A stretch of 64,000 nt of DNA. Origin: Candidatus Eiseniibacteriota bacterium. Its GTDB lineage: Bacteria; Eisenbacteria; RBG-16-71-46; CAIMUX01; VGJL01. The translations under genes were made by a program, and so were the position numbers. The stretch lies in assembly GCA_041946735.1 (NCBI GenBank), contig JBHGAY010000011.1, positions 64,001 through 128,000 of the forward strand, in the 5' to 3' direction. The notes beneath the pieces were generated by a model. That model saw nothing but the letters and a program-made list of their open reading frames with translations. It was not told where the DNA came from and did not search any database. This document shows, in pieces, positions 1 through 64,000 of the stretch; position 1 is the stretch's first letter; each line of letters begins with the position of its first letter.

Positions 1-934
1 CAAGCATCGCCATCGAGACGAGCAGCCAGACGTGCGAGGCGCGGAGGAAGCGGCCCGATCGTCCGGCGCGCGGCAGCGGCTTCCAGAGGCGCATGGTCAG
101 GACGAAGGCGACCGCGCCCGCCGTGAGAACCAGGATCGAGATCCCCATCACGGCTGCCCACAAGGGGGCGCGGGTCTGCATGAACCGGACGAAGCCGACA
201 GCTTCCCCCAGGATCGCAAGGTCGAGCGGAATCCAGAGCCAGGAAAGGAGACGGCGCGAGGGCTCGGCCGATCCGAACGCGATCGGGAAGATCCGCTGCG
301 AGACGCCGAAGATCATCATCATCGCCAGGCCGTGGATCTGGAGATCGCGGAGAGCGAACTGCCATCCGGCGACCTGATGGAGCAATGCCTCCTTCGTCGG
401 CGCGGCGACGAGCCGCGTGACGTGAAAGAGGTCGACGAACGATCCGGCCAGGAACCAGACGGCCGCGGAGAGAATGTAGAAGTCGTGGTTCTCGAAGTGC
501 CGGGTCTGCGCCGCTCCGCGATACTGATAGACACGAAAGAGGACGAACGCGAAGAGGGCGACCGCGCCGATCTGCAGAATCGAGCCCGCGATGGCCAAGG
601 CGGCGAAGAGCGGCCGATCGTGGAGCGGCTCTCCCACCGACCGGAGGACGATGCCGAGCAGCATCGCAACGAGCGAGGCGCGCGCGAGGCGCGGCGCGGG
701 CAGCGGAGTCCCGCGGAAACGGGGGAACGCCTCGTAGGCGAAGCCGAGGATGAACAGGCCGATCCACCCGTAGATCTGCGCCTGAGCGTGTGCGTTGACC
801 TCGAAGATCGACAGCTTCGTGAACGACCGGTCGGAGGCGATCCGCAGGAGCAGGAACGCGCCCCATCCCACGCCGGCGGTGAGCGTCGTCACAATGGCGG
901 CCAGGAAGAACGGGCGGTGCACGCGCGCGATCAT
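1..934 (-). CDS. NnrS-family integral membrane protein (3' end runs off the window)
   Basis: Not in the ORF track because it is open to the edge. My translation from ATG 934 reads MIARVHRPFFLAAIVTTLTAGVGWG...VNAHAQAQIYGWIGLFILGFAYEAFPRF..., with many TM helices and an H-x-Q-x-x-x-x-G-W motif. ATGA overlap with the DUF1858 stop. Confidence 0.75.
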   Translation of the reverse strand, partial: MIARVHRPFFLAAIVTTLTAGVGWGAFLLLRIASDRSFTKLSIFEVNAHAQAQIYGWIGLFILGFAYEAFPRFRGTPLPAPRLARASLVAMLLGIVLRSVGEPLHDRPLFAALAIAGSILQIGAVALFAFVLFRVYQYRGAAQTRHFENHDFYILSAAVWFLAGSFVDLFHVTRLVAAPTKEALLHQVAGWQFALRDLQIHGLAMMMIFGVSQRIFPIAFGSAEPSRRLLSWLWIPLDLAILGEAVGFVRFMQTRAPLWAAVMGISILVLTAGAVAFVLTMRLWKPLPRAGRSGRFLRASHVWLLVSMAML

Positions 935-1179
935 GAGTTCTCCTCGCGGGCCGCCGCCCCTCCGAACCCTTCGCGGAGCCGGAGGAAACGGATGATATCG
1001 TCGACGAACCGGTCCGGATCGATCCCGTAGTTGGCGGCGCACTCGCGAAGCGTCTCGAAGGGAGCCATCACACATCCGACACAGGCCATGCCGTTATCGA
1101 GGAACACCTTCGTACACGCCGGCCAGCGCGCCAGGACGTCTCCTGACATCATCATGCCGTGGATCGCGACTTCGTTCAT
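931..1179 (-). CDS. DUF1858 / hybrid-cluster-associated redox disulfide domain protein
   Basis: VLARWPACTKVFLDNGMACVGCVMAPFETLRECAANYGID pattern (CxGC...ETL); GGAGGA RBS upstream. Confidence 0.85.
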   Translation of the reverse strand: MNEVAIHGMMMSGDVLARWPACTKVFLDNGMACVGCVMAPFETLRECAANYGIDPDRFVDDIIRFLRLREGFGGAAAREENS

Positions 1180-1225
1180 CGGTCCTCCTTCGGCGGACAG
1201 GATGACGCTTCGCGCGCTCGCCCAT

Positions 1226-1243
1226 CCTTGCGCCAGCGCAAAG
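1226..1243. promoter_or_regulatory. NnrR/Crp-Fnr binding palindrome
   Basis: CCTTGCG-CCAG-CGCAAAG, one mismatch to the NnrR consensus CTTTGCG-N4-CGCAAAG, centred ~55 bp upstream of the DUF1858 start. Confidence 0.8.
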
Positions 1244-1338
1244 TTCGCGAATCTTTTCTCTTGAGGGTCGGTCGGGTGGTGGGAATGTCCGAGTGCCTCG
1301 AAAAGCGGTGGCGACTCCGGATTCGGTGAACGAGTCTC

Positions 1339-2127
1339 CTATGTCTCTCCTTCATCCTCGGTGTCGTCGCGCGACCCGAGGTCTTCGGCGATGACGACAA
1401 GGGCGTGCGGCGAGAGGATTCGGACGTGCTCGCGCCCTGCGACGAGAATGCCGCGCTGCTCCCATTCCTTCAGCAGGCGGCTGACGGTGAAGAGTGTCGT
1501 GCCGGAGAGGCGGGCGAGGGTCTCGCGAGAGAGGGGCATGTCGATCCGCACTCCCTTTTCCTCTGCCGCTCTCCGGCCGGAATGACGAACGAGACGCAGA
1601 AGCGTGCGAGCCAGCCGCTGCGCGACCCGTTCGGTCGCTAGCTCCCGATAGCGATCCTCGACCTCGCGAATCCTGTGCAAGAGGATCTCGACCGCGTTGC
1701 GGGCGATCCGCGGGAAGCGTTGAAGGAGCTCCTCGATTGCGGCGCCATCCCACACGAGCGCCTCGCTCTCCTCGACCGCGCGAGCGGAGACCGGGTAGGA
1801 GACCTCGTCGAGGACGGCCGTCAGGGCGAAGATCTCCCCGGGGCCGATCAGGCGGAGGATCACCTCCTGACCGTCGGCGCCGGACTGGATCAGCGAGACC
1901 CGGCCGCGGAGGAGGAGGTGCAGGCGACACGGGCGGTCCCCTTGCTCGAAGAAGCTGCCGCGCCTTGCCGCCACATTGCGGGTCGCCGCTCGCGCGACGG
2001 CCGACTGCTCCGCCGCGGCGAGCCCGCGAAAGAGGGCCGTCCGTCCGAGGATCTCCGTCCAGCGTTCCGCATCCGACGCGCGGCCGGAGTTCCTGTCGCC
2101 CGGACGTCCCGTGCCTCTGCCTGCCAT
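1339..2127 (-). CDS. Crp/Fnr family transcriptional regulator, NnrR-like
   Basis: cNMP-binding domain (FFEQGD...GQEVILRLIGPGEIF), ATERVAQRLAR helix, HTH 'LSGTTLFTVSRLL'. Start could be GTG 2145. Confidence 0.88.
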   Translation of the reverse strand: MAGRGTGRPGDRNSGRASDAERWTEILGRTALFRGLAAAEQSAVARAATRNVAARRGSFFEQGDRPCRLHLLLRGRVSLIQSGADGQEVILRLIGPGEIFALTAVLDEVSYPVSARAVEESEALVWDGAAIEELLQRFPRIARNAVEILLHRIREVEDRYRELATERVAQRLARTLLRLVRHSGRRAAEEKGVRIDMPLSRETLARLSGTTLFTVSRLLKEWEQRGILVAGREHVRILSPHALVVIAEDLGSRDDTEDEGET

Positions 2128-2440
2128 GACTTCCGATGCTGCCACAATTCGGCCGGCCTCGCGCCGCCCTGGTCGATCCGCCTGCCCGGCCGGGTCGGGG
2201 GCGCGACCCTCGCCGCTGGCGCCGGCTCCGACCTTCGCCCGCCTCGGCGGTGTCCGCCTCCGGCTGGTTGACCCGCCTACGGCCGTCCCTTAAGATGGCC
2301 ACGCCGAAATCTTACCCTGAGCGTTCGATCGGGAGTCGAACCCCCGATTCGGGGAACGGTGAATGTAGCTTCGTTCGGGGATGTGGCTGGCAGGGACGAG
2401 TGGGGGGCCCCGCTCGGCCTCCAGCCGAATGAGGTGGACC

Positions 2441-3586
2441 GTGGCTGACACGGAGCGGGTCATCGTCGATCTGCTGCGCAGCTTGCTGTCGCATCCCGGC
2501 GAACGCGACCGCGAACGTTTGGCAGACTCCGCCGTCCTCTACATCCGCGCCTTCACGATGAGCCACCTCCGGCAGCGCCGCTTCGGTTTCGGGGAGAGCT
2601 TCGCCGACGTTGCGACCAGCGCGGCCGGCATCCAGGTGGCGAGGCTTCTGCAGTCCAGCCGCCGGCAGCCGGAGAACGGCGAGGAGCCGCGCGAGGATCT
2701 GGCGAGGCTGAGATCCGCGATGCACAGGCGGCTGATCCAGGAAGCGGCCGCTCCGCGCCTGCCGGCGCGCCGGCGGGCCAGAATCCGCCGCGCCGCGCAG
2801 GCGGTCGCTGCAGGCGCGACGATCCCGGCCGAGCTTCCCGACGACGTCGTCCTGGCCTGCTGGCGATCGATCCTGCGAGGCCTCGCGCATCGCGGGATCA
2901 TCGAGGTCTGGAATCAGGAACACCCGGAGCTCGCGCGACAGCTTCGCGCGCTCAAGCGGATCCTCGCCAAAGGAGAGGGGGTGAGGATTCGCAAAGAGAA
3001 CGCTCGCGGGCAGCTTCTGGTGAGCGACGGCAGCGCGCTTCACCGTCCGTGCATCGACAGAGACGCGCTGCAACGGATGCTGCACCCGATTCCACGCAGC
3101 GTCCCGGATCTCGCCGGTTTGCTCCCCTCGATCCTCGTGCCGTCCGAGATCCACGGGGGCTCGGCGTTCCTGATGGACTTCCTCATCGCATGGGAAGACG
3201 TCCTTCGCCGGGAGGTGCCGCCGGACACCGAGGAGAGCGCGTCGTCCCGCGATGGCGTCCCGATCGAGCGCCTCGCCGGAGAGCTTCCACCGATCCTGCG
3301 CCGCCGCGCGCGCGATCTGCTGCGCGCGGACCAGCGCAAAGGGACGTTCGCCGGCGATGCGGACGACCCCGCGTGCCGCCTGTCCAACGCCTACGTCGAG
3401 ATCTCGGTCGAGATGGTCTCGCGAGATTGCGGAGTGGGCAATCCCGAGTGGTCCCGTCTCTCGCAGAAGAAACTGATCGAGCGCCTTCTCCCGGACGTCG
3501 CGACCGACGGCGTTCTCGCGAGGCACCAGCAGAAGATCGACTACCTCGTTCTGCGCCTGCGCGGGACGATACGGGTCCAGCCATGA
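2441..3586 (+). CDS. Hypothetical helical cytoplasmic protein (possible divergent sigma-like factor)
   Basis: 381-aa ORF, GTG start after GAGGTGG, ATGA-coupled to the next gene. No signal peptide or TM segment. The sigma-like role is inferred from context only. Confidence 0.6.
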   Translation: MADTERVIVDLLRSLLSHPGERDRERLADSAVLYIRAFTMSHLRQRRFGFGESFADVATSAAGIQVARLLQSSRRQPENGEEPREDLARLRSAMHRRLIQEAAAPRLPARRRARIRRAAQAVAAGATIPAELPDDVVLACWRSILRGLAHRGIIEVWNQEHPELARQLRALKRILAKGEGVRIRKENARGQLLVSDGSALHRPCIDRDALQRMLHPIPRSVPDLAGLLPSILVPSEIHGGSAFLMDFLIAWEDVLRREVPPDTEESASSRDGVPIERLAGELPPILRRRARDLLRADQRKGTFAGDADDPACRLSNAYVEISVEMVSRDCGVGNPEWSRLSQKKLIERLLPDVATDGVLARHQQKIDYLVLRLRGTIRVQP

Positions 3587-5814
3587 GCCTGGCCGAGCGG
3601 CCGCGCGAGGAGGCCTACGCGATCCGGGAGCTGCACGAGATCGCGGCCGATCTCGACGAGCTTCTCGCCATCGCGCAGCCACCGCTCGTCACCCTCCACG
3701 CGACCCGGCGCTTCCTCGAAGTGCTGGTTCCGTACGGGTCGAACGGCTGGATCGCCTATGGGGAGCGTCCGACGGTCGCGTTGACGAGATCGCTCGAAAC
3801 GCTCCAGCCGCTCGAAGGGATCCCTCTCGAGGATCTGCAGGCGGTCCGCGCGCTGCTGCAGCAGCTCGCCGACCTCGCTCTCCCGCGCGGCGCCGTGTCG
3901 CCGATGTTCGATCTGCCCGCGGCCGCCCTCCGGTCGCTCGCCATCGTCGAGAATGGGATCGAGAGGCTCACCGCCCTGCTTTCCGGGAAGGAGCCCGATC
4001 CTCAGGCAACGGAGGACCGAGCCGCCGTTCTGCTCGTTCCGGTGGCCGTCGGGCTGCGGGCGGCACGCGTGGCCCATCCCCTCTTTGCCGGCATTCGCGC
4101 GGGCCAGATCGTGAGGCTGCGTGTCGAGGCGGAGATGGGGCGGCGGCGCGCCGGGCCCGACCAGCTCCTCCTCGACGGACGGGCGACCGCGGAGACGCGC
4201 GCGGCGTTCTGCGCCGCGCTGTCCCACTTGGGCCAGCTCTCCGTCCCGGGCGCCCCCCGCCTGGAGCGATGCTGGTTCCGCGCCGCCTGGACTCCGGGCG
4301 ACTGCGATCTGGCGGGACGGTCCGCGAGCCTGCCGTTCCTGCTCGCCGCCGCCGCCGCCCGCGCCGCGCTCGCCCCGGGCAGGTCGGCCCGCGAGACGGT
4401 GGCGGGGACCGCCGTCACTTCCGACCTCGACGGCACCCGCAGCGCGCCCGTCTCCGAGGGCTCGCTTGGTCTGAAGGTGGCCGCCTGTTTCCACGCGTCG
4501 GTCCGCCAGCTTCTCGTGCCGTTCGAGCAGCGACAGCAAGCGCAGGAAGCGCTGCGCGCGCTGGAGGCGAAGCACCCGGAACGCCAGCTCCTCGTGCGCG
4601 GCGTGCGGGACGCGCGAGACGCATGGGGAGATCCGGGCGTGATCCGGACGCGCACGCGCACGGCGGCAGAGGCCTGCTCGACCCTCCTGCATCGATTCGC
4701 CGCGAGCCGGACGTTTGCGGTCGTGGTCATTCTCGCGTTCCTCGTGCTCCTGCTGCTGATATTCCTCGCTCTCCGCTGGACGCACTACAACCCGGTCGCG
4801 CTGGACTGGTCGAAGGGCCGGGATGAGCTGCTGGTCAAGAACCAATACGGCTTCACGGTGCTCGCGCTGCCGATCAGGCACCAGCATCCGAACGAGGTTA
4901 GCCTCTTCGGATATTCGCGAGCCCTGGCGGACCTCGACGGAGACGGAGTCAAAGAAGTGATCGCCATCCACGACGGCCGGGAGGAGGCGTTCTCGGCCCT
5001 GAGCATGTTCGACAGGAAGAAGCAGCCGGTCTGGACCAGGTTCTGCAACGACCTTTCACCCGGCATCGAGCGCAAGGTGGATGGCTTGGCGTGGTTCGCT
5101 TTCCTGCCTCTCGAGCTTGGACCGGGGGAACCGGCGAGGCTCGCCTGCCTGCGCCGCTCACGACAGGGCAGTCTCTCGGTTCTGGAGATCGACGACGCGG
5201 CGACCGGGCAGCTCCTGGGGCGCATGAGCAACATCGGGCACATCGAGGCGATCTACGAGACCGATCTCGACCGAGACGGGCGGAAGGATTTGTGGGCGTG
5301 CGGTACGGACAACGTCACGGGCATGGCGCTTCTCGCCGTGCTCGATCCGGCGGCGTTTCGGATCGAGGAAGGCGCCACCCGTGTCTCGGATCTCCTGGGC
5401 TTGACCGATCCTCGGTCGCTCGGCGCCGGAGTCCTCTCGCTGGTGGAGCTGCCCAAGCTCTCCTACTCGCGATCGGAGAGGGCGCAATGCACGACAGTGC
5501 AGATCGGCGATGACGGTGGAGTGATCGCGGGGAGCGCGGACCCGGATGGTAATTGCCTGTTCCATCTGCGGTTCCCCGACCTTCGAGCCCCGGTCCTCGA
5601 TCATGTGCAAATCACCGATGCTGGACGGAGCATCATTCGGTTCCGGGCCGGGAGAGACGTTCCCCTCGCCGAGTTCGCGGCCGAGGAAGCGGCGATGGCG
5701 CAAGCGGCCCGCATTCTCACGCCGGACGGTTGGCGGCCCTGCCCGGGAGGGGAGGCATCGCAGCCGGCCCCGCGGGAATCGGAGATTTCTGAAATACCTG
5801 CCGGTGGCAGGTAG
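3583..5814 (+). CDS. Membrane protein: cytoplasmic Lon/S16-like protease domain + TM helix + extracellular FG-GAP/VCBS repeats
   Basis: DLAGRSASL (Ser codon 4321)...AVTSDLDG...APVSEGSLGLKVAA (Lys codon 4474)...VRQLLVP resembles Lon_C DGPSAG...TGEI...GG.KEK..AA...VLIP. TM TFAVVVILAFLVLLLLIFLAL at ~4711-4773. DLDGDGVKEVI and DLDRDGRKDLW motifs follow. Confidence 0.72.
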   Translation: MSLAERPREEAYAIRELHEIAADLDELLAIAQPPLVTLHATRRFLEVLVPYGSNGWIAYGERPTVALTRSLETLQPLEGIPLEDLQAVRALLQQLADLALPRGAVSPMFDLPAAALRSLAIVENGIERLTALLSGKEPDPQATEDRAAVLLVPVAVGLRAARVAHPLFAGIRAGQIVRLRVEAEMGRRRAGPDQLLLDGRATAETRAAFCAALSHLGQLSVPGAPRLERCWFRAAWTPGDCDLAGRSASLPFLLAAAAARAALAPGRSARETVAGTAVTSDLDGTRSAPVSEGSLGLKVAACFHASVRQLLVPFEQRQQAQEALRALEAKHPERQLLVRGVRDARDAWGDPGVIRTRTRTAAEACSTLLHRFAASRTFAVVVILAFLVLLLLIFLALRWTHYNPVALDWSKGRDELLVKNQYGFTVLALPIRHQHPNEVSLFGYSRALADLDGDGVKEVIAIHDGREEAFSALSMFDRKKQPVWTRFCNDLSPGIERKVDGLAWFAFLPLELGPGEPARLACLRRSRQGSLSVLEIDDAATGQLLGRMSNIGHIEAIYETDLDRDGRKDLWACGTDNVTGMALLAVLDPAAFRIEEGATRVSDLLGLTDPRSLGAGVLSLVELPKLSYSRSERAQCTTVQIGDDGGVIAGSADPDGNCLFHLRFPDLRAPVLDHVQITDAGRSIIRFRAGRDVPLAEFAAEEAAMAQAARILTPDGWRPCPGGEASQPAPRESEISEIPAGGR

Positions 5815-5892
5815 GACGTCGAAGTGAGGGCGGCTCGGCCAGAAGGCGAGGGGTGGCCGAGCCGGCCGCGAGACGAGTAGGGAGCAGATGAC

Positions 5893-6537
5893 GTGAACCG
5901 TTGCTACAGAGAGAGTTCGATCGAGAGGGTAGCCGGCCGGCTCGCCCCTGGCGGCGATGCGGGCCTCGATCTCCTCGCCCGCTGGGCTGCCGGCGGCCCG
6001 GCTCGCCTGCGGCACGAGCGCGCCGAGTTCGCCGCCCACGTAGCCGCTTGCGCCAGGTGCGGCGGGATCTTCTCGGTCTTCCTCTCGACCGAGCGCTCCC
6101 TTTTGGCCGCCGCCGGGGCTACGAGCCCCGCCCCGCTGAGGCCGCTACCGGTCGTCCTCAGCCTCGCCGCGCCCGCGCAGAGAAGGCGCGGGACCATTCG
6201 TCGAGGGGATGGACTGACGGGGTCGGCGGACGATGCGGCCGTGGAAGCTGCGCGCGACTCGGATCGGCCGTGCTATCAGGTGGCGGCCGATGCGGGGGAC
6301 GCGCAGGACCCGGCAGTCCTGCCCACCATGGCGGAGATCACGCTCACCTCGGAGGACGGGCGCTGGGGCGTCCGGATCAAGCCCGATCCGCAGGGCGAGG
6401 GCGCGATCGCGATCCTCGTGCCGAGGCGGCAGGGAGCCGTCCTCCGATTGGGGGGCGTCGAGCATCTCTTCGATGAAGACGGGATCGCCCACTTGCCGTC
6501 CTCCCCGATCGGCGCCGCGTTTCTCATTCTCTCCTGA
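5893..6537 (+). CDS. Soluble zinc-finger (zf-HC2/ZAS) anti-sigma-like protein with C-terminal beta domain
   Basis: N-terminal Cys plus AEFAAHVAACARC (HxxxCxxC, 6037-6060), no TM helix, GGGAG RBS upstream. Confidence 0.7.
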   Translation: MNRCYRESSIERVAGRLAPGGDAGLDLLARWAAGGPARLRHERAEFAAHVAACARCGGIFSVFLSTERSLLAAAGATSPAPLRPLPVVLSLAAPAQRRRGTIRRGDGLTGSADDAAVEAARDSDRPCYQVAADAGDAQDPAVLPTMAEITLTSEDGRWGVRIKPDPQGEGAIAILVPRRQGAVLRLGGVEHLFDEDGIAHLPSSPIGAAFLILS

Positions 6538-6584
6538 TCCTCGGCGATCCTGCCCGATCCTGGCGCCTCGAGTGGGTCCCGGCT

Positions 6585-6618
6585 AAAGGGACGCCTTTCC
6601 CGAAAGGGACGCCTTTCC
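6585..6618 (+). repeat. Tandem 16-bp direct repeat of a palindromic unit
   Basis: AAAGGGACGCCTTTCC at 6585-6600 and 6603-6618; each copy contains AAAGG-N4-CCTTT. Confidence 0.9.
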
Positions 6619-6624
6619 TTCTGA

Positions 6625-6787
6625 ACGCCCCCTCGGTGGCCGGTAGAGAACAAGAGGAAAGATCCGAGATCACCCGGGGAGTCGACGACGCCGACCGTGG
6701 ACACCGCGACCGTTCCGCCCACAGGCTCCCGGGTCTTTCGGAAGCGCCGCGAGCCTCCCTCGGTTGGCTGACCCCGGGGGAGGCCGT
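6625..6787 (+). ncRNA. 6S RNA-like long hairpin with central bubble
   Basis: Hand pairing: CCCCC 6628-32/GGGGG 6776-80, GGT-GGCCGG 6635-43/TTGGCT-ACC 6764-73, purine-rich bubble ~6649-62, TCCGAGA 6663-69/TTTCGGA 6736-42, ACCCGGG 6672-78/CCCGGGT 6728-34. GGGAG...CGCCCAC...AGGCTCCC motifs recall 6S RNAs; G-U pairs favour the + strand. Confidence 0.5.
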
Positions 6788-6891
6788 CTCTTGCCTTCGT
6801 CCGCCTGCTCGGGCGAAGCTTCGCTCCATCCCTTCCCGCCCCTCTTTGCCAAGGGATAGAATCCGCCGGACCCCGGAGGGAGGAGGCTTCG

Positions 6892-7395
6892 ATGGCAGTG
6901 TCCGAAGTGCGCGACTATCCGTCCGCGCCCGCCTTGGCGGCCGCTTACCGGCAGCATCGCGACTACGCGTGGAAGCGGCTCCTCGAGTTCCTGGGGTCGC
7001 TGCCGGTGGCCGTGGTGCAGCAGCCGAGCCCGGGCGCGGCGGGCAAGAGCATCGCGGACATCCTGCGGCACTCCCTCGGGACGATCGAGTTCTGGATGAG
7101 CGTGCTCGAGGGACGCTCGCACGAGGCGTTCCCGGCCGAGGAGCACTCCGACATCCCGTCGCTCGCGAGGCTTGCGCGGCTCGTAGACGGCCGCCTGCAG
7201 AAGCTGCTTGGCGAAGCGGATCCGGAATGGTTCGGCCGGAGCCACTCCTTCCGCTTCCCGGACGGGCATGAAGAGGATCTCGTCCCTGCCTGGGTCGTCT
7301 TGCACGTTCTCACGCACGAGTACCATCACAAGGGACAGGTCGTCTCGATCGCCCGGTCGCTCGGCTACACGCCTCCCGAAACCGACTTCTTCTGA
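6892..7395 (+). CDS. DinB family protein
   Basis: SIADILRH...W and VLHVLTHEYHHKGQV His motifs; GGAGG RBS. Confidence 0.9.
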   Translation: MAVSEVRDYPSAPALAAAYRQHRDYAWKRLLEFLGSLPVAVVQQPSPGAAGKSIADILRHSLGTIEFWMSVLEGRSHEAFPAEEHSDIPSLARLARLVDGRLQKLLGEADPEWFGRSHSFRFPDGHEEDLVPAWVVLHVLTHEYHHKGQVVSIARSLGYTPPETDFF

Positions 7396-7415
7396 TTCCG
7401 GCGGCGCTGGCGACG

Positions 7416-8279
7416 ATGAGCGTCTTCTTCTTCGCTTCGGATCTTCACGGCCGGCGAGACCGCTACGAGAAGCTGTTCGCCGCAGTGCGAGAGGAAATGC
7501 CGGCGGCGGTGCTGCTCGGCGGCGATCTCCTGCCCGGAGGATCCTCCGTCCTCCGGGCGATCGATCCGGGCCGCGGCGATTTCGTGCAGGACTTCCTGGC
7601 CGCAGAGCTGACCCGCCTCCGGATCGCCCTGCGCGACCGCTACCCGGACGTGCTCCTCATCTTCGGCAACGACGACGCACGCGTGGAAGAGGCGGCGATG
7701 CTCGAGCTCGCGGAGAGCGGCCTTTGGCGCTACGCGCACGGGCGGCGGATCGCTTGCGCCGGATGGAATGTCTACGGCTACTCCTGCGTGCCGCCGACGC
7801 CGTTTCTGCTGAAGGACTGGGAGCGCTACGACGTTTCGCGCTTCGTCGATCCGGGATCGACCTCTCCCGAGGAAGGGATCCACTCCGTTCCCTGCCCCCT
7901 CGTCGAGGTCCGGTACGGCACGATCGCGAAGGACCTCGAGGCGCTCGTGGGAACCGACGATCTCGAGCGCGCGATCCTCCTCTTTCATGCGCCGCCGTAT
8001 CAGACGGCGCTCGACCGGGCTCCGCTCGACGGCCGAGCGATCGACCACGTGCCGCTCGATCCGCACGTCGGCTCGATCGCGATCCGACGCTTCCTCGAGG
8101 AGCGGCAGCCGCGGGTCTCCCTCCACGGACACGTGCACGAGTCGGCACGCCTCACGGGGGAGTGGAAGACGAAGATCGGGGAGACCTGGTGCCTGGGCGG
8201 CGCGCATGACGGGCCCGAGCTGGCTCTCGTGCGGTTCGATCCGGAGCGTCCCGGGGAAGCGGAGCGGGAACTGCTCTAG
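7416..8279 (+). CDS. Calcineurin-like metallophosphoesterase (Icc-related)
   Basis: DLHG, GGDL, GNDD, HAPP, HVGS and HGHVHE motifs. Confidence 0.9.
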   Translation: MSVFFFASDLHGRRDRYEKLFAAVREEMPAAVLLGGDLLPGGSSVLRAIDPGRGDFVQDFLAAELTRLRIALRDRYPDVLLIFGNDDARVEEAAMLELAESGLWRYAHGRRIACAGWNVYGYSCVPPTPFLLKDWERYDVSRFVDPGSTSPEEGIHSVPCPLVEVRYGTIAKDLEALVGTDDLERAILLFHAPPYQTALDRAPLDGRAIDHVPLDPHVGSIAIRRFLEERQPRVSLHGHVHESARLTGEWKTKIGETWCLGGAHDGPELALVRFDPERPGEAERELL

Positions 8280-8349
8280 ACCAGGCGACGCGCGCCGCTA
8301 CGCGGCGGCGATGTGCGCGCGTGCTTCCGGCAGCTTCGCCGGCCGGCGG

Positions 8350-11300
8350 CTACGACGACGCGACGCTTTCCGCCGCCTCTTCCCCCTTCATCCGCAGCCG
8401 CCGCGCCGGATCGGTGATGGCTCCGATCTTCACCGCGAAGCTGCTGCGCGCAGCGATGTCCTCGTCGGTCACGAAGTGGACGTCGAGCAGTCCCTCGGTC
8501 CGGTAGCCGGTGCGGAGATAGTTCAGCTCCGACAGGCAGCGGCTCCATCCGTCCAGCCAGGTCGAAAGCTCGATCCGCTGCCGCTCCGAACCCGCGAAGT
8601 GCAGGACGAGGTCGATGTCGCTCGCAGGCCCGGCGCTCGCGTTCTTCGTGCTCCCGATCAGGTAGAACCCCTTCAGGCCGAACCTCAGCGGATCGGTCTC
8701 GGCCGCGATCTGCTCGGCGAAGCGCAGGCGCCAACGCCAATGCTGCTCGGTGGTGGCGTGGTCCGCGGTGCCGGGGCTCTCCGGCACGCCGACGGCCTCC
8801 TGCGCGGGCATCAACACCCCGACCGCCTCGTCCAGATCGGCGTTCATCAAGACCTTCAGGATCATTCCGCCCGCCGACTGCGGCACGTCGATGACGTGGA
8901 TGACGTCGGAGAGATGCGCGAACTCCGGCAGGAAGTTCGTGAGCAGATTCTCCGACCTGCGGAAGAACGTCTCGTCGAAACGGATTCCGGGATCATCCGG
9001 ATAGAGCGGCAGGTAGCGGATCGACGCCTCGACCAGATCCTGGAAGAAGTGGGTTCCGAAGGAGAGGTCCGGACGGTAGTTCCCCTTCTTGCGCGCAATC
9101 TCGATCAGGACCGCGCAATTGTTGATGTCTGCATAGGTGACATTGACGCCGAGACGGATGTCTCCGCGGCTTCCCCATCGTCCCGGTCCCATCAGGATGA
9201 ACTGCCGCTTCGGGAGCATCTTGTTCAGCCGGCCGACTGCGCGGCCGACCGCGCGCAGCTCGTCCGGATCGGCGATCTCGTTGTACCCTTCCGGATCGAC
9301 ATACACGATGTGCGTGACGTCCGGCACCCGCCCGTTCGACACGTAACGCTTCGCCGAGAAGAGGACGCGATTCTCCGGAATGTCCCGCGGAATCGGCGCC
9401 GGCTGAGTCGCCGCCCCGCTGCTTTGCGGCCGGCACTGGAGCAGAAACAGCTGCTTGCCGTTGGAAGCGAACTCGATGTCGACCGGCGAGCCGATCGCGC
9501 GATGCAGGACCTCGAGGATCGCCTTGACCTGGCGGATGAACGGCGTCTCGCGGATCAGCCCCTCGAACGTCACGACGAGCTTCTCGTTTTGTAGATTCAC
9601 CTGCCGCCCGATCGGCGGATGCACGTGATCGCGCTCGTAGATCGAGACGAGATGGTGGATTCCCGGGACCTCGTCGCCATGGTTGCGAAAGACGTCGACC
9701 GCCTCGATCGTCTCGAACGTCCCTTCTCGGAGATTGAGAACGTCCATCTTCTTCGGGGAGTACTTCGCGATCTCGTCCGGCGTGACGTTGACGCGCAGGC
9801 CGGGCTGGCCGGGCGCGAGCAGGACCGGATAGTCGTCCTTCAGGCGGTCGACGGCGCGGCTGCCGAGCCCCGTCACGAGGCGTACCAGACCATCCTCGCG
9901 TTGGATGCGGCTGGACCAACGGAACTCGTTCCGGCTGAAGGCGACCCCCGAGAAGGCGGGGAAGTAGTAGTCGCCGACGCGGCAGCCGACCACCTCCTGA
10001 ATCAAGATCCCCATCTCCTCGTAGACGTCCAACAGCCCGCGCTCGGCGCGGTACTCGATCGGGTCGGGACCGAAGATCGACGCATACACCTCGGCGATCG
10101 CGTCCATCAACGCGGTCAGGCGCTCGCGCTTCGTCCCCTGGTTCGGAAGGAAGATGCTCTTGTACTTTCCGGAGAAGGCGGCGCCGAAGCGATCCTCGAG
10201 CAAGCTCGAGCTTCGGACGATGAGCGGAGTCTGCTCGAAGTCGTCGAGCACCTGCGACAGGGCGCGCACCATCTGCGGGGAGAAGCGGGAGTTCTTGAAC
10301 ACCTGGACGATGTGCGGGTACTCGTGCCGCACCTCGTCGATCTCGGCGTACTTGTGGTTGTAGATGTCCTCGAGCTCGTTGTAGCGGATGAAGTCGAGAA
10401 TCGAGTCGGACGTCATGTACCACGTCTTCGGCACCCGGATCTCGCCGAGATCCGGCACCGTCGCGGCCGCCTTGCGCAGGATCTGGCTGGCGACGAACAG
10501 GCCGGCCGCCTTCCCCCCGAGCTTCCCGTGACTGGTCGGCGGAAACACCAGGTGCTCCACGATCTCGAAGAAGTCATCGATGTCGAGGAATCGCTTCGCC
10601 ATTTCGACGAACTGCGGCTGTTCGGAGAAGAAGTGGCCGATCAGCGAGACTCGGAGCCCTTTCCGGGCCGCCGGGGAGATCTCGACCGCTTCGGGACCGA
10701 TGTGGTGGTAGCGGCGGATCGCCTCCGCGATCTCGTCGAGTCCGGAATCCGGGTTCCCGATGGTCGTCACGAGAAAACGGGCCTTGTCCTCCTTGATCCA
10801 CGATTGGATGCACGCGAGGATCTCGTCGTTGCTCAGGTACTGTCCCGCGATCCGGAAAGTCTCCTCGGTGATGTCCCGTTCCCATTCGGACCCCAGGCGG
10901 CGATGCGGTCGGTTGTCCTCGACCGCCGCGTCCTCGTCCTCGTCCTGGCCGGACAGATCGTGCAGGATGCTCACCGCTTCCTGCACGCCGATCCAGCCCA
11001 GGTGGTTGATCATCTTCCTCGAGATGCGGATCAGCAGCTCGTTGTCGGTGCGCCGGAGGAAGTCGAGGACGATGCGCCATGGCTCCGCGCGGCTCTCGAG
11101 CGAGCCCCGCGCCTCCTCCAGGTTGCGGAACGCGCTGCGCAGCTTGCGGTGCTCGATGTGGTGGCCGATCCGGTCGGCGATGTTGTCGAGCATCTTCCGC
11201 TCTTCCTGCAGGAACGGCCCTCCGTCGGATCGGACCGTCATCTCCGTGTAGACGACGTCGATGCGCCCGACCTTCTCGCCGTCGACGAGGATCGGCGCGG

Positions 11301-11550
11301 ACTGCACCCAGGGGCTCTCCTGGAAGTTCGGGCAGACGACGACGGTGTCGCGGTAGACGATGCGCGCGCGGCAGAGGCTCGGATACTGGAGGCCTGACGG
11401 GATCGACCGGAGGACGCCGGTCAGCACCTCCTCGAGCGGCACTTCGGTCTGGCTCAGCACTTCGTCCACCCTGTACAGGCAGTCGAGCTCCTTCGCGCGT
11501 TCCTGAAGGACGCGGAGGATCGGATCCATCGGAGTTTCGGGCGCTGTCAC
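8350..11550 (-). CDS. PPDK_N (ATP-grasp) domain protein with N-terminal GAF-like and C-terminal nucleotidyltransferase domains
   Basis: LGGKAAGL, IVRSSSLLED, FSGKYKS, PVDIEFA, LLQCRPQ; GRWGS...SFGTHFF; C-terminal YLIGSTKNA...SDIDL (GS...DxD). Start GTG 11550 or ATG 11529. Confidence 0.85.
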   Translation of the reverse strand: MTAPETPMDPILRVLQERAKELDCLYRVDEVLSQTEVPLEEVLTGVLRSIPSGLQYPSLCRARIVYRDTVVVCPNFQESPWVQSAPILVDGEKVGRIDVVYTEMTVRSDGGPFLQEERKMLDNIADRIGHHIEHRKLRSAFRNLEEARGSLESRAEPWRIVLDFLRRTDNELLIRISRKMINHLGWIGVQEAVSILHDLSGQDEDEDAAVEDNRPHRRLGSEWERDITEETFRIAGQYLSNDEILACIQSWIKEDKARFLVTTIGNPDSGLDEIAEAIRRYHHIGPEAVEISPAARKGLRVSLIGHFFSEQPQFVEMAKRFLDIDDFFEIVEHLVFPPTSHGKLGGKAAGLFVASQILRKAAATVPDLGEIRVPKTWYMTSDSILDFIRYNELEDIYNHKYAEIDEVRHEYPHIVQVFKNSRFSPQMVRALSQVLDDFEQTPLIVRSSSLLEDRFGAAFSGKYKSIFLPNQGTKRERLTALMDAIAEVYASIFGPDPIEYRAERGLLDVYEEMGILIQEVVGCRVGDYYFPAFSGVAFSRNEFRWSSRIQREDGLVRLVTGLGSRAVDRLKDDYPVLLAPGQPGLRVNVTPDEIAKYSPKKMDVLNLREGTFETIEAVDVFRNHGDEVPGIHHLVSIYERDHVHPPIGRQVNLQNEKLVVTFEGLIRETPFIRQVKAILEVLHRAIGSPVDIEFASNGKQLFLLQCRPQSSGAATQPAPIPRDIPENRVLFSAKRYVSNGRVPDVTHIVYVDPEGYNEIADPDELRAVGRAVGRLNKMLPKRQFILMGPGRWGSRGDIRLGVNVTYADINNCAVLIEIARKKGNYRPDLSFGTHFFQDLVEASIRYLPLYPDDPGIRFDETFFRRSENLLTNFLPEFAHLSDVIHVIDVPQSAGGMILKVLMNADLDEAVGVLMPAQEAVGVPESPGTADHATTEQHWRWRLRFAEQIAAETDPLRFGLKGFYLIGSTKNASAGPASDIDLVLHFAGSERQRIELSTWLDGWSRCLSELNYLRTGYRTEGLLDVHFVTDEDIAARSSFAVKIGAITDPARRLRMKGEEAAESVASS

Positions 11551-11610
11551 TTCCGGTTCCCCCTGCCTGGCGATCCACCGCCGCCGGCGGTCGCCGCGAT
11601 TCGCCGTCCT

Positions 11611-13359
11611 CTACGACTCCAATTCCGGATGGACGATGACGCCGCGCCGCGTCCGGCCGTCCACCCGGATGTGGAGCGGCTCCCGGGAACGGACGTGACG
11701 GACGAACTCGGTCTCGGCGACGATCTCTTGCCTTGCGAGCCAGGCCCAGTCGATCGGCCTGGGGTCGGTGTGGCGGACCGAGAAGTAGTACACCTGGAAG
11801 CTCGTGATGTTGTGAAAGAAGTGCGAGCCCTGGCTCGCGTCGGAGTTGATGTGCGGCAGGCTCGACTCGACGATCGCCTTCGCTCCCGCGATCTGCGACC
11901 AGGTGACCGGGATACCGAGCCAGGGGTCGGAGGTGCCCCATCGGCCGAAGCCGATCAGCAGGTACGGGGTTCGCGCGGCCGCGAGGCGATGGTCGATCTC
12001 TTCGATCTGGCCCGCGATGGTGGTCGTGTCCTTCGTGTCGAACCTGTCCGGTTTCACGTAGACGACGTCACGGATCACGTCGAGCGTTCCGTTTCCGAGC
12101 GCCGACTCGGATGCGGCGAGCACCCGGGGACCGTTCATCGCCTCCTCGTCGACCGTCACCTCCTCCGCCGCCACGACCAGCGGGCGCACCTGGAGGAATC
12201 CGAGGCGGCCCGCGTACGGCCGGCGGCGGATCGTCATGGCGAACTCGATCTCGACCGGCGCGCCGATCTCTTCCTGTGACATCTCGAGCAGGGAACGGAT
12301 CGTCGAGGTGAGCGGCAGGACCTCCGTGATCAGCAAGGGCGCGAAGCTCAGGACGCGGGGACCGTACCCGGCCATCCCCGTCGAGAGCCGGTCGGACTGG
12401 ACGTCGTACGTCGAGACGAGGGGGGCGAGAACGCCGTCCTCCTCCGCCGTGTCGATCCCGGACTCTACGAGATACTCGATCTCGTTGATCGGGTCGTAGG
12501 TGGGGATTCTCCCCATCTGGACGGCCCAGAACTTCGTCTGGCTCTGCTTGAGCAGATCGCGAATCGAGTTGTACGGGGGGTTCGTCCGCGGATAGGCGGG
12601 CGAAAAGGTCCACGCCACCCCGCCGTCGACGATCGTCTTGCCGAGGCCCAGCGCGAGGCTTGCCACGCCGTCCTCGGGCGCCGCGTGCCCCACCGGGTAG
12701 TAGTTATACGAGCGCGCGACTCCCGAGAGGTCCGGATAGAAGCGATCGCCGTGCCTCTCCCCGACGACCTCCTGGAGCACGACCGCCATCTTCTCCTCGG
12801 CGCTCGACTGCTGGGCCGCCTTGGCGTACGCCTTCGCCTCACGGAAGAAGGTGGAGGCGTAGACATACTTGATCGCTTCGGTGAGACGCCGGAACCGCGT
12901 CTCCGAGTCGATCGCGTTGTTCGGGATCATCTTCGTCGCGTAGACGCCGGCGAAGGGGCGGTACTGAGCGTCCTCGAGGAGGCTCGAGGACCGGATCGCC
13001 AGGGGTTGGCGGAGCGAATCCATCAGCGCCTTCAGATCGCCGACGATCGAGGCGGATAGGCTTCCGTGTTGAAACGCGAGAGCGATCCGGTCGTCCGGCT
13101 CGTCGGAGAGGGCGATCTCGCGGAGGCGATTTTCCTCGAGGAACGCATCGAAGACGTCGGTGGCGATGACGATCGTCTTCGGGATCGCGACCTCGATCTC
13201 GGGGAACAGACGGCTCGCCTTCCCCTCGGTCAACATCCGCTTGACGACCGCGAGGCCGGTCGCCTTCCCGCCGAGATCCCCCGTTCCGATGATGGTGAAG
13301 TCCTCGCGCGAGTCGAGGAAGTGGCGATCGAATGGGGGATAGAGGTTCGCCTTGCTCAT
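11611..13359 (-). CDS. PPDK_N / PEP-synthase-like ATP-grasp protein lacking the pyruvate-binding barrel
   Basis: LGGKATGL, AIRSSSLLED, FAGVYAT, LGLGKTIVDG, EIEFA, FLQVRPL, GRWGTSDPWLG, SQGSHFF. Confidence 0.85.
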   Translation of the reverse strand: MSKANLYPPFDRHFLDSREDFTIIGTGDLGGKATGLAVVKRMLTEGKASRLFPEIEVAIPKTIVIATDVFDAFLEENRLREIALSDEPDDRIALAFQHGSLSASIVGDLKALMDSLRQPLAIRSSSLLEDAQYRPFAGVYATKMIPNNAIDSETRFRRLTEAIKYVYASTFFREAKAYAKAAQQSSAEEKMAVVLQEVVGERHGDRFYPDLSGVARSYNYYPVGHAAPEDGVASLALGLGKTIVDGGVAWTFSPAYPRTNPPYNSIRDLLKQSQTKFWAVQMGRIPTYDPINEIEYLVESGIDTAEEDGVLAPLVSTYDVQSDRLSTGMAGYGPRVLSFAPLLITEVLPLTSTIRSLLEMSQEEIGAPVEIEFAMTIRRRPYAGRLGFLQVRPLVVAAEEVTVDEEAMNGPRVLAASESALGNGTLDVIRDVVYVKPDRFDTKDTTTIAGQIEEIDHRLAAARTPYLLIGFGRWGTSDPWLGIPVTWSQIAGAKAIVESSLPHINSDASQGSHFFHNITSFQVYYFSVRHTDPRPIDWAWLARQEIVAETEFVRHVRSREPLHIRVDGRTRRGVIVHPELES

Positions 13360-13453
13360 TCTGCATCCCCGGTCCTGCGCCACGGCCGGCGCGGTTATGG
13401 GAGCAGCGGCGCCCGCCGCGGCGGTGCGGCGGGCGCCACCAGGCGATCGGAAC

Positions 13454-14734
13454 CTAGATCCAGCCGCGGTCGCGGCAAGCTTGCGCGACGCGACCGATCG
13501 CGATGACGTACGCAGCGTCCCGCATGTAGATCTTCTGCTTGCGGGCCAGCGCGCTCACCGCGTGGAAGGCCGAGGTCATCTTGACGTCGAGCTTGCCGAG
13601 CACCTCGTCCTTCTCCCAGTAGTAGTTCATGTTCGACTGCACCTGCTCGAAGTAGCTGCAGGTGACGCCGCCCGCGTTCGCGAGGAAGTCCGGGATCAGG
13701 AAGATCTCGCGCGCCTGGATCACCTTGTCGGCGTCGGGTGTCGTTGGCCCGTTGGCTCCCTCGGCGATCATCCGCACCTTCTTGCTGATCTTGTCGACGT
13801 TATCGGCGCGGACCTGATTCTCGAGCGCGGCCGGGATGAGAATGTCCACGTCCTGCGAGATCCACTCGTCTCCCGGAAGCACCTCGTAGCCGAGCGCCGG
13901 CGCCTTCTCCTTCGAAATGCCGCCGAAATGGTCGGTGATCGAGAGGAGCTCGTCGAGGTTGATGCCCGAGGAGCGGTGATACGCGTACGACATCTGATCC
14001 TGCTGATCCCAGCAGGAGACGCAGACGACCTTGCCGCCGAGCTGCTGGTAGAGCTGGATCGCATACTGAGCGACGTTGCCGAAGCCCTGGACGCTCGCCG
14101 TCGTGTTCTCCGGCCGGAGCCCCAGCTCCTTCAAACCCTCACGGATCGTGAAGACGACGCCGTATCCGGTCGCCTCGGTGCGCCCCAGCGAGCCGCCCAT
14201 CCCGACCGGCTTGCCGGTGATGAGACCGGGGTAGTGGCCTCGATGGATCCACTCGAACTCATCGAGCATCCAGAGCATGTGCTGGGCGCTCGTCATGACG
14301 TCGGGAGCGGGAACGTCGGTCAGAGGGCCGATGTCCCGCGAGATCTGGCGCACCCAGCCGCGGCAGATCTGCTCCTGCTCCCTGAGGCTGAGATTGTGCG
14401 GATCGCAGACCACCCCTCCCTTGCTGCCGCCGAGAGGGATGTCGACCACGGCGCACTTCCAGGTCATCCACATGGAGAGGGCACGGACCGTGTCGACCGT
14501 CTCCTGCGGATGGAACCGGATGCCGCCCTTGCCCGGTCCGCGCGCGTCGTTGTGCTGCACCCGGAAACCGCGGAAGACCTTCACGGAGCCGTCGTCCATG
14601 CGGACCGGGATGTTGAAGTGATATTCCCGCATCGGGTTCCGGAGGAGCTCGCGGGTAGCGGCATCGAGGCCCAGGTAGTCGGCCACGTGGTCGAACTGGG
14701 CCTGCGCCATCTCGAATGCGTTGTGGGCCTTCAA
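13454..14734 (-). CDS. gdhA: Glutamate dehydrogenase (Glu/Leu/Phe/Val dehydrogenase family)
   Basis: GPGKGGIRFHP, MTWKC, GGSKGG, DVPAPD, GGSLGRTEATG, VQGFGNV, EGANGP, PDFLANAGGV; TTG start after GGAGG. Confidence 0.93.
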   Translation of the reverse strand: MKAHNAFEMAQAQFDHVADYLGLDAATRELLRNPMREYHFNIPVRMDDGSVKVFRGFRVQHNDARGPGKGGIRFHPQETVDTVRALSMWMTWKCAVVDIPLGGSKGGVVCDPHNLSLREQEQICRGWVRQISRDIGPLTDVPAPDVMTSAQHMLWMLDEFEWIHRGHYPGLITGKPVGMGGSLGRTEATGYGVVFTIREGLKELGLRPENTTASVQGFGNVAQYAIQLYQQLGGKVVCVSCWDQQDQMSYAYHRSSGINLDELLSITDHFGGISKEKAPALGYEVLPGDEWISQDVDILIPAALENQVRADNVDKISKKVRMIAEGANGPTTPDADKVIQAREIFLIPDFLANAGGVTCSYFEQVQSNMNYYWEKDEVLGKLDVKMTSAFHAVSALARKQKIYMRDAAYVIAIGRVAQACRDRGWI

Positions 14735-15019
14735 GTCGAACCTCCCTTCTTCCACCCCCACCCCGTTCGCAAGCGAGTGTACACATCGGATTGCGCATCC
14801 GGAAGGCCGGTCGATCCGGCGCTTCTCTCGCGTGCGTCGCGGCGAATTCCGTTCGTCATAGCGGCCGGAACGAGAGGCGAACGCCCGTCGCTCCAATGGC
14901 CCGTAAGCAGTTATATCAGAATGGCTTAAAGATGTGCAGAGGGCATTTAGCGACAGGAGCCGCGACCGCGCATCTCGCGCGGCTCGCGGCGCGTCGAAAC
15001 GGTCCTTCACCGGCTCGCG

Positions 15020-15586
15020 TCAGTTCACGCGCTCGAGGTACTTGCCCGTCGACGTGTCGACCCGGATCTTCTCCCCTTCGGAAATGAAGGGCGGCACCTG
15101 AAGCTCATAGCCCGTCTCTACCTTGACCGGCTTGGTGACCGACCCCGCGCTGTCGCCGCGCGCCGCGTCGTGCGCCTCGGTGACGAGAAGAGTGACGGTG
15201 GCGGGGAAGACGACGTCGACCGTGCTGCCGTCGTCCTCGCGCGCCATCAGCTGCATCTCCATGCTCTCGGTCAGGTAAGGAAGGTAGGGCTTCATCAATG
15301 CGGCGGGCAGCTCGATCTGCTCGTAGGTCTCGGTGTCCATGAAGACGTACTCGGCGCCGCTCGCGTAGAGGTACTGGATCGGCCGGTAGCGGACCGCCAC
15401 GGGGTAGATCGTGCTGCCGGCGTTCCAGGTGTCGTCGAGCACGCGGCCGGTCTTCAGATTCTTCAGCTTCGCCCGCACGAACGCGCCGCCCTTGCCGGGC
15501 TTCACGTGCTGGAAGTCCACGACCTTGTACAGGTCGTTCTTGTAATCGAGGACGAGACCGTTTCGAATATCGGCGGTTGTTGCCAC
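15020..15586 (-). CDS. efp: Elongation factor P
   Basis: HVKPGKGGAFVRAKLKNL, RGDSA, ETGYELQVPPFI, VDTSTGKYLER. Confidence 0.97.
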   Translation of the reverse strand: MATTADIRNGLVLDYKNDLYKVVDFQHVKPGKGGAFVRAKLKNLKTGRVLDDTWNAGSTIYPVAVRYRPIQYLYASGAEYVFMDTETYEQIELPAALMKPYLPYLTESMEMQLMAREDDGSTVDVVFPATVTLLVTEAHDAARGDSAGSVTKPVKVETGYELQVPPFISEGEKIRVDTSTGKYLERVN

Positions 15587-15862
15587 CCACTCCTCCTGTC
15601 CGGGTTGGGGATCATCGGTCGATCGGGGAACGAGGCAGGCGCCGGACCGGAACGGAACGGGCAGGCCCCTCGGACGGCCGTCGCGCGGCCTTCCCTGCCG
15701 GCCGGGTCGCGCGTCGGATCATCGGGCATTCTAGCCTGGAGCCCCTACCCTCCGTCCAGAGCAACGGGAGGGCAAGGCATCGGGGCGCCCGGCCGGCCGG
15801 CGGCCGGCCCTCGCCCGCCGGCCTGCTGCCCCCCGGTGGGCCGGTCCCGTCGTGCGGGCACC

Positions 15863-17671
15863 TCAGTCCCCGCAGTGCACGTAGACGTCCGGGCCCCCGT
15901 TCGTGTCGCTCGATTCCAAAGCTACCGGGCTCTCGAAGGCGATGGCCTGGCCGTCCCCGGAAATCGAAGGGGCGGTCGAGGGGCCCGGGTTCGCGATCGA
16001 GCCGCCTCCCGTGAAAACGGAGACCCGCCGTGTTTCGCTGGCCTGCCGGTCGTGGATGTAGACGTCGTCGGCGCCGTTGGTGTCGTCGGGATCGAGGGCG
16101 ACGGCGGTGGTGAACGCGACAGAGCGGCCATCCGCCGAGATCGAAGGAGCGGTCGAAGGGCCTGGGTTCGCGATCGAACCGCCGCCGGTGAAGATGGAGA
16201 CTCGCCGAGTCTCGCCGGCCTCGCGGTCGTGGACGTAGACGTCATCGGCGCCGTTGGTGTCGTTGGATTCGAAAGCGACGGGGGTGGTGAAGGCGACGAA
16301 ACGGCCGTCTGCCGAGACGGACGGCTGGCGCGATCCACCCTCGTTCGCGATCGAGCCGCCTCCGGTGAAGATCGAGACGCGCGTCGTCTGGTTCGTGCCG
16401 GCGTCATGGACGTAGACGTCCTCCGCGCCGTTGGTGTCGTCGTTGACGAGCGCCGCGCTCGTGACGAAGGCGACGACCTGGCCGTCCCGCGAGATGGAAG
16501 GGGAATGCGCGCCCGGCTCGTCCGCGCCGCTGCCGCTCCCCGTCCGGATGGAGACGCGGAACGTGCGGTTCTCGTCGCGGTCGTGGACGTAGACGTCGTC
16601 GCCGCCGTTGTTGTCGTTCGACTCGAAGGCCACCGGGGTCGTGAAGGCCACCACCCTGCCGTCCGCCGAGACCGCCGCCTCCCGAGACCCTGACTGATCG
16701 GCGATCGATCCGTTGCCGGTGAAGACCGACACACGGATCGTTTCGTTCTCGTCGCGGTCGTGGACGTAGACGTCGTCGCCGCCGTTGGTGTCGTCCGGAT
16801 CGAACGCCACCGGAGTCGTGAAGGCGATCACCTTGCCGTCCCCGGAGATCGAAGGCTCGTGCGAGCCCGCCTGGTCGGCGATCGAGCCGCCGCCCGTGAA
16901 GATCGAGACGCGGCGCGTCTCGTCCTCGACGAGATCGTGGATATAGACGTCGTCGCCGCCGTTGGTGTCGTTCGACTCGAACGCCACGGGCGTCGTGAAG
17001 GCGACGACGCGGCACGCGGGGGAGATCGAAGGCTCGTGCGAGCCCGCCTGGTCGGCGATCGAGCCGTTGCCCGTGAAGATGGAGACGCGCCGCGTCTCGT
17101 TCTCGCAGACGGAAGGATCGCAGGGATCGTCGTCGACGCCGCCCGGAGGCGGAGGGGGGGGCGGAGGAGCCGCGCCCGTCACCTCGAAGCTCCGCCGCTG
17201 GCTCCAGAAGTAGTATTCCCCGGGTTTGTCCGAGGTGTGCGTGACCCGGATCTGCCAGTCGACGATCTCTCCTGGCTGCAGGGCGTTGCCTCCCCACTGG
17301 TTCGGCGGCGGAAACCGGTACTCGACTCGGAACGGCTCCGTACGGGGCAGGCCGCCGGGAGTGAAGGTGAATCCGGCCGGCGGGACCTCCGTGTAGAGAA
17401 TGTGCTGCGTGTTCTGCAGGCTCGGGCGGCGACCCCATTCGACCTGGAGCGCCGTGACGGTCGTCTGCTTCGGGTCGATCTCCGCGACGACGCGCGGGCC
17501 GCCGCTGGTGGATCGCTCGAGTTCGTCGAGCAGCGTGAAGGCCGGCCGATCGGAGGGGCATCCGGCGAGCACGACGAGAAGCGCGACGGCGGCGGCGAGG
17601 GTGAGCGGGCGTGGCGGCTTGCCTGGGAGCGCGTGCGATGGCTTCCGGGCCTTCCCTGGTCGGATCGACAT
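15863..17671 (-). CDS. Lipoprotein with 7-bladed TolB-like/PD40 beta-propeller
   Basis: Signal peptide with lipobox VLAGC, a beta domain, a poly-Pro linker, then seven 59-aa repeats (RVSIFTG...PSISADGR.VAF...DTNG.DDVYVHD). Confidence 0.85.
   Translation of the reverse strand: MSIRPGKARKPSHALPGKPPRPLTLAAAVALLVVLAGCPSDRPAFTLLDELERSTSGGPRVVAEIDPKQTTVTALQVEWGRRPSLQNTQHILYTEVPPAGFTFTPGGLPRTEPFRVEYRFPPPNQWGGNALQPGEIVDWQIRVTHTSDKPGEYYFWSQRRSFEVTGAAPPPPPPPPGGVDDDPCDPSVCENETRRVSIFTGNGSIADQAGSHEPSISPACRVVAFTTPVAFESNDTNGGDDVYIHDLVEDETRRVSIFTGGGSIADQAGSHEPSISGDGKVIAFTTPVAFDPDDTNGGDDVYVHDRDENETIRVSVFTGNGSIADQSGSREAAVSADGRVVAFTTPVAFESNDNNGGDDVYVHDRDENRTFRVSIRTGSGSGADEPGAHSPSISRDGQVVAFVTSAALVNDDTNGAEDVYVHDAGTNQTTRVSIFTGGGSIANEGGSRQPSVSADGRFVAFTTPVAFESNDTNGADDVYVHDREAGETRRVSIFTGGGSIANPGPSTAPSISADGRSVAFTTAVALDPDDTNGADDVYIHDRQASETRRVSVFTGGGSIANPGPSTAPSISGDGQAIAFESPVALESSDTNGGPDVYVHCGD
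15866..17104 (-). repeat. Seven ~177-bp intragenic tandem repeats (propeller blades)
   Basis: 59-aa units highly similar at protein and DNA level. Confidence 0.9.
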
Positions 17672-18016
17672 GGATCCCTCCTGTCTGACGAGCGTGTCGA
17701 GCGGCGCGAATGCGCGTGGGCATGCGCGTGCGAATGCGAATGCGCATGCGTCTGGCGGTGTGTGTGTGTGATGCGAACGCCGCCCCGACGCGAATGAGCG
17801 AACCCGTCTTCCGGGACACCGGATTCGAGGAACGAAGGAGTATCCAGACGGCGGGCGGCGGGGGCAATGTGAATCGATCGTGCCGAACGGATTTCGGGGA
17901 GAGGGTCGGATCCGGTATACTCATTCCGGTTCGTTCCCCGGGCGGCGCCGCGACGGCCGGGTTCTCCCCCACGCCCCGCTCGCTCGGACTCGCCTTTTCG
18001 ACTCTTTGGAGGGACC

Positions 18017-19150
18017 ATGCGAATCCAACCCGGTGCGTTACGGCTCCCGCCCCTTCTGGCGCTGGGGCCGCTTCTCCTGGCGCTTGCCGCCTCCCCGGCG
18101 ATCTCGTCGACCCTGACTCTTCAGCCGCTGCTCGAATCCGACACGGATCTGCTGCGCGTCGCTCCTCAAGAGGACGGAACGGCGGTCGTGCTCCGCGAGC
18201 GCGAGGTGGGGCTGGCGAGCCAGGGACCGTTCGTCGTTCGAGCCTCGGCGGGCGCGCAGCAGACCCTCACCATCGCCGACGAGGGCGGATGGATCGGTAT
18301 CGCGGACCATCGGCCAGGAGCGGCCGACTTCGCGCCGGTCGCGTCGTTCACGCTCCTCGCGCCGGATGGCAGGACGGCGTGGAGCCTCGGTGAGACCGAG
18401 GACGTCGCCTTCCTGATCAGCGGGCAAGGCCGGGTCGCCGGCCTGCAGTTGAACATCAACGTCCCCGATCGCAACCGCCTGCGCTTCTATGGAGACGGCG
18501 GCGAAGTGGTCGCCGATCTGCCTCTGCCGTATCTCGAGGGAGCCTCGTTCGATCCGTCCGGGCGGAGGCTGTTCGCTCTCAGCTCGCTCGACGGCCTGCA
18601 TGCCTTCACGGTCGACGGCGAGGAGCTGTGGAGCCTTCCCGGTGCGCGGATGTTCGCTCCCTCCGCGGGAGGGGACCTCGTCGCCGCGATCGCCGGCGAT
18701 GCTCTCGTCGTCGTTCGGGACGGCCGCCCCGACGCCCCGATCCCGCTCGACGGGCTGCTGGTGCGCCGGGTCGCCGTCGCGCCGGACGGCGGCCGGCTTG
18801 CGATCGCCGACAAGCATGAGATCCGCGTCTTCTCCGTGGGCGCCCGGATTCCCGAGTGGAACGTCGACCTCACGAGCGAGCGGCTCGCCGTGACCTCGCT
18901 CGATCTCGCGGATGGCCGCGGATGGTTGCTCGCCGGTCTCGCGCGCGACCTCGGTGAACAGGTGCCGATCCTCGAGCGCCATCCGAGCGGCGAGGTGCGC
19001 GCCTACGACGCGGACGGACGACTCGAGCACTCCGCGACGATGCCGTTCCCGATCTGGAACATCTGGACCCCGACGGCGAGGATCGATCGCTCCGGGCATG
19101 CGGCCACCATCACGACCCGGCGTTCCGTATACCGGGTCGCATTGCCGTAG
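18017..19150 (+). CDS. Secreted beta-propeller (WD40-like) hypothetical protein
   Basis: Signal peptide; FDPSGRRL, VAPDGGRLA and IDRSG turn motifs; GGAGG RBS. Confidence 0.65.
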   Translation: MRIQPGALRLPPLLALGPLLLALAASPAISSTLTLQPLLESDTDLLRVAPQEDGTAVVLREREVGLASQGPFVVRASAGAQQTLTIADEGGWIGIADHRPGAADFAPVASFTLLAPDGRTAWSLGETEDVAFLISGQGRVAGLQLNINVPDRNRLRFYGDGGEVVADLPLPYLEGASFDPSGRRLFALSSLDGLHAFTVDGEELWSLPGARMFAPSAGGDLVAAIAGDALVVVRDGRPDAPIPLDGLLVRRVAVAPDGGRLAIADKHEIRVFSVGARIPEWNVDLTSERLAVTSLDLADGRGWLLAGLARDLGEQVPILERHPSGEVRAYDADGRLEHSATMPFPIWNIWTPTARIDRSGHAATITTRRSVYRVALP

Positions 19151-19161
19151 GGGAGGTAACG

Positions 19162-20790
19162 ATGAGCAGCAAGATCGTCATGCGCGGGCTCCTGCTTGGC
19201 GCCCTGTTCGCGGCGCTGGCCGTTTCTGTCCCCGCGGCCGAGCCTTGGCCGTACCAGCCGTTCGACGAGACGCACGGCCTGGGGAACCACTTCGGAGAGT
19301 TCCAGAACTACGGCGGGGCCCCCTACTACCATGATGGGATCGATCTCGTGACGCCGACCGGTCCAGTGCAGACCTTCTCGGTCTCCGACGGGACGCTCAC
19401 GCACATCACGTACAACCAGCCGATGTACAGCGGCCTGATGATCGGCCCGCCGGTATCGGGGGGCGAAGGCTGGCTCTACTGGCACATCAACGCGACCACG
19501 ATGCAGTTCGATATCGGCGACCTCGTGCAGACGAACGATTACATCGGCACCACGGCGAACTGGCCGGTCGCGCAGTTCCATCACTGCCACTTCAACAGGG
19601 TGCGCGGAACGGGCGGCTATCCGTGGGGCTGGTACGAGGCGATCGACAATCCCCTCTTGTTCATGGAGCCGAACACGGATCCTGACGCGCCGGTCTTCGA
19701 GATCGCGTACAACGGGAAGGTCTTCGCATTCGTGAACAACGGGACGACCACGATCCAGGATCCGACCGCGCTCACCGGCAGCGTCGACATCGTGGCGCGG
19801 ATCAAGGACATCGTCGGAATGCCGCAGTGGGCGCTGAACGCGTGGAAGATCGATTACTGGATCGATGGCGCCACGCAGGACGTCCCGGTGACGAACAGCG
19901 TCACCTTCTCCGGGCATATCCCTCCGGACGGGACGGTCGGCGTGATCTACTCGCTGAATGCTCCGCTGAGGACGTTCGGCGATTACGATGCGCGGATCTT
20001 CTACATGATCGTCACCAACACCGATGGAGACGGGTTCGTGGAGTCCTCAGACGCGAACGCGAGCTGGCAGACGGCGAACTTCGCGGCTGGAGACTACTGG
20101 GTCTACGTCCGGGCTGCCGACATCGGCGGGAATGTCGTCACCGACAGCATGATGGTGACGGTCGCGGGGCCGGTCCTTCCCGAGATCAACCTGCCGGAGG
20201 CCTCTCACGACTACGGGCAGGTCCCGACCGATCAAGAGGTGGTCTGGCCGCTGCGGATCCAGAACCTCGGGACGAGCTGGCTGTCGATTCGCGAGGTGGT
20301 CCCGACGAACGAGTTCTTCCGCGTCGACCGCTCGCACTTCTGGGTCGCTCCTCAGGGCGAGGAGATCGTGAACGTCACCTTCGCTCCCGATCGCGAGCAG
20401 CTCTACTTCGGCGGCGTCCGCGTGCGATCCAACGATGCGGACGAGGGGGAGATCGTCGTGAGCTTGCGCGGCGAGGGAGTGGCGCCGGCCGCCGCGCCCG
20501 ATGCCGGGGCGCAGGCGGGCTTCGGGATCCGCGGGATCCGGATGGCCGGGCGGACCGGTCTCGAAGTCCTCTTCGCGCTGGACCAGGCGGGCGACGCCTC
20601 GCTGGAGATCTACGACGTCGCCGGCCGGCGGGTGCGCGCGCTTCCGCTGCGCGGGCTTGCGGCAGGAGCCGGGAGCGCCCTGTGGGACGGTCTCGATGCG
20701 GCGGGCCGGACGATGCCGAGCGCGGTGTACTTCGTGAGGCTCCAGGCAGGCGGAAAGGAGGCGAAGGCGAGCGCCGTCCTGCTCCGGTGA
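19162..20790 (+). CDS. Secreted M23-like metallopeptidase with Ig-like domains and FlgD-Ig C-terminal domain
   Basis: Signal peptide; YHDGID (HxxxD) and HHCHF (HxH); DYGQV...IQNLG...VTFAP...SND Ig domain; IYDVAGRRVR...WDGLD..GR..PSAVYFVRL. Confidence 0.72.
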   Translation: MSSKIVMRGLLLGALFAALAVSVPAAEPWPYQPFDETHGLGNHFGEFQNYGGAPYYHDGIDLVTPTGPVQTFSVSDGTLTHITYNQPMYSGLMIGPPVSGGEGWLYWHINATTMQFDIGDLVQTNDYIGTTANWPVAQFHHCHFNRVRGTGGYPWGWYEAIDNPLLFMEPNTDPDAPVFEIAYNGKVFAFVNNGTTTIQDPTALTGSVDIVARIKDIVGMPQWALNAWKIDYWIDGATQDVPVTNSVTFSGHIPPDGTVGVIYSLNAPLRTFGDYDARIFYMIVTNTDGDGFVESSDANASWQTANFAAGDYWVYVRAADIGGNVVTDSMMVTVAGPVLPEINLPEASHDYGQVPTDQEVVWPLRIQNLGTSWLSIREVVPTNEFFRVDRSHFWVAPQGEEIVNVTFAPDREQLYFGGVRVRSNDADEGEIVVSLRGEGVAPAAAPDAGAQAGFGIRGIRMAGRTGLEVLFALDQAGDASLEIYDVAGRRVRALPLRGLAAGAGSALWDGLDAAGRTMPSAVYFVRLQAGGKEAKASAVLLR

Positions 20791-20969
20791 TGCGTCGATG
20801 CGCCGGGCCGCCGTCGCGACGCCGCTGCCTCCGGCGCCGCGCGCCGCCTCTGGCGCTGCGCTCCGCTCCTCCTGAAGGGGAGCGGAGCGCTTTTGTCTTC
20901 GCGGATGGCGCGGCACGTTGCCGCCGCCGGGGCGCCCGGCTATCCTCGCGGATCAAGGAGGAAGCCGGA

Positions 20970-21656
20970 GTGATCGCGAGCCGGAAGGAGCCGAAGCGCT
21001 GCGCCTGGTCCGGGACCGATCCGCTCTACGTCGCATACCACGACGAGGAGTGGGGCGTCCCCGTGCACGACGACCGCACCCATTTCGAGTTCCTCGTCCT
21101 CGACGGAGCGCAGGCGGGCCTCTCGTGGCTGACGATCCTCCGCAAGAGAGAGGCGTATCGCAAGGCGTTCGCGGACTTCGACCCGGCGCGGGTCGCGCGC
21201 TTCACGGACGCCCGGATCGAGAGGCTGCTCCAGAATCCCGGGATCGTGCGCAACAGGAGCAAGGTCACGGCGGCGATCGCCAACGCCCGCTCCTTCCTCG
21301 AGGTCCAGCGGGAGTTCGGCAGCTTCGATCGCTACATCTGGGACTTCGTCGGGGGGAAGACGCGGAACGACCGGCGGCGGGAGATGGGGGAGATTCCTGC
21401 CAAAACCGAGGAGTCGATCGCGATGAGCAGGGATCTGGAGAAGCGCGGGTTCCGATTCGTCGGCCCTACGATCTGCTACGCCTACATGCAGGCGGCGGGT
21501 CTCGTGAACGATCACGTCGTCGATTGCTTCCGCCACCGGGAAGTCGCCGCGCTCTCGCGTGTCGCGGGGAGCGGGAAGCGGTCTGGGGACGGGGGCGAAG
21601 CGCCGGAAGGGGGCCGCGGCGCAACGAAGTCCTCCGGCGGAAGGAAGGGGCCGTAG
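20970..21656 (+). CDS. tag: DNA-3-methyladenine glycosylase I
   Basis: RCAW, YHDEEWGVP, QAGLSWLTILRKRE, GFRFVGPTICYAYMQAAGLVNDH. Confidence 0.95.
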   Translation: MIASRKEPKRCAWSGTDPLYVAYHDEEWGVPVHDDRTHFEFLVLDGAQAGLSWLTILRKREAYRKAFADFDPARVARFTDARIERLLQNPGIVRNRSKVTAAIANARSFLEVQREFGSFDRYIWDFVGGKTRNDRRREMGEIPAKTEESIAMSRDLEKRGFRFVGPTICYAYMQAAGLVNDHVVDCFRHREVAALSRVAGSGKRSGDGGEAPEGGRGATKSSGGRKGP

Positions 21657-21953
21657 ATGCCGATCTGCTGGTCGTGCCGCGCCGAGCTCCCTTACCCGCG
21701 GTATGCCGCAGTCCCGCGCGAGGGGGAATGTCCGGGCTGCCGCAAGGACCTTCACGCCTGCCGCAACTGCCGGCATTACGATCCCGGGGTGAACAATCGA
21801 TGTCGCGAGCCCAACGCCGAGTGGGTGACCGATCGCGAGAGAGCGAACTTCTGCGAGCTGTTCCAGCTCGCCGAGACGCCGCTCGGTCTCGCCGGTCCGG
21901 ACCGCTCCGCCGAGGCGCGCCGCAAGCTCGACGATCTGTTCCGCAAGGACTGA
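21657..21953 (+). CDS. Small Cys-rich zinc-ribbon hypothetical protein
   Basis: CWSC, CPGC, HACRNCRHYD, CREP, ANFCELF; directly abuts tag. Confidence 0.8.
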   Translation: MPICWSCRAELPYPRYAAVPREGECPGCRKDLHACRNCRHYDPGVNNRCREPNAEWVTDRERANFCELFQLAETPLGLAGPDRSAEARRKLDDLFRKD

Positions 21954-21972
21954 CCGCGCTCCGGGGCGATCT

Positions 21973-22836
21973 GTGGGGCTCAAAGCCGACTACTACCGAT
22001 TCCTGACCAGGCAAGGGCCGGCCGACTTCTCGCGCGGCATCCCGTATGCGCGGTGCGTCGAGTATCCCGAGGTCGTCCGCCGCCTCGCTCTCGTGCCGGA
22101 GGACCGGCTGCTCGACGTCGGCAGCCGCTACGCGCCGCTGCCGCAAGTGCTGGCGTTGCGCTACCGGTGCAGCGTCGTCGCCGTCGATCCGGAACCGGAC
22201 TTCGCGGAGCGCCAGACGGCGATGGCGCGGCGCGTGCCGGAGGCGAGGCGGCTGATGGAGGAGGGAAGGCTCCGGTTTCTCGTGCGCGATGCGGCCGGCC
22301 TTCCGTTCGAGGACGGGCATTTCACGAAGATCTCGGCGATCAGCGTCGTCGAGCACATCGCCGACGAGCGGCCGGTGATCCGCGAGCTGGCGCGCGTGCT
22401 CGCTCCGGGCGGGCGTCTCGTTCTGTCCGTCCCTTACGATCCCTACCGGGACGAGCCGAAGTACTACCGGAGCAGCGTCTATGTGAAAGGGAGGCGGCCG
22501 GCCGAGGAGTTCTACCAGCGCTTCTACAACGATCGCAACCTGGAGGAGCGGCTCGTGGAGCCGAGCGGGCTCCGTCCCCTCTCGATCGATCGGTTCGGGG
22601 AGGCCGCCTTCAACGCGCACAATCGGATTTACGGCAACGCAAAGATCCCCTGGCCGGTGCGGCGCCTCTTCTTCCAACCGTTCGCCCCGATCCTCGCCCC
22701 GCTTCTGATCCGGCCGCTCGCGCCCGAGCGCTTCCGGCGCAAGACGAAGATGTACACGGCCGACATGGCGATCCTCGTTCTCGAGAAGCCCGGCCCGGGG
22801 AACGAGGCGCGCCCGCCGCGGTCAGCCGCCAGCTAG
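21973..22836 (+). CDS. Class I SAM-dependent methyltransferase
   Basis: LLDVGS, DAAGLPFEDGHF, SVVEHI, RELARVLAPGGRLVLSVP. Confidence 0.88.
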   Translation: MGLKADYYRFLTRQGPADFSRGIPYARCVEYPEVVRRLALVPEDRLLDVGSRYAPLPQVLALRYRCSVVAVDPEPDFAERQTAMARRVPEARRLMEEGRLRFLVRDAAGLPFEDGHFTKISAISVVEHIADERPVIRELARVLAPGGRLVLSVPYDPYRDEPKYYRSSVYVKGRRPAEEFYQRFYNDRNLEERLVEPSGLRPLSIDRFGEAAFNAHNRIYGNAKIPWPVRRLFFQPFAPILAPLLIRPLAPERFRRKTKMYTADMAILVLEKPGPGNEARPPRSAAS

Positions 22837-24635
22837 TGTAGGACGACGATCTTGACGGAACCGGCCGGTCCGCCGGCAGGTCCGCGTCCACCCCACGAGC
22901 TGCCGGCGACTCCGCCCCGCGGGCTGCCGCTGGCTCCGTCCCCGGCTCCGTCCCCTGCGCCGCCGCCCGCTTCCTCCATCGCATCGGCGCGGACGAAGTA
23001 GACGCCAGCCGGGAGCCTGCGCCCCTCAGGGTCGGTTCCGTCCCACTCATAGAGCGCGCGCTCCCCGGACGCGGAGGCGAGAGGAAAGACGCTCGCCACC
23101 ACACGGCCGGCGGCGTTGTGGATCGAAAGCGCCGGGGCGGTCCTCGCTCCGGCCCCGGCTCCCGTCTCGCCTTCCGGCTCGGGCGCCTGCCAGACGATCC
23201 GAGCGGGAAGCGTGCCCGGCCCCGTGAGAAGGCGCAACTCTCCGCGGCGTGCCGACTCCTCGGGAGGGGCCGGCGCGCGCGCGTCCATCGGCTCGCGGTG
23301 GAACCGTCCGACCAGAAGGCCGAAGTCGATCTCCGAAGCGATGAAGATGTCGGAGCGGAAGAAGGGATCGATGTAGGGGATGCCGTGGCAGTGGGCGTCG
23401 GCGCCGAGCGTCGGATCGCAGCAGGCGTCGCCCGGGCGCGAGGACCAGCGGGCCGGATGCTCGTAATACCCGACGCGCTGCGGATGCGCCGGGTCGCTCA
23501 CGTCGAACACCTGGATCCCCTTGTTGTACCAGGCGCCATAGGCGATCGAGTCGCGGACATAGACATTGTGGACCGAATGGCAGGTTTGATCCGGCCAGAT
23601 CTCCGCCACCTGCTGCGGCGAGGCGAGATCGGCGATGTTCCAGACCCGTACGTGACCGTTCGTCTTCTCGTCGCACGTGAGCAGATACGAAGGGTCCTCC
23701 AGGCGCCAGGCGGAGTGGGCGTGCAGATCGGGGCCGTCATGGCGGAATGACGCGACCAACGCCGGCGTCTGTCCGTCCCCGCACTCTCCCGGAGAGGACG
23801 GACAAAGCGGATCGCCGTCGAGAATGTCCCAGCGCGGCGGCTGCGCCCTGGAGCGGGAGACGTAGAGGACGCCGTCGCGCGCGTGCACGTCGTGCGCATA
23901 GTAGCTATCGCCGGCGGGGCCGGTGTGCTCGTGGCAGAGCCAGCGAGGGTGGGCGGGGTCCGGCTCCAGATCGAACATCTGGATGCCTTCGCCGCAGCGA
24001 ATACCGGTGACATAGAGGATCCCGCGCTCGTCGATGAAGATCGTCTCGATCTCCGCCTGCGAGGGATCGTCGCACGGATGCCCGCACGAGCACGCGCAGA
24101 ACTCGTTTTGCGGAATGGTCCCGACGACGAGCGGGTCCTGCGGGTTCGCCATGTCGACGATCACGATCGGGCCGTGTCGCGAGGCGGCGTAGACGTAGTG
24201 ATCGTAGACGTCCACGTGGACGTAATAGTGCGTCGCGGGATCGGTCGCCGGTGGGATCGAACGGACGCGCCGCGGATGCGTGGGATCGGCGAGATCGACG
24301 ACGTGCAAGGAATCAGCGCCGAGGATCGCGTATTCGTGGCCGCCGGGCGCGACGTAGGCGCAGCAGCTCCAGATGCCGGTCGCCGACACGACCGGGTAGC
24401 TGCCGAGGATCGAGACGTAGAGGCTGTCCGCGCCGGTCGGGTCCCAGGGCGCGGGCGGCGTGGCCGGACGGGATGCGGCGGTCTCCGTCGCCACAGTCCC
24501 GACCGCCACGGCGGGGGTCGCGGACAGCAGCAGCGCGGCGAACCAGCTTGCGAGGCGGGCGGCCGGCGGCCGGCGTGAAGGGGCCTGGGTCCCAGCGAGG
24601 CGGAAGCGGAAGCGAAGGCGCGAGCGCGAGCGCAT
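22833..24635 (-). CDS. Secreted choice-of-anchor B / LVIVD-repeat protein with FlgD-Ig C-terminal domain
   Basis: GHEYAILG, VVDLADP, YAHDVHA, HAHSAW, TCDE, SVHNVYV, AWYNKGIQVFDVSDP; WDGTD..GRRLPAGVYFVR. Confidence 0.8.
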   Translation of the reverse strand: MRSRSRLRFRFRLAGTQAPSRRPPAARLASWFAALLLSATPAVAVGTVATETAASRPATPPAPWDPTGADSLYVSILGSYPVVSATGIWSCCAYVAPGGHEYAILGADSLHVVDLADPTHPRRVRSIPPATDPATHYYVHVDVYDHYVYAASRHGPIVIVDMANPQDPLVVGTIPQNEFCACSCGHPCDDPSQAEIETIFIDERGILYVTGIRCGEGIQMFDLEPDPAHPRWLCHEHTGPAGDSYYAHDVHARDGVLYVSRSRAQPPRWDILDGDPLCPSSPGECGDGQTPALVASFRHDGPDLHAHSAWRLEDPSYLLTCDEKTNGHVRVWNIADLASPQQVAEIWPDQTCHSVHNVYVRDSIAYGAWYNKGIQVFDVSDPAHPQRVGYYEHPARWSSRPGDACCDPTLGADAHCHGIPYIDPFFRSDIFIASEIDFGLLVGRFHREPMDARAPAPPEESARRGELRLLTGPGTLPARIVWQAPEPEGETGAGAGARTAPALSIHNAAGRVVASVFPLASASGERALYEWDGTDPEGRRLPAGVYFVRADAMEEAGGGAGDGAGDGASGSPRGGVAGSSWGGRGPAGGPAGSVKIVVLH

Positions 24636-24705
24636 GATCGTCCTCCTCTGCCGGCCCGCGCCGCCCCTGGACGCCGCGACGGCGTCCCTCGCGTGACCGG
24701 CTCTC

Positions 24706-25452
24706 TTACTTTCCGGCGGCGCTCTTCCTGTGGTCCATCAACCCGCCCCACCAGTCCTTGTAGAGGAAGCAGTCATCCGGAGCGCCGAGCATCTGGCGAA
24801 AGCGGGCCGGAGACACCGTGAAGGTGAGGATCTCCGGCGGGAGGTACTTGCGCATCGCGATGTCGGTCGCCCCGATGACCGGGTGGTCCTCCCCATCGTA
24901 GAAGACCTCGCGCCACAGGTGCCCGCATCCCGAGCTGAACGGGGCCGATACGAGACGCGTGTCCGGCGACCAATAGCCGGCGAGCGTCATCAGCGCGCCG
25001 AGGCGATCCGGATCGACGAGGAACGTGACCGTCCGCACCGCATCCCATTTCTCGGGACGGAGCGGTCCGAGCAGCACAGTCTCTCCGCGGACCGCAGGTG
25101 GCACGGCGCGGTCGAGGAATGCCTGCGCGATCTCCGCCGAGGCGCGAAGCCCCTCGCCCGGCGGGGCCCCCACTCCGTCGGTCAGGAAGTGCGCCATCGT
25201 GTCCGGATAGCTCTTCTGCAACCCGAGCGCCCGTTGGGCGCCCGGGCAGCCGAACGATCCCTTGCGAATCACCGCCGTCTCGCCGGCGATCCAGCGATCG
25301 TAATAGGCGAAGCAGCAAGCGTGCCCCTTCACTTCGATGCACGGCGCGAACCCGTCGTCCGGCTCCGTGTCGTAGACCGCCAGGATCGGCGTCGTCAGGC
25401 GCAGGCTCTTCCTAAGGCGCTCGATGCTCGGGCCGTCGATTCCGCTTTGCAT
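24706..25452 (-). CDS. DUF169 family protein
   Basis: CCF, GCPGA, PDRLGAL, APFSSGC, IGATDIAMR; GGAGG RBS before ATG 25452. Confidence 0.75.
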   Translation of the reverse strand: MQSGIDGPSIERLRKSLRLTTPILAVYDTEPDDGFAPCIEVKGHACCFAYYDRWIAGETAVIRKGSFGCPGAQRALGLQKSYPDTMAHFLTDGVGAPPGEGLRASAEIAQAFLDRAVPPAVRGETVLLGPLRPEKWDAVRTVTFLVDPDRLGALMTLAGYWSPDTRLVSAPFSSGCGHLWREVFYDGEDHPVIGATDIAMRKYLPPEILTFTVSPARFRQMLGAPDDCFLYKDWWGGLMDHRKSAAGK

Positions 25453-25802
25453 GACCGGTCCCTCCTCCTCCTCGTCGATCCCTCTCCTCGTCCATCCCTG
25501 CGACCGGGCCGTCGCCCCGGCCGTTCGTCTCGCCGTCCACCGGAAGGCGGATCTCTGTCGGTCTCGCGTCTGTCCACTGTTGCGTGCGTGCCCCGTCGTT
25601 ACATCGAGCCGACCAGGCGACGGTAGCGCAGGGGCCGGGCGACGGTCCATCGGACGGCGCCGGCGCCGGCGCTGGCGCCTTTGCGCCGCCATCGCCCGGA
25701 CGCCTGCCACCGCATCTGGGTGGACCCGCGCGCGCGGATTCCTTTCTCGCGACTCGGAGATCGCGCGATAATCCGGCGTCCGCGACGCAGAGGAGGGGAC
25801 GA

Positions 25803-26195
25803 ATGGAGAGGATCTTCTTCGGGCTCGGCTGCCTGTCGGCCGGCATCGGTGTGGCGATGGGAGCATTCGGCGCGCACGCGTGGAAGGAGAGGCTCGGTCC
25901 CGTCCTCGGAGCGACGTTCGAGACGGCCGCCCGCTACCAGCTGATCCATGCTTTGGCGCTTCTCGCGGTCGGGCTAGCTCTCGCCTCCGGGCGGTTCGGT
26001 CCGCAAGCGCGACTGGTCGCGTCCGGATGGCTCTTCGTGGCGGGAACGGTCCTCTTCTGCGGGAGCCTCTACCTGCTCTCGATGACCGGCTCGCGCTGGC
26101 TCGGCGCCATCACCCCGCTGGGCGGCCTCTGCTTCCTGGCCGGGTGGGCGATCCTCGCCTGGAGCGCCCTCTCGGGCGGCGCGCCGTCCCGCTGA
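25803..26195 (+). CDS. DUF423 (YgdD/TMEM256) membrane protein
   Basis: GAFGAH, ETAARYQLIHAL, GTVLFCGSLY, GAITPLGG. Confidence 0.92.
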   Translation: MERIFFGLGCLSAGIGVAMGAFGAHAWKERLGPVLGATFETAARYQLIHALALLAVGLALASGRFGPQARLVASGWLFVAGTVLFCGSLYLLSMTGSRWLGAITPLGGLCFLAGWAILAWSALSGGAPSR

Positions 26196-26237
26196 GGACG
26201 TGACGACCCCGCCGCCCGAGCCGCGGGCGAATCGGGG

Positions 26238-26732
26238 TCAGCGCAAGAGCGATTCGATCACCGCCCGGTGTTGCGGGAACTTGCGGATCAGCTCCTCCCG
26301 CTCCGCGAGCTCGAAGTCCATAGGATCGAACCCGGGCGAGGTCGTGCAGCCGACGAGCGCCCAATCGCCGCCCTCGGCAATGCGCGCGGCGAACCAGAGC
26401 CCGGCCTCGACGACGACGATCAACGACTCGCCGGCGTCGATGTTCGGGCCGAGACGCCTCTTCTCCAGCGTTCCGTTCGGGTGCAGCACATGGAGGACGA
26501 TCGGGTCGCCGCGGTAGAAGTGCCAGATCTCGTCGGACGCCAGCCGGTGGAACGTCGAGAAGGTGGTGCGGTCGAGAAGGTAGTAGATCGCAGTCGCGAT
26601 CGATCGCGTCCCTTCGAGCTTCCCGGGATGCTTGTCGATGGTCAGCCGGGAGCGATACACCTCGCGGAACCATCCCCCCTCGGGATGCGGAAGGAGCTGG
26701 AGCGAGTCCATCCACTTCTTGGCGCTTTCCAT
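26238..26732 (-). CDS. Cupin_5 (DUF985) family protein
   Basis: PHPEGGWFRE, TAIYYLL, FHRLASDEIWHFY, LVGCTTSPGFD. Confidence 0.92.
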   Translation of the reverse strand: MESAKKWMDSLQLLPHPEGGWFREVYRSRLTIDKHPGKLEGTRSIATAIYYLLDRTTFSTFHRLASDEIWHFYRGDPIVLHVLHPNGTLEKRRLGPNIDAGESLIVVVEAGLWFAARIAEGGDWALVGCTTSPGFDPMDFELAEREELIRKFPQHRAVIESLLR

Positions 26733-26789
26733 GAGCCTCCTCCTGTCTGCCGCAACTTCTCCCCGTAGGGATGGCGAAAGGTCCCGACC

Positions 26790-29126
26790 CTATCGACGCC
26801 GCGCCGGCCGCCGCCACGCCGCCCCTCGCCGGCCACTCCGCCCCGCCGCTCCCCGCTTGCCCGCCTTGCTTCCGATCCAGCGATCCAGCCAGGCGGCGAT
26901 GCGGCGCAGTCGCTCGATCCGGCGGTCGGGACGTCCGTCCCGGCTCATCCCGTGCGACTCCTCAGGATACCGGTGGAACTCGACCGGCACCCCCCGCGAG
27001 CGCAGCGCGGCGTAGAGCTGTTCCGCCTGCTCGATCGGGCACCGGTCGTCGCGCTCCTGATGCTCGATCAGGGTCGGCGTCTTCATCGCGTCCGCATAGG
27101 CGATCGGCGACATCGCGAGCCAGTGGGCCGGGTCGCTCCAGGCAGGCCGCCCTCCGAAGATCCGGTGCCAGTGATAGCCGAAGTCGCTCGTTCCCGCAAA
27201 GCTCATCAGGTTCGTGACGCTCCTTTGTGTCACGGCGGCGGCGAAGCGGTCGGTATGGCCGAGGATCCAGTTCGTCATATAGCCGCCGTAGCTGCCGCCA
27301 CAGACCGCGAGGCGGCGCCGGTCGATCTGCGGATAGCGGGCGAGAACCTCGTCGGTGAAGTCCATGAGGTCGGAGTAGTCCAGGCGGCCCCAGTCATCGT
27401 GAATCGCCGCCAGATGCTTCTCGGAGTAGCCGGTGCCTCCGCGCGGGTTGCAGTAAAAGACCGCATAGCCGAGCCCGGCCAGGAACTGGAATTCGTGAAA
27501 GAAGATGTTCCCGTACTGGGTGGCAGGCCCGCCGTGAATGTACAGGACGCCGGGAATCTTGCCTGGCGTGCGCGCGGTCGCGCCCGCCTTCCGGCCTCCG
27601 GCTGCGCGGCGAGCGAGGCCCGCGCCGCTCCGGCCGCCCGCGGCGCGGTCGGGCAGGAGCACCCATCCCTGGAGCTTCGCTCCTCCACGGCCGCGGAACC
27701 ACAGCTCCTCCGGAAGAGCGATCGTTCGCGCGCGCATCCAAGCGCTCCAGCGCGTCAGCGGCTCGAAGACGGAACCTTCTTGCGGCGCGGCGCCGGTCTC
27801 TTCCGCGCCCGCGCCGGAAGCTGCCGCAGCGCGCCGCCGGCGCGCCGGGCTCCGGCCGGGCGGGGGCGGCACGATCCGGTACAGCTCGCCAACGGTGGAT
27901 GGACCGGCGAACGTCGCGTAGACCGCAGGGTGTCGCCAGTCGATATCGAAGTGAAGGATCGCCCCCTTGTGGTCGATGACGCGTGCCGGCTTGCGATCGC
28001 GCACGTTCACTCGCCACAGCTCGTCGTTCCCCTCATTCGACACGAGGAAGTAGATCCACCGGCCGTCGGGAGACCAGACCGGGGGCAGGATGCCCAGCGC
28101 TCCGAAGCAGTCGCCGATCACGCTGCGATCGCAAAGACGGTCGAGCGAGTCGGTGAGCGGGACCGGGCGGCCGCCCGTCGCGGGAGCGACCCATAGCTTC
28201 ACGAAGCGCAGATCCCAGGCGAGGCTCGGATCTTCCCGCCCCATGAAGGCGATCCTTTCGCCGTCCGGGCTCAGAGAGAACTCCCCGCAATAGCCGTCGA
28301 GCAGGCGCACGCGCTCGATCGGGCCTCCGCGCGCGGGCATCCGCCAGATCTGCGAGCGCTCGAAGTCCATGTCGGGGTCGGCCGTCCGGTTGCTGTTGAA
28401 GTAGATCCACCGGCCGTCCGGAGAGAAGACCGGAATGTTTTCGGCATAACGATCGTCGCGCGTCAGCTGATGGGTCTTGCCCGACGCGACCTCGACTGTC
28501 CAGACGTGAGGGCGGCCGGGCGGCAGGAAACCGCCTCCATCGACCTTGTACAAGAGGCGATCGATCACGCGGACCCGCGGGGCATCCTGTCCCGGCTCGC
28601 CGCGCTTCTTGCGCTCCTCGCGCTCCTTCGCTTCCGGATCGGGCGAGGAGAAGACGAAGACGAGGCTCCGGCCGTCCGGGTGGAACTGGAGCCAGGAGAT
28701 GCCGCCGCCGAGCTTCGTGAGCTGCCGCGCCTCTCCCCCGTCGGTCGGGACGATCCAGATCTCCGTCTTGCCCGAGCGGTCGGATAGGAAGGCGAGGCTC
28801 TTGCCGTCGGGCGAGAAGCGGGGGGAGGTGTCCATGCCGCTGCCGCTCGTGAACGGCCGGGGAGCGCCAGCGCGGCGCGCCGCGCGTGCGGGCGACAGTC
28901 CGGCGCTTTCTCTCGCTCTGGCCGCGGCTCGGGCTCCGGCGCCGACTCCGGCTCCGGCACCGGCCGCCGCTCCCGTCGGGACCATCCAAATCTGGCTCCG
29001 CCGCTTCAGCTTTTCCGAATCGTTCTGCATCACGACGACGGCGGCCCAGCTCCCATCCGGAGAGAGGACGCACTCCCCCGGCAGCGACATCTTGTAGATG
29101 TCTTCGGCACGGATCCTTCCTGGCAT
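26790..29126 (-). CDS. S9 family peptidase (acylaminoacyl/prolyl oligopeptidase) with PD40 propeller
   Basis: SPDG repeats, IHGGP, NPRGGTGY, GGSYGGYMT, DDRCP, ESHG catalytic-triad motifs. Confidence 0.93.
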   Translation of the reverse strand: MPGRIRAEDIYKMSLPGECVLSPDGSWAAVVVMQNDSEKLKRRSQIWMVPTGAAAGAGAGVGAGARAAARARESAGLSPARAARRAGAPRPFTSGSGMDTSPRFSPDGKSLAFLSDRSGKTEIWIVPTDGGEARQLTKLGGGISWLQFHPDGRSLVFVFSSPDPEAKEREERKKRGEPGQDAPRVRVIDRLLYKVDGGGFLPPGRPHVWTVEVASGKTHQLTRDDRYAENIPVFSPDGRWIYFNSNRTADPDMDFERSQIWRMPARGGPIERVRLLDGYCGEFSLSPDGERIAFMGREDPSLAWDLRFVKLWVAPATGGRPVPLTDSLDRLCDRSVIGDCFGALGILPPVWSPDGRWIYFLVSNEGNDELWRVNVRDRKPARVIDHKGAILHFDIDWRHPAVYATFAGPSTVGELYRIVPPPPGRSPARRRRAAAASGAGAEETGAAPQEGSVFEPLTRWSAWMRARTIALPEELWFRGRGGAKLQGWVLLPDRAAGGRSGAGLARRAAGGRKAGATARTPGKIPGVLYIHGGPATQYGNIFFHEFQFLAGLGYAVFYCNPRGGTGYSEKHLAAIHDDWGRLDYSDLMDFTDEVLARYPQIDRRRLAVCGGSYGGYMTNWILGHTDRFAAAVTQRSVTNLMSFAGTSDFGYHWHRIFGGRPAWSDPAHWLAMSPIAYADAMKTPTLIEHQERDDRCPIEQAEQLYAALRSRGVPVEFHRYPEESHGMSRDGRPDRRIERLRRIAAWLDRWIGSKAGKRGAAGRSGRRGAAWRRPARRR

Positions 29127-29356
29127 TCGCAACCCCCTTCCCGAGCGATGGCGATGCGGACGTACGGCGGCCGCCGACGAGCGACGCGGCGAACAGTCCC
29201 ACGCGGCGCGCGGCAGCATCGTGCCGGCCCCGGGCGAGTGTAGGCTCGCCGCCCGGCGAGCGCCACGCAAACCGGCCTTTTCCGCCGCGGCTCGCCCTGC
29301 CAGCCGCTGCTTGCTCCTTCGCGTCTCCCTTTCGGCTCGTCGGCGCCGGTCGCATA

Positions 29357-30676
29357 ATGGTCCGCGTGCCGGAAGAAAGCGCAGCAAGGTCGGGCGGGGC
29401 CGATCTTTCCGAAGAGGCGTTGTCGCGCGCCCTTGATGGGTTGCGCGCCCTCGTCCTCGGCGGCACCGGACTGATCGGCTCGCACGTCGTTCGATCGCTC
29501 ATCCGGCGCGGGGTGCGCGTGCGGGTGCTGTCCCGAACGGGAGCGCCGGGCCCCTCCCTCGAAGGCGTGGACGTGGAGATGGTCCGCGGAAGCCTCGAGC
29601 ATCCCGCCTCGGTCGAGACGGCTCTCGACGGATGCGACCTCCTCTTTCACGCAGCCGCGCCCTATCCGACGCGCCACTTCGGGATGCAGGGGCACGTCGA
29701 TCGGGCCGTTGCCGGCATGGAAGCGCTGCTCGATGTCGCGCGCTCGCGTGTGCCGCCGGAGCTTCTCGCCTACCCGCTCCGCCGGGCGGAGCAGGTCGCG
29801 CTCGAGCAGGCCGAGATGGGAGCGAAGATCGCGCGCGTGCAGCCCGAGCGACTCGAGGAGATCCGGAGGGCGGTGCGCGACCCCGAGCTGCTTTCGCTGG
29901 CCGAAGCGGGACGGTTGAACGCCTCGCTCCACCCGCCCCTCGAAGCCTGCCGCCCCCTCGCCGGCTTGAAGCGGATCGTCTACACGAGCAGCCTGACGAC
30001 GATCGGCCGCGCGAGGGGCACCGAGCCCGGCAGCCCGCGACGGCGTGATTCGCGCGAGGAGGACTTCTACGACCTCGCCCCCGATCCTTCCCCCTACTTC
30101 GCATGCAAGCGGCTGCTGGAGACGATCGCCTTGCGCGCGGCGAACGAGGGGCTGCCGCTGGTCGTGGTGAACCCGACCCTCGTGGTCGGCGAGGGAGACT
30201 CGCATGGGACCACCGCGCGCTTGATCCTGCCGGTCGCGCGCGGGCGAGTACCCTTCTACCTCGCCGGGGCGATCCAAGCTGTCGCGGCGGGTGACGTCGG
30301 AGAGGGAGAGGTGCGCGCAGCGGCCTTCGGCAGGACGGGACAGCGCTACATCCTCGGCGGGGATGCGATCGGCGGCCGGCGATTCCTGTCGATGATCGCC
30401 CAGGCGGCCGGCCGGCGCGGGCCGTGGATCCCGCTTCCCTGGTGGATCGTCGAGCCGTTCGCGTATGCAACCGAGGTCATCGCCCGCCTGCGCGGCGACG
30501 TCTGGCCGGCGCTGCCGGTCCATGGGATCAAGATGCTGCGAGAAGCCCCGCTGGTGGATCCTTCGCGGAGCCGGACGGAACTCGGCGCGCCACATACCCC
30601 CGTGCAGGAGGCGATACGGCGCGCCGTCGAGTGGTTCCGAGAGCGGGGGACGTTGCCGCGGCCGCGCGGCCGTTGA
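29357..30676 (+). CDS. NAD-dependent epimerase/dehydratase (dihydroflavonol-reductase/HpnA-like)
   Basis: VLGGTGLIGSH, FHAAA, YTSS, YFACK (YxxxK), VNPTLVVG, GQRYILGG. Start uncertain. Confidence 0.85.
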   Translation: MVRVPEESAARSGGADLSEEALSRALDGLRALVLGGTGLIGSHVVRSLIRRGVRVRVLSRTGAPGPSLEGVDVEMVRGSLEHPASVETALDGCDLLFHAAAPYPTRHFGMQGHVDRAVAGMEALLDVARSRVPPELLAYPLRRAEQVALEQAEMGAKIARVQPERLEEIRRAVRDPELLSLAEAGRLNASLHPPLEACRPLAGLKRIVYTSSLTTIGRARGTEPGSPRRRDSREEDFYDLAPDPSPYFACKRLLETIALRAANEGLPLVVVNPTLVVGEGDSHGTTARLILPVARGRVPFYLAGAIQAVAAGDVGEGEVRAAAFGRTGQRYILGGDAIGGRRFLSMIAQAAGRRGPWIPLPWWIVEPFAYATEVIARLRGDVWPALPVHGIKMLREAPLVDPSRSRTELGAPHTPVQEAIRRAVEWFRERGTLPRPRGR

Positions 30677-30737
30677 CATGGCGGCGCGCCGCTGTCGCTC
30701 GCGCCGTTGTCGCCGGCCGCCGCCCCCGTTCGCGAGG

Positions 30738-31235
30738 TTATCGCCGGCCGCCGTCCCCTGGACGCACCCGGCCGGTCGGATCATAGTCAGACGTCGGATT
30801 CGTGACCCCGGGCGAGATCCCGTGCGTGCGAGACTCGCTCCGGCGGCTCGGACTCGAGCCGATCGCGATCTCGTCGTCCGGCTCCCAGTACGGCTGCATG
30901 CGATAGTAGTCGTGGATGTCTCGGGACCATTGCGGGTCCGCCATGTCGGGCCAGTCGTCCTTGTCGAACCCGGGCGCTCTCTCGAGAATCTCCTTGTCGA
31001 CGTTCAGCAGGAACGCATGCTCCTCGGGGAGCAGCTGGAGAGCTTTCCAGGGGATCGCGAACAGCTTGTCTCCCATACCGAGGAAGCCGCCAAACGACAG
31101 GACGGCGTATGCGATGCGCCCTCTCTGCGTGTCGAACATGATCTCCTCGATCTTGCCGAGTGTGTCTCCCGCCGGGTTTCGCACTTTGTCGCCGATCATG
31201 GTGCTCGCTGAAAGAACTCGTGCGTCGCTCTTCAT
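30738..31235 (-). CDS. PRC-barrel domain protein
   Basis: SASTMIGDKVRN..G..LGKIEEIM.D...GRIAYAVLSFGGFLGMGDKLFAIPW; GGAGGAGG RBS. Confidence 0.92.
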   Translation of the reverse strand: MKSDARVLSASTMIGDKVRNPAGDTLGKIEEIMFDTQRGRIAYAVLSFGGFLGMGDKLFAIPWKALQLLPEEHAFLLNVDKEILERAPGFDKDDWPDMADPQWSRDIHDYYRMQPYWEPDDEIAIGSSPSRRSESRTHGISPGVTNPTSDYDPTGRVRPGDGGRR

Positions 31236-31730
31236 CGCCTCCTCCTTTCGCTGTCTTTCGCTGTCTTTCGCTTTCCGTCGCTTCGATTTGACTCCTCAAG
31301 ACCGAACGTATCGTTCCGCCTCGCCGAGGAGAAGTTCCACGCGATGAAGAAAGTTTCAGGCGCGGAACCGGCCACGTGAAACGCGCCGCAGTCGACGGTG
31401 TCGCACGACGGTTCTCGACGAAGGTTTTCGGCGAGGGAGGGCCGCCTCCCTGCGATTGGCGGTCCGCCTCCGGCTCGCGGGCTGTACGATTCGAGCAGGG
31501 GTCCTAGGGACTCGGACGTTTCGACTCGGCGGCCGTGCCGCATTTGCGACACTCCGAACATTCGATGGACGTTCGAGCAGCGGCCGCAACTCCGCGGTCC
31601 GCGCGTTCGAGTACAGACCGCAGGCGGGCTGCATCCTGGAAGACAGGCGCGGGCCGCATCGCCTGGAAGACAGCGAGCGGCACGCCGGCCGAGCCGCATC
31701 GCGATCACAGGCGGCAACCGGGAGGCGACG

Positions 31731-31889
31731 ATGGACGTTCTGCGTGTGATCTTCGCGATCCTGCTCCCGCCGCTTGGCGTCTTTCTCCAGGTCGGCCTGG
31801 GAAAGCAATTCTGGTTGAACGTTCTTCTGACGTTGCTCGGATACATCCCGGGGATCGTCCATGCCATCTGGATCATCGCCACGCGGTAA
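31731..31889 (+). CDS. YqaE/Pmp3 family small membrane protein
   Basis: AILLPPLGVFL...FWLNVLLTLLGYIPGIVHAIWII; GGAGG RBS. Confidence 0.93.
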   Translation: MDVLRVIFAILLPPLGVFLQVGLGKQFWLNVLLTLLGYIPGIVHAIWIIATR

Positions 31890-31970
31890 CCCGCCCGGCG
31901 CTCGAGTCCCGGGAATGGGGGTGCGTCGCGGCCGGCGGCCGCGGCAAGGCGAGCTCGAGAGGACGAGCCG

Positions 31971-33029
31971 ATGAAGCATGTGCTGGGCGAGGTCTGGGAT
32001 GCGGTCCGGCTGACCTTTTCCGATTTCTTCCGGGATCACGCGACGCGATTGAGCGCCGCGCTCGCGTTCTACACCGTGTTCGCTCTGGCCCCGATGCTGG
32101 TGATCGTCATCGCCATCGCCGGCCGGGTCTTCGGAGCCGATGCGGTACGTGGGCAGGTCGTCGGCCAGTTCGGGTCGCTGATCGGCGAGGGCCCGGCGCG
32201 GCAGGTGGAGGAGATGGTCGTCCAGGCGAGCGCTCCGAAGACGAGCCTGATCGCCACGATTCTCGGCGTGGCGACCCTTCTGCTCGGCGCGACCGGTGTG
32301 TTCCTGCAGCTCAAGGGCGCGCTGAACGCCGTCTGGGAGGTCGTGCCGCGGACTGGCGGGGGCATCCTGCGGATGCTCCGCGACCGCGCCCTCGCTCTGG
32401 CGATGCTGATGGGGGTCGCGTTCCTCCTCCTCGTCACTCTCGTGCTCAGCGCGGCCCTCGCGGCGGTCGGAGAGTGGGCGGCCGACCTGATGCCGGTCTC
32501 CCTTCCGGTTCTGCAGATCGGCAACTTCCTCCTGTCGTTCCTGGTCATCACCTTCCTCTTCGGGATGATCTACAAGCTGCTCCCCGACTCGAAGATCGCT
32601 TGGAAGGACGTCTGGGTGGGAGCGGCCGTCACCTCGTTCCTCTTTTCGATCGGGAAGACCCTGATCGGTCTCTATCTCGGCCGCTCGAGCCTCTCCTCGG
32701 TCTACGGAGCGGCCGGGTCGTTCGCGATCCTGCTGACCTGGATCTACTACTCCGCGGCGATCTTCCTCCTCGGCGCCGAGTTCACGCAGGTCTACGCGAG
32801 GAAGTGGGGAACCCACGCCGTGCGGGCTCCGGGAACGCGGCCGCGCTCGGAAGAGCTGCACGATGGCGAGCGCGGGGACGATCCAGGCCGCGGAGGGAGA
32901 GCGGAGCCGCCTCGCTGGTCGACCTCGGGAGGGGCGGCCACGCGGGCGCCGCAAGGCGCGGCGCCGAGGGCGACGCAGGGCACGGCGACGCGGCCGACCA
33001 ACCCTGCGGCGCACGGCCGGCGTCGCTGA
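31971..33029 (+). CDS. YihY/virulence factor BrkB family membrane protein
   Basis: SAALAFYTVFALAP, LNAVW, YGAAGS, WIYYSA.IFLLGAEF. Confidence 0.92.
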   Translation: MKHVLGEVWDAVRLTFSDFFRDHATRLSAALAFYTVFALAPMLVIVIAIAGRVFGADAVRGQVVGQFGSLIGEGPARQVEEMVVQASAPKTSLIATILGVATLLLGATGVFLQLKGALNAVWEVVPRTGGGILRMLRDRALALAMLMGVAFLLLVTLVLSAALAAVGEWAADLMPVSLPVLQIGNFLLSFLVITFLFGMIYKLLPDSKIAWKDVWVGAAVTSFLFSIGKTLIGLYLGRSSLSSVYGAAGSFAILLTWIYYSAAIFLLGAEFTQVYARKWGTHAVRAPGTRPRSEELHDGERGDDPGRGGRAEPPRWSTSGGAATRAPQGAAPRATQGTATRPTNPAAHGRRR

Positions 33030-33032
33030 TAC

Positions 33033-34001
33033 CTAGAGACGGGGCGTCTCTTGCCGGAACCGGTCGATCTCTTCGAGCGTCCTCGGGAGAGCGGCGCGGC
33101 CGCCGAGCCCGCGGCAGCTCATTGCGGCGATCGCGTTCGCGAAGTCGATCGACTCTTCGAGCCCGCGACCGAGCAGGCAGGCGGCCGCGAAGCCCGCGTG
33201 GAAGACGTCCCCGGCTCCGGTGGTGTCGATCGCGTTCACGCGATAGGCGGGGAAGTCCCGGGCTTCGCCCGCGATCCACGCCGTCGCCCCTCGCGCCCCG
33301 CGCGTCACCACGATGAGGCCTCCGGCCGTCTTCTCGTGAAGGCGGGCGATGCCGAGCGCGAGATCCGAGGTTCCGGCGACGAGCGGGAGGAACGATGCGG
33401 GAGAGATCAGAATGTCGAGGCGGGGCAGGAGCTCCTCCAAGCCTTCGCGAACGTCCTCGATGTCGGCGAGGACCGGCATGCCGGCCTGGTGGGCGAGGTC
33501 GGCGGCCGCCGCAGCGGCGCGCGGGTTCTGTCCGTCGGTGAAGAGAAGCCGTCCCGTCGCGATCGACTCAGACCGGACCTCCTCGGGCTCGATCGGGATT
33601 CCCTCGCCGCGGCCCCACAACACCGTCCGCTCCCCGCTCTTCTCGTCGATCAGGATGATCGCCTTCTGCGTCATCCTCCCGGGACGGACGAGCACGCCGG
33701 AGCAGTCGACGCCCTCCGCTTCGAGCGACGCGACGTTCGCCGCTCCGTCGGCATCGTCGCCGACACCACCCAGGTAGCGTGTGCGGAACCCCAGGCGCGC
33801 GAGGGCCACCATCGGCGTCGCCGTGCGGCCTCCTCCGCCGGAGCCGTACCGCGAGAACCGGACCTTCTGCCCCGGCTCGGGAAACCGCGGCAGGACGAGC
33901 AGGTGGTCGGCCGCGTTCCCGCCGAGGCCGACGACGTCGAACGACCTCGACTCTCGATCGGGAAGCGGCGGAGGGAACGGCAGCTTCAACGCATCCCTCA
34001 T
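33033..34001 (-). CDS. PfkB family carbohydrate kinase
   Basis: GGVGDD, VTRGARG, DTTGAGDVF; ATGA-coupled to gnd. Confidence 0.9.
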   Translation of the reverse strand: MRDALKLPFPPPLPDRESRSFDVVGLGGNAADHLLVLPRFPEPGQKVRFSRYGSGGGGRTATPMVALARLGFRTRYLGGVGDDADGAANVASLEAEGVDCSGVLVRPGRMTQKAIILIDEKSGERTVLWGRGEGIPIEPEEVRSESIATGRLLFTDGQNPRAAAAAADLAHQAGMPVLADIEDVREGLEELLPRLDILISPASFLPLVAGTSDLALGIARLHEKTAGGLIVVTRGARGATAWIAGEARDFPAYRVNAIDTTGAGDVFHAGFAAACLLGRGLEESIDFANAIAAMSCRGLGGRAALPRTLEEIDRFRQETPRL

Positions 34002-35482
34002 CGCGTCTCGCTCGCTCCCCGCTCCCCGGTCTGCTCGATCCCGAGCCAGTCTGTGTGGAGCGGTGCTTCCCCGGGACGGTCCGCCCTCTCGTAGCCGTGG
34101 GCCCCGAAAGCGTCGCGCTGCGCCTGCGTGAGATTCTGCGGCAGCCGCGGCGACCGGTAGGCGTCGAAATAGGCGAGGCTCGCGGACAGAGCCGGAACCG
34201 GGATCTCGAGCGACACCGCCGAGCGCACCGTCTCGCGGAGATCGCCGTGGGCTCCCTCCATCCGCTCGCGAATCTCGGGATCGAGCAGGAGGTTCTCGAG
34301 GTCCGGATTCTGCGCATAGGCGCGGAGCATCACGTCGAGGAAACGAGCGCGGATGATGCATCCTCCCTTCCAGATCCTCGCCGTCTCACGGAGCGGAACG
34401 TTCCAGCCGCGCTCGATCGAAGCGGCACGGATCACGTTCATCCCCTGCGCGTAGCAGCAGATCTTCGCGGCATACAGGGCCGAGCCGATCCGGCGGAGCG
34501 TCTCTTCCCGGTCATCGAGCCGGAGATCCCAGGTGGACTGCGGATAGAGGCCGGCCGCAGCGATCCGCTCCTCCTTCCGGCTCGACAGAATCCGCGCGTC
34601 GACGGCCGCGGCGATCGTCGGCGCAGGGACCCCAAGCTCGCTCGCCGCCTCGACCGCCCAGCGTCCCGTTCCCTTCTGGCCGGCGCGATCGTCGACAAGA
34701 TCGACGAGCGGCCTGCCGGTTTCCGAGTCGCGCACGGTCAGGAGCTTCGAGGTCAGATCGATCAGGAAGGATTCCAACGGTCCTTCGTTCCAGCGGGCGA
34801 ACGCCTCGGACGCCTCGCCCGCATCCAGTCCGATCGCGCGGCGCAGCAGATCGTACACCTCGGCGATCAGCTGCATGTCTCCGTACTCGATTCCGTTGTG
34901 CACCATCTTGACGAAATGTCCTGCGCCGTCCGGGCCGAGCAGCGCCGCACAAGGACCCATCTCCGTCTTCGCGGCAATCGCCTCGAAGGCCGGCCGGATC
35001 TTCTCGTACGCTCCGGCCTCTCCTCCCGCCATCAGCGACGGGCCGCTACGCGCGCCGTCCTCCCCACCCGAGACGCCGCATCCGATCAGCTCGATTCCGG
35101 CCGGCGCGATCGCCTCCTGGCGCCGGATCGTGTCGGGATACCAGGAATTGCCGCCGTCGATCACGACATCGCCGGGATCGAGGAGCCCGCGGAGCTGGCC
35201 GAGCACCGAGTCGACCGGCTCGCCCGCCCGGATCATGATCAGGATTCTCCGGGGGCGCTCGATCGACGCGACGAAGGCGCCGAGATCGCCGTTCGGGACG
35301 AAGCCGCCGCCGGGGTTCTCGGACGTGAAGCGTGTGATCAGGTCGCTCGTGACGTTCCAGACGGCGACCGTCTCACCATGATCGTGAAGGTTCAGGGCGA
35401 GGTTCGAGCCCATCACCCCGAGGCCGACCACCCCGAAAGTCGCCTTCTCGCCGTTTGCCGCGGCGCGCGCGCCGGATGCCAT
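33998..35482 (-). CDS. gnd: 6-phosphogluconate dehydrogenase, decarboxylating
   Basis: GLGVMGSNLALN, IDGGNS, VSGGEDGA, GHFVKMVHNGIEYGDMQ, QAQRDAFGAH. Confidence 0.96.
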   Translation of the reverse strand: MASGARAAANGEKATFGVVGLGVMGSNLALNLHDHGETVAVWNVTSDLITRFTSENPGGGFVPNGDLGAFVASIERPRRILIMIRAGEPVDSVLGQLRGLLDPGDVVIDGGNSWYPDTIRRQEAIAPAGIELIGCGVSGGEDGARSGPSLMAGGEAGAYEKIRPAFEAIAAKTEMGPCAALLGPDGAGHFVKMVHNGIEYGDMQLIAEVYDLLRRAIGLDAGEASEAFARWNEGPLESFLIDLTSKLLTVRDSETGRPLVDLVDDRAGQKGTGRWAVEAASELGVPAPTIAAAVDARILSSRKEERIAAAGLYPQSTWDLRLDDREETLRRIGSALYAAKICCYAQGMNVIRAASIERGWNVPLRETARIWKGGCIIRARFLDVMLRAYAQNPDLENLLLDPEIRERMEGAHGDLRETVRSAVSLEIPVPALSASLAYFDAYRSPRLPQNLTQAQRDAFGAHGYERADRPGEAPLHTDWLGIEQTGERGASETR

Positions 35483-37554
35483 CACCGCTCTCCGCGCTCG
35501 TTGGCCGGCGCACTGCGCTGGCCGCCGGCAGGGGACGATGCGCCGAGCAGCCCTCGGACGGCTGAGGCGACGCGCTCCCCGGTGAAACCGAGTCGCTCCA
35601 TGTTCACCTCGCCCGGCGCCGAGGAGCCAAAGCGGTCGATGCCGATGGCGACGCCGCGCGAGCCGATCCAGCGCGACCAGCCGAGCGTGGCTCCCGCTTC
35701 GACCGAGACGCGCGCGTCGATCGACGGAGGGAGAACGGAATCCCGGTACGCTTGCGTCTGCGCCTCGAACGCCTCCCAGCACGGCATCGAGACCACCCGC
35801 ACCCCGATCCCCTCCTTTCGCAGGATCTCCCGTCCTTCGAGCGCGACCGCGACCTCCGAGCCGGTGGCGAGCACGATGGCGCGCGCCGGCGCCGGATCCG
35901 CTTCGGCAAGGACGTAGGCGCCACGCTCGACTCCTTCGGCGCCTCCGCCCCCCGCGGATCGATCGAGCACCGGGACGTTCTGGCGGGTCAGCACGAGCCC
36001 GGTCGGCCCGCCGGTTCGCTGGATCGCCAGCTTCCATGCCTCGCGCGTCTCGTTGGCGTCGGCCGGCCGCACGAGCCACACGTTCGGGATCGCGCGGATC
36101 GACATCAGCTGCTCGATCGGCTGATGCGTGGGTCCGTCCTCTCCCAAGCCGATCGAATCATGCGTCCAGACCCAGGAGACGGGAAGCTGCGAAAGCGCCG
36201 CCAGGCGCAGCGCGGGGCGCATGTAGTCGGAGAACGCGAAGAAGGTCGCGACGTAGGGATGCACTCCGCCGTGATAGGCGATGCCGTTGGCGATCCCCGC
36301 CATCGCGTGCTCCCGCACGCCGAAATGGATGTTGCGTCCCGCTCCCGTCCGGCCGTCGAAGTCGGGCGCTTCCGCCACGCCGGTCTTGGTCGAGGTGGAG
36401 AGGTCGGCGTCGCCGCCGAGGATCCAGGGGATCTTGCGGACGAGAGCGTTCAGCACTTTGCCCCCCGCCGACCGCGTTGCGACCGATTCGCCCGGTTTCC
36501 ACGAGGGGAGATCCGCGTCCCAACCGGCGGGAAGCTGACGCGCCAGCGCGAGCTCCCACTCCTTCGCCGGATCCGGGTTCTTCGCCTTCCACTCGTCGAA
36601 CGCGCGCCGCCACGCCGCGTGGCGCTCCTGCCCTTCGCGACGCAGCTCGTCGAAGCGCCGCTGCGCCTCCTCCGGCACGAAGAACGCGCGATCCGGATCC
36701 CAGCCGAGGTTCTGCTTCGTCGCCCGGACCTCGTCGGGGCCGAGCGGGGAACCGTGAGCCTCCGAAGTCCCCTGCTTATGAGGAGCGCCGAATCCGATCG
36801 TGGTGCGGACGATCACGAGCGACGGGCGGTCGGTTTCGGCCATGCCCGCGGCGATCGCGCGGTCGATCCCCTCGAGATCGTGATCGCCGTCCTCCACGCG
36901 CAGCACGCGCCATCCGTACGCCTCGTAACGCTGTCCGACGTCCTCCGTGAAGGCGAGGGACGTCGGCCCGTCGAGCGACACGTGATTTGCGTCGTAGAGG
37001 ACGAGGAGTCGCGAGAGCCCGAGATGGCCCGCGAGCGACGAAGCTTCGCCCGAGACCCCCTCCATCATGTCGCCGTCGGAGGCGATCACGAAGGTGCGGT
37101 GCCCGACGATCTCCTTACCGGGACGGTTGTAGCGATGCGCGAGGAACCGCTCGGCGATCGCCATCCCGACCGCATTCGTCAGCCCCTGGCCGAGCGGGCC
37201 GGTCGTCGCCTCGACGCCCGGCGTCGCATGCACTTCGGGATGCCCCGGCGTGCGCGAGCCCCATTGGCGGAACGACTTCAGATCGTCCAGCGTGAGGCCG
37301 TATCCGCTCAGGTAGAGCAGCGAGTAGAGGAGCATGCTCCCGTGACCCGCCGAGAGGACGAAGCGGTCACGATCGGGCCACTTCGGGTCGGCCGGATCGT
37401 GGCGGAGATGGCGCGACCAGAGGACCCAGGCCATCGGGGCGGCGCCAAGAGGCAGGCCGGGGTGCCCCGAGTTCGCCTTTTCCACCGCGTCGATCGAAAG
37501 GGTGCGGAGCGTGTCGATGCAGAGGCGATCGAGATCGTCGAACGGTCCGTTCAT
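35482..37554 (-). CDS. tkt: Transketolase
   Basis: [54 protein letters not shown]. Confidence 0.97.
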
Positions 37555-38312
37555 GATGGGCGGCTCCTTTTCTGCTTCTGACTTTGATTCTGAGCTTCGT
37601 CGAGCAAGGGCGGGGGCAGTTCCCTCGCCGCCTCCGCGTCGAGAATCCATTCGGCGCCATCGGCGAGCTGAATCGGATGACGAAGAGGATCGACGGGGCC
37701 CGTAATCGCCTGCTGCACCGCCCGCGCCTTTTCCTTCCCGGCGACGGCGACCAGGATGTGGCGGGCCGAAGCGATCACGGGAGGCGTGATCGTGACGCGC
37801 CACCGGACTCCGGCCGGCGCCTCGACCGCGACTGCACGCCGCCGGGTCTCGAGGATCGCCGGCGAGCCGGGGAAGAGCGAGGCGGTATGGGTGTCCGCCC
37901 CCATGCCGAGCAGGAGCAGATCGAGGGACGGAGGCAGGCCCGCTGCGTACTCCTCGGCGGCTCGCTCCCGGTCGCTCCGCTCTCCCTCGATCCGGTGGAT
38001 CCGCTCCGGCAGGACGGGCAGCGACGAGAAGAGCGTTTCCAGCGCCATCCCATAGTTGCTCTCCGGGTGCTCGGGCGGGACGCAGCGCTCGTCGGAAAAG
38101 TAGAAGTCGACATAAGACCATCCGATCCGGGCGGTTTCGGGAGAGGCCAGGATCGCGGCGTGGATCGCCCGCGGAGTGTCGCCGCCGGCGAGCCCGACCG
38201 AGGCGCGCCCCCGAGAGACGATCGATTCGCGGATCCCTCGCAGCACGCGTGAGGCGGCCGCATCGGCGAACTCATATCCCGGGCGGGCGAGGGTGAGAGA
38301 GAGCTCCTTCAT
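37551..38312 (-). CDS. pgl: 6-phosphogluconolactonase
   Basis: LAGGDTP, DERCVP...[18 protein letters not shown]. Confidence 0.95.
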
Positions 38313-39847
38313 CCCAGCTCCGTCCAACGCTTTCCCTCCCGCGACAGCATTTCTCGAGCTGCTTCGGGCCCCTCGCTCCCAGGCTCGTAGATCGAGAGCG
38401 GGATCGAGGCATCCGATCCCCAGGCCTCGAGGATCGGCTCGAGGAAGGCCCAGGAATTCTCGACCGCATCGCTGCGCCAGAAGAGCGTGGGATCGTCTCG
38501 CATGCAATCGAGCAGGAGCCGCTCGTAGGCGTCGTGGAGGGAGGTCTGGAATGTCTCGTTCCAGTCCATCCGCATCGTCACGTTGGCGATCGACAGCTCG
38601 TCGCCGGGGGCTTTGCTGACAAAACGGAGCGTCATTCCCGGGTCCGGTTGGATTCTCGCGAGAAGGAGGTTCGGCTCGAGCCGCTGGCAGAGGTCGTCGC
38701 GCCCAAAGAGGCAGAGAGGGACCTCGCGGAAATGGATCGCCACGAATGTCTCGCGGGAACGGAGGCGCTTGCCGGTCCGCAAGTAGAAGGGGACGCCCTG
38801 CCACCTCCAATTGTCGATCAAGACGCGCAGCGCCACGTAGGTCTCGGTCGTCGAGCCGGGGGCGACGGACGGCTCCTCCTGGTACCCGCGATACTGCCCC
38901 CGCACCACGTGGCGGGCGACGGCCTCGGCCGGGATCGGCCGGAGGGCGCGGAGCGTCCGCGCTCTCTGGTCGCGGATCTCCTCGGACTCGAAAGAGACGG
39001 GCGGGTCCATGGCGCACAACATCAGGAGCTGGAGGACGTGGCTCTGGATCATGTCGCGGAGGGCGCCGACCGTTTCGTAGAATCTGCCGCGCCCCTCGAT
39101 CCCGATCGATTCGCTCGACGTGATCTCGACGTGATCGATGTAGCGGCGGTTCCAGAGCGGCTCGAAGATCGAGTTGCCGAAGCGGAACACGAGGAGATTC
39201 TGCACCGCCTCTTTGCCCAGGTAGTGATCGATGCGGAAGACCTGGCGCTCGTCGATCGCGTGGGCGATCTGGCGGTTCAGTTCGCGTGCCGAGTGGAGGT
39301 CGGTCCCGAACGGTTTCTCGACAACGATGCGGTCCCACGGCTCCCGCGCCGAATCCTTGTTGCGATGGAGCAGCCCAGCCGCGAGGAGCCCCTCGAGGAC
39401 GTTCGGGAAGAGATCGGGGGGAGTGGCCATGTAGAAGAGAGCGTTTCCGTGGGTCGACTCGCGCGTCTCGGGAAGCGAGAGGATGCCTCGCAGTTCCCGG
39501 TAGACCTCCGACTCCTTGACGTCCCCTTCGAGGTAGGCGAGCCTACCCGCGAAGGATCGCCAGGCTTCGTCATCGAGCGGCTTCTCGCGGCCATGCTCCT
39601 CGATCGAGCGGCGGTACTCGTCCGGGAAGGCGTCGCCGCCTTTTCCGGAGCGGCCGATGCCGATGATGCGGACTCCTTCCGGCAGCTCTCCTTCCTGGTA
39701 GAGGCTGTACAAGGAAGGAAGAAGCTTGCGATGGGCGAGATCGCCGTTCGCGCCGAAGACGACGACCGCGCAGGGATCGGGACGCCGGGAGCGGAGGATC
39801 GGCGCTCCTGGCGGCCGGCTCGTTTCGATTCGTAGAGGTTCAGGCAC
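38309..39847 (-). CDS. zwf: Glucose-6-phosphate 1-dehydrogenase
   Basis: FGANGDLAHRKL, EKPFG, RIDHYLGKE, WQGVPFYLRTGK; GTG start after AGGAGG. Confidence 0.96.
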   Translation of the reverse strand: MPEPLRIETSRPPGAPILRSRRPDPCAVVVFGANGDLAHRKLLPSLYSLYQEGELPEGVRIIGIGRSGKGGDAFPDEYRRSIEEHGREKPLDDEAWRSFAGRLAYLEGDVKESEVYRELRGILSLPETRESTHGNALFYMATPPDLFPNVLEGLLAAGLLHRNKDSAREPWDRIVVEKPFGTDLHSARELNRQIAHAIDERQVFRIDHYLGKEAVQNLLVFRFGNSIFEPLWNRRYIDHVEITSSESIGIEGRGRFYETVGALRDMIQSHVLQLLMLCAMDPPVSFESEEIRDQRARTLRALRPIPAEAVARHVVRGQYRGYQEEPSVAPGSTTETYVALRVLIDNWRWQGVPFYLRTGKRLRSRETFVAIHFREVPLCLFGRDDLCQRLEPNLLLARIQPDPGMTLRFVSKAPGDELSIANVTMRMDWNETFQTSLHDAYERLLLDCMRDDPTLFWRSDAVENSWAFLEPILEAWGSDASIPLSIYEPGSEGPEAAREMLSREGKRWTELG

Positions 39848-40119
39848 GTGCCCTCCTGTCGAGTCCGGCGGTTCGAGCCGGCCTTCCTTTGGCGCGGCTC
39901 GATGGACGAAGCACGGGTGCGGTTCGACAATAGGCAATCGCGGATGGGCGAGGAAGCGGCGGAGCCCACGTGAGTGGCCGGCGCAAACGACCAGCGCAAA
40001 CGGCCGGCGCGAAAAGCGCGAACAGCCGGCGTGAACGGCTCGATTGCGCGATTGCCGAACGAACGGGCGCACCGCGAGCGGGCGTGAGATCTGAGCTCGC
40101 CGGTGGCCGGGAGCAAGAC

Positions 40120-41538
40120 GTGACGAAGAACACGAAGATCGTTGCGACGTACGGCCCTTCGATCGCGAAGCCGGAGATCCTGCGAGCCGTGCTGGAAGCG
40201 GGCGCCGACGTGATCCGGTTGAACTTCTCCTATGGAGCGCCGGAGGAGCACGAGCGAGCGATTCGGGACATTCGGGCGGCGGCCGCGACTCTCGGGCGGC
40301 CGGTCGCGATCCTGCAGGACCTGCGCGGGCCGAAGATCCGTGTCGGGCACCTGCCTCCCGGCGGGATCGTTCTCTCCGCCGGGGAGATCGTGCCGCTCGA
40401 GATGGGCCTGGACGCGGCGCCCGGCGCAATCCCGATCGAGGGGCACGCCGGGCTTGCGTCCGAAGTCCGGCCGGGCGAGCCGATCCTTCTCGACGACGGG
40501 GCGATCCGTCTCCGGGTGCTCGACGCCACTCCAGCTCGAATCCGCTGCGAGGTTCTCGCCGGAGGCCCCCTCCTAAGCGGCAAGGGGGTGAACCTTCCCG
40601 ACACCCGCTTGAGCGCCCTCGAAACGGTCACCGAAAAGGACCGAGCCGATCTCGCCTTCGGCATCCGCGCGGGCGTCGATTACGTGGCGCTGTCCTTCGT
40701 CCGATCGCCCCGGGACGTGCGGGAGCTGCGCCGGCTGCAATCGGAGCAAGGAGCGGCGATCCCGATCGTCGCGAAGATCGAAAAGCGAGAGGCGCTCCAC
40801 GAACTCCCGCAGATTCTCGAGGAGTCCGATGGCGTGATGGTTGCCCGAGGGGATCTGGGAGTCGAGACCGACCTGGAAGAGGTCGCCCTTCGCCAGAAGG
40901 AGATCATTCTCGCCTGCAACCGGGAAGGAAAGATCGTGATCACCGCGACGCAGATGCTGGAGTCGATGATTACGCATCCTTCTCCGACGCGCGCCGAGGT
41001 CTCGGACGTCTCCAACGCGGTGCTCGACGGGACCGATGCGGTGATGCTGAGCGGCGAGACTTCCGTCGGGACCTATCCCGTCGAGACGGTCGCCTTCATG
41101 GCGCGCATCGTCGAGAGAACCGAAGCGAGGTTCCCGCGCCACCTGGTCGGTCTCGTGCACCCGCTCCTTGCCGAAGTACCGGATGCCGTCGCCCACGCCG
41201 CTTGCACCCTCGCGGAGGAGATCCGCGCCGACGCCCTCGTTTGCCTGACGCGAAGCGGCCGCACCGCGCAGCTCGTCTCGCGCTATCGCCCGGCCTGTCC
41301 GATTCTCGCGCTCAGCCCCGACGCTGCCACCGTGCGGCGGCTGGCGATCGTATGGGGCGTCGAGCCGATGTACGGCGGGCCGGAAACGGCGTCCGGGGAC
41401 GGCGTGCGCGAAGCGATCGAGTGCGCGCGCGCGACGGGACGGTTCCGGCCGGGAGCGCGGATCGTCATCACCTCCGGTGTGCGCGACGGATCGCTCGGAG
41501 GTGTCACGAACTCGGTCCGGGTCGAATCGTTCCCCTGA
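40120..41538 (+). CDS. pyk: Pyruvate kinase
   Basis: TKIVAT.GP, RLNFS, DLRGPKIR, AKIE, MVARGDLG, ATQMLESM, PTRAE, MLSGET. Confidence 0.96.
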   Translation: MTKNTKIVATYGPSIAKPEILRAVLEAGADVIRLNFSYGAPEEHERAIRDIRAAAATLGRPVAILQDLRGPKIRVGHLPPGGIVLSAGEIVPLEMGLDAAPGAIPIEGHAGLASEVRPGEPILLDDGAIRLRVLDATPARIRCEVLAGGPLLSGKGVNLPDTRLSALETVTEKDRADLAFGIRAGVDYVALSFVRSPRDVRELRRLQSEQGAAIPIVAKIEKREALHELPQILEESDGVMVARGDLGVETDLEEVALRQKEIILACNREGKIVITATQMLESMITHPSPTRAEVSDVSNAVLDGTDAVMLSGETSVGTYPVETVAFMARIVERTEARFPRHLVGLVHPLLAEVPDAVAHAACTLAEEIRADALVCLTRSGRTAQLVSRYRPACPILALSPDAATVRRLAIVWGVEPMYGGPETASGDGVREAIECARATGRFRPGARIVITSGVRDGSLGGVTNSVRVESFP

Positions 41539-41969
41539 GAGGGGCGCCACTCGGCTCGACCCGTACTCTCCGGGCTCGCCTCCTCCCGCTCGGCTGCTTC
41601 CGCTCGCTCGTGCTCGCACGGCTCCTCCGCGTCATCGCCCGGGACCTCCGCGCTCTCTGCATCGCCTCGGCGGTTTCTTCCGTTGCTCCTCGCGCGGTTG
41701 CTCCTCGGTTGCTCGTTGAATCTCCAGAACGGGCGTGCAGAGATGGGGGAGAGGGAACGAGTCGCGCGAGGAGATCAGTAGCGGATGGAGGAAGCGGGAG
41801 CCGGGAGCGGGGAATCCGCGCGGAGCCGGGAAATGTCTTCCTTCGTCCGCCTCCGTTGGGAACCGCCACGCGGGAATCGTGATGAAAGAGGGAACGAGGC
41901 GCGGTGCGCGTGAGCGGATTCCGTCGCGGCCGTCGCCAGGGATACGGCCGGAAAAGGAAGGAGAAGAAG

Positions 41970-42608
41970 ATGGCGAACGCGAAAGAGGGCCGCACCGAAC
42001 AGAGCGACCGGAAGGAGAGCGAGGGAGGGAGCGAGGAACGACGTTCGAGCGGTGGAGCGCAAGGCAGGTCCGCAGAGCGCCGGGGCGGAGAGATGGCTCC
42101 CTGGACCCCGTCCATGTTCGCGTTGAGCCCGCGTGAGTTCTGGACCGCAAGCCCGTTCGATCTGATGCGCCGTTTCACGGAAGAGATGGGTCGATGGTTC
42201 GACGGATTCGGGCCAAGGGCGGGAGCGATGCGCTCCGGACGCGCGGCGGTTTCGTGGGCTCCCCCGGTGGAGATCCTGGAAAGGGACAACCATCTTCTCG
42301 TACGGGCGGAGCTGCCCGGCATGAAGAAGGAGGACGTCAAGGTGGAGGTCCGTGAAGGGGATCTCGTGATCCACGGTGAGCGGCGCCGAGAGCACGAGGA
42401 GCGCCGCGAGGGGATGGTGCAGTCCGAGTGGAGCTACGGCGAATTCTATCGCCGGCTTCCCCTTCCCGACGACGTCGACGCCTCTCAGGCGAACGGCCGC
42501 TTCCACGACGGCATTCTCGAGATCTCGCTGCCGATCGTAGAGGAGCGACGGAAAGGGCGGGAGATTCCGATCGAGGCGGGTTCGCGCGAGGAAAGGCCGC
42601 AAAAGTGA
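41970..42608 (+). CDS. Hsp20/alpha-crystallin small heat-shock protein
   Basis: WAPPVEI, AELPGM, HGER, YGEFYRRLPLP, FHDGILEI. Confidence 0.93.
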   Translation: MANAKEGRTEQSDRKESEGGSEERRSSGGAQGRSAERRGGEMAPWTPSMFALSPREFWTASPFDLMRRFTEEMGRWFDGFGPRAGAMRSGRAAVSWAPPVEILERDNHLLVRAELPGMKKEDVKVEVREGDLVIHGERRREHEERREGMVQSEWSYGEFYRRLPLPDDVDASQANGRFHDGILEISLPIVEERRKGREIPIEAGSREERPQK

Positions 42609-42659
42609 AGAAGACGCAGAAGCGAAGAAGCCGCAGGAGTGAATCGAGAGGAGGACGGC

Positions 42660-42845
42660 ATGGCATCGCATCGGGATCCGGTCTGTGGAATGACGGTGGA
42701 GGAAAGCCGGGCCGCAGCGACGAGCGAATACAAAGGCAACCGGTATTACTTCTGCTCCATGGAGTGCAAACGGCAGTTCGACCGACAGCCGGAGAAGTAC
42801 GCGACGACTTCGGCGACTCGGCAGGGCTCTCGATCTTCGTCGTAG
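42660..42845 (+). CDS. YHS domain protein
   Basis: DPVCGM...YYFCSMECK..F...PEKY; GGAGG RBS. Confidence 0.92.
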   Translation: MASHRDPVCGMTVEESRAAATSEYKGNRYYFCSMECKRQFDRQPEKYATTSATRQGSRSSS

Positions 42846-43245
42846 GAGCCTCGCAGCGACATCGCGACCGGGCGGCCCACGAACTCCGCTCGGGCGGGCT
42901 CTTCGGTACTCGCCTCTTCGAACGGCGCGGATCTCCGGATCCGCGTCGCGTCGTTTCTTACCCCTGCCTCATTACACAAGAATCACTGATGTTCGTGGTT
43001 GCCGCCTCGTATGATGACGGCGAGGGCCAGAAGTCCTGGTGAACGGAAGTCGATGCGCGCGTGAGCGGGGCTGTGATCGAGAATGTGAAAGGGGAGCTCT
43101 GTTGCCGGGCCCCGAGGCGGCGGAGATGGCCCAAAAGAAGAGACCGGAGCCGCACGACAAGAACCAGACCACACGCATCGACTTGGAATCGACCGGAAGA
43201 GTCATCCCGATCCGGCAACAAGCACACGAGCAGGAGGCGACATCG

Positions 43246-44289
43246 ATGAGCAGCCCTAGCGAAGCCAGGCGCATGGCGGAGAGAGCCGGGAACGAAGCCG
43301 AGACGAAGGCGCGTCAGGTAGTGGATCGGATCGGAGAGACAGCGAAGCAGGTCGGGGAACGAATCTCCTCGACCGTCCGCGAGAGTTCGCCGGGCACGCG
43401 CAGGGCCGTCGCCGGCGCCGCGGGAGGCCTTCTCGCGTACTACGCGATTCGCAGGCGCGGCATCCTGGGCGCCGGCGCCGGCCTCGCCAGTGTCGCGACG
43501 GTCGCCTACGCGGTCACCGGCAGAAGTCCGGCGTCGTTCATCCGCAGAGGCCGCAGGAACGGCTCCGGATATTCGGTCGACCGAACCCTGAGAGTCGACG
43601 CGCCGGTGCAGGATGTCTTCCGCTTCTGGACTCGCTACGAGAACCTGGCTCGCGTCTTCTCCCACATCGAGAGGGTCGAGGATCTCGGGAACGGGCGGTC
43701 CCGATGGATCGCGCGCGGCCCCGGCGGAATCCCGGTCGAGTGGGAAGCGATGCTCACCGCCCGTGTGCCCGACGAGCGTCTCGCGTGGAAGAGCCTGCCC
43801 GGCTCGCGGATGGATACCTGGGGCGAGGTCGAATTCCGCCCGAGCGGTGAAGGGACCGACATCCACATTCGCATGATGTACAACCCGCCGGGCGGGGTGG
43901 CCGGAAAGAAGCTCGCCGAGATGTTCGGGTCCGATCCCGATCAGGCCCTGGACGAGGACATCGAAAGGCTCCGGTCGACCCTGGAGCGTGAGCGCTCCCC
44001 CAGAACCGCGTCGTTTGCCAGCAATCCGCGTACCGACGGGACGTCGCCATCCGGTTCTTCGCGAGGCGGCGGTTCGCAGAGCGCTTCGCAGACGGGTTCG
44101 CAAGGCGGCTCCGCGAGATCGCAAGGCCAAGGCCAAGGCCAAGGACAAGGGCAAGGCCAAGGCCAAGGATCGGGGTCGCCTGGGCAGGCGGCGGGGTCCC
44201 GCGGTGGCTCCTCCCCAAGCGGGGCCACGAACTCGGGAAGCCGTAGTGGGGGATCCGGCCAGGACGGCGGCGACCGCACGAGAAGCTGA
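43246..44289 (+). CDS. SRPBCC (polyketide cyclase-like) family protein with Gly/Ser/Gln-rich tail
   Basis: VFRFW..YENL, SRW.ARGP.G..VEWEA, LAWKSLPGS, YNPPGG; AGGAGG before ATG 43246 (alternative start 43126). Confidence 0.87.
   Translation: MSSPSEARRMAERAGNEAETKARQVVDRIGETAKQVGERISSTVRESSPGTRRAVAGAAGGLLAYYAIRRRGILGAGAGLASVATVAYAVTGRSPASFIRRGRRNGSGYSVDRTLRVDAPVQDVFRFWTRYENLARVFSHIERVEDLGNGRSRWIARGPGGIPVEWEAMLTARVPDERLAWKSLPGSRMDTWGEVEFRPSGEGTDIHIRMMYNPPGGVAGKKLAEMFGSDPDQALDEDIERLRSTLERERSPRTASFASNPRTDGTSPSGSSRGGGSQSASQTGSQGGSARSQGQGQGQGQGQGQGQGSGSPGQAAGSRGGSSPSGATNSGSRSGGSGQDGGDRTRS
44122..44169 (+). repeat. Hexamer (CAAGGC)n repeat encoding (QG)8
   Basis: caaggccaaggccaaggccaaggacaagggcaaggccaaggccaagga in frame in the SRPBCC tail. 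Confidence 0.9.
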
Positions 44290-44662
44290 CCCAGCTTCGC
44301 AAGGCAGGGGGGAACTGCGCCGCCTGTCACTCGCGAAGCGGGCATTGGCCGATCGGGTCGGAGATCCGGCGAGGGCGTCTCCGCGTGGAAGCCTTCGCCC
44401 GCACCTGGGCTCGCGAGAAGCAAAACCGGGAACCGGCGACGAATAGGCTCGGAGAGGAAGACCGCACAGCAGGATCGATCGCGGCTCGCATGGAAGCGGC
44501 AGGAGCCCGTGTTTCGCAGGGAGGCGGTTTGAAGGCTTTGCGCAGCGACGGGAGCGAGGCGAGTGGCCGCTCCGGAACTCTCTCTCTCCTTCCAGCGGAT
44601 CACGGGGCCGAAAGTCGCCGCCTGACCCCATCCTCATGTTCGGAGCCCGCGAGGAGGACGAG

Positions 44663-45196
44663 ATGAAGCAGGAACCGGACCGCGGGATACGCGTCGAAGA
44701 ATCGGTACGGATCGCTCGCCCGGCCGCCACCCTCTATCACGTGTGGCGCGACTTTCACAATCTTCCGAAGATCATGAAACACCTCGATGAGGTGATCGTC
44801 CTCGACGGCAAACGATCTCACTGGGTCGCCAAGGGCCCGCTGGGGAAGCGCGTCGAATGGGACGCGGAGATCATCCACGAGGAGCCGGACCGGCAGATCT
44901 CCTGGCAGTCCATCTCCGGATCGGACGTGGCGAGCGCCGGCTCGGTTCGGTTTCTCCCCGACGAGAGGGATCGATCGATCACCGAGGTGCGAGTGGTGCT
45001 GCGATATGCGCCACCCGCCGGGAAGCTCGGAGAGGCGGTCGCCAGTCTGTTCGGCGATTCAGCGTCTCAGCAGATCCGCGACGACCTGGAGCACTTCCGG
45101 GAGTGGATGGAGCGGGACGGCGCGGCCGGCGAGCTCGCGCGGGCGGACGCCGCGCGCGGGCCGGGCGGCCGCGGGCGGGCCGAGCCGATCGATTGA
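44663..45196 (+). CDS. SRPBCC family protein
   Basis: WRDFHNLPKIMKHL, SHWVAKGP, VEWDAEI, AGSVRF, YAPPAG. Confidence 0.9.
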   Translation: MKQEPDRGIRVEESVRIARPAATLYHVWRDFHNLPKIMKHLDEVIVLDGKRSHWVAKGPLGKRVEWDAEIIHEEPDRQISWQSISGSDVASAGSVRFLPDERDRSITEVRVVLRYAPPAGKLGEAVASLFGDSASQQIRDDLEHFREWMERDGAAGELARADAARGPGGRGRAEPID

Positions 45197-45225
45197 GCCG
45201 GCACCAGCCAGGGGAGGGATCGCCG

Positions 45226-46269
45226 ATGCGCGCGAGAGCGGGACGGAACGGACGGAACGCGAAGATCTTCCCCCCTCCCCAGCGGGTCGCGGTCCTCCGC
45301 GCCCTGCAAGTGGGCGATCTGCTTTGCGCCGTGCCGGCGCTGCGCGCTCTGCGATCCTCCCTGCCCGAAGCGCGGATCGTCCTGATCGGACTGCCGTGGG
45401 CCCGCTGGTTCGTGCAGCGCTTCGCTTCCTATCTCGACGACTTCCTCGAGCTGCCCGGCTTCCCGGGCTTGCCGGAGAGGGAGTTCGATCACGAGATGTT
45501 CCCCGCCTTCCTTGCCGAAGCGCACGCGCATCGTTTCGATCTCGTCCTTCAGATGCACGGAAGCGGAGCGCTGACGAATCCTCTCGCCGCCCTCCTCGGG
45601 GCCGAAAGGGTCGCGGGATACCACGAGCCCGGCTCCTTCTGTCCCGATCCGTCGCTCTTTCTCGAGACGGTTCGCGGACCGGAGCCGGAGGTGCGGCGAT
45701 GGGTCCGCCTCGTGGAGCATGTCGGCTATCGGTCCTGCGGTGAGGATCTGGAGTTCCCCGTGTGGGAGAAGGATCGCCTCGAGCTGCGGCGCCGCCTGGG
45801 CTCCTCGGAGTCGTCGGCCTTCATCTGCGTGCACCCGGGCGGACGGTCGGCCGAGCGTCGCTGGCCGGCCGACCGTTTTGCGGAGGTGGCGGACCGGATC
45901 TCGGGCTGGGGATTCCCGATCGTGCTGACCGGAGGGCCCGGCGAGGAGGAGATCGGCCGGGAGGTCGCTGCGCGAATGCGAGCCCCCGCTCTCGACACCA
46001 TCGGGAAGTTGAGTCTTGGCGGGCTCGCGGCGCTCGTCGAAAGGGCCGCGCTGGTCGTCTGCAACGACACGTCCGTATCGCATATCGCGGCGGCTCTCAG
46101 GGTGCCGAGCGTCGTCATCACGGTCGCGTCGGATCCGGGCCGATGGGCCCCGCTCGACACCCAGCGGCACCGGATCGTGGACGGACCCCGTGAGGACGCG
46201 ACGGAAAGGGTGCTGCAAGAAGCGGAGTACGGGATCTCCGGAGGAGGAATCGAGCTGAAGTTCTCCTGA
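45226..46269 (+). CDS. Glycosyltransferase family 9 (ADP-heptose transferase-like)
   Basis: RALQVGDLLCAVPALRAL, VHPGG, RRWP, CNDTSVSHIAAAL. Confidence 0.9.
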   Translation: MRARAGRNGRNAKIFPPPQRVAVLRALQVGDLLCAVPALRALRSSLPEARIVLIGLPWARWFVQRFASYLDDFLELPGFPGLPEREFDHEMFPAFLAEAHAHRFDLVLQMHGSGALTNPLAALLGAERVAGYHEPGSFCPDPSLFLETVRGPEPEVRRWVRLVEHVGYRSCGEDLEFPVWEKDRLELRRRLGSSESSAFICVHPGGRSAERRWPADRFAEVADRISGWGFPIVLTGGPGEEEIGREVAARMRAPALDTIGKLSLGGLAALVERAALVVCNDTSVSHIAAALRVPSVVITVASDPGRWAPLDTQRHRIVDGPREDATERVLQEAEYGISGGGIELKFS

Positions 46270-46352
46270 GTCGACGAAGAGGCCGGGGAAGGGACGATCC
46301 CCGGCAAGCCGTTGGAAGCGGGCATGCGAACGCGAGAGCGAGGAAACGTAAC

Positions 46353-47330
46353 GTGAAGATCCTGACCTGGCACATCCACGGCAACTACCTGTACTACCTG
46401 TCGCAGTCTCCGCACGACTTCTTCCTTCCCGTGCTGCCGGGCCGGCCACCCGGATACACCGGCCGCTCCGGCTCCTTTCCCTGGGGCGACAACGTGCACG
46501 AGGTGCCGGCCGACCGGGTGCGCCACCTGCCAGTCGATTGCGTCCTCTATCAGTCCAGAAGGAATTGGGAAAGCGACCAGTACGAGATTCTTTCGGATTC
46601 CCAGCTGCGCGGCCCGCGGGTCTACCTCGAGCACGATCCTCCCCGGCAGTCTCCGACCGACACGCGGCACCCGTTGGACGATCCCGGAGTTCTGCTCGTG
46701 CACGTCACCCACTTCAACGATCTGATGTGGGACTCGGGCCCGGTGGAGACGCGTGTCATCGAGCACGGAGTCGTCGTCCCCTCCGGCGTCCGTTACACGG
46801 GGGAAATCGAACGCGGCCTGGTCGTGGTCAACAACCTCGTTTCGCGTGGCCGGAGGCTCGGATACGACCTCTACAGCCGGACACGGCAGCGCGTCCCGCT
46901 GGATCTCGTGGGGATGAACGCCGACATCGCTTTCGGTATCGGCGAGATCCAGCCGGACCGTCTCGCGGCGTTCGTCGCCCGCTATCGCTTTCTCTGGAAC
47001 CCGATCCGCTACACGAGCCTGGGGCTGGCGGTCTGTGAAGCGATGATGCTCGGGGTGCCGATCGTCGGCCTTGCGACGACCGAAATGTCCACGGTCATCG
47101 AGAACGGCGTTTCCGGCTACATCGACACCGACGTCGAACGTCTCATCGAGAGGATGCAGGGGCTGCTGCGCGACCCGGACCTCGCGCGCCGGCTGGGGGA
47201 AGGCGCGCGTCGCACAGCCATGGAAAGGTTCTCGATCGAGCGGTTCGGCCGCGATTGGGACCGGACGTTCACCGAGGTGGCCGGAGCATCCGGCGCCCAT
47301 GCGAGAACCCTGCATGCGGACCCTGCTTGA
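46353..47330 (+). CDS. Glycosyltransferase family 4
   Basis: ILTWHIHGNY, RYTSLGLAVCEAMMLGVPIV, ENGVSGY. Confidence 0.87.
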   Translation: MKILTWHIHGNYLYYLSQSPHDFFLPVLPGRPPGYTGRSGSFPWGDNVHEVPADRVRHLPVDCVLYQSRRNWESDQYEILSDSQLRGPRVYLEHDPPRQSPTDTRHPLDDPGVLLVHVTHFNDLMWDSGPVETRVIEHGVVVPSGVRYTGEIERGLVVVNNLVSRGRRLGYDLYSRTRQRVPLDLVGMNADIAFGIGEIQPDRLAAFVARYRFLWNPIRYTSLGLAVCEAMMLGVPIVGLATTEMSTVIENGVSGYIDTDVERLIERMQGLLRDPDLARRLGEGARRTAMERFSIERFGRDWDRTFTEVAGASGAHARTLHADPA

Positions 47331-47349
47331 GGGCCCACCAGGAGGAGCC

Positions 47350-49482
47350 ATGAACAAACGAGTGGCGCTCATCAGCGAACACGCATCGCCGCTCGCGATC
47401 CTCGGGGGCAGGGACAGCGGGGGCCAGAATGTCTACGTCGCGCATCTGGCCCGGAACCTGACGAAGTTCGGCTACCGGGTCGACGTCTTCACGCGACGTG
47501 ACGATCCCTCGCAGCCCGAGGTCCTCGATTGGGAGAGGGGCGTGCGGATCGTCCATGTTCCGGCCGGTCCGCCCGAGTACGTCCGCAAGGAGGATCTGCT
47601 GCCCTACATGGAGCCGTTCACCGCGTGCATGCTCGCGTTCTTCCGCCGCAGGCGGATCAAGTACGACCTGATCCATGCGAACTTCTGGATGTCGGCGCTC
47701 GTCGCCGCGGACCTGAAGAAAGCGCTCGGAATTCCGTTCGTCGTCACCTTCCACGCTCTCGGGCGTGTCCGGCGGCGTCACCAGGGGGCGGCGGACGAGT
47801 TCCCGGACCAGCGCTTCGAGATCGAGGATCGTGTCATCGCCGAAGCGGACATGATCATTGCGGAGTGCCCGCAGGACGAAGAGGACCTGATCCATCTCTA
47901 CAACGCGGAGCCGTCGCGCCTTCGAATCATTCCGTGCGGATTCGATCCGGCCGAGTTCGCCCCGATCGGCAAGGCGAGGGCGCGGCGCAAGCTCGGGATC
48001 GATCCCGGGCAGCGGGTGCTGCTCCAGCTCGGCCGGATGGTCCCCCGCAAAGGAGTCGACAACGTGGTCCGCGGTTTCGGCGACCTCGTCCATGAGCACG
48101 GGATCGACGCGCGACTCTTCGTGGTCGGCGGAGAGACGGACCTGCCCGATCCGAAGAAGACTCCCGAGATCGGGCGCCTTCAGGAGATCGCGCGTGTATG
48201 CGACGTTGCGGGCCGCGTGGTTTTCACCGGAAGGAAGCGCCGAGCCAGCCTCCGGTGGTATTACGCGGCGGCTGACCTGTTCCTCACGACCCCTTGGTAC
48301 GAGCCGTTCGGGATCACTCCCGTCGAGGCGATGGCCTGTGGCACGCCGGTGATCGGCTCTTCGGTCGGCGGGATCAAGTTCTCGGTTCGCGACAGCGAGA
48401 CCGGCTACCTCGTCCCGCCGAACGATCCGGCCGCCATTGCGGCGAAGATTGCGCACCTGTACAGGAACCCCAAGCTCCTCGACCTCTTCGCGCGGCAGGC
48501 GATCGCGCGAGCGAGGCACCTCTTCAGCTGGCAGAAGGTCGCGTCGGGCGTTGCCGAGCTCTATGAGGACGTCCTCGCCGCCGGGCGGCCCGAGACGCGC
48601 CGCCGGCTCGAGCTGTTCGCGATGGTCGAGAGGTCGTTCGAGTCGACGGTGGACGTCCTACAGCAGTCGCGCCGGCTCGTGCGCGGCTCGCTCGTCGAGG
48701 CGGCGCAGTCGATCGCCGGTTGCGCGCTCTCCGGGCGGACGATCTACATCCGATGCGTTGGCTCCGGCGAGGCTGTTGCGCATCAGATCGCCCGCGAGCT
48801 GACCGGCGGAGCGCACATGGCGGGGCTCGATCGCTTGCGCCTCCGCGTGCTGCGGCCCTCGCGGCCTCCGGTCGCCCGCGGCGGGGGAGGCGTGTCCGGC
48901 GCGGTTTCGCGCTTTGCAGGGCAGGGCAAAGGCAGGCTTCGCGAGGTCACGCGCCAGACGTGGGGCGCCGGAGCGGCAGTCGACGACGGCAGCGGGAACG
49001 GGCACCCCGCCGGCAACGGCCACATCACCGGGAACGGTCACACCGGGGCGAACGCCGACGCATCTCGTGTGCCGCAAGCCTGGCGTCCGGAAACGCGACG
49101 GCGCGCTCCTCGCCGGCGCGGGAGCAACGCCGACGTTCTCCTCGCCGTATGCACAGGAAGGAGGCTGCACCACCTTGCCCGCACGCTCCGCCGGGCTCGG
49201 CGGCGTGGCATGAAGACGGTCGTGATCTTCGGCGGCGATGCGAACCGCATCCTTCCGCTCGCCGACGTCGCGGTCGCGATCCCCTCGTTCGATTCGCGAA
49301 GGATACGGGAGACGCAGATCGTCCTCTTCCATCTCCTCCGGCAGTTGGTGGAGGAACAGATGATCTCGGCCGTCGCGGCCGAGCCGCTCGCGTCGAAACC
49401 GTCGCGGAGCGAGGTGTGGCCGATCGCAAAGGCGGGAAGCCGGAGCCGTCCGGTCGCGGCAAGGATCGGGTCCCGCTCCTGA
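47350..49482 (+). CDS. GT4 glycosyltransferase (MshA-like) fused to a degenerate SIS/GmhA domain
   Basis: SEHASPL...DSGGQNVYV, HANFWMS, YEPFGITPVEAMACG. C-terminal SIS remnants: ELTG, DVLLA, RRRGMKTV, RIRE..HLL. Confidence 0.88.
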   Translation: MNKRVALISEHASPLAILGGRDSGGQNVYVAHLARNLTKFGYRVDVFTRRDDPSQPEVLDWERGVRIVHVPAGPPEYVRKEDLLPYMEPFTACMLAFFRRRRIKYDLIHANFWMSALVAADLKKALGIPFVVTFHALGRVRRRHQGAADEFPDQRFEIEDRVIAEADMIIAECPQDEEDLIHLYNAEPSRLRIIPCGFDPAEFAPIGKARARRKLGIDPGQRVLLQLGRMVPRKGVDNVVRGFGDLVHEHGIDARLFVVGGETDLPDPKKTPEIGRLQEIARVCDVAGRVVFTGRKRRASLRWYYAAADLFLTTPWYEPFGITPVEAMACGTPVIGSSVGGIKFSVRDSETGYLVPPNDPAAIAAKIAHLYRNPKLLDLFARQAIARARHLFSWQKVASGVAELYEDVLAAGRPETRRRLELFAMVERSFESTVDVLQQSRRLVRGSLVEAAQSIAGCALSGRTIYIRCVGSGEAVAHQIARELTGGAHMAGLDRLRLRVLRPSRPPVARGGGGVSGAVSRFAGQGKGRLREVTRQTWGAGAAVDDGSGNGHPAGNGHITGNGHTGANADASRVPQAWRPETRRRAPRRRGSNADVLLAVCTGRRLHHLARTLRRARRRGMKTVVIFGGDANRILPLADVAVAIPSFDSRRIRETQIVLFHLLRQLVEEQMISAVAAEPLASKPSRSEVWPIAKAGSRSRPVAARIGSRS

Positions 49483-49547
49483 TCCCGGACGCTGGGGCCG
49501 GTCGCGCAAGCAACGAAGGAACGGGAGTCCGAGAAGAGGAGGGCGCG

Positions 49548-50285
49548 GTGTCCGAGAACGATCTGCAGGGCAAGGTGGCTCTGGTGACCGGGGGCGCGCG
49601 GGGCCTGGGTGAGGCGATCTGCTCCCGCCTCGCCCGGGAAGGCGTGCACGTTGTCGTCGGCGACGTGCGGAACGATCTCACCGAGGGGGTTGTCTCGCGC
49701 ATCCGCGAGTCCGGGACCGGGGGAACGGCGGTCGCCGCCTCGCTCGACCTTCGCGACGCGCGCCAGGTCGAAGAGGTAGTGCGCCGCGTTTCCGAGGAGA
49801 TGGGCGGCATCGACATCCTGGTGAACAACGCGGGGGCGGACCGGACGGTGCCGATCGACGAGCTGTCGGTCGAGGAGTTCGACTCGATCCTCGCCGTTAA
49901 TTTGCGGGCGCCGTTCCTGCTCGCGCGCCAGATCCTCCCCGGGATGCGCGCGAAGGGGGGCGGCCACATCATCAACATCGTCTCGACGGCCGCCCGCCGC
50001 GCCTGGGCGAACGCTTCGGCCTACCACGCGAGCAAATGGGGCCTGCTCGGACTCTCGCATGCGATGCACGTCGAGGGCCGGCCGCATGGAGTGCGGGTCA
50101 GCGCAGTGATTTGCGGCGGCATGCGGACGCCCTTCCTGCTCGATCGGTTCCCCGAGATCGACGTCACGACCTTGCAGGACCCGCGCAACGTCGCCGACGC
50201 AATCGTGTTCCTCCTCCGCCAGCCGGAGGGGACGGTGATCCCCGAGATGATGGTGCTGCCGATGAAGGAGACGTCATGGCCGTGA
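49548..50285 (+). CDS. SDR family oxidoreductase
   Basis: TGGARGLG, NNAG, YHASK. Confidence 0.92.
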   Translation: MSENDLQGKVALVTGGARGLGEAICSRLAREGVHVVVGDVRNDLTEGVVSRIRESGTGGTAVAASLDLRDARQVEEVVRRVSEEMGGIDILVNNAGADRTVPIDELSVEEFDSILAVNLRAPFLLARQILPGMRAKGGGHIINIVSTAARRAWANASAYHASKWGLLGLSHAMHVEGRPHGVRVSAVICGGMRTPFLLDRFPEIDVTTLQDPRNVADAIVFLLRQPEGTVIPEMMVLPMKETSWP

Positions 50286-50938
50286 GAGCGCAGGCGCGCG
50301 CCGCCATCTTTCTCGACAAGGACGGCACGCTGCTCGAGAACGTTCCGTCCAACGTCCAGCCGGAGCGAATCCGCTGGAGCGACGGAGCGGAGGACGGGGT
50401 GCGCGCCTTCTCGACCGGCGGCTTCCGGCTCTTCATCGTCTCCAACCAGTCGGGAGTCGCGAGAGGCTTCTTCCCGGAGGAGGCGCTCGGGCCTGTCCGG
50501 CGCAGCCTCGCGGAACGCTTCGATTCGATCGGAGCGCCGCTCGACGGCTTCTACTACTGCCCGCACCATCCCGACGCGTCCGTCCCGCGATACCGCGTCG
50601 CGTGCCTCTGCCGCAAGCCGGGACCGGGGCTCCTGCTCCGCGCGGCGCTGGAGCATGGGATCGATCTCGCCGCCTCCTGGATGATCGGCGACATCCTCGA
50701 CGACGTCGAAGCGGGCCGGCGGGCAGGATGCCGGACGATCCTGATCGGGAACGGCAACGAGACGGAGTGGCTTTTCTCCCCGGAGAGGATCCCGGATCGG
50801 ATCGCGACGGATCTTCGCCATGCGGCTCGCCTCGTTGAGATCGAAGGGGCGCGACGGCCGAGGCCGGCGCTCGGCGGCCGGCACGACTCGAACGTGCGAG
50901 CGACCCCGGGCGTCAGCGGGCCGGGGGCGCAGGGATGA
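50276..50938 (+). CDS. gmhB: D-glycero-manno-heptose 1,7-bisphosphate phosphatase (HAD IIIA)
   Basis: FLDKDGTL, SNQSGVARG, YCPHHP, CLCRKP.PG, MIGD...DVEAG. Confidence 0.88.
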   Translation: MAVRAQARAAIFLDKDGTLLENVPSNVQPERIRWSDGAEDGVRAFSTGGFRLFIVSNQSGVARGFFPEEALGPVRRSLAERFDSIGAPLDGFYYCPHHPDASVPRYRVACLCRKPGPGLLLRAALEHGIDLAASWMIGDILDDVEAGRRAGCRTILIGNGNETEWLFSPERIPDRIATDLRHAARLVEIEGARRPRPALGGRHDSNVRATPGVSGPGAQG

Positions 50939-52464
50939 TGCAGCCGGATCTGCGAGAGACGATCGCGTCCTTCTCTTCGCTACGCGCACTGGTCCTCGGC
51001 GAAGCGATCCTGGACGGCTACCTCGACGGCGAAGCAACCCGGATCTGCCGCGAGGCTCCGGTGCCGATTCTCGACGTCGATCCGCCCCGGCACTTCCCCG
51101 GCGGAGCCGCGAACACCGCCGCGAACCTGAGACGGCTCGGGGCGCGGGTTCGCTTCCTTTCCGCCGCGGGAAACGATGCGGATGGCGCGATCCTCCAGGG
51201 CCTCCTCGGGCAGGCCGGTGTCGAGTGCTCCGGCATGCTCGTGCATCCCGGACGGCGGACGCTTGCGAAGAACCGCCTGTTCGCCGGGTCGCAGATGCTC
51301 GTGCGCTTCGACTCCGGGACGACCCGGCCGATCGATCCTCAGACCGAGGAAGCCCTGCTCGGCGTTCTCGAGAGCGCCTGGGCGGAGGCGGACCTGCTCG
51401 TCGTCTCCGATTACGGCTACGGCGTCCTCACCTCGGCCGTCGTCGAGCGCTTGCGTCTGCTGCAGGCGCGGCGCCCTCTGGTCCTCGCCGTCGATTCGAA
51501 GCGATTGACGGCATACCGCGGCGCGGGCGTCACGGTGGTGAAGCCGAACTTCGGCGAGGCGGTGCGGCTGCTCGGCCTCGACGCTCCGGCGACTCCCGAG
51601 CGGCGGGCCGAGATGGTCGCGTCCTGGGGGGAGCGAATCCTGCGGATCACGGGAGCGGACATCGCCGCGGTGACGATCGACAGCGACGGCGCGATCCTCT
51701 TCGAGCGCGGGCGGCCCCCCTATCGCACGTATGCGAAGCGAGCCGAGGCTTCGAGACCGATCGGCGCGGGGGACACCTTCATCAGCGCCCTGGCGCTCGC
51801 GCTCGCCGCCGGCGCGCACGTTCCGGCCGCGGGCGAGATCGCCTCGGCCGCCGCCGCGCTGGTCGTCGGCAAGGAGGCGACCGCCACATGCACGAGCGAA
51901 GAGCTGCTCACGCGCGTGACGGTCGGCGAGAAATGGGTGCCGAGCGTCCCGAGCCTCCGGGAGCGGGTCGAGGCGCATCGCCGCAAGGGGCGGAAGATCG
52001 TCTTCACCAACGGCTGCTTCGACATCCTCCATCGGGGGCACATCCAGTACCTCAATGAGGCGAAGAACCTCGCTGAGGCGCTGATCGTCGGGGTCAACTC
52101 CGACGCGAGCGTGCGCCGGCTGAAGGGAAGCAGCCGGCCGATCAATCCACTCGAGGATCGCGTGCACGTCCTTGCCGCTTTGAGCTGCATCAACGACATC
52201 GTGACGTTCGAGGACGACACGCCGATCGCGATCATCCGCGAGATCCGGCCGGACGTATACGTGAAGGGGGGAGACCACTCGCTGGAGACGCTCCCCGAAG
52301 CCCCGGTCGTGCGGGGGTACGGAGGCGAGGTCCGCATCCTTCCGTACACGCGGGATCGCTCGACGACCGGGATCATCGAAAGGATCCGTGCATCGGCAAA
52401 GAAAGAGGAGACCGCGCTCGATGGTCGAAGCCCTACCGCCGACGAACGTACCGCGCTGGGATGA
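50935..52464 (+). CDS. hldE: Bifunctional heptose kinase / ADP-heptose synthase
   Basis: PfkB domain (EAPVP, GGAAN, SDYG.G, KPN, GAGDTF) plus FTNGCFDILHRGH, GVNSDASVRRLKG, KGGD, STT. Confidence 0.92.
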   Translation: MMQPDLRETIASFSSLRALVLGEAILDGYLDGEATRICREAPVPILDVDPPRHFPGGAANTAANLRRLGARVRFLSAAGNDADGAILQGLLGQAGVECSGMLVHPGRRTLAKNRLFAGSQMLVRFDSGTTRPIDPQTEEALLGVLESAWAEADLLVVSDYGYGVLTSAVVERLRLLQARRPLVLAVDSKRLTAYRGAGVTVVKPNFGEAVRLLGLDAPATPERRAEMVASWGERILRITGADIAAVTIDSDGAILFERGRPPYRTYAKRAEASRPIGAGDTFISALALALAAGAHVPAAGEIASAAAALVVGKEATATCTSEELLTRVTVGEKWVPSVPSLRERVEAHRRKGRKIVFTNGCFDILHRGHIQYLNEAKNLAEALIVGVNSDASVRRLKGSSRPINPLEDRVHVLAALSCINDIVTFEDDTPIAIIREIRPDVYVKGGDHSLETLPEAPVVRGYGGEVRILPYTRDRSTTGIIERIRASAKKEETALDGRSPTADERTALG

Positions 52465-53596
52465 TGGGGGTCGCGTGCTCTGCGTGCGCCTCGACGCGCT
52501 CGGCGACGTCCTGATGACGAGTCCGGCGCTGCACGCGCTGAAGGAGAGCCGGCCCGGCTGTTCCCTCACGCTACTCACCTCGTCGCTCGGCGCCGCGGCG
52601 GCGCCGCTGCTCGAACCCGTCGACGAGACGATCGTCTACGACCCGCCCTGGATGAAGGCGACTCCGCAGAGGGAGGGCCCCGATCCGGACGTCGCGGTCC
52701 TCGATCGCCTCCGTCAGGGACGGTTCGACGGCGCGGTGATCTTCACCGTCTACAGCCAGAATCCGCTCGCGTCGGCCCTGCTCTGCCATCTCGCCGGCAT
52801 CCCGAGGCGGCTCGCCCATTGCCGCGAGAACCCCTATCAGCTTCTGACCGACTGGATCGCCGAGCCGGAGCCGCAACGTCTGATCCGTCACGAGGCGCGG
52901 CGCCAGCTCGATCTCGTCGGCTGGATCGGATGCGGGACTTCCGACGAGCGGCTCCGGATTCGCGTTCCGGAGCCGGCCGTGGCGCGCGCGAAGGAGGCGT
53001 TGCGCGAGTGGGGGGCCGTAGAGCCCGGCCGCGACGAGTGGATCCTGATCCATCCGGGCGCCTCCGCCCCCTCGCGCCGTTGGCCGCCGGAGCGCTTCGC
53101 CGAAGCGGCGGACCGGATCCACGCGGAGACCTCGCTGCCGATCCTCTTTTCCGGGACGAGCGGGGAGGCGGCGCTCGTCGAGCAGATCGCGGCCCGCATG
53201 AAGGCTCCGTCGCGCTCGATGGCAGGGAAGCTCTCCCTCGCGGAGTTCGCCGCAGTGGTTCGCGCCTCGCGCCTGCTGATCTCGAACAACACATCCCCGG
53301 TACACATCGCCTCAGCCGTCGGCACGCCGGTGATCGACCTCTATGCCCTCACGAATCCACAGCACACTCCGTGGATGGTCCCGAACAGGGTGCTCTACCA
53401 CGATGTCGCCTGCCGCTGGTGCTACAAGAGCCTCTGTCCGCAAGGACACCACGACTGCCTGCGGAAGGTGGAGCCGGAGTCGGTCGTTCGCGCCGCGCAC
53501 GAGCTTCTCGCCGAGACGAGAGCGGCCGGCTATGGCATCTCCCCGGTCCAAGACGCCGGCCCCCACGATCCCCGCGCCGAGGAGGTGACTCGATGA
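52421..53596 (+). CDS. Glycosyltransferase family 9 (heptosyltransferase II-like)
   Basis: RLDALGDVLMT, HPGASAPSRRWP, SNNTSPVHIA, CRWCYKSLCPQGHHDCL. Confidence 0.9.
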   Translation: MVEALPPTNVPRWDDGGRVLCVRLDALGDVLMTSPALHALKESRPGCSLTLLTSSLGAAAAPLLEPVDETIVYDPPWMKATPQREGPDPDVAVLDRLRQGRFDGAVIFTVYSQNPLASALLCHLAGIPRRLAHCRENPYQLLTDWIAEPEPQRLIRHEARRQLDLVGWIGCGTSDERLRIRVPEPAVARAKEALREWGAVEPGRDEWILIHPGASAPSRRWPPERFAEAADRIHAETSLPILFSGTSGEAALVEQIAARMKAPSRSMAGKLSLAEFAAVVRASRLLISNNTSPVHIASAVGTPVIDLYALTNPQHTPWMVPNRVLYHDVACRWCYKSLCPQGHHDCLRKVEPESVVRAAHELLAETRAAGYGISPVQDAGPHDPRAEEVTR

Positions 53597-54426
53597 ACGG
53601 AGCCCGCGCGCTCGACATCCTGATCAGGACCTGCGATCGCCCCGCCGCTCTCGCGGTGACGCTCACGAGCCTCCTGTCGCAGACCTTCCGCGACTTCCGA
53701 GTCGTCGTCTCCGATCAGACGGAAGGCTTCGATCCGGTCGAGGCGCCCGAGGTGCAAGCGGTCCTGCGCGTGCTTGCGGCGCACGGGCATCCGATCGAGA
53801 CGCACAAGCATCTTCCCCGCCTGGGGATGGCGGAGCATCGCCAGTTCCTGCTCGAGCAAGCGACGGCGCCCTACATCCTCTTCCTCGACGACGACCTCAT
53901 CCTCGAGTCGGACCTCCTGGAGCGCATGGTCCGCGCAATCCGGGAGGAGGCCTGTGGCTTCGTCGGGTGCGGCCTGATCGGGCTCTCCTACGCGGGCGAC
54001 GTGCGTCCCGACGAGCAGGCGATCGAGTTCTGGGAAGGGCCGGTGGTGCCGGAGGAGGTGCGGCCGGGGACGCCGGAATGGGAGCGACACCGCTTGCACA
54101 ATGCCGCGAACCTCTGGCACGTGCAAAACCGCCTGGGACTCCATCCGAGCGAGCAGAGAAAGTACAAGATCGCGTGGGTCGGCGGGTGCGTGCTCTACGA
54201 TACGGCCCACCTGCTCGGAGCGGGAGGCTTCGGCTTCTGGCGCGAGCTGCCTGAGTCGCACTGCGGCGAGGACGTCCTTGCCGAGCTGCGCGTCATGGCC
54301 CGTCACGGCGCCTGTGGGATCCTCCCGTCCGGCGCCTACCACCTGGAGCTTCCGACGACGCTTCCTGACCGCAGGGTCAACGCGCCGCGGGTGCTCGCCG
54401 TGCATCAGCCGGCGGACGAGATCTGA
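53593..54426 (+). CDS. Glycosyltransferase family 2
   Basis: ILI.TCDRP, VSDQ, LFLDDD, GEDV. Confidence 0.87.
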   Translation: MNGARALDILIRTCDRPAALAVTLTSLLSQTFRDFRVVVSDQTEGFDPVEAPEVQAVLRVLAAHGHPIETHKHLPRLGMAEHRQFLLEQATAPYILFLDDDLILESDLLERMVRAIREEACGFVGCGLIGLSYAGDVRPDEQAIEFWEGPVVPEEVRPGTPEWERHRLHNAANLWHVQNRLGLHPSEQRKYKIAWVGGCVLYDTAHLLGAGGFGFWRELPESHCGEDVLAELRVMARHGACGILPSGAYHLELPTTLPDRRVNAPRVLAVHQPADEI

Positions 54427-54452
54427 AAGCGCGACGGGGACGGAGGAAAGCA

Positions 54453-56213
54453 ATGTTCACTCTCGGAATCAACGCGGTCTTTCACGATCCCGCCGCCTGC
54501 CTGGTCGAGGACGGACGCGTGCTCGCGGCGGCCGAAGAGGAACGGTTCACCAGGATCAAGCACGGGAAGCGGCCCGTTCCCTTCTCGACCTGGGAGCTCC
54601 CTTTCCACGCGATCGACTACTGCCTCCGCGAGGCGGGCATCACGCTGAAGGACGTGGGCCGCGTCGCGTACTCCTTCGATCCAAGTCTGCTGCTCGGCGA
54701 GTGGAGCGGCCAGCCGTCGATCACGCTTCCGTTGGAGCCGAGCGCGCAACCGGTGCCGCAGGAGTGGCTGTCCGGATGGGATCCCCTCTTCCTCTCGCAT
54801 GTCGTCAACGCGCCTCGCCATCTGACCGGTGGCTGGCCGCACCACATGCAGGACCGATTTCGCGGCGCGGAGCGCGAGCGGCTCGATTGGCGGTTCGTCG
54901 AGCATCACCTCGCCCACGCGGCGAGCGCGTTCCACGTCTCTCCCTTTCCCCGAGCGGCGGTCCTCACGATGGACGGCCGCGGGGAGAAGGCGACGACCGC
55001 GTACCACGTGGGGGATGGAGTGGAGATCGAGAGGATCGGCCAGGTGGAGATGCCGCATTCGCTCGGATTGCTCTACGAGGAGGTGACGCAGCACCTCGGC
55101 TTCCTCCGGTCCTCCGACGAGTACAAGGTGATGGCGATGGCCGCGTTCGGCAAACCGACCTTCCTCGCGGAGATGCGCGCCATCGTCCGGCCGCTCGGGG
55201 AAGGACGCTATGCGATCGAGCCGCTCCGTCTGGAGGAGCGCTTCGGTCCCCCGCGACGGCGAGGCGCCAGGATGGAGCCGAGACATTACGATCTCGCCTG
55301 CTCCCTCCAACAGGTTCTCGAGGAGACGGTCCTGGAGATCGTTCAATGGCTGCACCGAGCGACAGGCGAGCAGAACCTGGTCATGGCGGGAGGAGTCGCC
55401 CTGAATTGCGTGCTCAACTCGCGGATTCGCGATCGCGGGCCGTTCCGGAACGTATGGGTGCAGCCGGCCGCCGGAGACGCGGGCACCTCCCTCGGAGCGG
55501 CGATCTGGACCGATCTGCAAGCGCGGCCGGGCGCGAGCCGCTCCTGGACGATGGAGCACGCCTACCTCGGCCCATCGTTCTCCGAGGAGGAGATCGAAGC
55601 GTTCCTCCGCTGGTCGAAGATTCCGTATCGGCGGCCGGACGACCTGGTCGCCGAGGCGGCCGACCGCCTCGCGGCCAACGAGATTCTAGGATGGTTCGAG
55701 GGACGGATGGAGTTCGGGCCGCGCGCCCTCGGCGCGCGCTCGATCCTCGCCTCGCCGATCGACCCCGGCATGCAGGCGCGCCTGAACGAGCTGAAGGACC
55801 GCGAGGACTTCCGGCCGGTCGCTCCGGTCGTGATCGAAGAGGCGGCCGGCCGATGGTTCCGGGATGCGGGAACCTCCCCGTTCATGCTGTTCGTGCACGA
55901 CGTGCTCCCGGAGATGGCGGAGAAGATCCCAGCCGTGCGCCACCTCGACGGGACGGCCCGCATCCAGACGATCCGCCGCGACCAGAATCCGATCTACTGG
56001 GACCTGATCCGCGCCTTCGAGGCGCGGACCGGCGTGCCGATCCTCGTGAACACCTCCTTCAACACCCGCGGAGAGCCGATCGTGGCGACCCCGCGAGACG
56101 CGATCGAGGCGTTCTGGTCCTCGCCCCTGGACGCTCTCGTGATCGGCTCCCTCCTGGTTCCTAAGCGGCCGGATTCGTCCGAGGGACCGCAGGCCGCGGA
56201 GGCAGGCTCGTGA
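54453..56213 (+). CDS. O-carbamoyltransferase (NodU/CmcH/TobZ family)
   Basis: HDPAA, EEERF, HHLAHA, DGRGE, EYKVM, AGGVALN, GDAG, EFGPRALGARS, NTSFN. Confidence 0.94.
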   Translation: MFTLGINAVFHDPAACLVEDGRVLAAAEEERFTRIKHGKRPVPFSTWELPFHAIDYCLREAGITLKDVGRVAYSFDPSLLLGEWSGQPSITLPLEPSAQPVPQEWLSGWDPLFLSHVVNAPRHLTGGWPHHMQDRFRGAERERLDWRFVEHHLAHAASAFHVSPFPRAAVLTMDGRGEKATTAYHVGDGVEIERIGQVEMPHSLGLLYEEVTQHLGFLRSSDEYKVMAMAAFGKPTFLAEMRAIVRPLGEGRYAIEPLRLEERFGPPRRRGARMEPRHYDLACSLQQVLEETVLEIVQWLHRATGEQNLVMAGGVALNCVLNSRIRDRGPFRNVWVQPAAGDAGTSLGAAIWTDLQARPGASRSWTMEHAYLGPSFSEEEIEAFLRWSKIPYRRPDDLVAEAADRLAANEILGWFEGRMEFGPRALGARSILASPIDPGMQARLNELKDREDFRPVAPVVIEEAAGRWFRDAGTSPFMLFVHDVLPEMAEKIPAVRHLDGTARIQTIRRDQNPIYWDLIRAFEARTGVPILVNTSFNTRGEPIVATPRDAIEAFWSSPLDALVIGSLLVPKRPDSSEGPQAAEAGS

Positions 56214-57247
56214 GCGCCGGAAGGGCGCGGGCGAGGGCCGCGGTGCAGGCGAGCGCCGCGACGTCGGATCGACGCGGGCCGGCCCCCCTCGTCTCGGTGG
56301 TCGTGCCGACCTACCGCAGACCGGCGCTGCTCGCCCGCTGCCTCGATGCGCTGGCGGAGCAGGATCTCGGCCGGTCGGCCTTCGAGGTGATCGTCGTCGA
56401 CGACGGCCGGTGCGATGCGTCGCTGCAGGTGGTCGCGGACCGGTCGCGACGCAGCCGGCTCGCGCTCCGCTACCTGCGGCTCGTGAGCCATCGAGGCCCG
56501 GCCGCCGCACGCAACGCGGGATGGCGCGCGGCCGCGGCTGCGATCGTCGCCTTCACCGACGACGACTGCGTCCCCTCGCCAGGGTGGCTGCGAGCGGGAA
56601 TCGAATCGCTCGGGGAAGGGATCGCAGGCGCCTGGGGCAAGATCGTCATTCCGATCTCCCTCCGACCGACCGATTACGAACGGGACGCGTCTTGGCTGCA
56701 GCAGGCGGAGTTCGCAACGGCCAACTGCTTCCTGCGCCGCTCGGTCCTCGAGGAGGTCGGGGGATTCGACGAGCGATTCCAGCTCGCCTGGCGCGAGGAC
56801 AGCGACCTCTACTTCACCTTGATCGAGCGGGGCCATGAAATTCGCAGGATCGAGCCGGCCGTTGTCATCCACCCGGTGCGTCCCGCCCGCTTCGGCGTGA
56901 GCGTGCTGCAGCAGAGCAAGAGCATGTTCAACGCTCTTCTGTACAAAAAGCACCCGGCCCTGTATCGCGCGCGGATCCAGAAGTCGCCCCCCTGGCGGTA
57001 CTACGCCATCCTGGCCTCGCTCGTGGTGCTCACCGCCGGCGTCGCGCGGTCCGACACGGCGTTGTCGGCCGCGGGCGCCGCGGCGTGGGCCTTGCTCACC
57101 GCGGAGTTCGCGGTCCGGCGGCTGCGGCGGACCTCCCGCGCGCCGCGGCACGTGGTGGAGATGATCGTGACCTCCGCCGTCATTCCGTTTCTGTCGGTGT
57201 ACTGGAGGCTGCGGGGAGCCATTCGATTCCGGGTGTTCTTCCTATGA
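56210..57247 (+). CDS. Glycosyltransferase family 2 with C-terminal TM helices
   Basis: VSVVVPTY, VVDDG, GPAAARN, FTDDDC, GGFDE, EDSDL. Confidence 0.9.
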   Translation: MSAGRARARAAVQASAATSDRRGPAPLVSVVVPTYRRPALLARCLDALAEQDLGRSAFEVIVVDDGRCDASLQVVADRSRRSRLALRYLRLVSHRGPAAARNAGWRAAAAAIVAFTDDDCVPSPGWLRAGIESLGEGIAGAWGKIVIPISLRPTDYERDASWLQQAEFATANCFLRRSVLEEVGGFDERFQLAWREDSDLYFTLIERGHEIRRIEPAVVIHPVRPARFGVSVLQQSKSMFNALLYKKHPALYRARIQKSPPWRYYAILASLVVLTAGVARSDTALSAAGAAAWALLTAEFAVRRLRRTSRAPRHVVEMIVTSAVIPFLSVYWRLRGAIRFRVFFL

Positions 57248-57454
57248 GTCGAATCGCCGCGAGCGCGCTCGATCGGACGAGGGCGGTGACGGAGGAGGCC
57301 CGGAATGTTCGGCTCGATCGACTGGCGGGAGCTGTCGTCTTGCTCCGCGAAGGGCGGGAAGCGGGGTGCCGCCCGAAGGACGACCGGACGGTGATCTGAG
57401 CGGCGGCCGGGCGACCGGCCACGCGGAGGCCATCGACGGCGAGGGGCAGGAGGG

Positions 57455-58456
57455 ATGATGGATCTCCCGAGCTACGTCCAGATCGAGCCGGTCGGGCAGT
57501 GCAACCTCCGTTGCACGATGTGCCCGATCCAGTTCCGGACCGACGGGCCGCCTCACGGGCCGGCAGCGCTTCTGCCGTTCGAGTCCTTCACCCGGATCAT
57601 CGACGGCTTCCCCGCGCTCTCCCACCTCCACCTTCAGGGGCTCGGCGAGCCGTTGATCCATCCCCGGTTCTTCGACATGGTCGCGTATGCGTCCGGAAAG
57701 AAGATCGAGGTGACGACGAACACGAACATGACGCTGCTCTCGGACCGGATGGCAGCGCTCTGCGTCTCGAGCGGTCTCTCGGGCCTGCACGTCTCGATCG
57801 ACGGCGCCACCTCCACGACATACGAGAGAATCCGGACCGGGGCGCATTTCGCGCAGGTCGTCCGCAACGTGGAGCGCTTCCTCGCCGCGCGGCGCTCGAG
57901 CGGCGGCGCCACGCCCTACTTGCGGGTGATCATGGTCGCGATGCGCGGGAACCTCGACGAGCTGCCCGGCGTCGTACGCCTGGCCGCCTCCTGGGAGGCG
58001 GAGTCGTTGTTCGTCCAGCATCTCTGCCACGACTATGGCGAGGGGAGCCTGCCGCCGCAGTACCAGCGGATGCGAGACTTCGTCGAGGCGGAGACCCTCC
58101 TCGGCGAAGATCCGGGTCGCGTCGCGGAGCAGTTCGGCGAGGCGAAGGAGGCGGCGGACCGGCTCGGGCTCGATCTGCGTCTCCCTCGGATCCAGCCTCG
58201 CGAGCATCCAGCCGGTACGCCGGGACCGGAGCGGTGCGATTGGCCGTGGCGCGGCGCCTATGTGAGCTGGAGCGGCCTGGCGATGCCCTGTTGCATGGTC
58301 TCGACGCCCGACCGCATCCATTTCGGATCGGTGATCGAGTCCAGCGCGCGCGACGTGTGGAACGGGGAGCGCTACGAGGCGTTCCGCAGGGCTCTGGCAT
58401 CGGACGTCCCGCCGGAGGTCTGCCGGTCCTGCTCCTTGTACAAAGGCGTGTTCTGA
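57455..58456 (+). CDS. Radical SAM protein with twitch/SPASM auxiliary domain
   Basis: CNLRCTMC, GLGEP; C-terminal CDWPW...PCC...CRSC. Confidence 0.92.
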   Translation: MMDLPSYVQIEPVGQCNLRCTMCPIQFRTDGPPHGPAALLPFESFTRIIDGFPALSHLHLQGLGEPLIHPRFFDMVAYASGKKIEVTTNTNMTLLSDRMAALCVSSGLSGLHVSIDGATSTTYERIRTGAHFAQVVRNVERFLAARRSSGGATPYLRVIMVAMRGNLDELPGVVRLAASWEAESLFVQHLCHDYGEGSLPPQYQRMRDFVEAETLLGEDPGRVAEQFGEAKEAADRLGLDLRLPRIQPREHPAGTPGPERCDWPWRGAYVSWSGLAMPCCMVSTPDRIHFGSVIESSARDVWNGERYEAFRRALASDVPPEVCRSCSLYKGVF

Positions 58457-58559
58457 TCGGCAAGGCGCGTGAACCGCGCGTGGATCCGCAGGCGAGAAGG
58501 CACTTCCGGAACGCGAAAATGGAAGACGGCGGGCTTCGCAGGCATGGCGAGGGGGGACG

Positions 58560-59477
58560 ATGGAACGTCCTGTTCAACCGCGGATGGAGAAGAGCGATGG
58601 CCAGGCCGCCCTCGACGTGCTCCTGCCGACGTGCGACCGCGGCGAGTCGCTCACGCTGGCCCTTTCGGGCCTGGCGGCCCAGGACATCCCGCGCATGCGT
58701 GTCGTCCTCGCCGATCAGAGCGAATCCCCGGCGGCCGACCGGTCGGTGATCGCGACCCTCCTCAGGATCCTGGAAGCGCGGGGTCACGCCGTCGAGTATC
58801 ACCATCGGCCGAAGATCTGGGGGATCGCGGAGCAAAGGCAATTTCTGCTCGAGCGGGCGAGGGCGGACGCGGTCCTCTTCCTCGACGATGATGTCTACCT
58901 CGAGCCGCACGTCGCCCGCCGCATGCTCTCCGTCCTGCGTGGCGAGCGGTGCGGCTTCGTCGGGGCGTTCCCGGCCGGCCTCTCGTTCGCCTGCGACCGC
59001 CGGCCGGAGCAGGAGAAGATCGAGATCTGGAACGGGCCGATCGTCCCCGAAGCGTTCCGGCCGGGCGATTCCGAATGGGAACGGTGGCATCTTCATCGGG
59101 CGGCGAACCTGCATCACGTGGCGCAGGCGTTCGCGCCGGGCGAGTGGCGTTTGTACAAGGTCGCGTGGGTCGCGTCGTGCGTGCTGTACGATCGCGAGAA
59201 GCTCGAGGCGGTCGGCAGCTTCGGGTTCTGGAGCCGGCTCCACCGCTTTCATTCCGGGGAAGAGGTGCTCGTCCAAAATCTGCTCCTCCGCAATTGGGGC
59301 GGATGCTGCATCGTCCCCTCCGGCGCATACCATACGGAAGTCTCCTCGACGGTGCTGAACCCGGCCGGATCGGTCGATGGCCACGCCCTCGAGCTTCTCG
59401 ACGAGATGATCGAGCGCTTCGGGCGGGTGCGGGCGCAGGCCGAAGTCGACCGGCGCTCGGGGGGAGGCGCCCGATGA
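58560..59477 (+). CDS. Glycosyltransferase family 2 (paralog of 53593-54426)
   Basis: LLPTCDR, LFLDDD; shares HRAANL, YKVAWV and FGFW blocks with the upstream GT2. Confidence 0.87.
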   Translation: MERPVQPRMEKSDGQAALDVLLPTCDRGESLTLALSGLAAQDIPRMRVVLADQSESPAADRSVIATLLRILEARGHAVEYHHRPKIWGIAEQRQFLLERARADAVLFLDDDVYLEPHVARRMLSVLRGERCGFVGAFPAGLSFACDRRPEQEKIEIWNGPIVPEAFRPGDSEWERWHLHRAANLHHVAQAFAPGEWRLYKVAWVASCVLYDREKLEAVGSFGFWSRLHRFHSGEEVLVQNLLLRNWGGCCIVPSGAYHTEVSSTVLNPAGSVDGHALELLDEMIERFGRVRAQAEVDRRSGGGAR

Positions 59478-59968
59478 GCCTCGGTCTCCAGGGCCGGCTG
59501 CGGAGCGCCCGGCGGATCGCGATCGTTCGCGCCTCCCGGATCGGCGACTTCCTGTGCGCAACGCCGGCCTTCCGGGCCATCCGGTACGCGGCCGTCGGAT
59601 CCCCCTGCCTCGACCTCATCGGCAGGACGACCCTCCCGCAGCTCGGAGCGATCCTCGAGAAGGTGTCGGTCCTCCTGACGAACGACTCCGGTCCGGCTCA
59701 CATCGCCTACGCGTTAGGCACTCCGACCGTCACCGTCTTCGGCGGGACCGACCCGCTCGTCTGGGCGCCGCCCGAGGGGTCGCACGAGATTCTCGCGCAC
59801 GACGTCCCGTGCCGCCCCTGCTCGGCTCCGACCTGCCCGATCGGCTATCGCTGCCTGAAGGAGATCACCGTGAACCAGGTCGTGGTCGCGGCGCGGGACG
59901 TCGCCGGCCGGACACTGCCGCCGGACCCGGGTCCCCCACAGTCGGGATCTTCTGGTGCGGGAACATGA
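59474..59968 (+). pseudogene. Internally deleted GT9 glycosyltransferase
   Basis: GT9 N-terminus (RASRIGDFLCATPAFRAIR) is joined directly to the GT9 C-terminus (DLIGRTTL..L, TNDSGPAHIA, CRPC); 164 aa versus ~350-390 aa for its paralogs. Confidence 0.75.
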
Positions 59969-60207
59969 TCAACGGGGGGCCGCTCCATCGGGCACGGCAC
60001 CGCCCCCTGGTTTCCTGGGAGCCGCACTGCGCCGAGTGCGGAAAGAGCTGCCTCGAGGAGGAGTGCGGCCACTCCCCCTCGTTCGTATCGAGCGTGCCGG
60101 TCGCTGCGGTCCTGGAGCAGGCCCGCGAGCTTCTCGATCAGTGCAGCAGCACGAACGGGACCGGCCTTGGCGAGCCGCTCGCGGGGCCGCGCACGTCGAT
60201 GAAGTAG
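59935..60207 (+). pseudogene. Orphan C-terminal fragment of another GT9
   Basis: PTVGIFWCGNMINGGPL.R.RHR...SW...C..CG..C....C.H..SFV in a different frame, with no N-terminal part. Confidence 0.6.
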
Positions 60208-61619
60208 ATCCCCGGCGCCGCTTGCCGGCCGGCATCGTCCCGGCCATCCCAGGAAAGGACGATGCGACCGCCGCCGGCTTCGCCGCTGCCCCCAGCTTCG
60301 CCGCTCCCGCGGAGCGTCGCGATCCTCCGTCCCGACAGATCGAGGATCGAGACCGAGCCTCCGGCCCCCGCCGCGAGAGGAGCTGCGAAGCCGATCCGGA
60401 CGGCGCCTCGCGAGGGGTTTGGCCAGACGGCGAGCGAAGGTCGCACCGATCCTGCCCCGTTCTCCGCCACGAGGCTCGCCGGTCCGAGCCCGTCGCTCAC
60501 CCCCATGAACGCGAGGTAGTTCGAGACCCACGTCTGGTCCATCTGATCGGTGTCTTCGGGCCGGGCCGGGATGCCACCGTCCAGGTCGCCGTCCTCCGCG
60601 ATCAGGGCATCGGTCAGCATCGCGTGGAGCGAGAGCTCGTAGGGATCGCGAAGCGCGAGCCCCGCCGCGCGATGGCCGAGCGCGTACCAACCGTTCCACG
60701 CGTTCGTGAAGTCGCCGGGATCCGAGGAGACGTCGAGGTATCCCTTGTAGGCGGGAACCCAGGTCGCGATCTCCGAGGGATACGCGCGGAAGTAGCTCTC
60801 GAGCAGGCCCCACATCGTCGCGCCGCCCGACATCGCCCAGGTCTGGTTGCCGAGGAGCGTCGGGTCCGCCTCGACCCACGGCTTGACACGGTTGGTCGCC
60901 TGCTCGACGGCACGATCGATCCACGCCTGCCTTCCCTCGTGCACGCCCGCCATGTACAGGTTGCCGATCGCCCAGGCGAGCACCGGAGGGTTCACGTGGT
61001 CGTAGAAATCGCTCCCGAACTGCGTGAGGGAGTGATAGCGGATGTACCCCGCGCAGGAATCTCCATAGCTCTTGTACGTGACGTCCCCGAAGACGTCTCG
61101 GTATTTCAGTTCCGCTCGGACGGCCCAGCCGCTGTTGTACATGCGATAGTAGCCGAGCGTCTCCGCCGACCCGCCCTCCTCGAGGTAGGCCGGATGGGCG
61201 AGGCTGTATACGAAGGCGTTGTGAATGTTCGGCAAATAGGTCGCATCCCCGGTCAACTCGTACCATCGGGTCCACACCCAGATGGCCTCCGACGTGTTGT
61301 CGGTCTGGATGATCGTCGGAAGGTGCTCCCCCTCCCGGATTCCTCCGAGGTCGGGACCCGGCGTCGTCACCTGCCAAACACTCAGGAATTGCGCGATGCG
61401 TCCGAGGACCTCCAGGTAGTCGTAATCCACACGCTCTCCGTCCTCGGTGCGAGGGACGGCGGGAAGCGCCGGGGACACGACCGTGGGGCCCGATCGGGAG
61501 AGGAACTCCTCGATCTCGCGATCTCCCCAGTACGGGGTGGCCTGAACGGCCGAGTGGATCGGCGCGAAGGTGAAGAGCACGAAGAGCAGGACGGCGAGGA
61601 GTGCCGGGTTCCGATGCAT
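60138..61619 (-). CDS. Secreted alpha/alpha-barrel (six-hairpin glycosidase-like) protein with FlgD-Ig C-terminal domain
   Basis: Signal peptide; TDNT...WYELTGDATYL helical-hairpin motif; VWPNPS...ILDLSGRRIATL...WDGRDDAGRQAAPGIYF. Confidence 0.7.
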   Translation of the reverse strand: MHRNPALLAVLLFVLFTFAPIHSAVQATPYWGDREIEEFLSRSGPTVVSPALPAVPRTEDGERVDYDYLEVLGRIAQFLSVWQVTTPGPDLGGIREGEHLPTIIQTDNTSEAIWVWTRWYELTGDATYLPNIHNAFVYSLAHPAYLEEGGSAETLGYYRMYNSGWAVRAELKYRDVFGDVTYKSYGDSCAGYIRYHSLTQFGSDFYDHVNPPVLAWAIGNLYMAGVHEGRQAWIDRAVEQATNRVKPWVEADPTLLGNQTWAMSGGATMWGLLESYFRAYPSEIATWVPAYKGYLDVSSDPGDFTNAWNGWYALGHRAAGLALRDPYELSLHAMLTDALIAEDGDLDGGIPARPEDTDQMDQTWVSNYLAFMGVSDGLGPASLVAENGAGSVRPSLAVWPNPSRGAVRIGFAAPLAAGAGGSVSILDLSGRRIATLRGSGEAGGSGEAGGGRIVLSWDGRDDAGRQAAPGIYFIDVRGPASGSPRPVPFVLLH

Positions 61620-61946
61620 CGCTGTTCCTCCCAGGCGTCGGGGCCGATCGCCTCGGTGGCGGGCGGGGGATCTCCGTGGGAAGGGGCGCGAACGAAACGA
61701 GACGCGTCGTCCGGACGCAGCCGCGGCCGCCGCCGACGTCTGACGCGGCGCTCCAGCCCCTTCACGTTCGTGCGCAAGAGGATACTCTCCCCGCCGGCTC
61801 CCTTCAATCGCGCCGCCGCCCGGCGCCGGGTTCGGGCCGCCACGTACGTCCGGCGGTCCATCCCTCGGGGGCCGGAAGCGGCGACCAGCTCGTTCGTCGC
61901 CCGAGCGCCCCCTTGGTTCAGGGGAGGACTTTTCCGGGATCTCCTT

Positions 61947-61974
61947 CAACGGATTCCATGGGCCCCGCGTCTAA
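61947..61974 (+). promoter_or_regulatory. Putative ECF-sigma promoter
   Basis: CAAC-N17-CGTCTAA about 30 bp upstream of the ATG at 62006. Confidence 0.45.
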
Positions 61975-62005
61975 GCCCTCGAACGGATCACGAAAGGAGA
62001 TCGCG

Positions 62006-62755
62006 ATGAAGCACTTCCCGAGACCCGCCGCCGCAGCCGCCGCCCTCTTCCTCGCGCTGGCAGGCTGCCTCCTCGCCGCCCTCGGCCCGAACACGGCCCT
62101 GTCCGCCGATACCCCCTCCAAGCTCGAGCGGCAGATCGAGATCTTCCAGCGGGCGATCGACGAGATGCTGGTCGACAGCCCGAACTTCCTCGTCCGCGGC
62201 CACGAAGTGACCCAGGGATTCGAAGACGAGGACGCCGGGGTCTTCTTCACGTTCGACGCTTCGCTCACCGGCATGGGGTTCGAATCGGGCGGGCTCTTTC
62301 GCTTCCTGCCCTGGGACGGCGCGCATCGCGTCATCGTGATCCAGGGAGACGAGGGGAAGGAGAAGGGCGACTACATCGTCGGCGGCCATGGCATCCGCAT
62401 CCGCGACGGCAAGGTCTACCTGAAGGGGGCGGGCTCGAAGGAGTGGAAGATCGCTGACGAAGGGGAATGGGACTCGATGGACGAAGGCACCTACCGACAG
62501 AAGCAGCTCGAGAAGTTCGAGGCCGGCAAGCAGGAGCTGGTCGACGTGCTGATCGATTACGGCGACTTGCTCCGCGCTCTCCCTTCGGGCCGCTCGGTGA
62601 AGATCATCGCTTTCCTGAAGGACATCGACCTTCCCGAGGGCCGGGACGTGAGCAAGCTCTCGCTTCGCGCCAACATCGACGACCTGCGCGCCTACGCAGA
62701 AGGCCGCTTGACCGAGGCGGACGTGCGGCGCCGGGTCGACGTGCGCGAGCAGTAG
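62006..62755 (+). CDS. Secreted hypothetical protein
   Basis: AAAGGAG RBS, signal peptide, GC3-biased coding frame. Confidence 0.8.
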   Translation: MKHFPRPAAAAAALFLALAGCLLAALGPNTALSADTPSKLERQIEIFQRAIDEMLVDSPNFLVRGHEVTQGFEDEDAGVFFTFDASLTGMGFESGGLFRFLPWDGAHRVIVIQGDEGKEKGDYIVGGHGIRIRDGKVYLKGAGSKEWKIADEGEWDSMDEGTYRQKQLEKFEAGKQELVDVLIDYGDLLRALPSGRSVKIIAFLKDIDLPEGRDVSKLSLRANIDDLRAYAEGRLTEADVRRRVDVREQ

Positions 62756-62833
62756 CCAGAGGGCGTTCGAGCGGCGGGTCCGGCAAGCGAGAGACGCGAG
62801 AGCGGATAGAGCGAGACGAGCCAGCCGAGCGAG

Positions 62834-62890
62834 ACGAGCGAGACGCTCCGGAGTTGACGTCCGGGGCGTCTCGTTTGTTCTGCTTCTCGT
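62834..62890 (+). terminator. Intrinsic terminator-like hairpin
   Basis: ACGAGCGAGACGCTCCGGA (62834-52) pairs with TCCGGGGCGTCTCGTTTGT (62860-78), followed by a pyrimidine-rich tail. Confidence 0.65.
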
Positions 62891-63386
62891 TCGTTCGGCA
62901 CTGCGCGCGTTGCGCTCTCTCTCGATCGAGAGCGAATCGGGGCTCGGTGGGAATAGGGGAAGAGGCGCCGCCCCCGTCTCCGGGAGCCGCGCCTCGACAG
63001 CGCCGGCCGGTTCGCCACCGGACCGGATCCGATCCGTGCGCCCGTAACCTATCGGACCGGCCAGCAGCTACCAAGCCGGCTCTGCCTCCCCCATGCAGCG
63101 TTGTTTCGTGCGTCGAGAGAACGGGGGACCTTCCATCCACGCAAGAAGTCGAGCCAACTCTCCGCCTGATACCTGATGCCGCGCGGCTTCGGATCCGGCG
63201 AGGCTCGCCTTCGCGCCGCCGCCGCTTCGTTGCCCGGCTTCGACCGTCGGGCGAGGCCCCGGTCGAGGCCATTCGCGGCGCCTTCGCAACGCCTTGCCGG
63301 ACGCGCGAACGGATCGATACGCTCCTCCCGGCCGCCGGCGGCGTTCCGGGCGTGAGACGGGCGAAGATCGAAGGGAGGGCAGGGCG

Positions 63387-63803
63387 ATGGTGGAGGAGTT
63401 CCGGATCCGTTTCGAGGGGAAGGCTCGCGTGGTTGCGCGGTACGGCGATCTCGAGATCGCCACCGACCAGCGTCCCGAAGGCGGCGGCGAGGGGACCGCG
63501 CCGGAGCCGTTCACGCTCTTTCTCGCATCCCTCGGCACCTGTGCCGGGATCTACGTTCGGAAGTTCTGCGAAACGAGAGGGATCTCGACCTCCGGAATCC
63601 AGCTGACGCAGACCCTGCTGCCCGATGCGGCCGATGCGCGCCGCATCGGAACCGTTCGCATCGCCATCCGTCTTCCGGACGACTTCCCTTCGCAGTACCG
63701 GGACGCCGTGATCCGGGCGGCGGAGGGATGCGCGGTGAAGAAGTACATTCAGAACCCGTTTCGGATCGAAACGGTCGTCACTCCGGCAACCGGGGAGCGC
63801 TGA
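63387..63803 (+). CDS. OsmC family protein
   Basis: TDQ...GGEGTAPEP..LFLASLGTCAG...CAVKK. Confidence 0.9.
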   Translation: MVEEFRIRFEGKARVVARYGDLEIATDQRPEGGGEGTAPEPFTLFLASLGTCAGIYVRKFCETRGISTSGIQLTQTLLPDAADARRIGTVRIAIRLPDDFPSQYRDAVIRAAEGCAVKKYIQNPFRIETVVTPATGER

Positions 63804-63804
63804 A

Positions 63805-64000
63805 ATGAGATCCGATGCGGGCACGGCGGAGCGCGGCCGGCGGCCTGCCGGGACGCTCGTGCTGCAGGTCGACGCATTCACGCACGAGCCGTTCGCCGGC
63901 AATCCCGCCGCGGTGGTCATGCTGCGTGAGCCGCGCGACGCGCCATGGATGCAGTCGGTCGCCTCCGAGATGAACCTGTCGGAAACCGCCTTCCTCCTGC
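63805..64000 (+). CDS. PhzF family isomerase (partial, runs off the window)
   Basis: My translation: ...QVDAFTHEPFAGNPAAVV...MQSVASEMNLSETAF. Confidence 0.9.
   Translation, partial: MRSDAGTAERGRRPAGTLVLQVDAFTHEPFAGNPAAVVMLREPRDAPWMQSVASEMNLSETAFLL

Follow-up and report, generated by a model that had tools for sequence, protein, structure and literature searches.

Results

The window, the whole 64,000-nucleotide stretch of DNA that we analysed in silico, carries three genes on its + strand: g1 (2441..3586), g2 (3583..5814) and g3 (5893..6537). They are co-oriented and the first two are ATGA-coupled, as a preliminary description of the locus had stated: the TGA of g1 lies at 3584-3586 and the ATG of g2 at 3583-3585. 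The g1 start in the public protein record is the GTG at 2441, with the ATG at 2429 or at 2381 as possible alternatives. g3 starts with GTG at 5893, and GGGAG is located approximately 8 nt upstream. Ahead of g1, a sigma-70-like promoter candidate on the + strand (2268..2296; TTGACC, 17 nt spacer, TAAGAT) was picked out by consensus match alone (one site versus 0.1 expected from shuffles).

The g2 product (743 aa; model pLDDT 84.6) is predicted to be a membrane receptor of single-pass type whose Lon-type protease is cytoplasmic, and orthologues were found in ten further genomes of the same order at 30-35% identity. Residues 14-133 (3622..3981, + strand) form an N-terminal domain consisting purely of helices in the model, and no ATPase or AAA+ module was found in g2 by Pfam, in agreement with the preliminary description. 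A Lon (S16) proteolytic domain follows (residues 138-371; 3994..4695, + strand), identified by VIA, Foldseek and profile comparison with the PDB. VIA matched it to LonA (4ypm_A) with Z 21.0 and an rmsd of 2.2 over 184 residues, to MtaLonC (4fw9_A) and archaeal LonB (3k1j_B) with Z 16.9-19.9, and to 1z0e_A, likewise archaeal LonB, with Z 17.4. Foldseek aligned it with the proteolytic domain of E. coli Lon (3wu6_A; E 8.5×10−9, TM 0.83), and the g2 profile matched the A. fulgidus Lon protease domain (1z0b_A; E 8.7×10−5) with Ser and Lys aligned. The putative nucleophile Ser247 (codon TCC, 4321-4323, + strand) has its aligned counterpart in the GdSAS Ser of the A. fulgidus Lon protease domain, and the putative general base Lys298 (codon AAG, 4474-4476, + strand) in the Lys of 'KIEAA'; both codons lie exactly where the pair had been proposed.

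Ser247 and Lys298 are invariant in 28/28 g2-like sequences (11 orthologues, 12 paralogues and 5 from Bacteroidota), and G245, T279 and the block V312-P313-x-x-Q316 are also invariant in a 12-sequence alignment. In the same alignment g2 of the window reads SAS, whereas most relatives read SAG. Relatives of g2 scored 29.7 bits and 26.0 bits against Pfam Lon_C (cut-off 21.1), but the window protein itself gave no match at E up to 1. The SAS variant and the missing Pfam match would fit a Lon-like domain that serves as a scaffold without catalysis, like those of RadA/Sms or ComM, in which case signalling would be purely conformational and g3 would be sequestered by g2 and then let go; the Lon-like domains of RadA and ComM also reach VIA Z values of 17.6-18.9 with g2, almost equal to those of true Lon proteases. 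We consider a scaffold very unlikely, because conservation of the Ser-Lys pair across three clades at ~30% identity, together with the other invariant residues, is what an active site would be expected to show. The expectation that g2 would model as Lon_C with an aligned dyad was thus confirmed, and g2 is treated below as a protease.

A transmembrane helix (residues 376-399; 4708..4779, + strand) is present in the model after an Arg-rich stretch and coincides with the single strong hydrophobic segment of g2 (Kyte-Doolittle 3.54 at residues 379-397), as had been claimed. Behind it lies an extracytoplasmic beta-propeller (residues 405-720; 4795..5742, + strand), for which VIA gave Z 12-13.4 to integrin-alpha, WD40 and designed propellers and Pfam a weak FG-GAP_3 match. 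This accords with the sensor postulated previously, and the extracellular DxDxDG repeats noted with it are two in number, at residues 450 and 561 within the propeller. In 11/12 Bacteroidota anti-sigma-type proteins, a homologous propeller is C-terminal to HxxxCxxC and one membrane helix, and the g2 propeller is therefore placed outside the cell.

We describe g3 (214 aa) as a soluble anti-sigma-like protein. The absence of a membrane segment was confirmed (hydropathy maximum 1.57), as was the HxxxCxxC motif: the zinc-site region (5902..6060, + strand) comprises C4 and H49-x3-C53-x2-C56. The spacing from C4 to H49 exceeds that of classical ZAS domains. Ten of the 11 orthologues keep HxxxCxxC, and all ten have C or H at position 4. 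The expected zf-HC2 assignment therefore held for the motif but not for the Pfam family, since g3 did not reach the zf-HC2 cut-off (E 3.2 for g3 itself and 0.091 for the best orthologue). A beta-rich domain with the block 'VLTLxSxDGRYLVRIFP..GxGATAIL' forms the C-terminus (approximately residues 146-214; 6328..6534, + strand). The linker is variable around an [L/V/W]AA motif that is invariant in 20/20 g3-like proteins from three clades, and Ala131-Ala132 of this motif (6283..6288, + strand) is, by parallel with CalpT (see Discussion), a candidate cleavage site and C-degron. Two domains joined through a linker of variable sequence are compatible with a tether that can be cleaved.

The g1 product is 385 aa long if read from the ATG at 2429 (model pLDDT 91.4) and has no membrane segment (hydropathy maximum 1.27). 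Left unassigned previously, it belongs to no family of Pfam or NCBIfam; its own family comprises 131 clusters among 1.84 billion proteins. By structural comparison of the model, the N-terminal domain (residues ~5-165; 2441..2923, + strand) has a sigma region-2 fold with an insertion. Sigma factors were 19 of the best 26 structural matches (Z 6.6-9.1), with values of Z 8.4 for the sigma-2 domain of SigC (2o7g_B; rmsd 2.6 over 88 residues) and Z 8.3 for SigE of the SigE-ChrR complex (rmsd 2.8 over 85 residues), but according to the tool's own note Z 8-9 is a range often reached by helical models by chance. Foldseek with the same model returned nothing (best E 0.12). The C-terminal four-helix domain (residues 279-385; 3263..3583, + strand) had its best match, within that same range, in lambda Q (7ubm_Q; Z 8.5, rmsd 3.0 over 101 residues), which exceeded any match to sigma region 4, none of which was clear. 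Conservation of residues Y372, L373 and R375 is complete or almost complete. The sigma regions 2 and 4 predicted for g1 were thus recovered in the model for region 2 but not for region 4.

No sequence method placed g1 in the sigma-70 family. Sigma70 families were found for 0/131 g1 relatives at E up to 0.01, and none was among the best 25 of 77 families for 106 g1-family members at E up to 10. Comparison of g1 with this genome's own ECF sigmas by hhalign gave a probability of 1% (E 0.05), a wider g1-like profile (A5) gave 0.4% (E 0.15) against the same ECF alignment, and Pfam Sigma70_r2 was found at 23 places in this genome, g1 not among them. The modelled region-2 fold suggests a very divergent sigma-like protein.

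The proposed pairing of g1 with g3 was matched by complex modelling. The g1:g3 model scored 0.78 (runs 0.80, 0.78 and 0.74) versus 0.00 for the best control; the mark used for this score is reached by 116/157 solved complexes and by 2/215 mismatched pairs. The partner pLDDT was at least 63, and the runs shared at least 50% of contacts. On the g1 side the predicted interface comprises residues 5-8, 37-49, 105-110 and 139-147 of the sigma-2-like domain, and on the g3 side residues 3-12 and 52-74 of the zinc region. The zinc domain of g3 is thus predicted to bind g1.

Of twelve loci of paralogous receptors from the same taxonomic order, nine contain an ECF sigma, which in six lies immediately downstream in the same orientation, and a g3-like protein follows in four. 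At 20 Bacteroidota g1-like loci, the next gene encodes a ZAS protein with one helix and a propeller in 11 cases, and in three what comes next is either a g3-like protein or an unassigned ORF, together with a Lon receptor. The g1-like genes hold the slot of canonical ECF sigmas in paralogous cassettes. These loci bear on the alternative that the module is the same but g1 is no sigma factor, being another transcription or RNA-polymerase-binding regulator, antiterminator-like or appropriator-like, with a sigma-2-like bundle; g3 would still restrain it and g2 would still release it. We regard this as a less probable reading with an appreciable chance of being right. It would account for the lack of any sequence connection to sigma-70, for the closeness of the C-terminal domain to lambda Q and for a length of 340-385 aa with an extra middle domain, far longer than ECF sigmas. 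On the other hand, sigma region-2 domains prevail among the best structural matches, g1-like genes occupy the ECF position and pair in Bacteroidota with classical ZAS-type membrane anti-sigma architectures, and the predicted g3 contact covers region 2.1/2.2-like helices. We therefore continue to describe g1 as sigma-like.

Eleven genomes, all from a single order of the phylum, keep the cassette. At ten loci plus the window, g2 and g3 were each found in 11/11 cases and g1 in 9/11, and no other gene was conserved around them. g3 adjoins g2 in 10/11 loci, the eleventh stopping at a contig edge. Synteny elsewhere, on which the preliminary description had made its reading depend, is more than chance grouping, because the trio stays together at ~30% identity and none of its flanks is shared. 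In genome G008 (99% complete), g2 is accompanied by a g3 that lacks the zinc domain, and g1 is missing genome-wide, the single case of this co-loss. Since the C-terminal domain of g3 is retained there with g2 in the absence of g1, the tie between g3 and g2 is independent of g1.

Discussion

We consider it probable that g1, g2 and g3 make up a transmembrane module for proteolytic signalling in which the receptor protease g2 frees g1 from g3, and our results overall support the earlier interpretation. The propeller of g2 would face the periplasm, one helix would span the membrane, and the Ser247/Lys298 protease would face the cytoplasm. In the resting state the N-terminal zinc domain of g3 would hold g1, and g2 is the probable docking partner of its C-terminal beta domain. 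The protease would be switched on when a signal reaches the propeller, perhaps by bringing receptors together, because CalpL acts in trans within filaments. g2 would then cut the g3 linker at the invariant [L/V/W]AA; the zinc-domain fragment, now ending in ...VAA, would carry a ClpXP-type C-degron and be degraded; and g1, once free, would act on transcription, for which we infer binding to RNA polymerase. The module looks like an undescribed bacterial route by which an outside signal changes gene expression through protein cutting, and no description of it was found in the literature searched.

CalpL-CalpT-CalpS consists of a type III CRISPR-associated SAVED-Lon protease, an anti-sigma factor and a sigma factor that is ECF-like. 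The proposed cassette likewise has three parts, with an ATP-independent Lon Ser-Lys protease behind a helical N-domain, a two-domain anti-sigma-type partner with a putatively cleavable linker and a sigma-type output. CCaCalpL cleaves CalpT within LAAA, after A204 and before A205, the new ...LAA end is a C-degron, and CalpT docks on an N-domain ahead of the Lon domain of CalpL (10.1101/2024.05.08.593097). The LAA↓A site and the ...LAA degron described there match the invariant [L/V/W]AA of g3. By analogy, g3 is most likely cut by g2 at this motif as CalpT is by CalpL, freeing g1, and we propose the N-terminal helical domain of g2 as the dock for the g3 C-domain. The g2 Lon domain is nearer to LonA than to CalpL in structure (7qda_A; VIA Z 11.8, rmsd 2.5 over 135 residues). 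Unlike CalpL, which receives its input through a cytoplasmic SAVED domain binding cA4, g2 has an extracytoplasmic beta-propeller and a membrane helix, and there is no CRISPR context. CalpT is MazF-like plus DUF2080 (10.1101/2024.05.08.593097), whereas g3 combines an HxxxCxxC zinc site with another type of C-domain; and in contrast to the ECF-like CalpS, g1 is unrecognisable as a sigma by sequence.

It is unlikely, in our judgement, that g3 is an adaptor or inhibitor and that g2 cuts g1, another protein or itself, with degradation or maturation as the output in place of anti-sigma release. The g1-independent tie seen in G008 would suit such a role, but an invariant [L/V/W]AA in the g3 linker, its match to the experimentally mapped site and degron of CalpT, and a two-domain build fitting a cleavable tether all argue for g3 as the substrate.

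E. coli RseA also links an outside signal to anti-sigma destruction, through DegS, RseP and ClpXP, and the RseP product of RseA ends in ...VAA and is passed to ClpXP. The same kind of C-end is proposed for g3. RseA, however, spans the membrane and is cut by two proteases in turn, whereas g3 is soluble and the receptor g2 itself carries the protease. Single-pass ZAS (zf-HC2) anti-sigmas of the classical kind, which have an extracytoplasmic sensor domain, share the HxxxCxxC zinc motif and a sigma-type partner with the window cassette, and the ZAS proteins beside Bacteroidota g1-like genes share the FG-GAP propeller family as sensor. In contrast to them, the window splits the zinc domain (g3) and the sensor (g2) onto two proteins, and a Lon protease domain separates the anti-sigma from the membrane.

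Relatives of Lon that are AAA-less or membrane-bound, such as MtaLonC, archaeal LonB and the B. subtilis YlbL-type PDZ-Lon_C proteins, have the Lon_C fold and Ser-Lys dyad in common with g2, and some are membrane-anchored as well. Unlike g2, they are general or quality-control proteases, and none with a sigma/anti-sigma partner pair was described in the literature searched. In its available part, a 2008 survey of Lon_C lists no architecture with an FG-GAP propeller (PMC2605481). The module would be a form of proteolytic sigma/anti-sigma signalling that is new in its build.

A function in environmental signalling is preferred here over an anti-phage or conflict system, in which the cassette would detect phage attack at the envelope as a membrane counterpart of CalpL and which we rate as highly improbable. 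The closest characterised logic, that of CalpL-CalpT-CalpS, is antiviral, and the distribution is patchy (11/206 genomes of the phylum, with several copies per genome in some Bacteroidota). However, PADLOC returned zero matches for the g1, g2 and g3 proteins, and neither cas genes, reported absent before, nor defence genes occur within 25 kb. The cassette is flanked by housekeeping genes (Crp/Fnr regulator, NnrS, DinB, glutamate dehydrogenase and EF-P), and an FG-GAP propeller on an anti-sigma-type protein is an ordinary envelope-sensing architecture.

Among the relatives of g3, one is recorded as Candidatus Eisenbacteria.

Gene organization

The cassette occupies positions 2441-6537 of the window and consists of three genes on the + strand. 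The first, g1 (2441-3586), encodes a sigma-like protein; its GTG start at 2441 is that of the public record, with ATG codons at 2429 or 2381 as possible alternatives. The ATG of g2 (3583-5814), which encodes a membrane receptor with a Lon-type protease domain and a propeller, overlaps the TGA of g1 as ATGA. The third gene, g3 (5893-6537), encodes a soluble zinc anti-sigma-like protein and has a GTG start with GGGAG approximately 8 nt upstream. A candidate sigma-70-like promoter lies upstream of g1 at 2268-2296, and no terminator-like sites were found on the + strand within the cassette. The G+C content of the window DNA is ~68%. Pfam and NCBIfam searches with the three proteins yielded nothing beyond a weak FG-GAP signal in g2.

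The cassette is flanked by genes for an NnrS-family membrane protein (2-1093, -) and a Crp/Fnr-type regulator (1339-2145, -), both on the opposite strand upstream of g1 and not kept beside the cassette in other genomes, and by genes for DinB, a metallophosphoesterase, two PPDK_N proteins, glutamate dehydrogenase, EF-P and propeller-type exported proteins. The PPDK_N proteins (8350-11550 and 11611-13383, both -) are adjacent and large (1066 and 590 aa), and PPDK_N (pyruvate phosphate dikinase AMP/ATP-binding) is the sole recognized domain of each. Exported-looking proteins encoded at 15866-17920 (-), 18958-20787 (+) and 22836-24737 (-) carry PD40, DUF1573, LVIVD and FlgD_ig (T9SS-type C-terminal) domains. 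As stated in the preliminary description, no cas genes are located near the cassette: neither cas nor other defence genes were found among the 13 flanking ORFs, and a PADLOC scan of the g1, g2 and g3 proteins gave no match. We considered a defence role for the cassette, against which this gene context speaks.

Conservation of the cassette

With g2 as query, homologues at 30-35% identity were found in 11 of 41 related genomes, the genome of the window counted. Full-length g2 orthologues (E below 1e-250) occurred in 11 of 206 genomes of the phylum, again including the window's own, and all 11 orthologue-bearing genomes belong to one order and four families. The source of one g3 homologue is named Candidatus Eisenbacteria. 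Using tblastn on 11 fetched loci, we detected g2 in all 11, g3 in ten and g1 in nine, while five flanking genes of the window were absent from every locus. The g1 position is taken by a divergent ORF in L019 and holds no ORF in L011; L012, the locus without g3, stops at a contig edge. In an all-against-all ORF comparison of ten loci plus the window, from which L012 was left out as too short, the only clusters common to more than three loci were g2 (11/11), g3 (11/11) and g1 (9/11), and the predicted synteny of the trio in other genomes was thus found.

The putative receptor protease g2

A Lon/S16-like domain had been proposed for g2 from the sequence. In our AlphaFold model of the protein (pLDDT 84.6), helices at residues 14-133 are followed by a mixed domain (138-371), a long helix (376-399) and a beta-rich domain (405-720). 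A VIA-align search of 48,161 chains matched the Lon part best with LonA (4ypm_A; Z 21.0, rmsd 2.2, 184 aligned residues); 1rr9_A gave Z 20.9, and other Lon, RadA, ComM and BrxL Lon-like domains gave Z 16.8-20.9. The match with CalpL (7qda_A), the protease of the CRISPR-linked CalpL-CalpT-CalpS cascade, had Z 11.8 (rmsd 2.5, 135 aligned residues). Foldseek aligned g2 with 3wu6_A, the proteolytic domain of E. coli Lon (E 8.5e-9, TM 0.83, rmsd 3.2), and the g2 profile matched the A. fulgidus Lon proteolytic domain 1z0b_A at E 8.7e-5 in an alignment that pairs Ser247 with the Ser of GdSAS and Lys298 with the corresponding Lys. These two residues were invariant in all 28 g2-like sequences from three clades. 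In the 12-sequence g2 alignment the invariant positions were G245, S247, L250, A255, A277, T279, V290, K298, A301, V312, P313 and Q316. Fold and putative catalytic pair thus both support the proposed Lon/S16-like domain.

The expected membership of the Pfam family Lon_C (PF05362) was not found for the window protein, even with E allowed up to 1. Its link to the Lon family therefore rests on profile, structure and relatives, among which those in L095 and L132 score 29.7 and 26.0 bits against a Lon_C cut-off of 21.1. Lon-like domains can be pseudo-proteases, as in RadA, and we considered this for g2, but the conserved Ser-Lys pair argues against it and for a putative peptidase.

Assignment of g2 to LonA or LonB was rejected: its N-terminal part consists of five helices (14-133) with no alpha/beta core, and AAA was absent in Pfam searches, in agreement with the earlier claim that g2 has no AAA+ module. 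Membership of the CalpL family was also rejected, as g2 has a C-terminal membrane helix and a propeller, not a SAVED domain, and no cas gene is nearby. By analogy, we propose that g2 may work like CalpL while standing outside that family.

A single transmembrane helix, extracellular DxDxDG repeats and a beta-propeller had also been described for g2. Hydropathy revealed one membrane segment (3.54 at residues 379-397), two DxDxDG motifs are present at residues 450 and 561, and VIA-align matched residues ~385-705 with beta-propellers at Z 12-13.4, integrin alpha chains among them. FG-GAP_3 scored 18.5 bits in the window protein, under its cut-off of 26.9.

The zinc protein g3

Hydropathy found no membrane segment in g3, as previously stated, and the HxxxCxxC zinc finger noted there was kept in 10 of 11 orthologues. 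The zinc-site residues are C4, H49, C53 and C56, and position 4 is C or H in those ten orthologues. The assignment to zf-HC2 (PF13490) fared less well: the motif with its upstream C/H ligand is present, but the Pfam score was below the cut-off throughout. The window protein reached 8.4 bits (E 3.2) against a cut-off of 22.2 bits; at E up to 10 the family was found in two of the 11 orthologues (best 0.091), and the Bacteroidota relatives, with 0.0014 and 0.0059, were still under 22.2 bits. As a lead only, a protein atlas shows zf-HC2 in 35% of one near cluster's members, with 10 of the 30 nearest clusters in that set. No PDB sequence matched the g3 profile below E 0.8.

After a variable linker, g3 carries an invariant A131-A132 followed by a conserved beta-rich C-domain. 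The corresponding [L/V/W]AA motif was present in 20 of 20 g3-like proteins, which comprise orthologues, paralogous proteins and those of Bacteroidota.

The sigma-like protein g1

For g1, sigma regions 2 and 4 had been expected. A profile search of 1.84 billion representatives yielded 131 relatives at E up to 1e-3, 45 of which remained at a threshold of 1e-30. Sigma70 Pfam domains were found in 0 of the 131 at E up to 0.01, and none of the 25 families listed in a scan of 106 members (E up to 10) is a Sigma70 family. The protein g1, which is not among the 23 Sigma70_r2 places of this genome, also gave no significant hhalign result against the nine ECF sigmas of the genome (probability 1%, E 0.05); the sole alignment returned was in register with regions 2.1-2.2. 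The profile of the wider g1-like family was likewise not significant against the same ECF alignment (probability 0.4%, E 0.15), and the g1 profile matched nothing in PDB sequences below E 0.8. The atlas contained weak leads from g1 to Sigma70_r2 clusters.

The structural model of g1 (pLDDT 91.4, pTM 0.76) was built from a 106-sequence alignment that left out fragments under ~300 aa and one repetitive sequence of 1006 aa. The best Foldseek match had E 0.12, outside the limit of 0.001. Using VIA-align against all representatives, sigma factors filled 19 of the first 26 rows (Z 6.6-9.1), covering residues ~3-180 and typically with rmsd 2.6-3.3 over 85-97 residues. Among them were ShbA (Z 9.1), SigB (8.7), sigma-32 (8.4), SigW (8.2), SigC sigma-2 (Z 8.4, rmsd 2.6 over 88) and SigE of the SigE-ChrR complex (2z2s_E; Z 8.3, rmsd 2.8 over 85, 19% identity). 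Single Z values of this size are middling for helical proteins and can be reached by helical models by chance, so the argument rests on the consistency of the matches. This consistency, together with the gene context, leads us to favour a true sigma-2 fold in the predicted structure. Residues 279-385 of g1 matched lambda Q best (Z 8.5, rmsd 3.0 over 101), and no sigma region 4 was among the matches listed for the whole-g1 model. The region-2 part of the expectation is favoured at the level of the fold, where such rows dominate, but Sigma70 was not found by sequence and no region-4 match was listed. We also considered that g1 could be a transcription regulator other than a sigma factor; the absence of Sigma70 domains by sequence speaks for this alternative, and the dominance of sigma-2 folds in the VIA-align rows speaks against it.

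Predicted g1-g3 complex

The predicted g1:g3 complex scored 0.78 (median of three runs with 0.80, 0.78 and 0.74), while the best of three controls scored 0.00. Of 157 solved complexes, 116 reach the score mark applied, as do two of 215 mismatched pairs; these counts are rough because our own alignments were used. Partner pLDDT was at least 63, and at least 50% of contacts were common to the runs. The g3 side of the interface is formed by the zinc site and the helix directly downstream (residues 3-12 and 52-74), and the g1 side by residues 5-8, 37-49, 105-110, 139-147, 190-193, 204-208 and 243. The model supports binding of g1 to g3 through the zinc domain, as predicted contacts.

One genome bears on this prediction. 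In G008 (L011; 99% complete), g2 is intact (5980-8163, -) with Ser and Lys present, and g3 (5508-5966, -) retains only its first helix, AA motif and C-domain and lacks HxxxCxxC. A g1 gene was absent both beside g2 and genome-wide (g1 profile, E up to 0.01). The joint absence of g1 and the g3 zinc region agrees with g1-g3 binding, in a single case.

Proposed mechanism

Most likely, the sigma-like factor is set free when its soluble anti-sigma is cut by the receptor protease. The extracytoplasmic propeller would directly control the cytoplasmic, ATP-independent Lon domain of g2, and receptor clustering may, by analogy, activate the protease. The g3 C-domain may similarly dock on the N-domain of g2, which would cut g3 at [L/V/W]AA, after Ala132. 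The zinc-domain fragment would then expose a ClpXP-type degron and be degraded. It is the invariant [L/V/W]AA of g3 that suggests this CalpT-like reading of a cut after Ala132 with subsequent degradation of the zinc fragment. We also considered g3 as an adaptor, not a substrate, of the protease; the motif invariant in all 20 g3-like proteins is what suggests cleavage. In E. coli, RseP cleavage of RseA likewise leaves a fragment with a VAA end, which becomes a ClpXP substrate.

CalpL belongs to the closest characterized system, and we liken its ATP-independent cleavage logic to that of g2, whereas the input and architecture of g2 differ. In CalpL, a Lon domain (S154/K195) lies between the N-domain and a SAVED domain, and the C-terminal fragment of CalpT docks on the CalpL N-domain. 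Within filaments induced by cA4, CalpT is cut in trans at the A204-A205 bond of LAAA; the ...LAA terminus so created behaves as a C-degron, and CalpS is not freed by cleavage alone (10.1101/2024.05.08.593097).

Tentatively, and with some doubt, we suggest that 'receptor Lon proteases' form an undescribed transducer class in which a propeller-controlled Lon domain would cut a zinc anti-sigma at LAA and expose a ClpXP-type degron. This class would come in at least two flavours, one with canonical ECF sigmas and one with a new divergent g1-like sigma family, as in the window. In that reading, proteins of the g1-like family (340-385 aa), which carry no family annotation, would combine a sigma-2 fold with a middle domain and a Q-like C-domain.

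We rate the module as proteolytic sigma-factor control with CalpL-like logic and with new input and architecture. Known envelope-to-sigma routes rely on partner switching, on phosphorylation or on site-1 and site-2 proteases that cleave membrane-spanning anti-sigmas. The proposed novelty is that the receptor itself is the protease and the anti-sigma is soluble, which would shift the CalpL logic from CRISPR second-messenger sensing to the cell surface. Membrane Lon-type receptors with sigma and anti-sigma partners did not appear in our literature search. The available part of a 2008 survey of Lon_C architectures lists no FG-GAP combination (PMC2605481), and in its main text the ECF re-classification paper (PMC7826278), the supplements of which may list such neighbourhoods, contains neither 'Lon' nor 'protease' as a whole word. 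If our reading is true, it would extend the repertoire of bacterial transmembrane signalling by a new output domain, suggest CalpL-type cleavage plus degron as a general regulatory device and not a CRISPR speciality, and point to an unannotated sigma-like family of 131 clusters in the representative library. The compactness of three genes and the sharp predictions (Ser247, Lys298 and Ala131-Ala132) make it directly testable, and a programmable membrane-to-transcription switch is a possible use.

Sister cassettes with ECF sigmas

The g2 profile also found paralogues of 650-970 aa in the same order, and we fetched 12 of these loci. A profile built from the ECF sigmas of the window's genome matched an ORF in nine of them, and in six (L128, L132, L133, L134, L137 and L139) this ORF immediately follows the co-oriented receptor gene. 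A g3-like HxxxCxxC protein comes next in four of the 12, so that L128, L132, L137 and L139 run from the Lon receptor through a canonical ECF sigma to a g3-like protein; L133, L134 and L136 are also among the paralogous loci. All six ECF candidates scanned had Pfam Sigma70_r2 and/or r4_2 above cut-off. The ECF genes indicate that a canonical ECF sigma occupies the place of g1 in these sister cassettes. Lon_C scored 20.5 bits in the L137 receptor and 17.7 bits in that of L139, both below 21.1, and the L128 receptor had no Pfam match to Lon_C. In L133, an ECF sigma and TPR repeats share one open frame of 625 aa from stop to stop, which may be a fusion or two in-frame genes.

g1-like proteins in Bacteroidota

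Members of the wider g1-like family (~340 aa) occurred in 56 of 401 genomes sampled from Bacteroidota, the phylum around one Chlorobiaceae genome, from which we fetched 20 g1-like loci. In 11 of these, the neighbour is a protein of 466-804 aa that carries HxxxCxxC in its N-terminal part and matches the g2 propeller in its C-terminal part; one further locus (L089) has the HxxxCxxC build with no propeller match, and its protein also had no FG-GAP match. Exactly one hydropathy peak, 71-89 residues past HxxxCxxC, was seen in 11 of the 12 such proteins, and FG-GAP_3 was above cut-off in five of six scanned anti-sigma-type proteins whose propeller matched the g2 profile. Three loci, with four cassettes, contain a g3-like protein and a Lon receptor in the order g1-g3-g2, one locus has a g3-like protein only, and the remaining four have no clear assignment. 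In the L099 cassette, the place of g3 is taken by a 277-aa ORF with neither a g3 profile match nor HxxxCxxC. Public databases label the g2 relatives of Bacteroidota 'hypothetical protein', with FG-GAP marks only.

The counts over the 20 loci indicate that g1-like proteins accompany classical single-pass zinc anti-sigma architectures, and the neighbour groups indicate that the same sensor propeller sits either on the anti-sigma itself or on the Lon receptor. Related-locus searches gave no relative with g2 alone and, with P0064, one locus, which stops at a contig edge in a genome with no g2 match (g2 profile, E up to 0.01) and is uninformative.

Across L083-L100, g1-like genes reach three or more copies per genome and are mostly followed by the gene for an HxxxCxxC, one-helix, FG-GAP-propeller protein. 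A protein of ~1220 aa is often encoded just upstream of the g1-like gene (L094, L097 and L100). One locus (L086, genome G351) carries two divergent g1-g3-g2 cassettes, at 1757-6038 (-) and 8247-12420 (+), separated by two - strand ORFs at 6109-7455 and 7707-8204.
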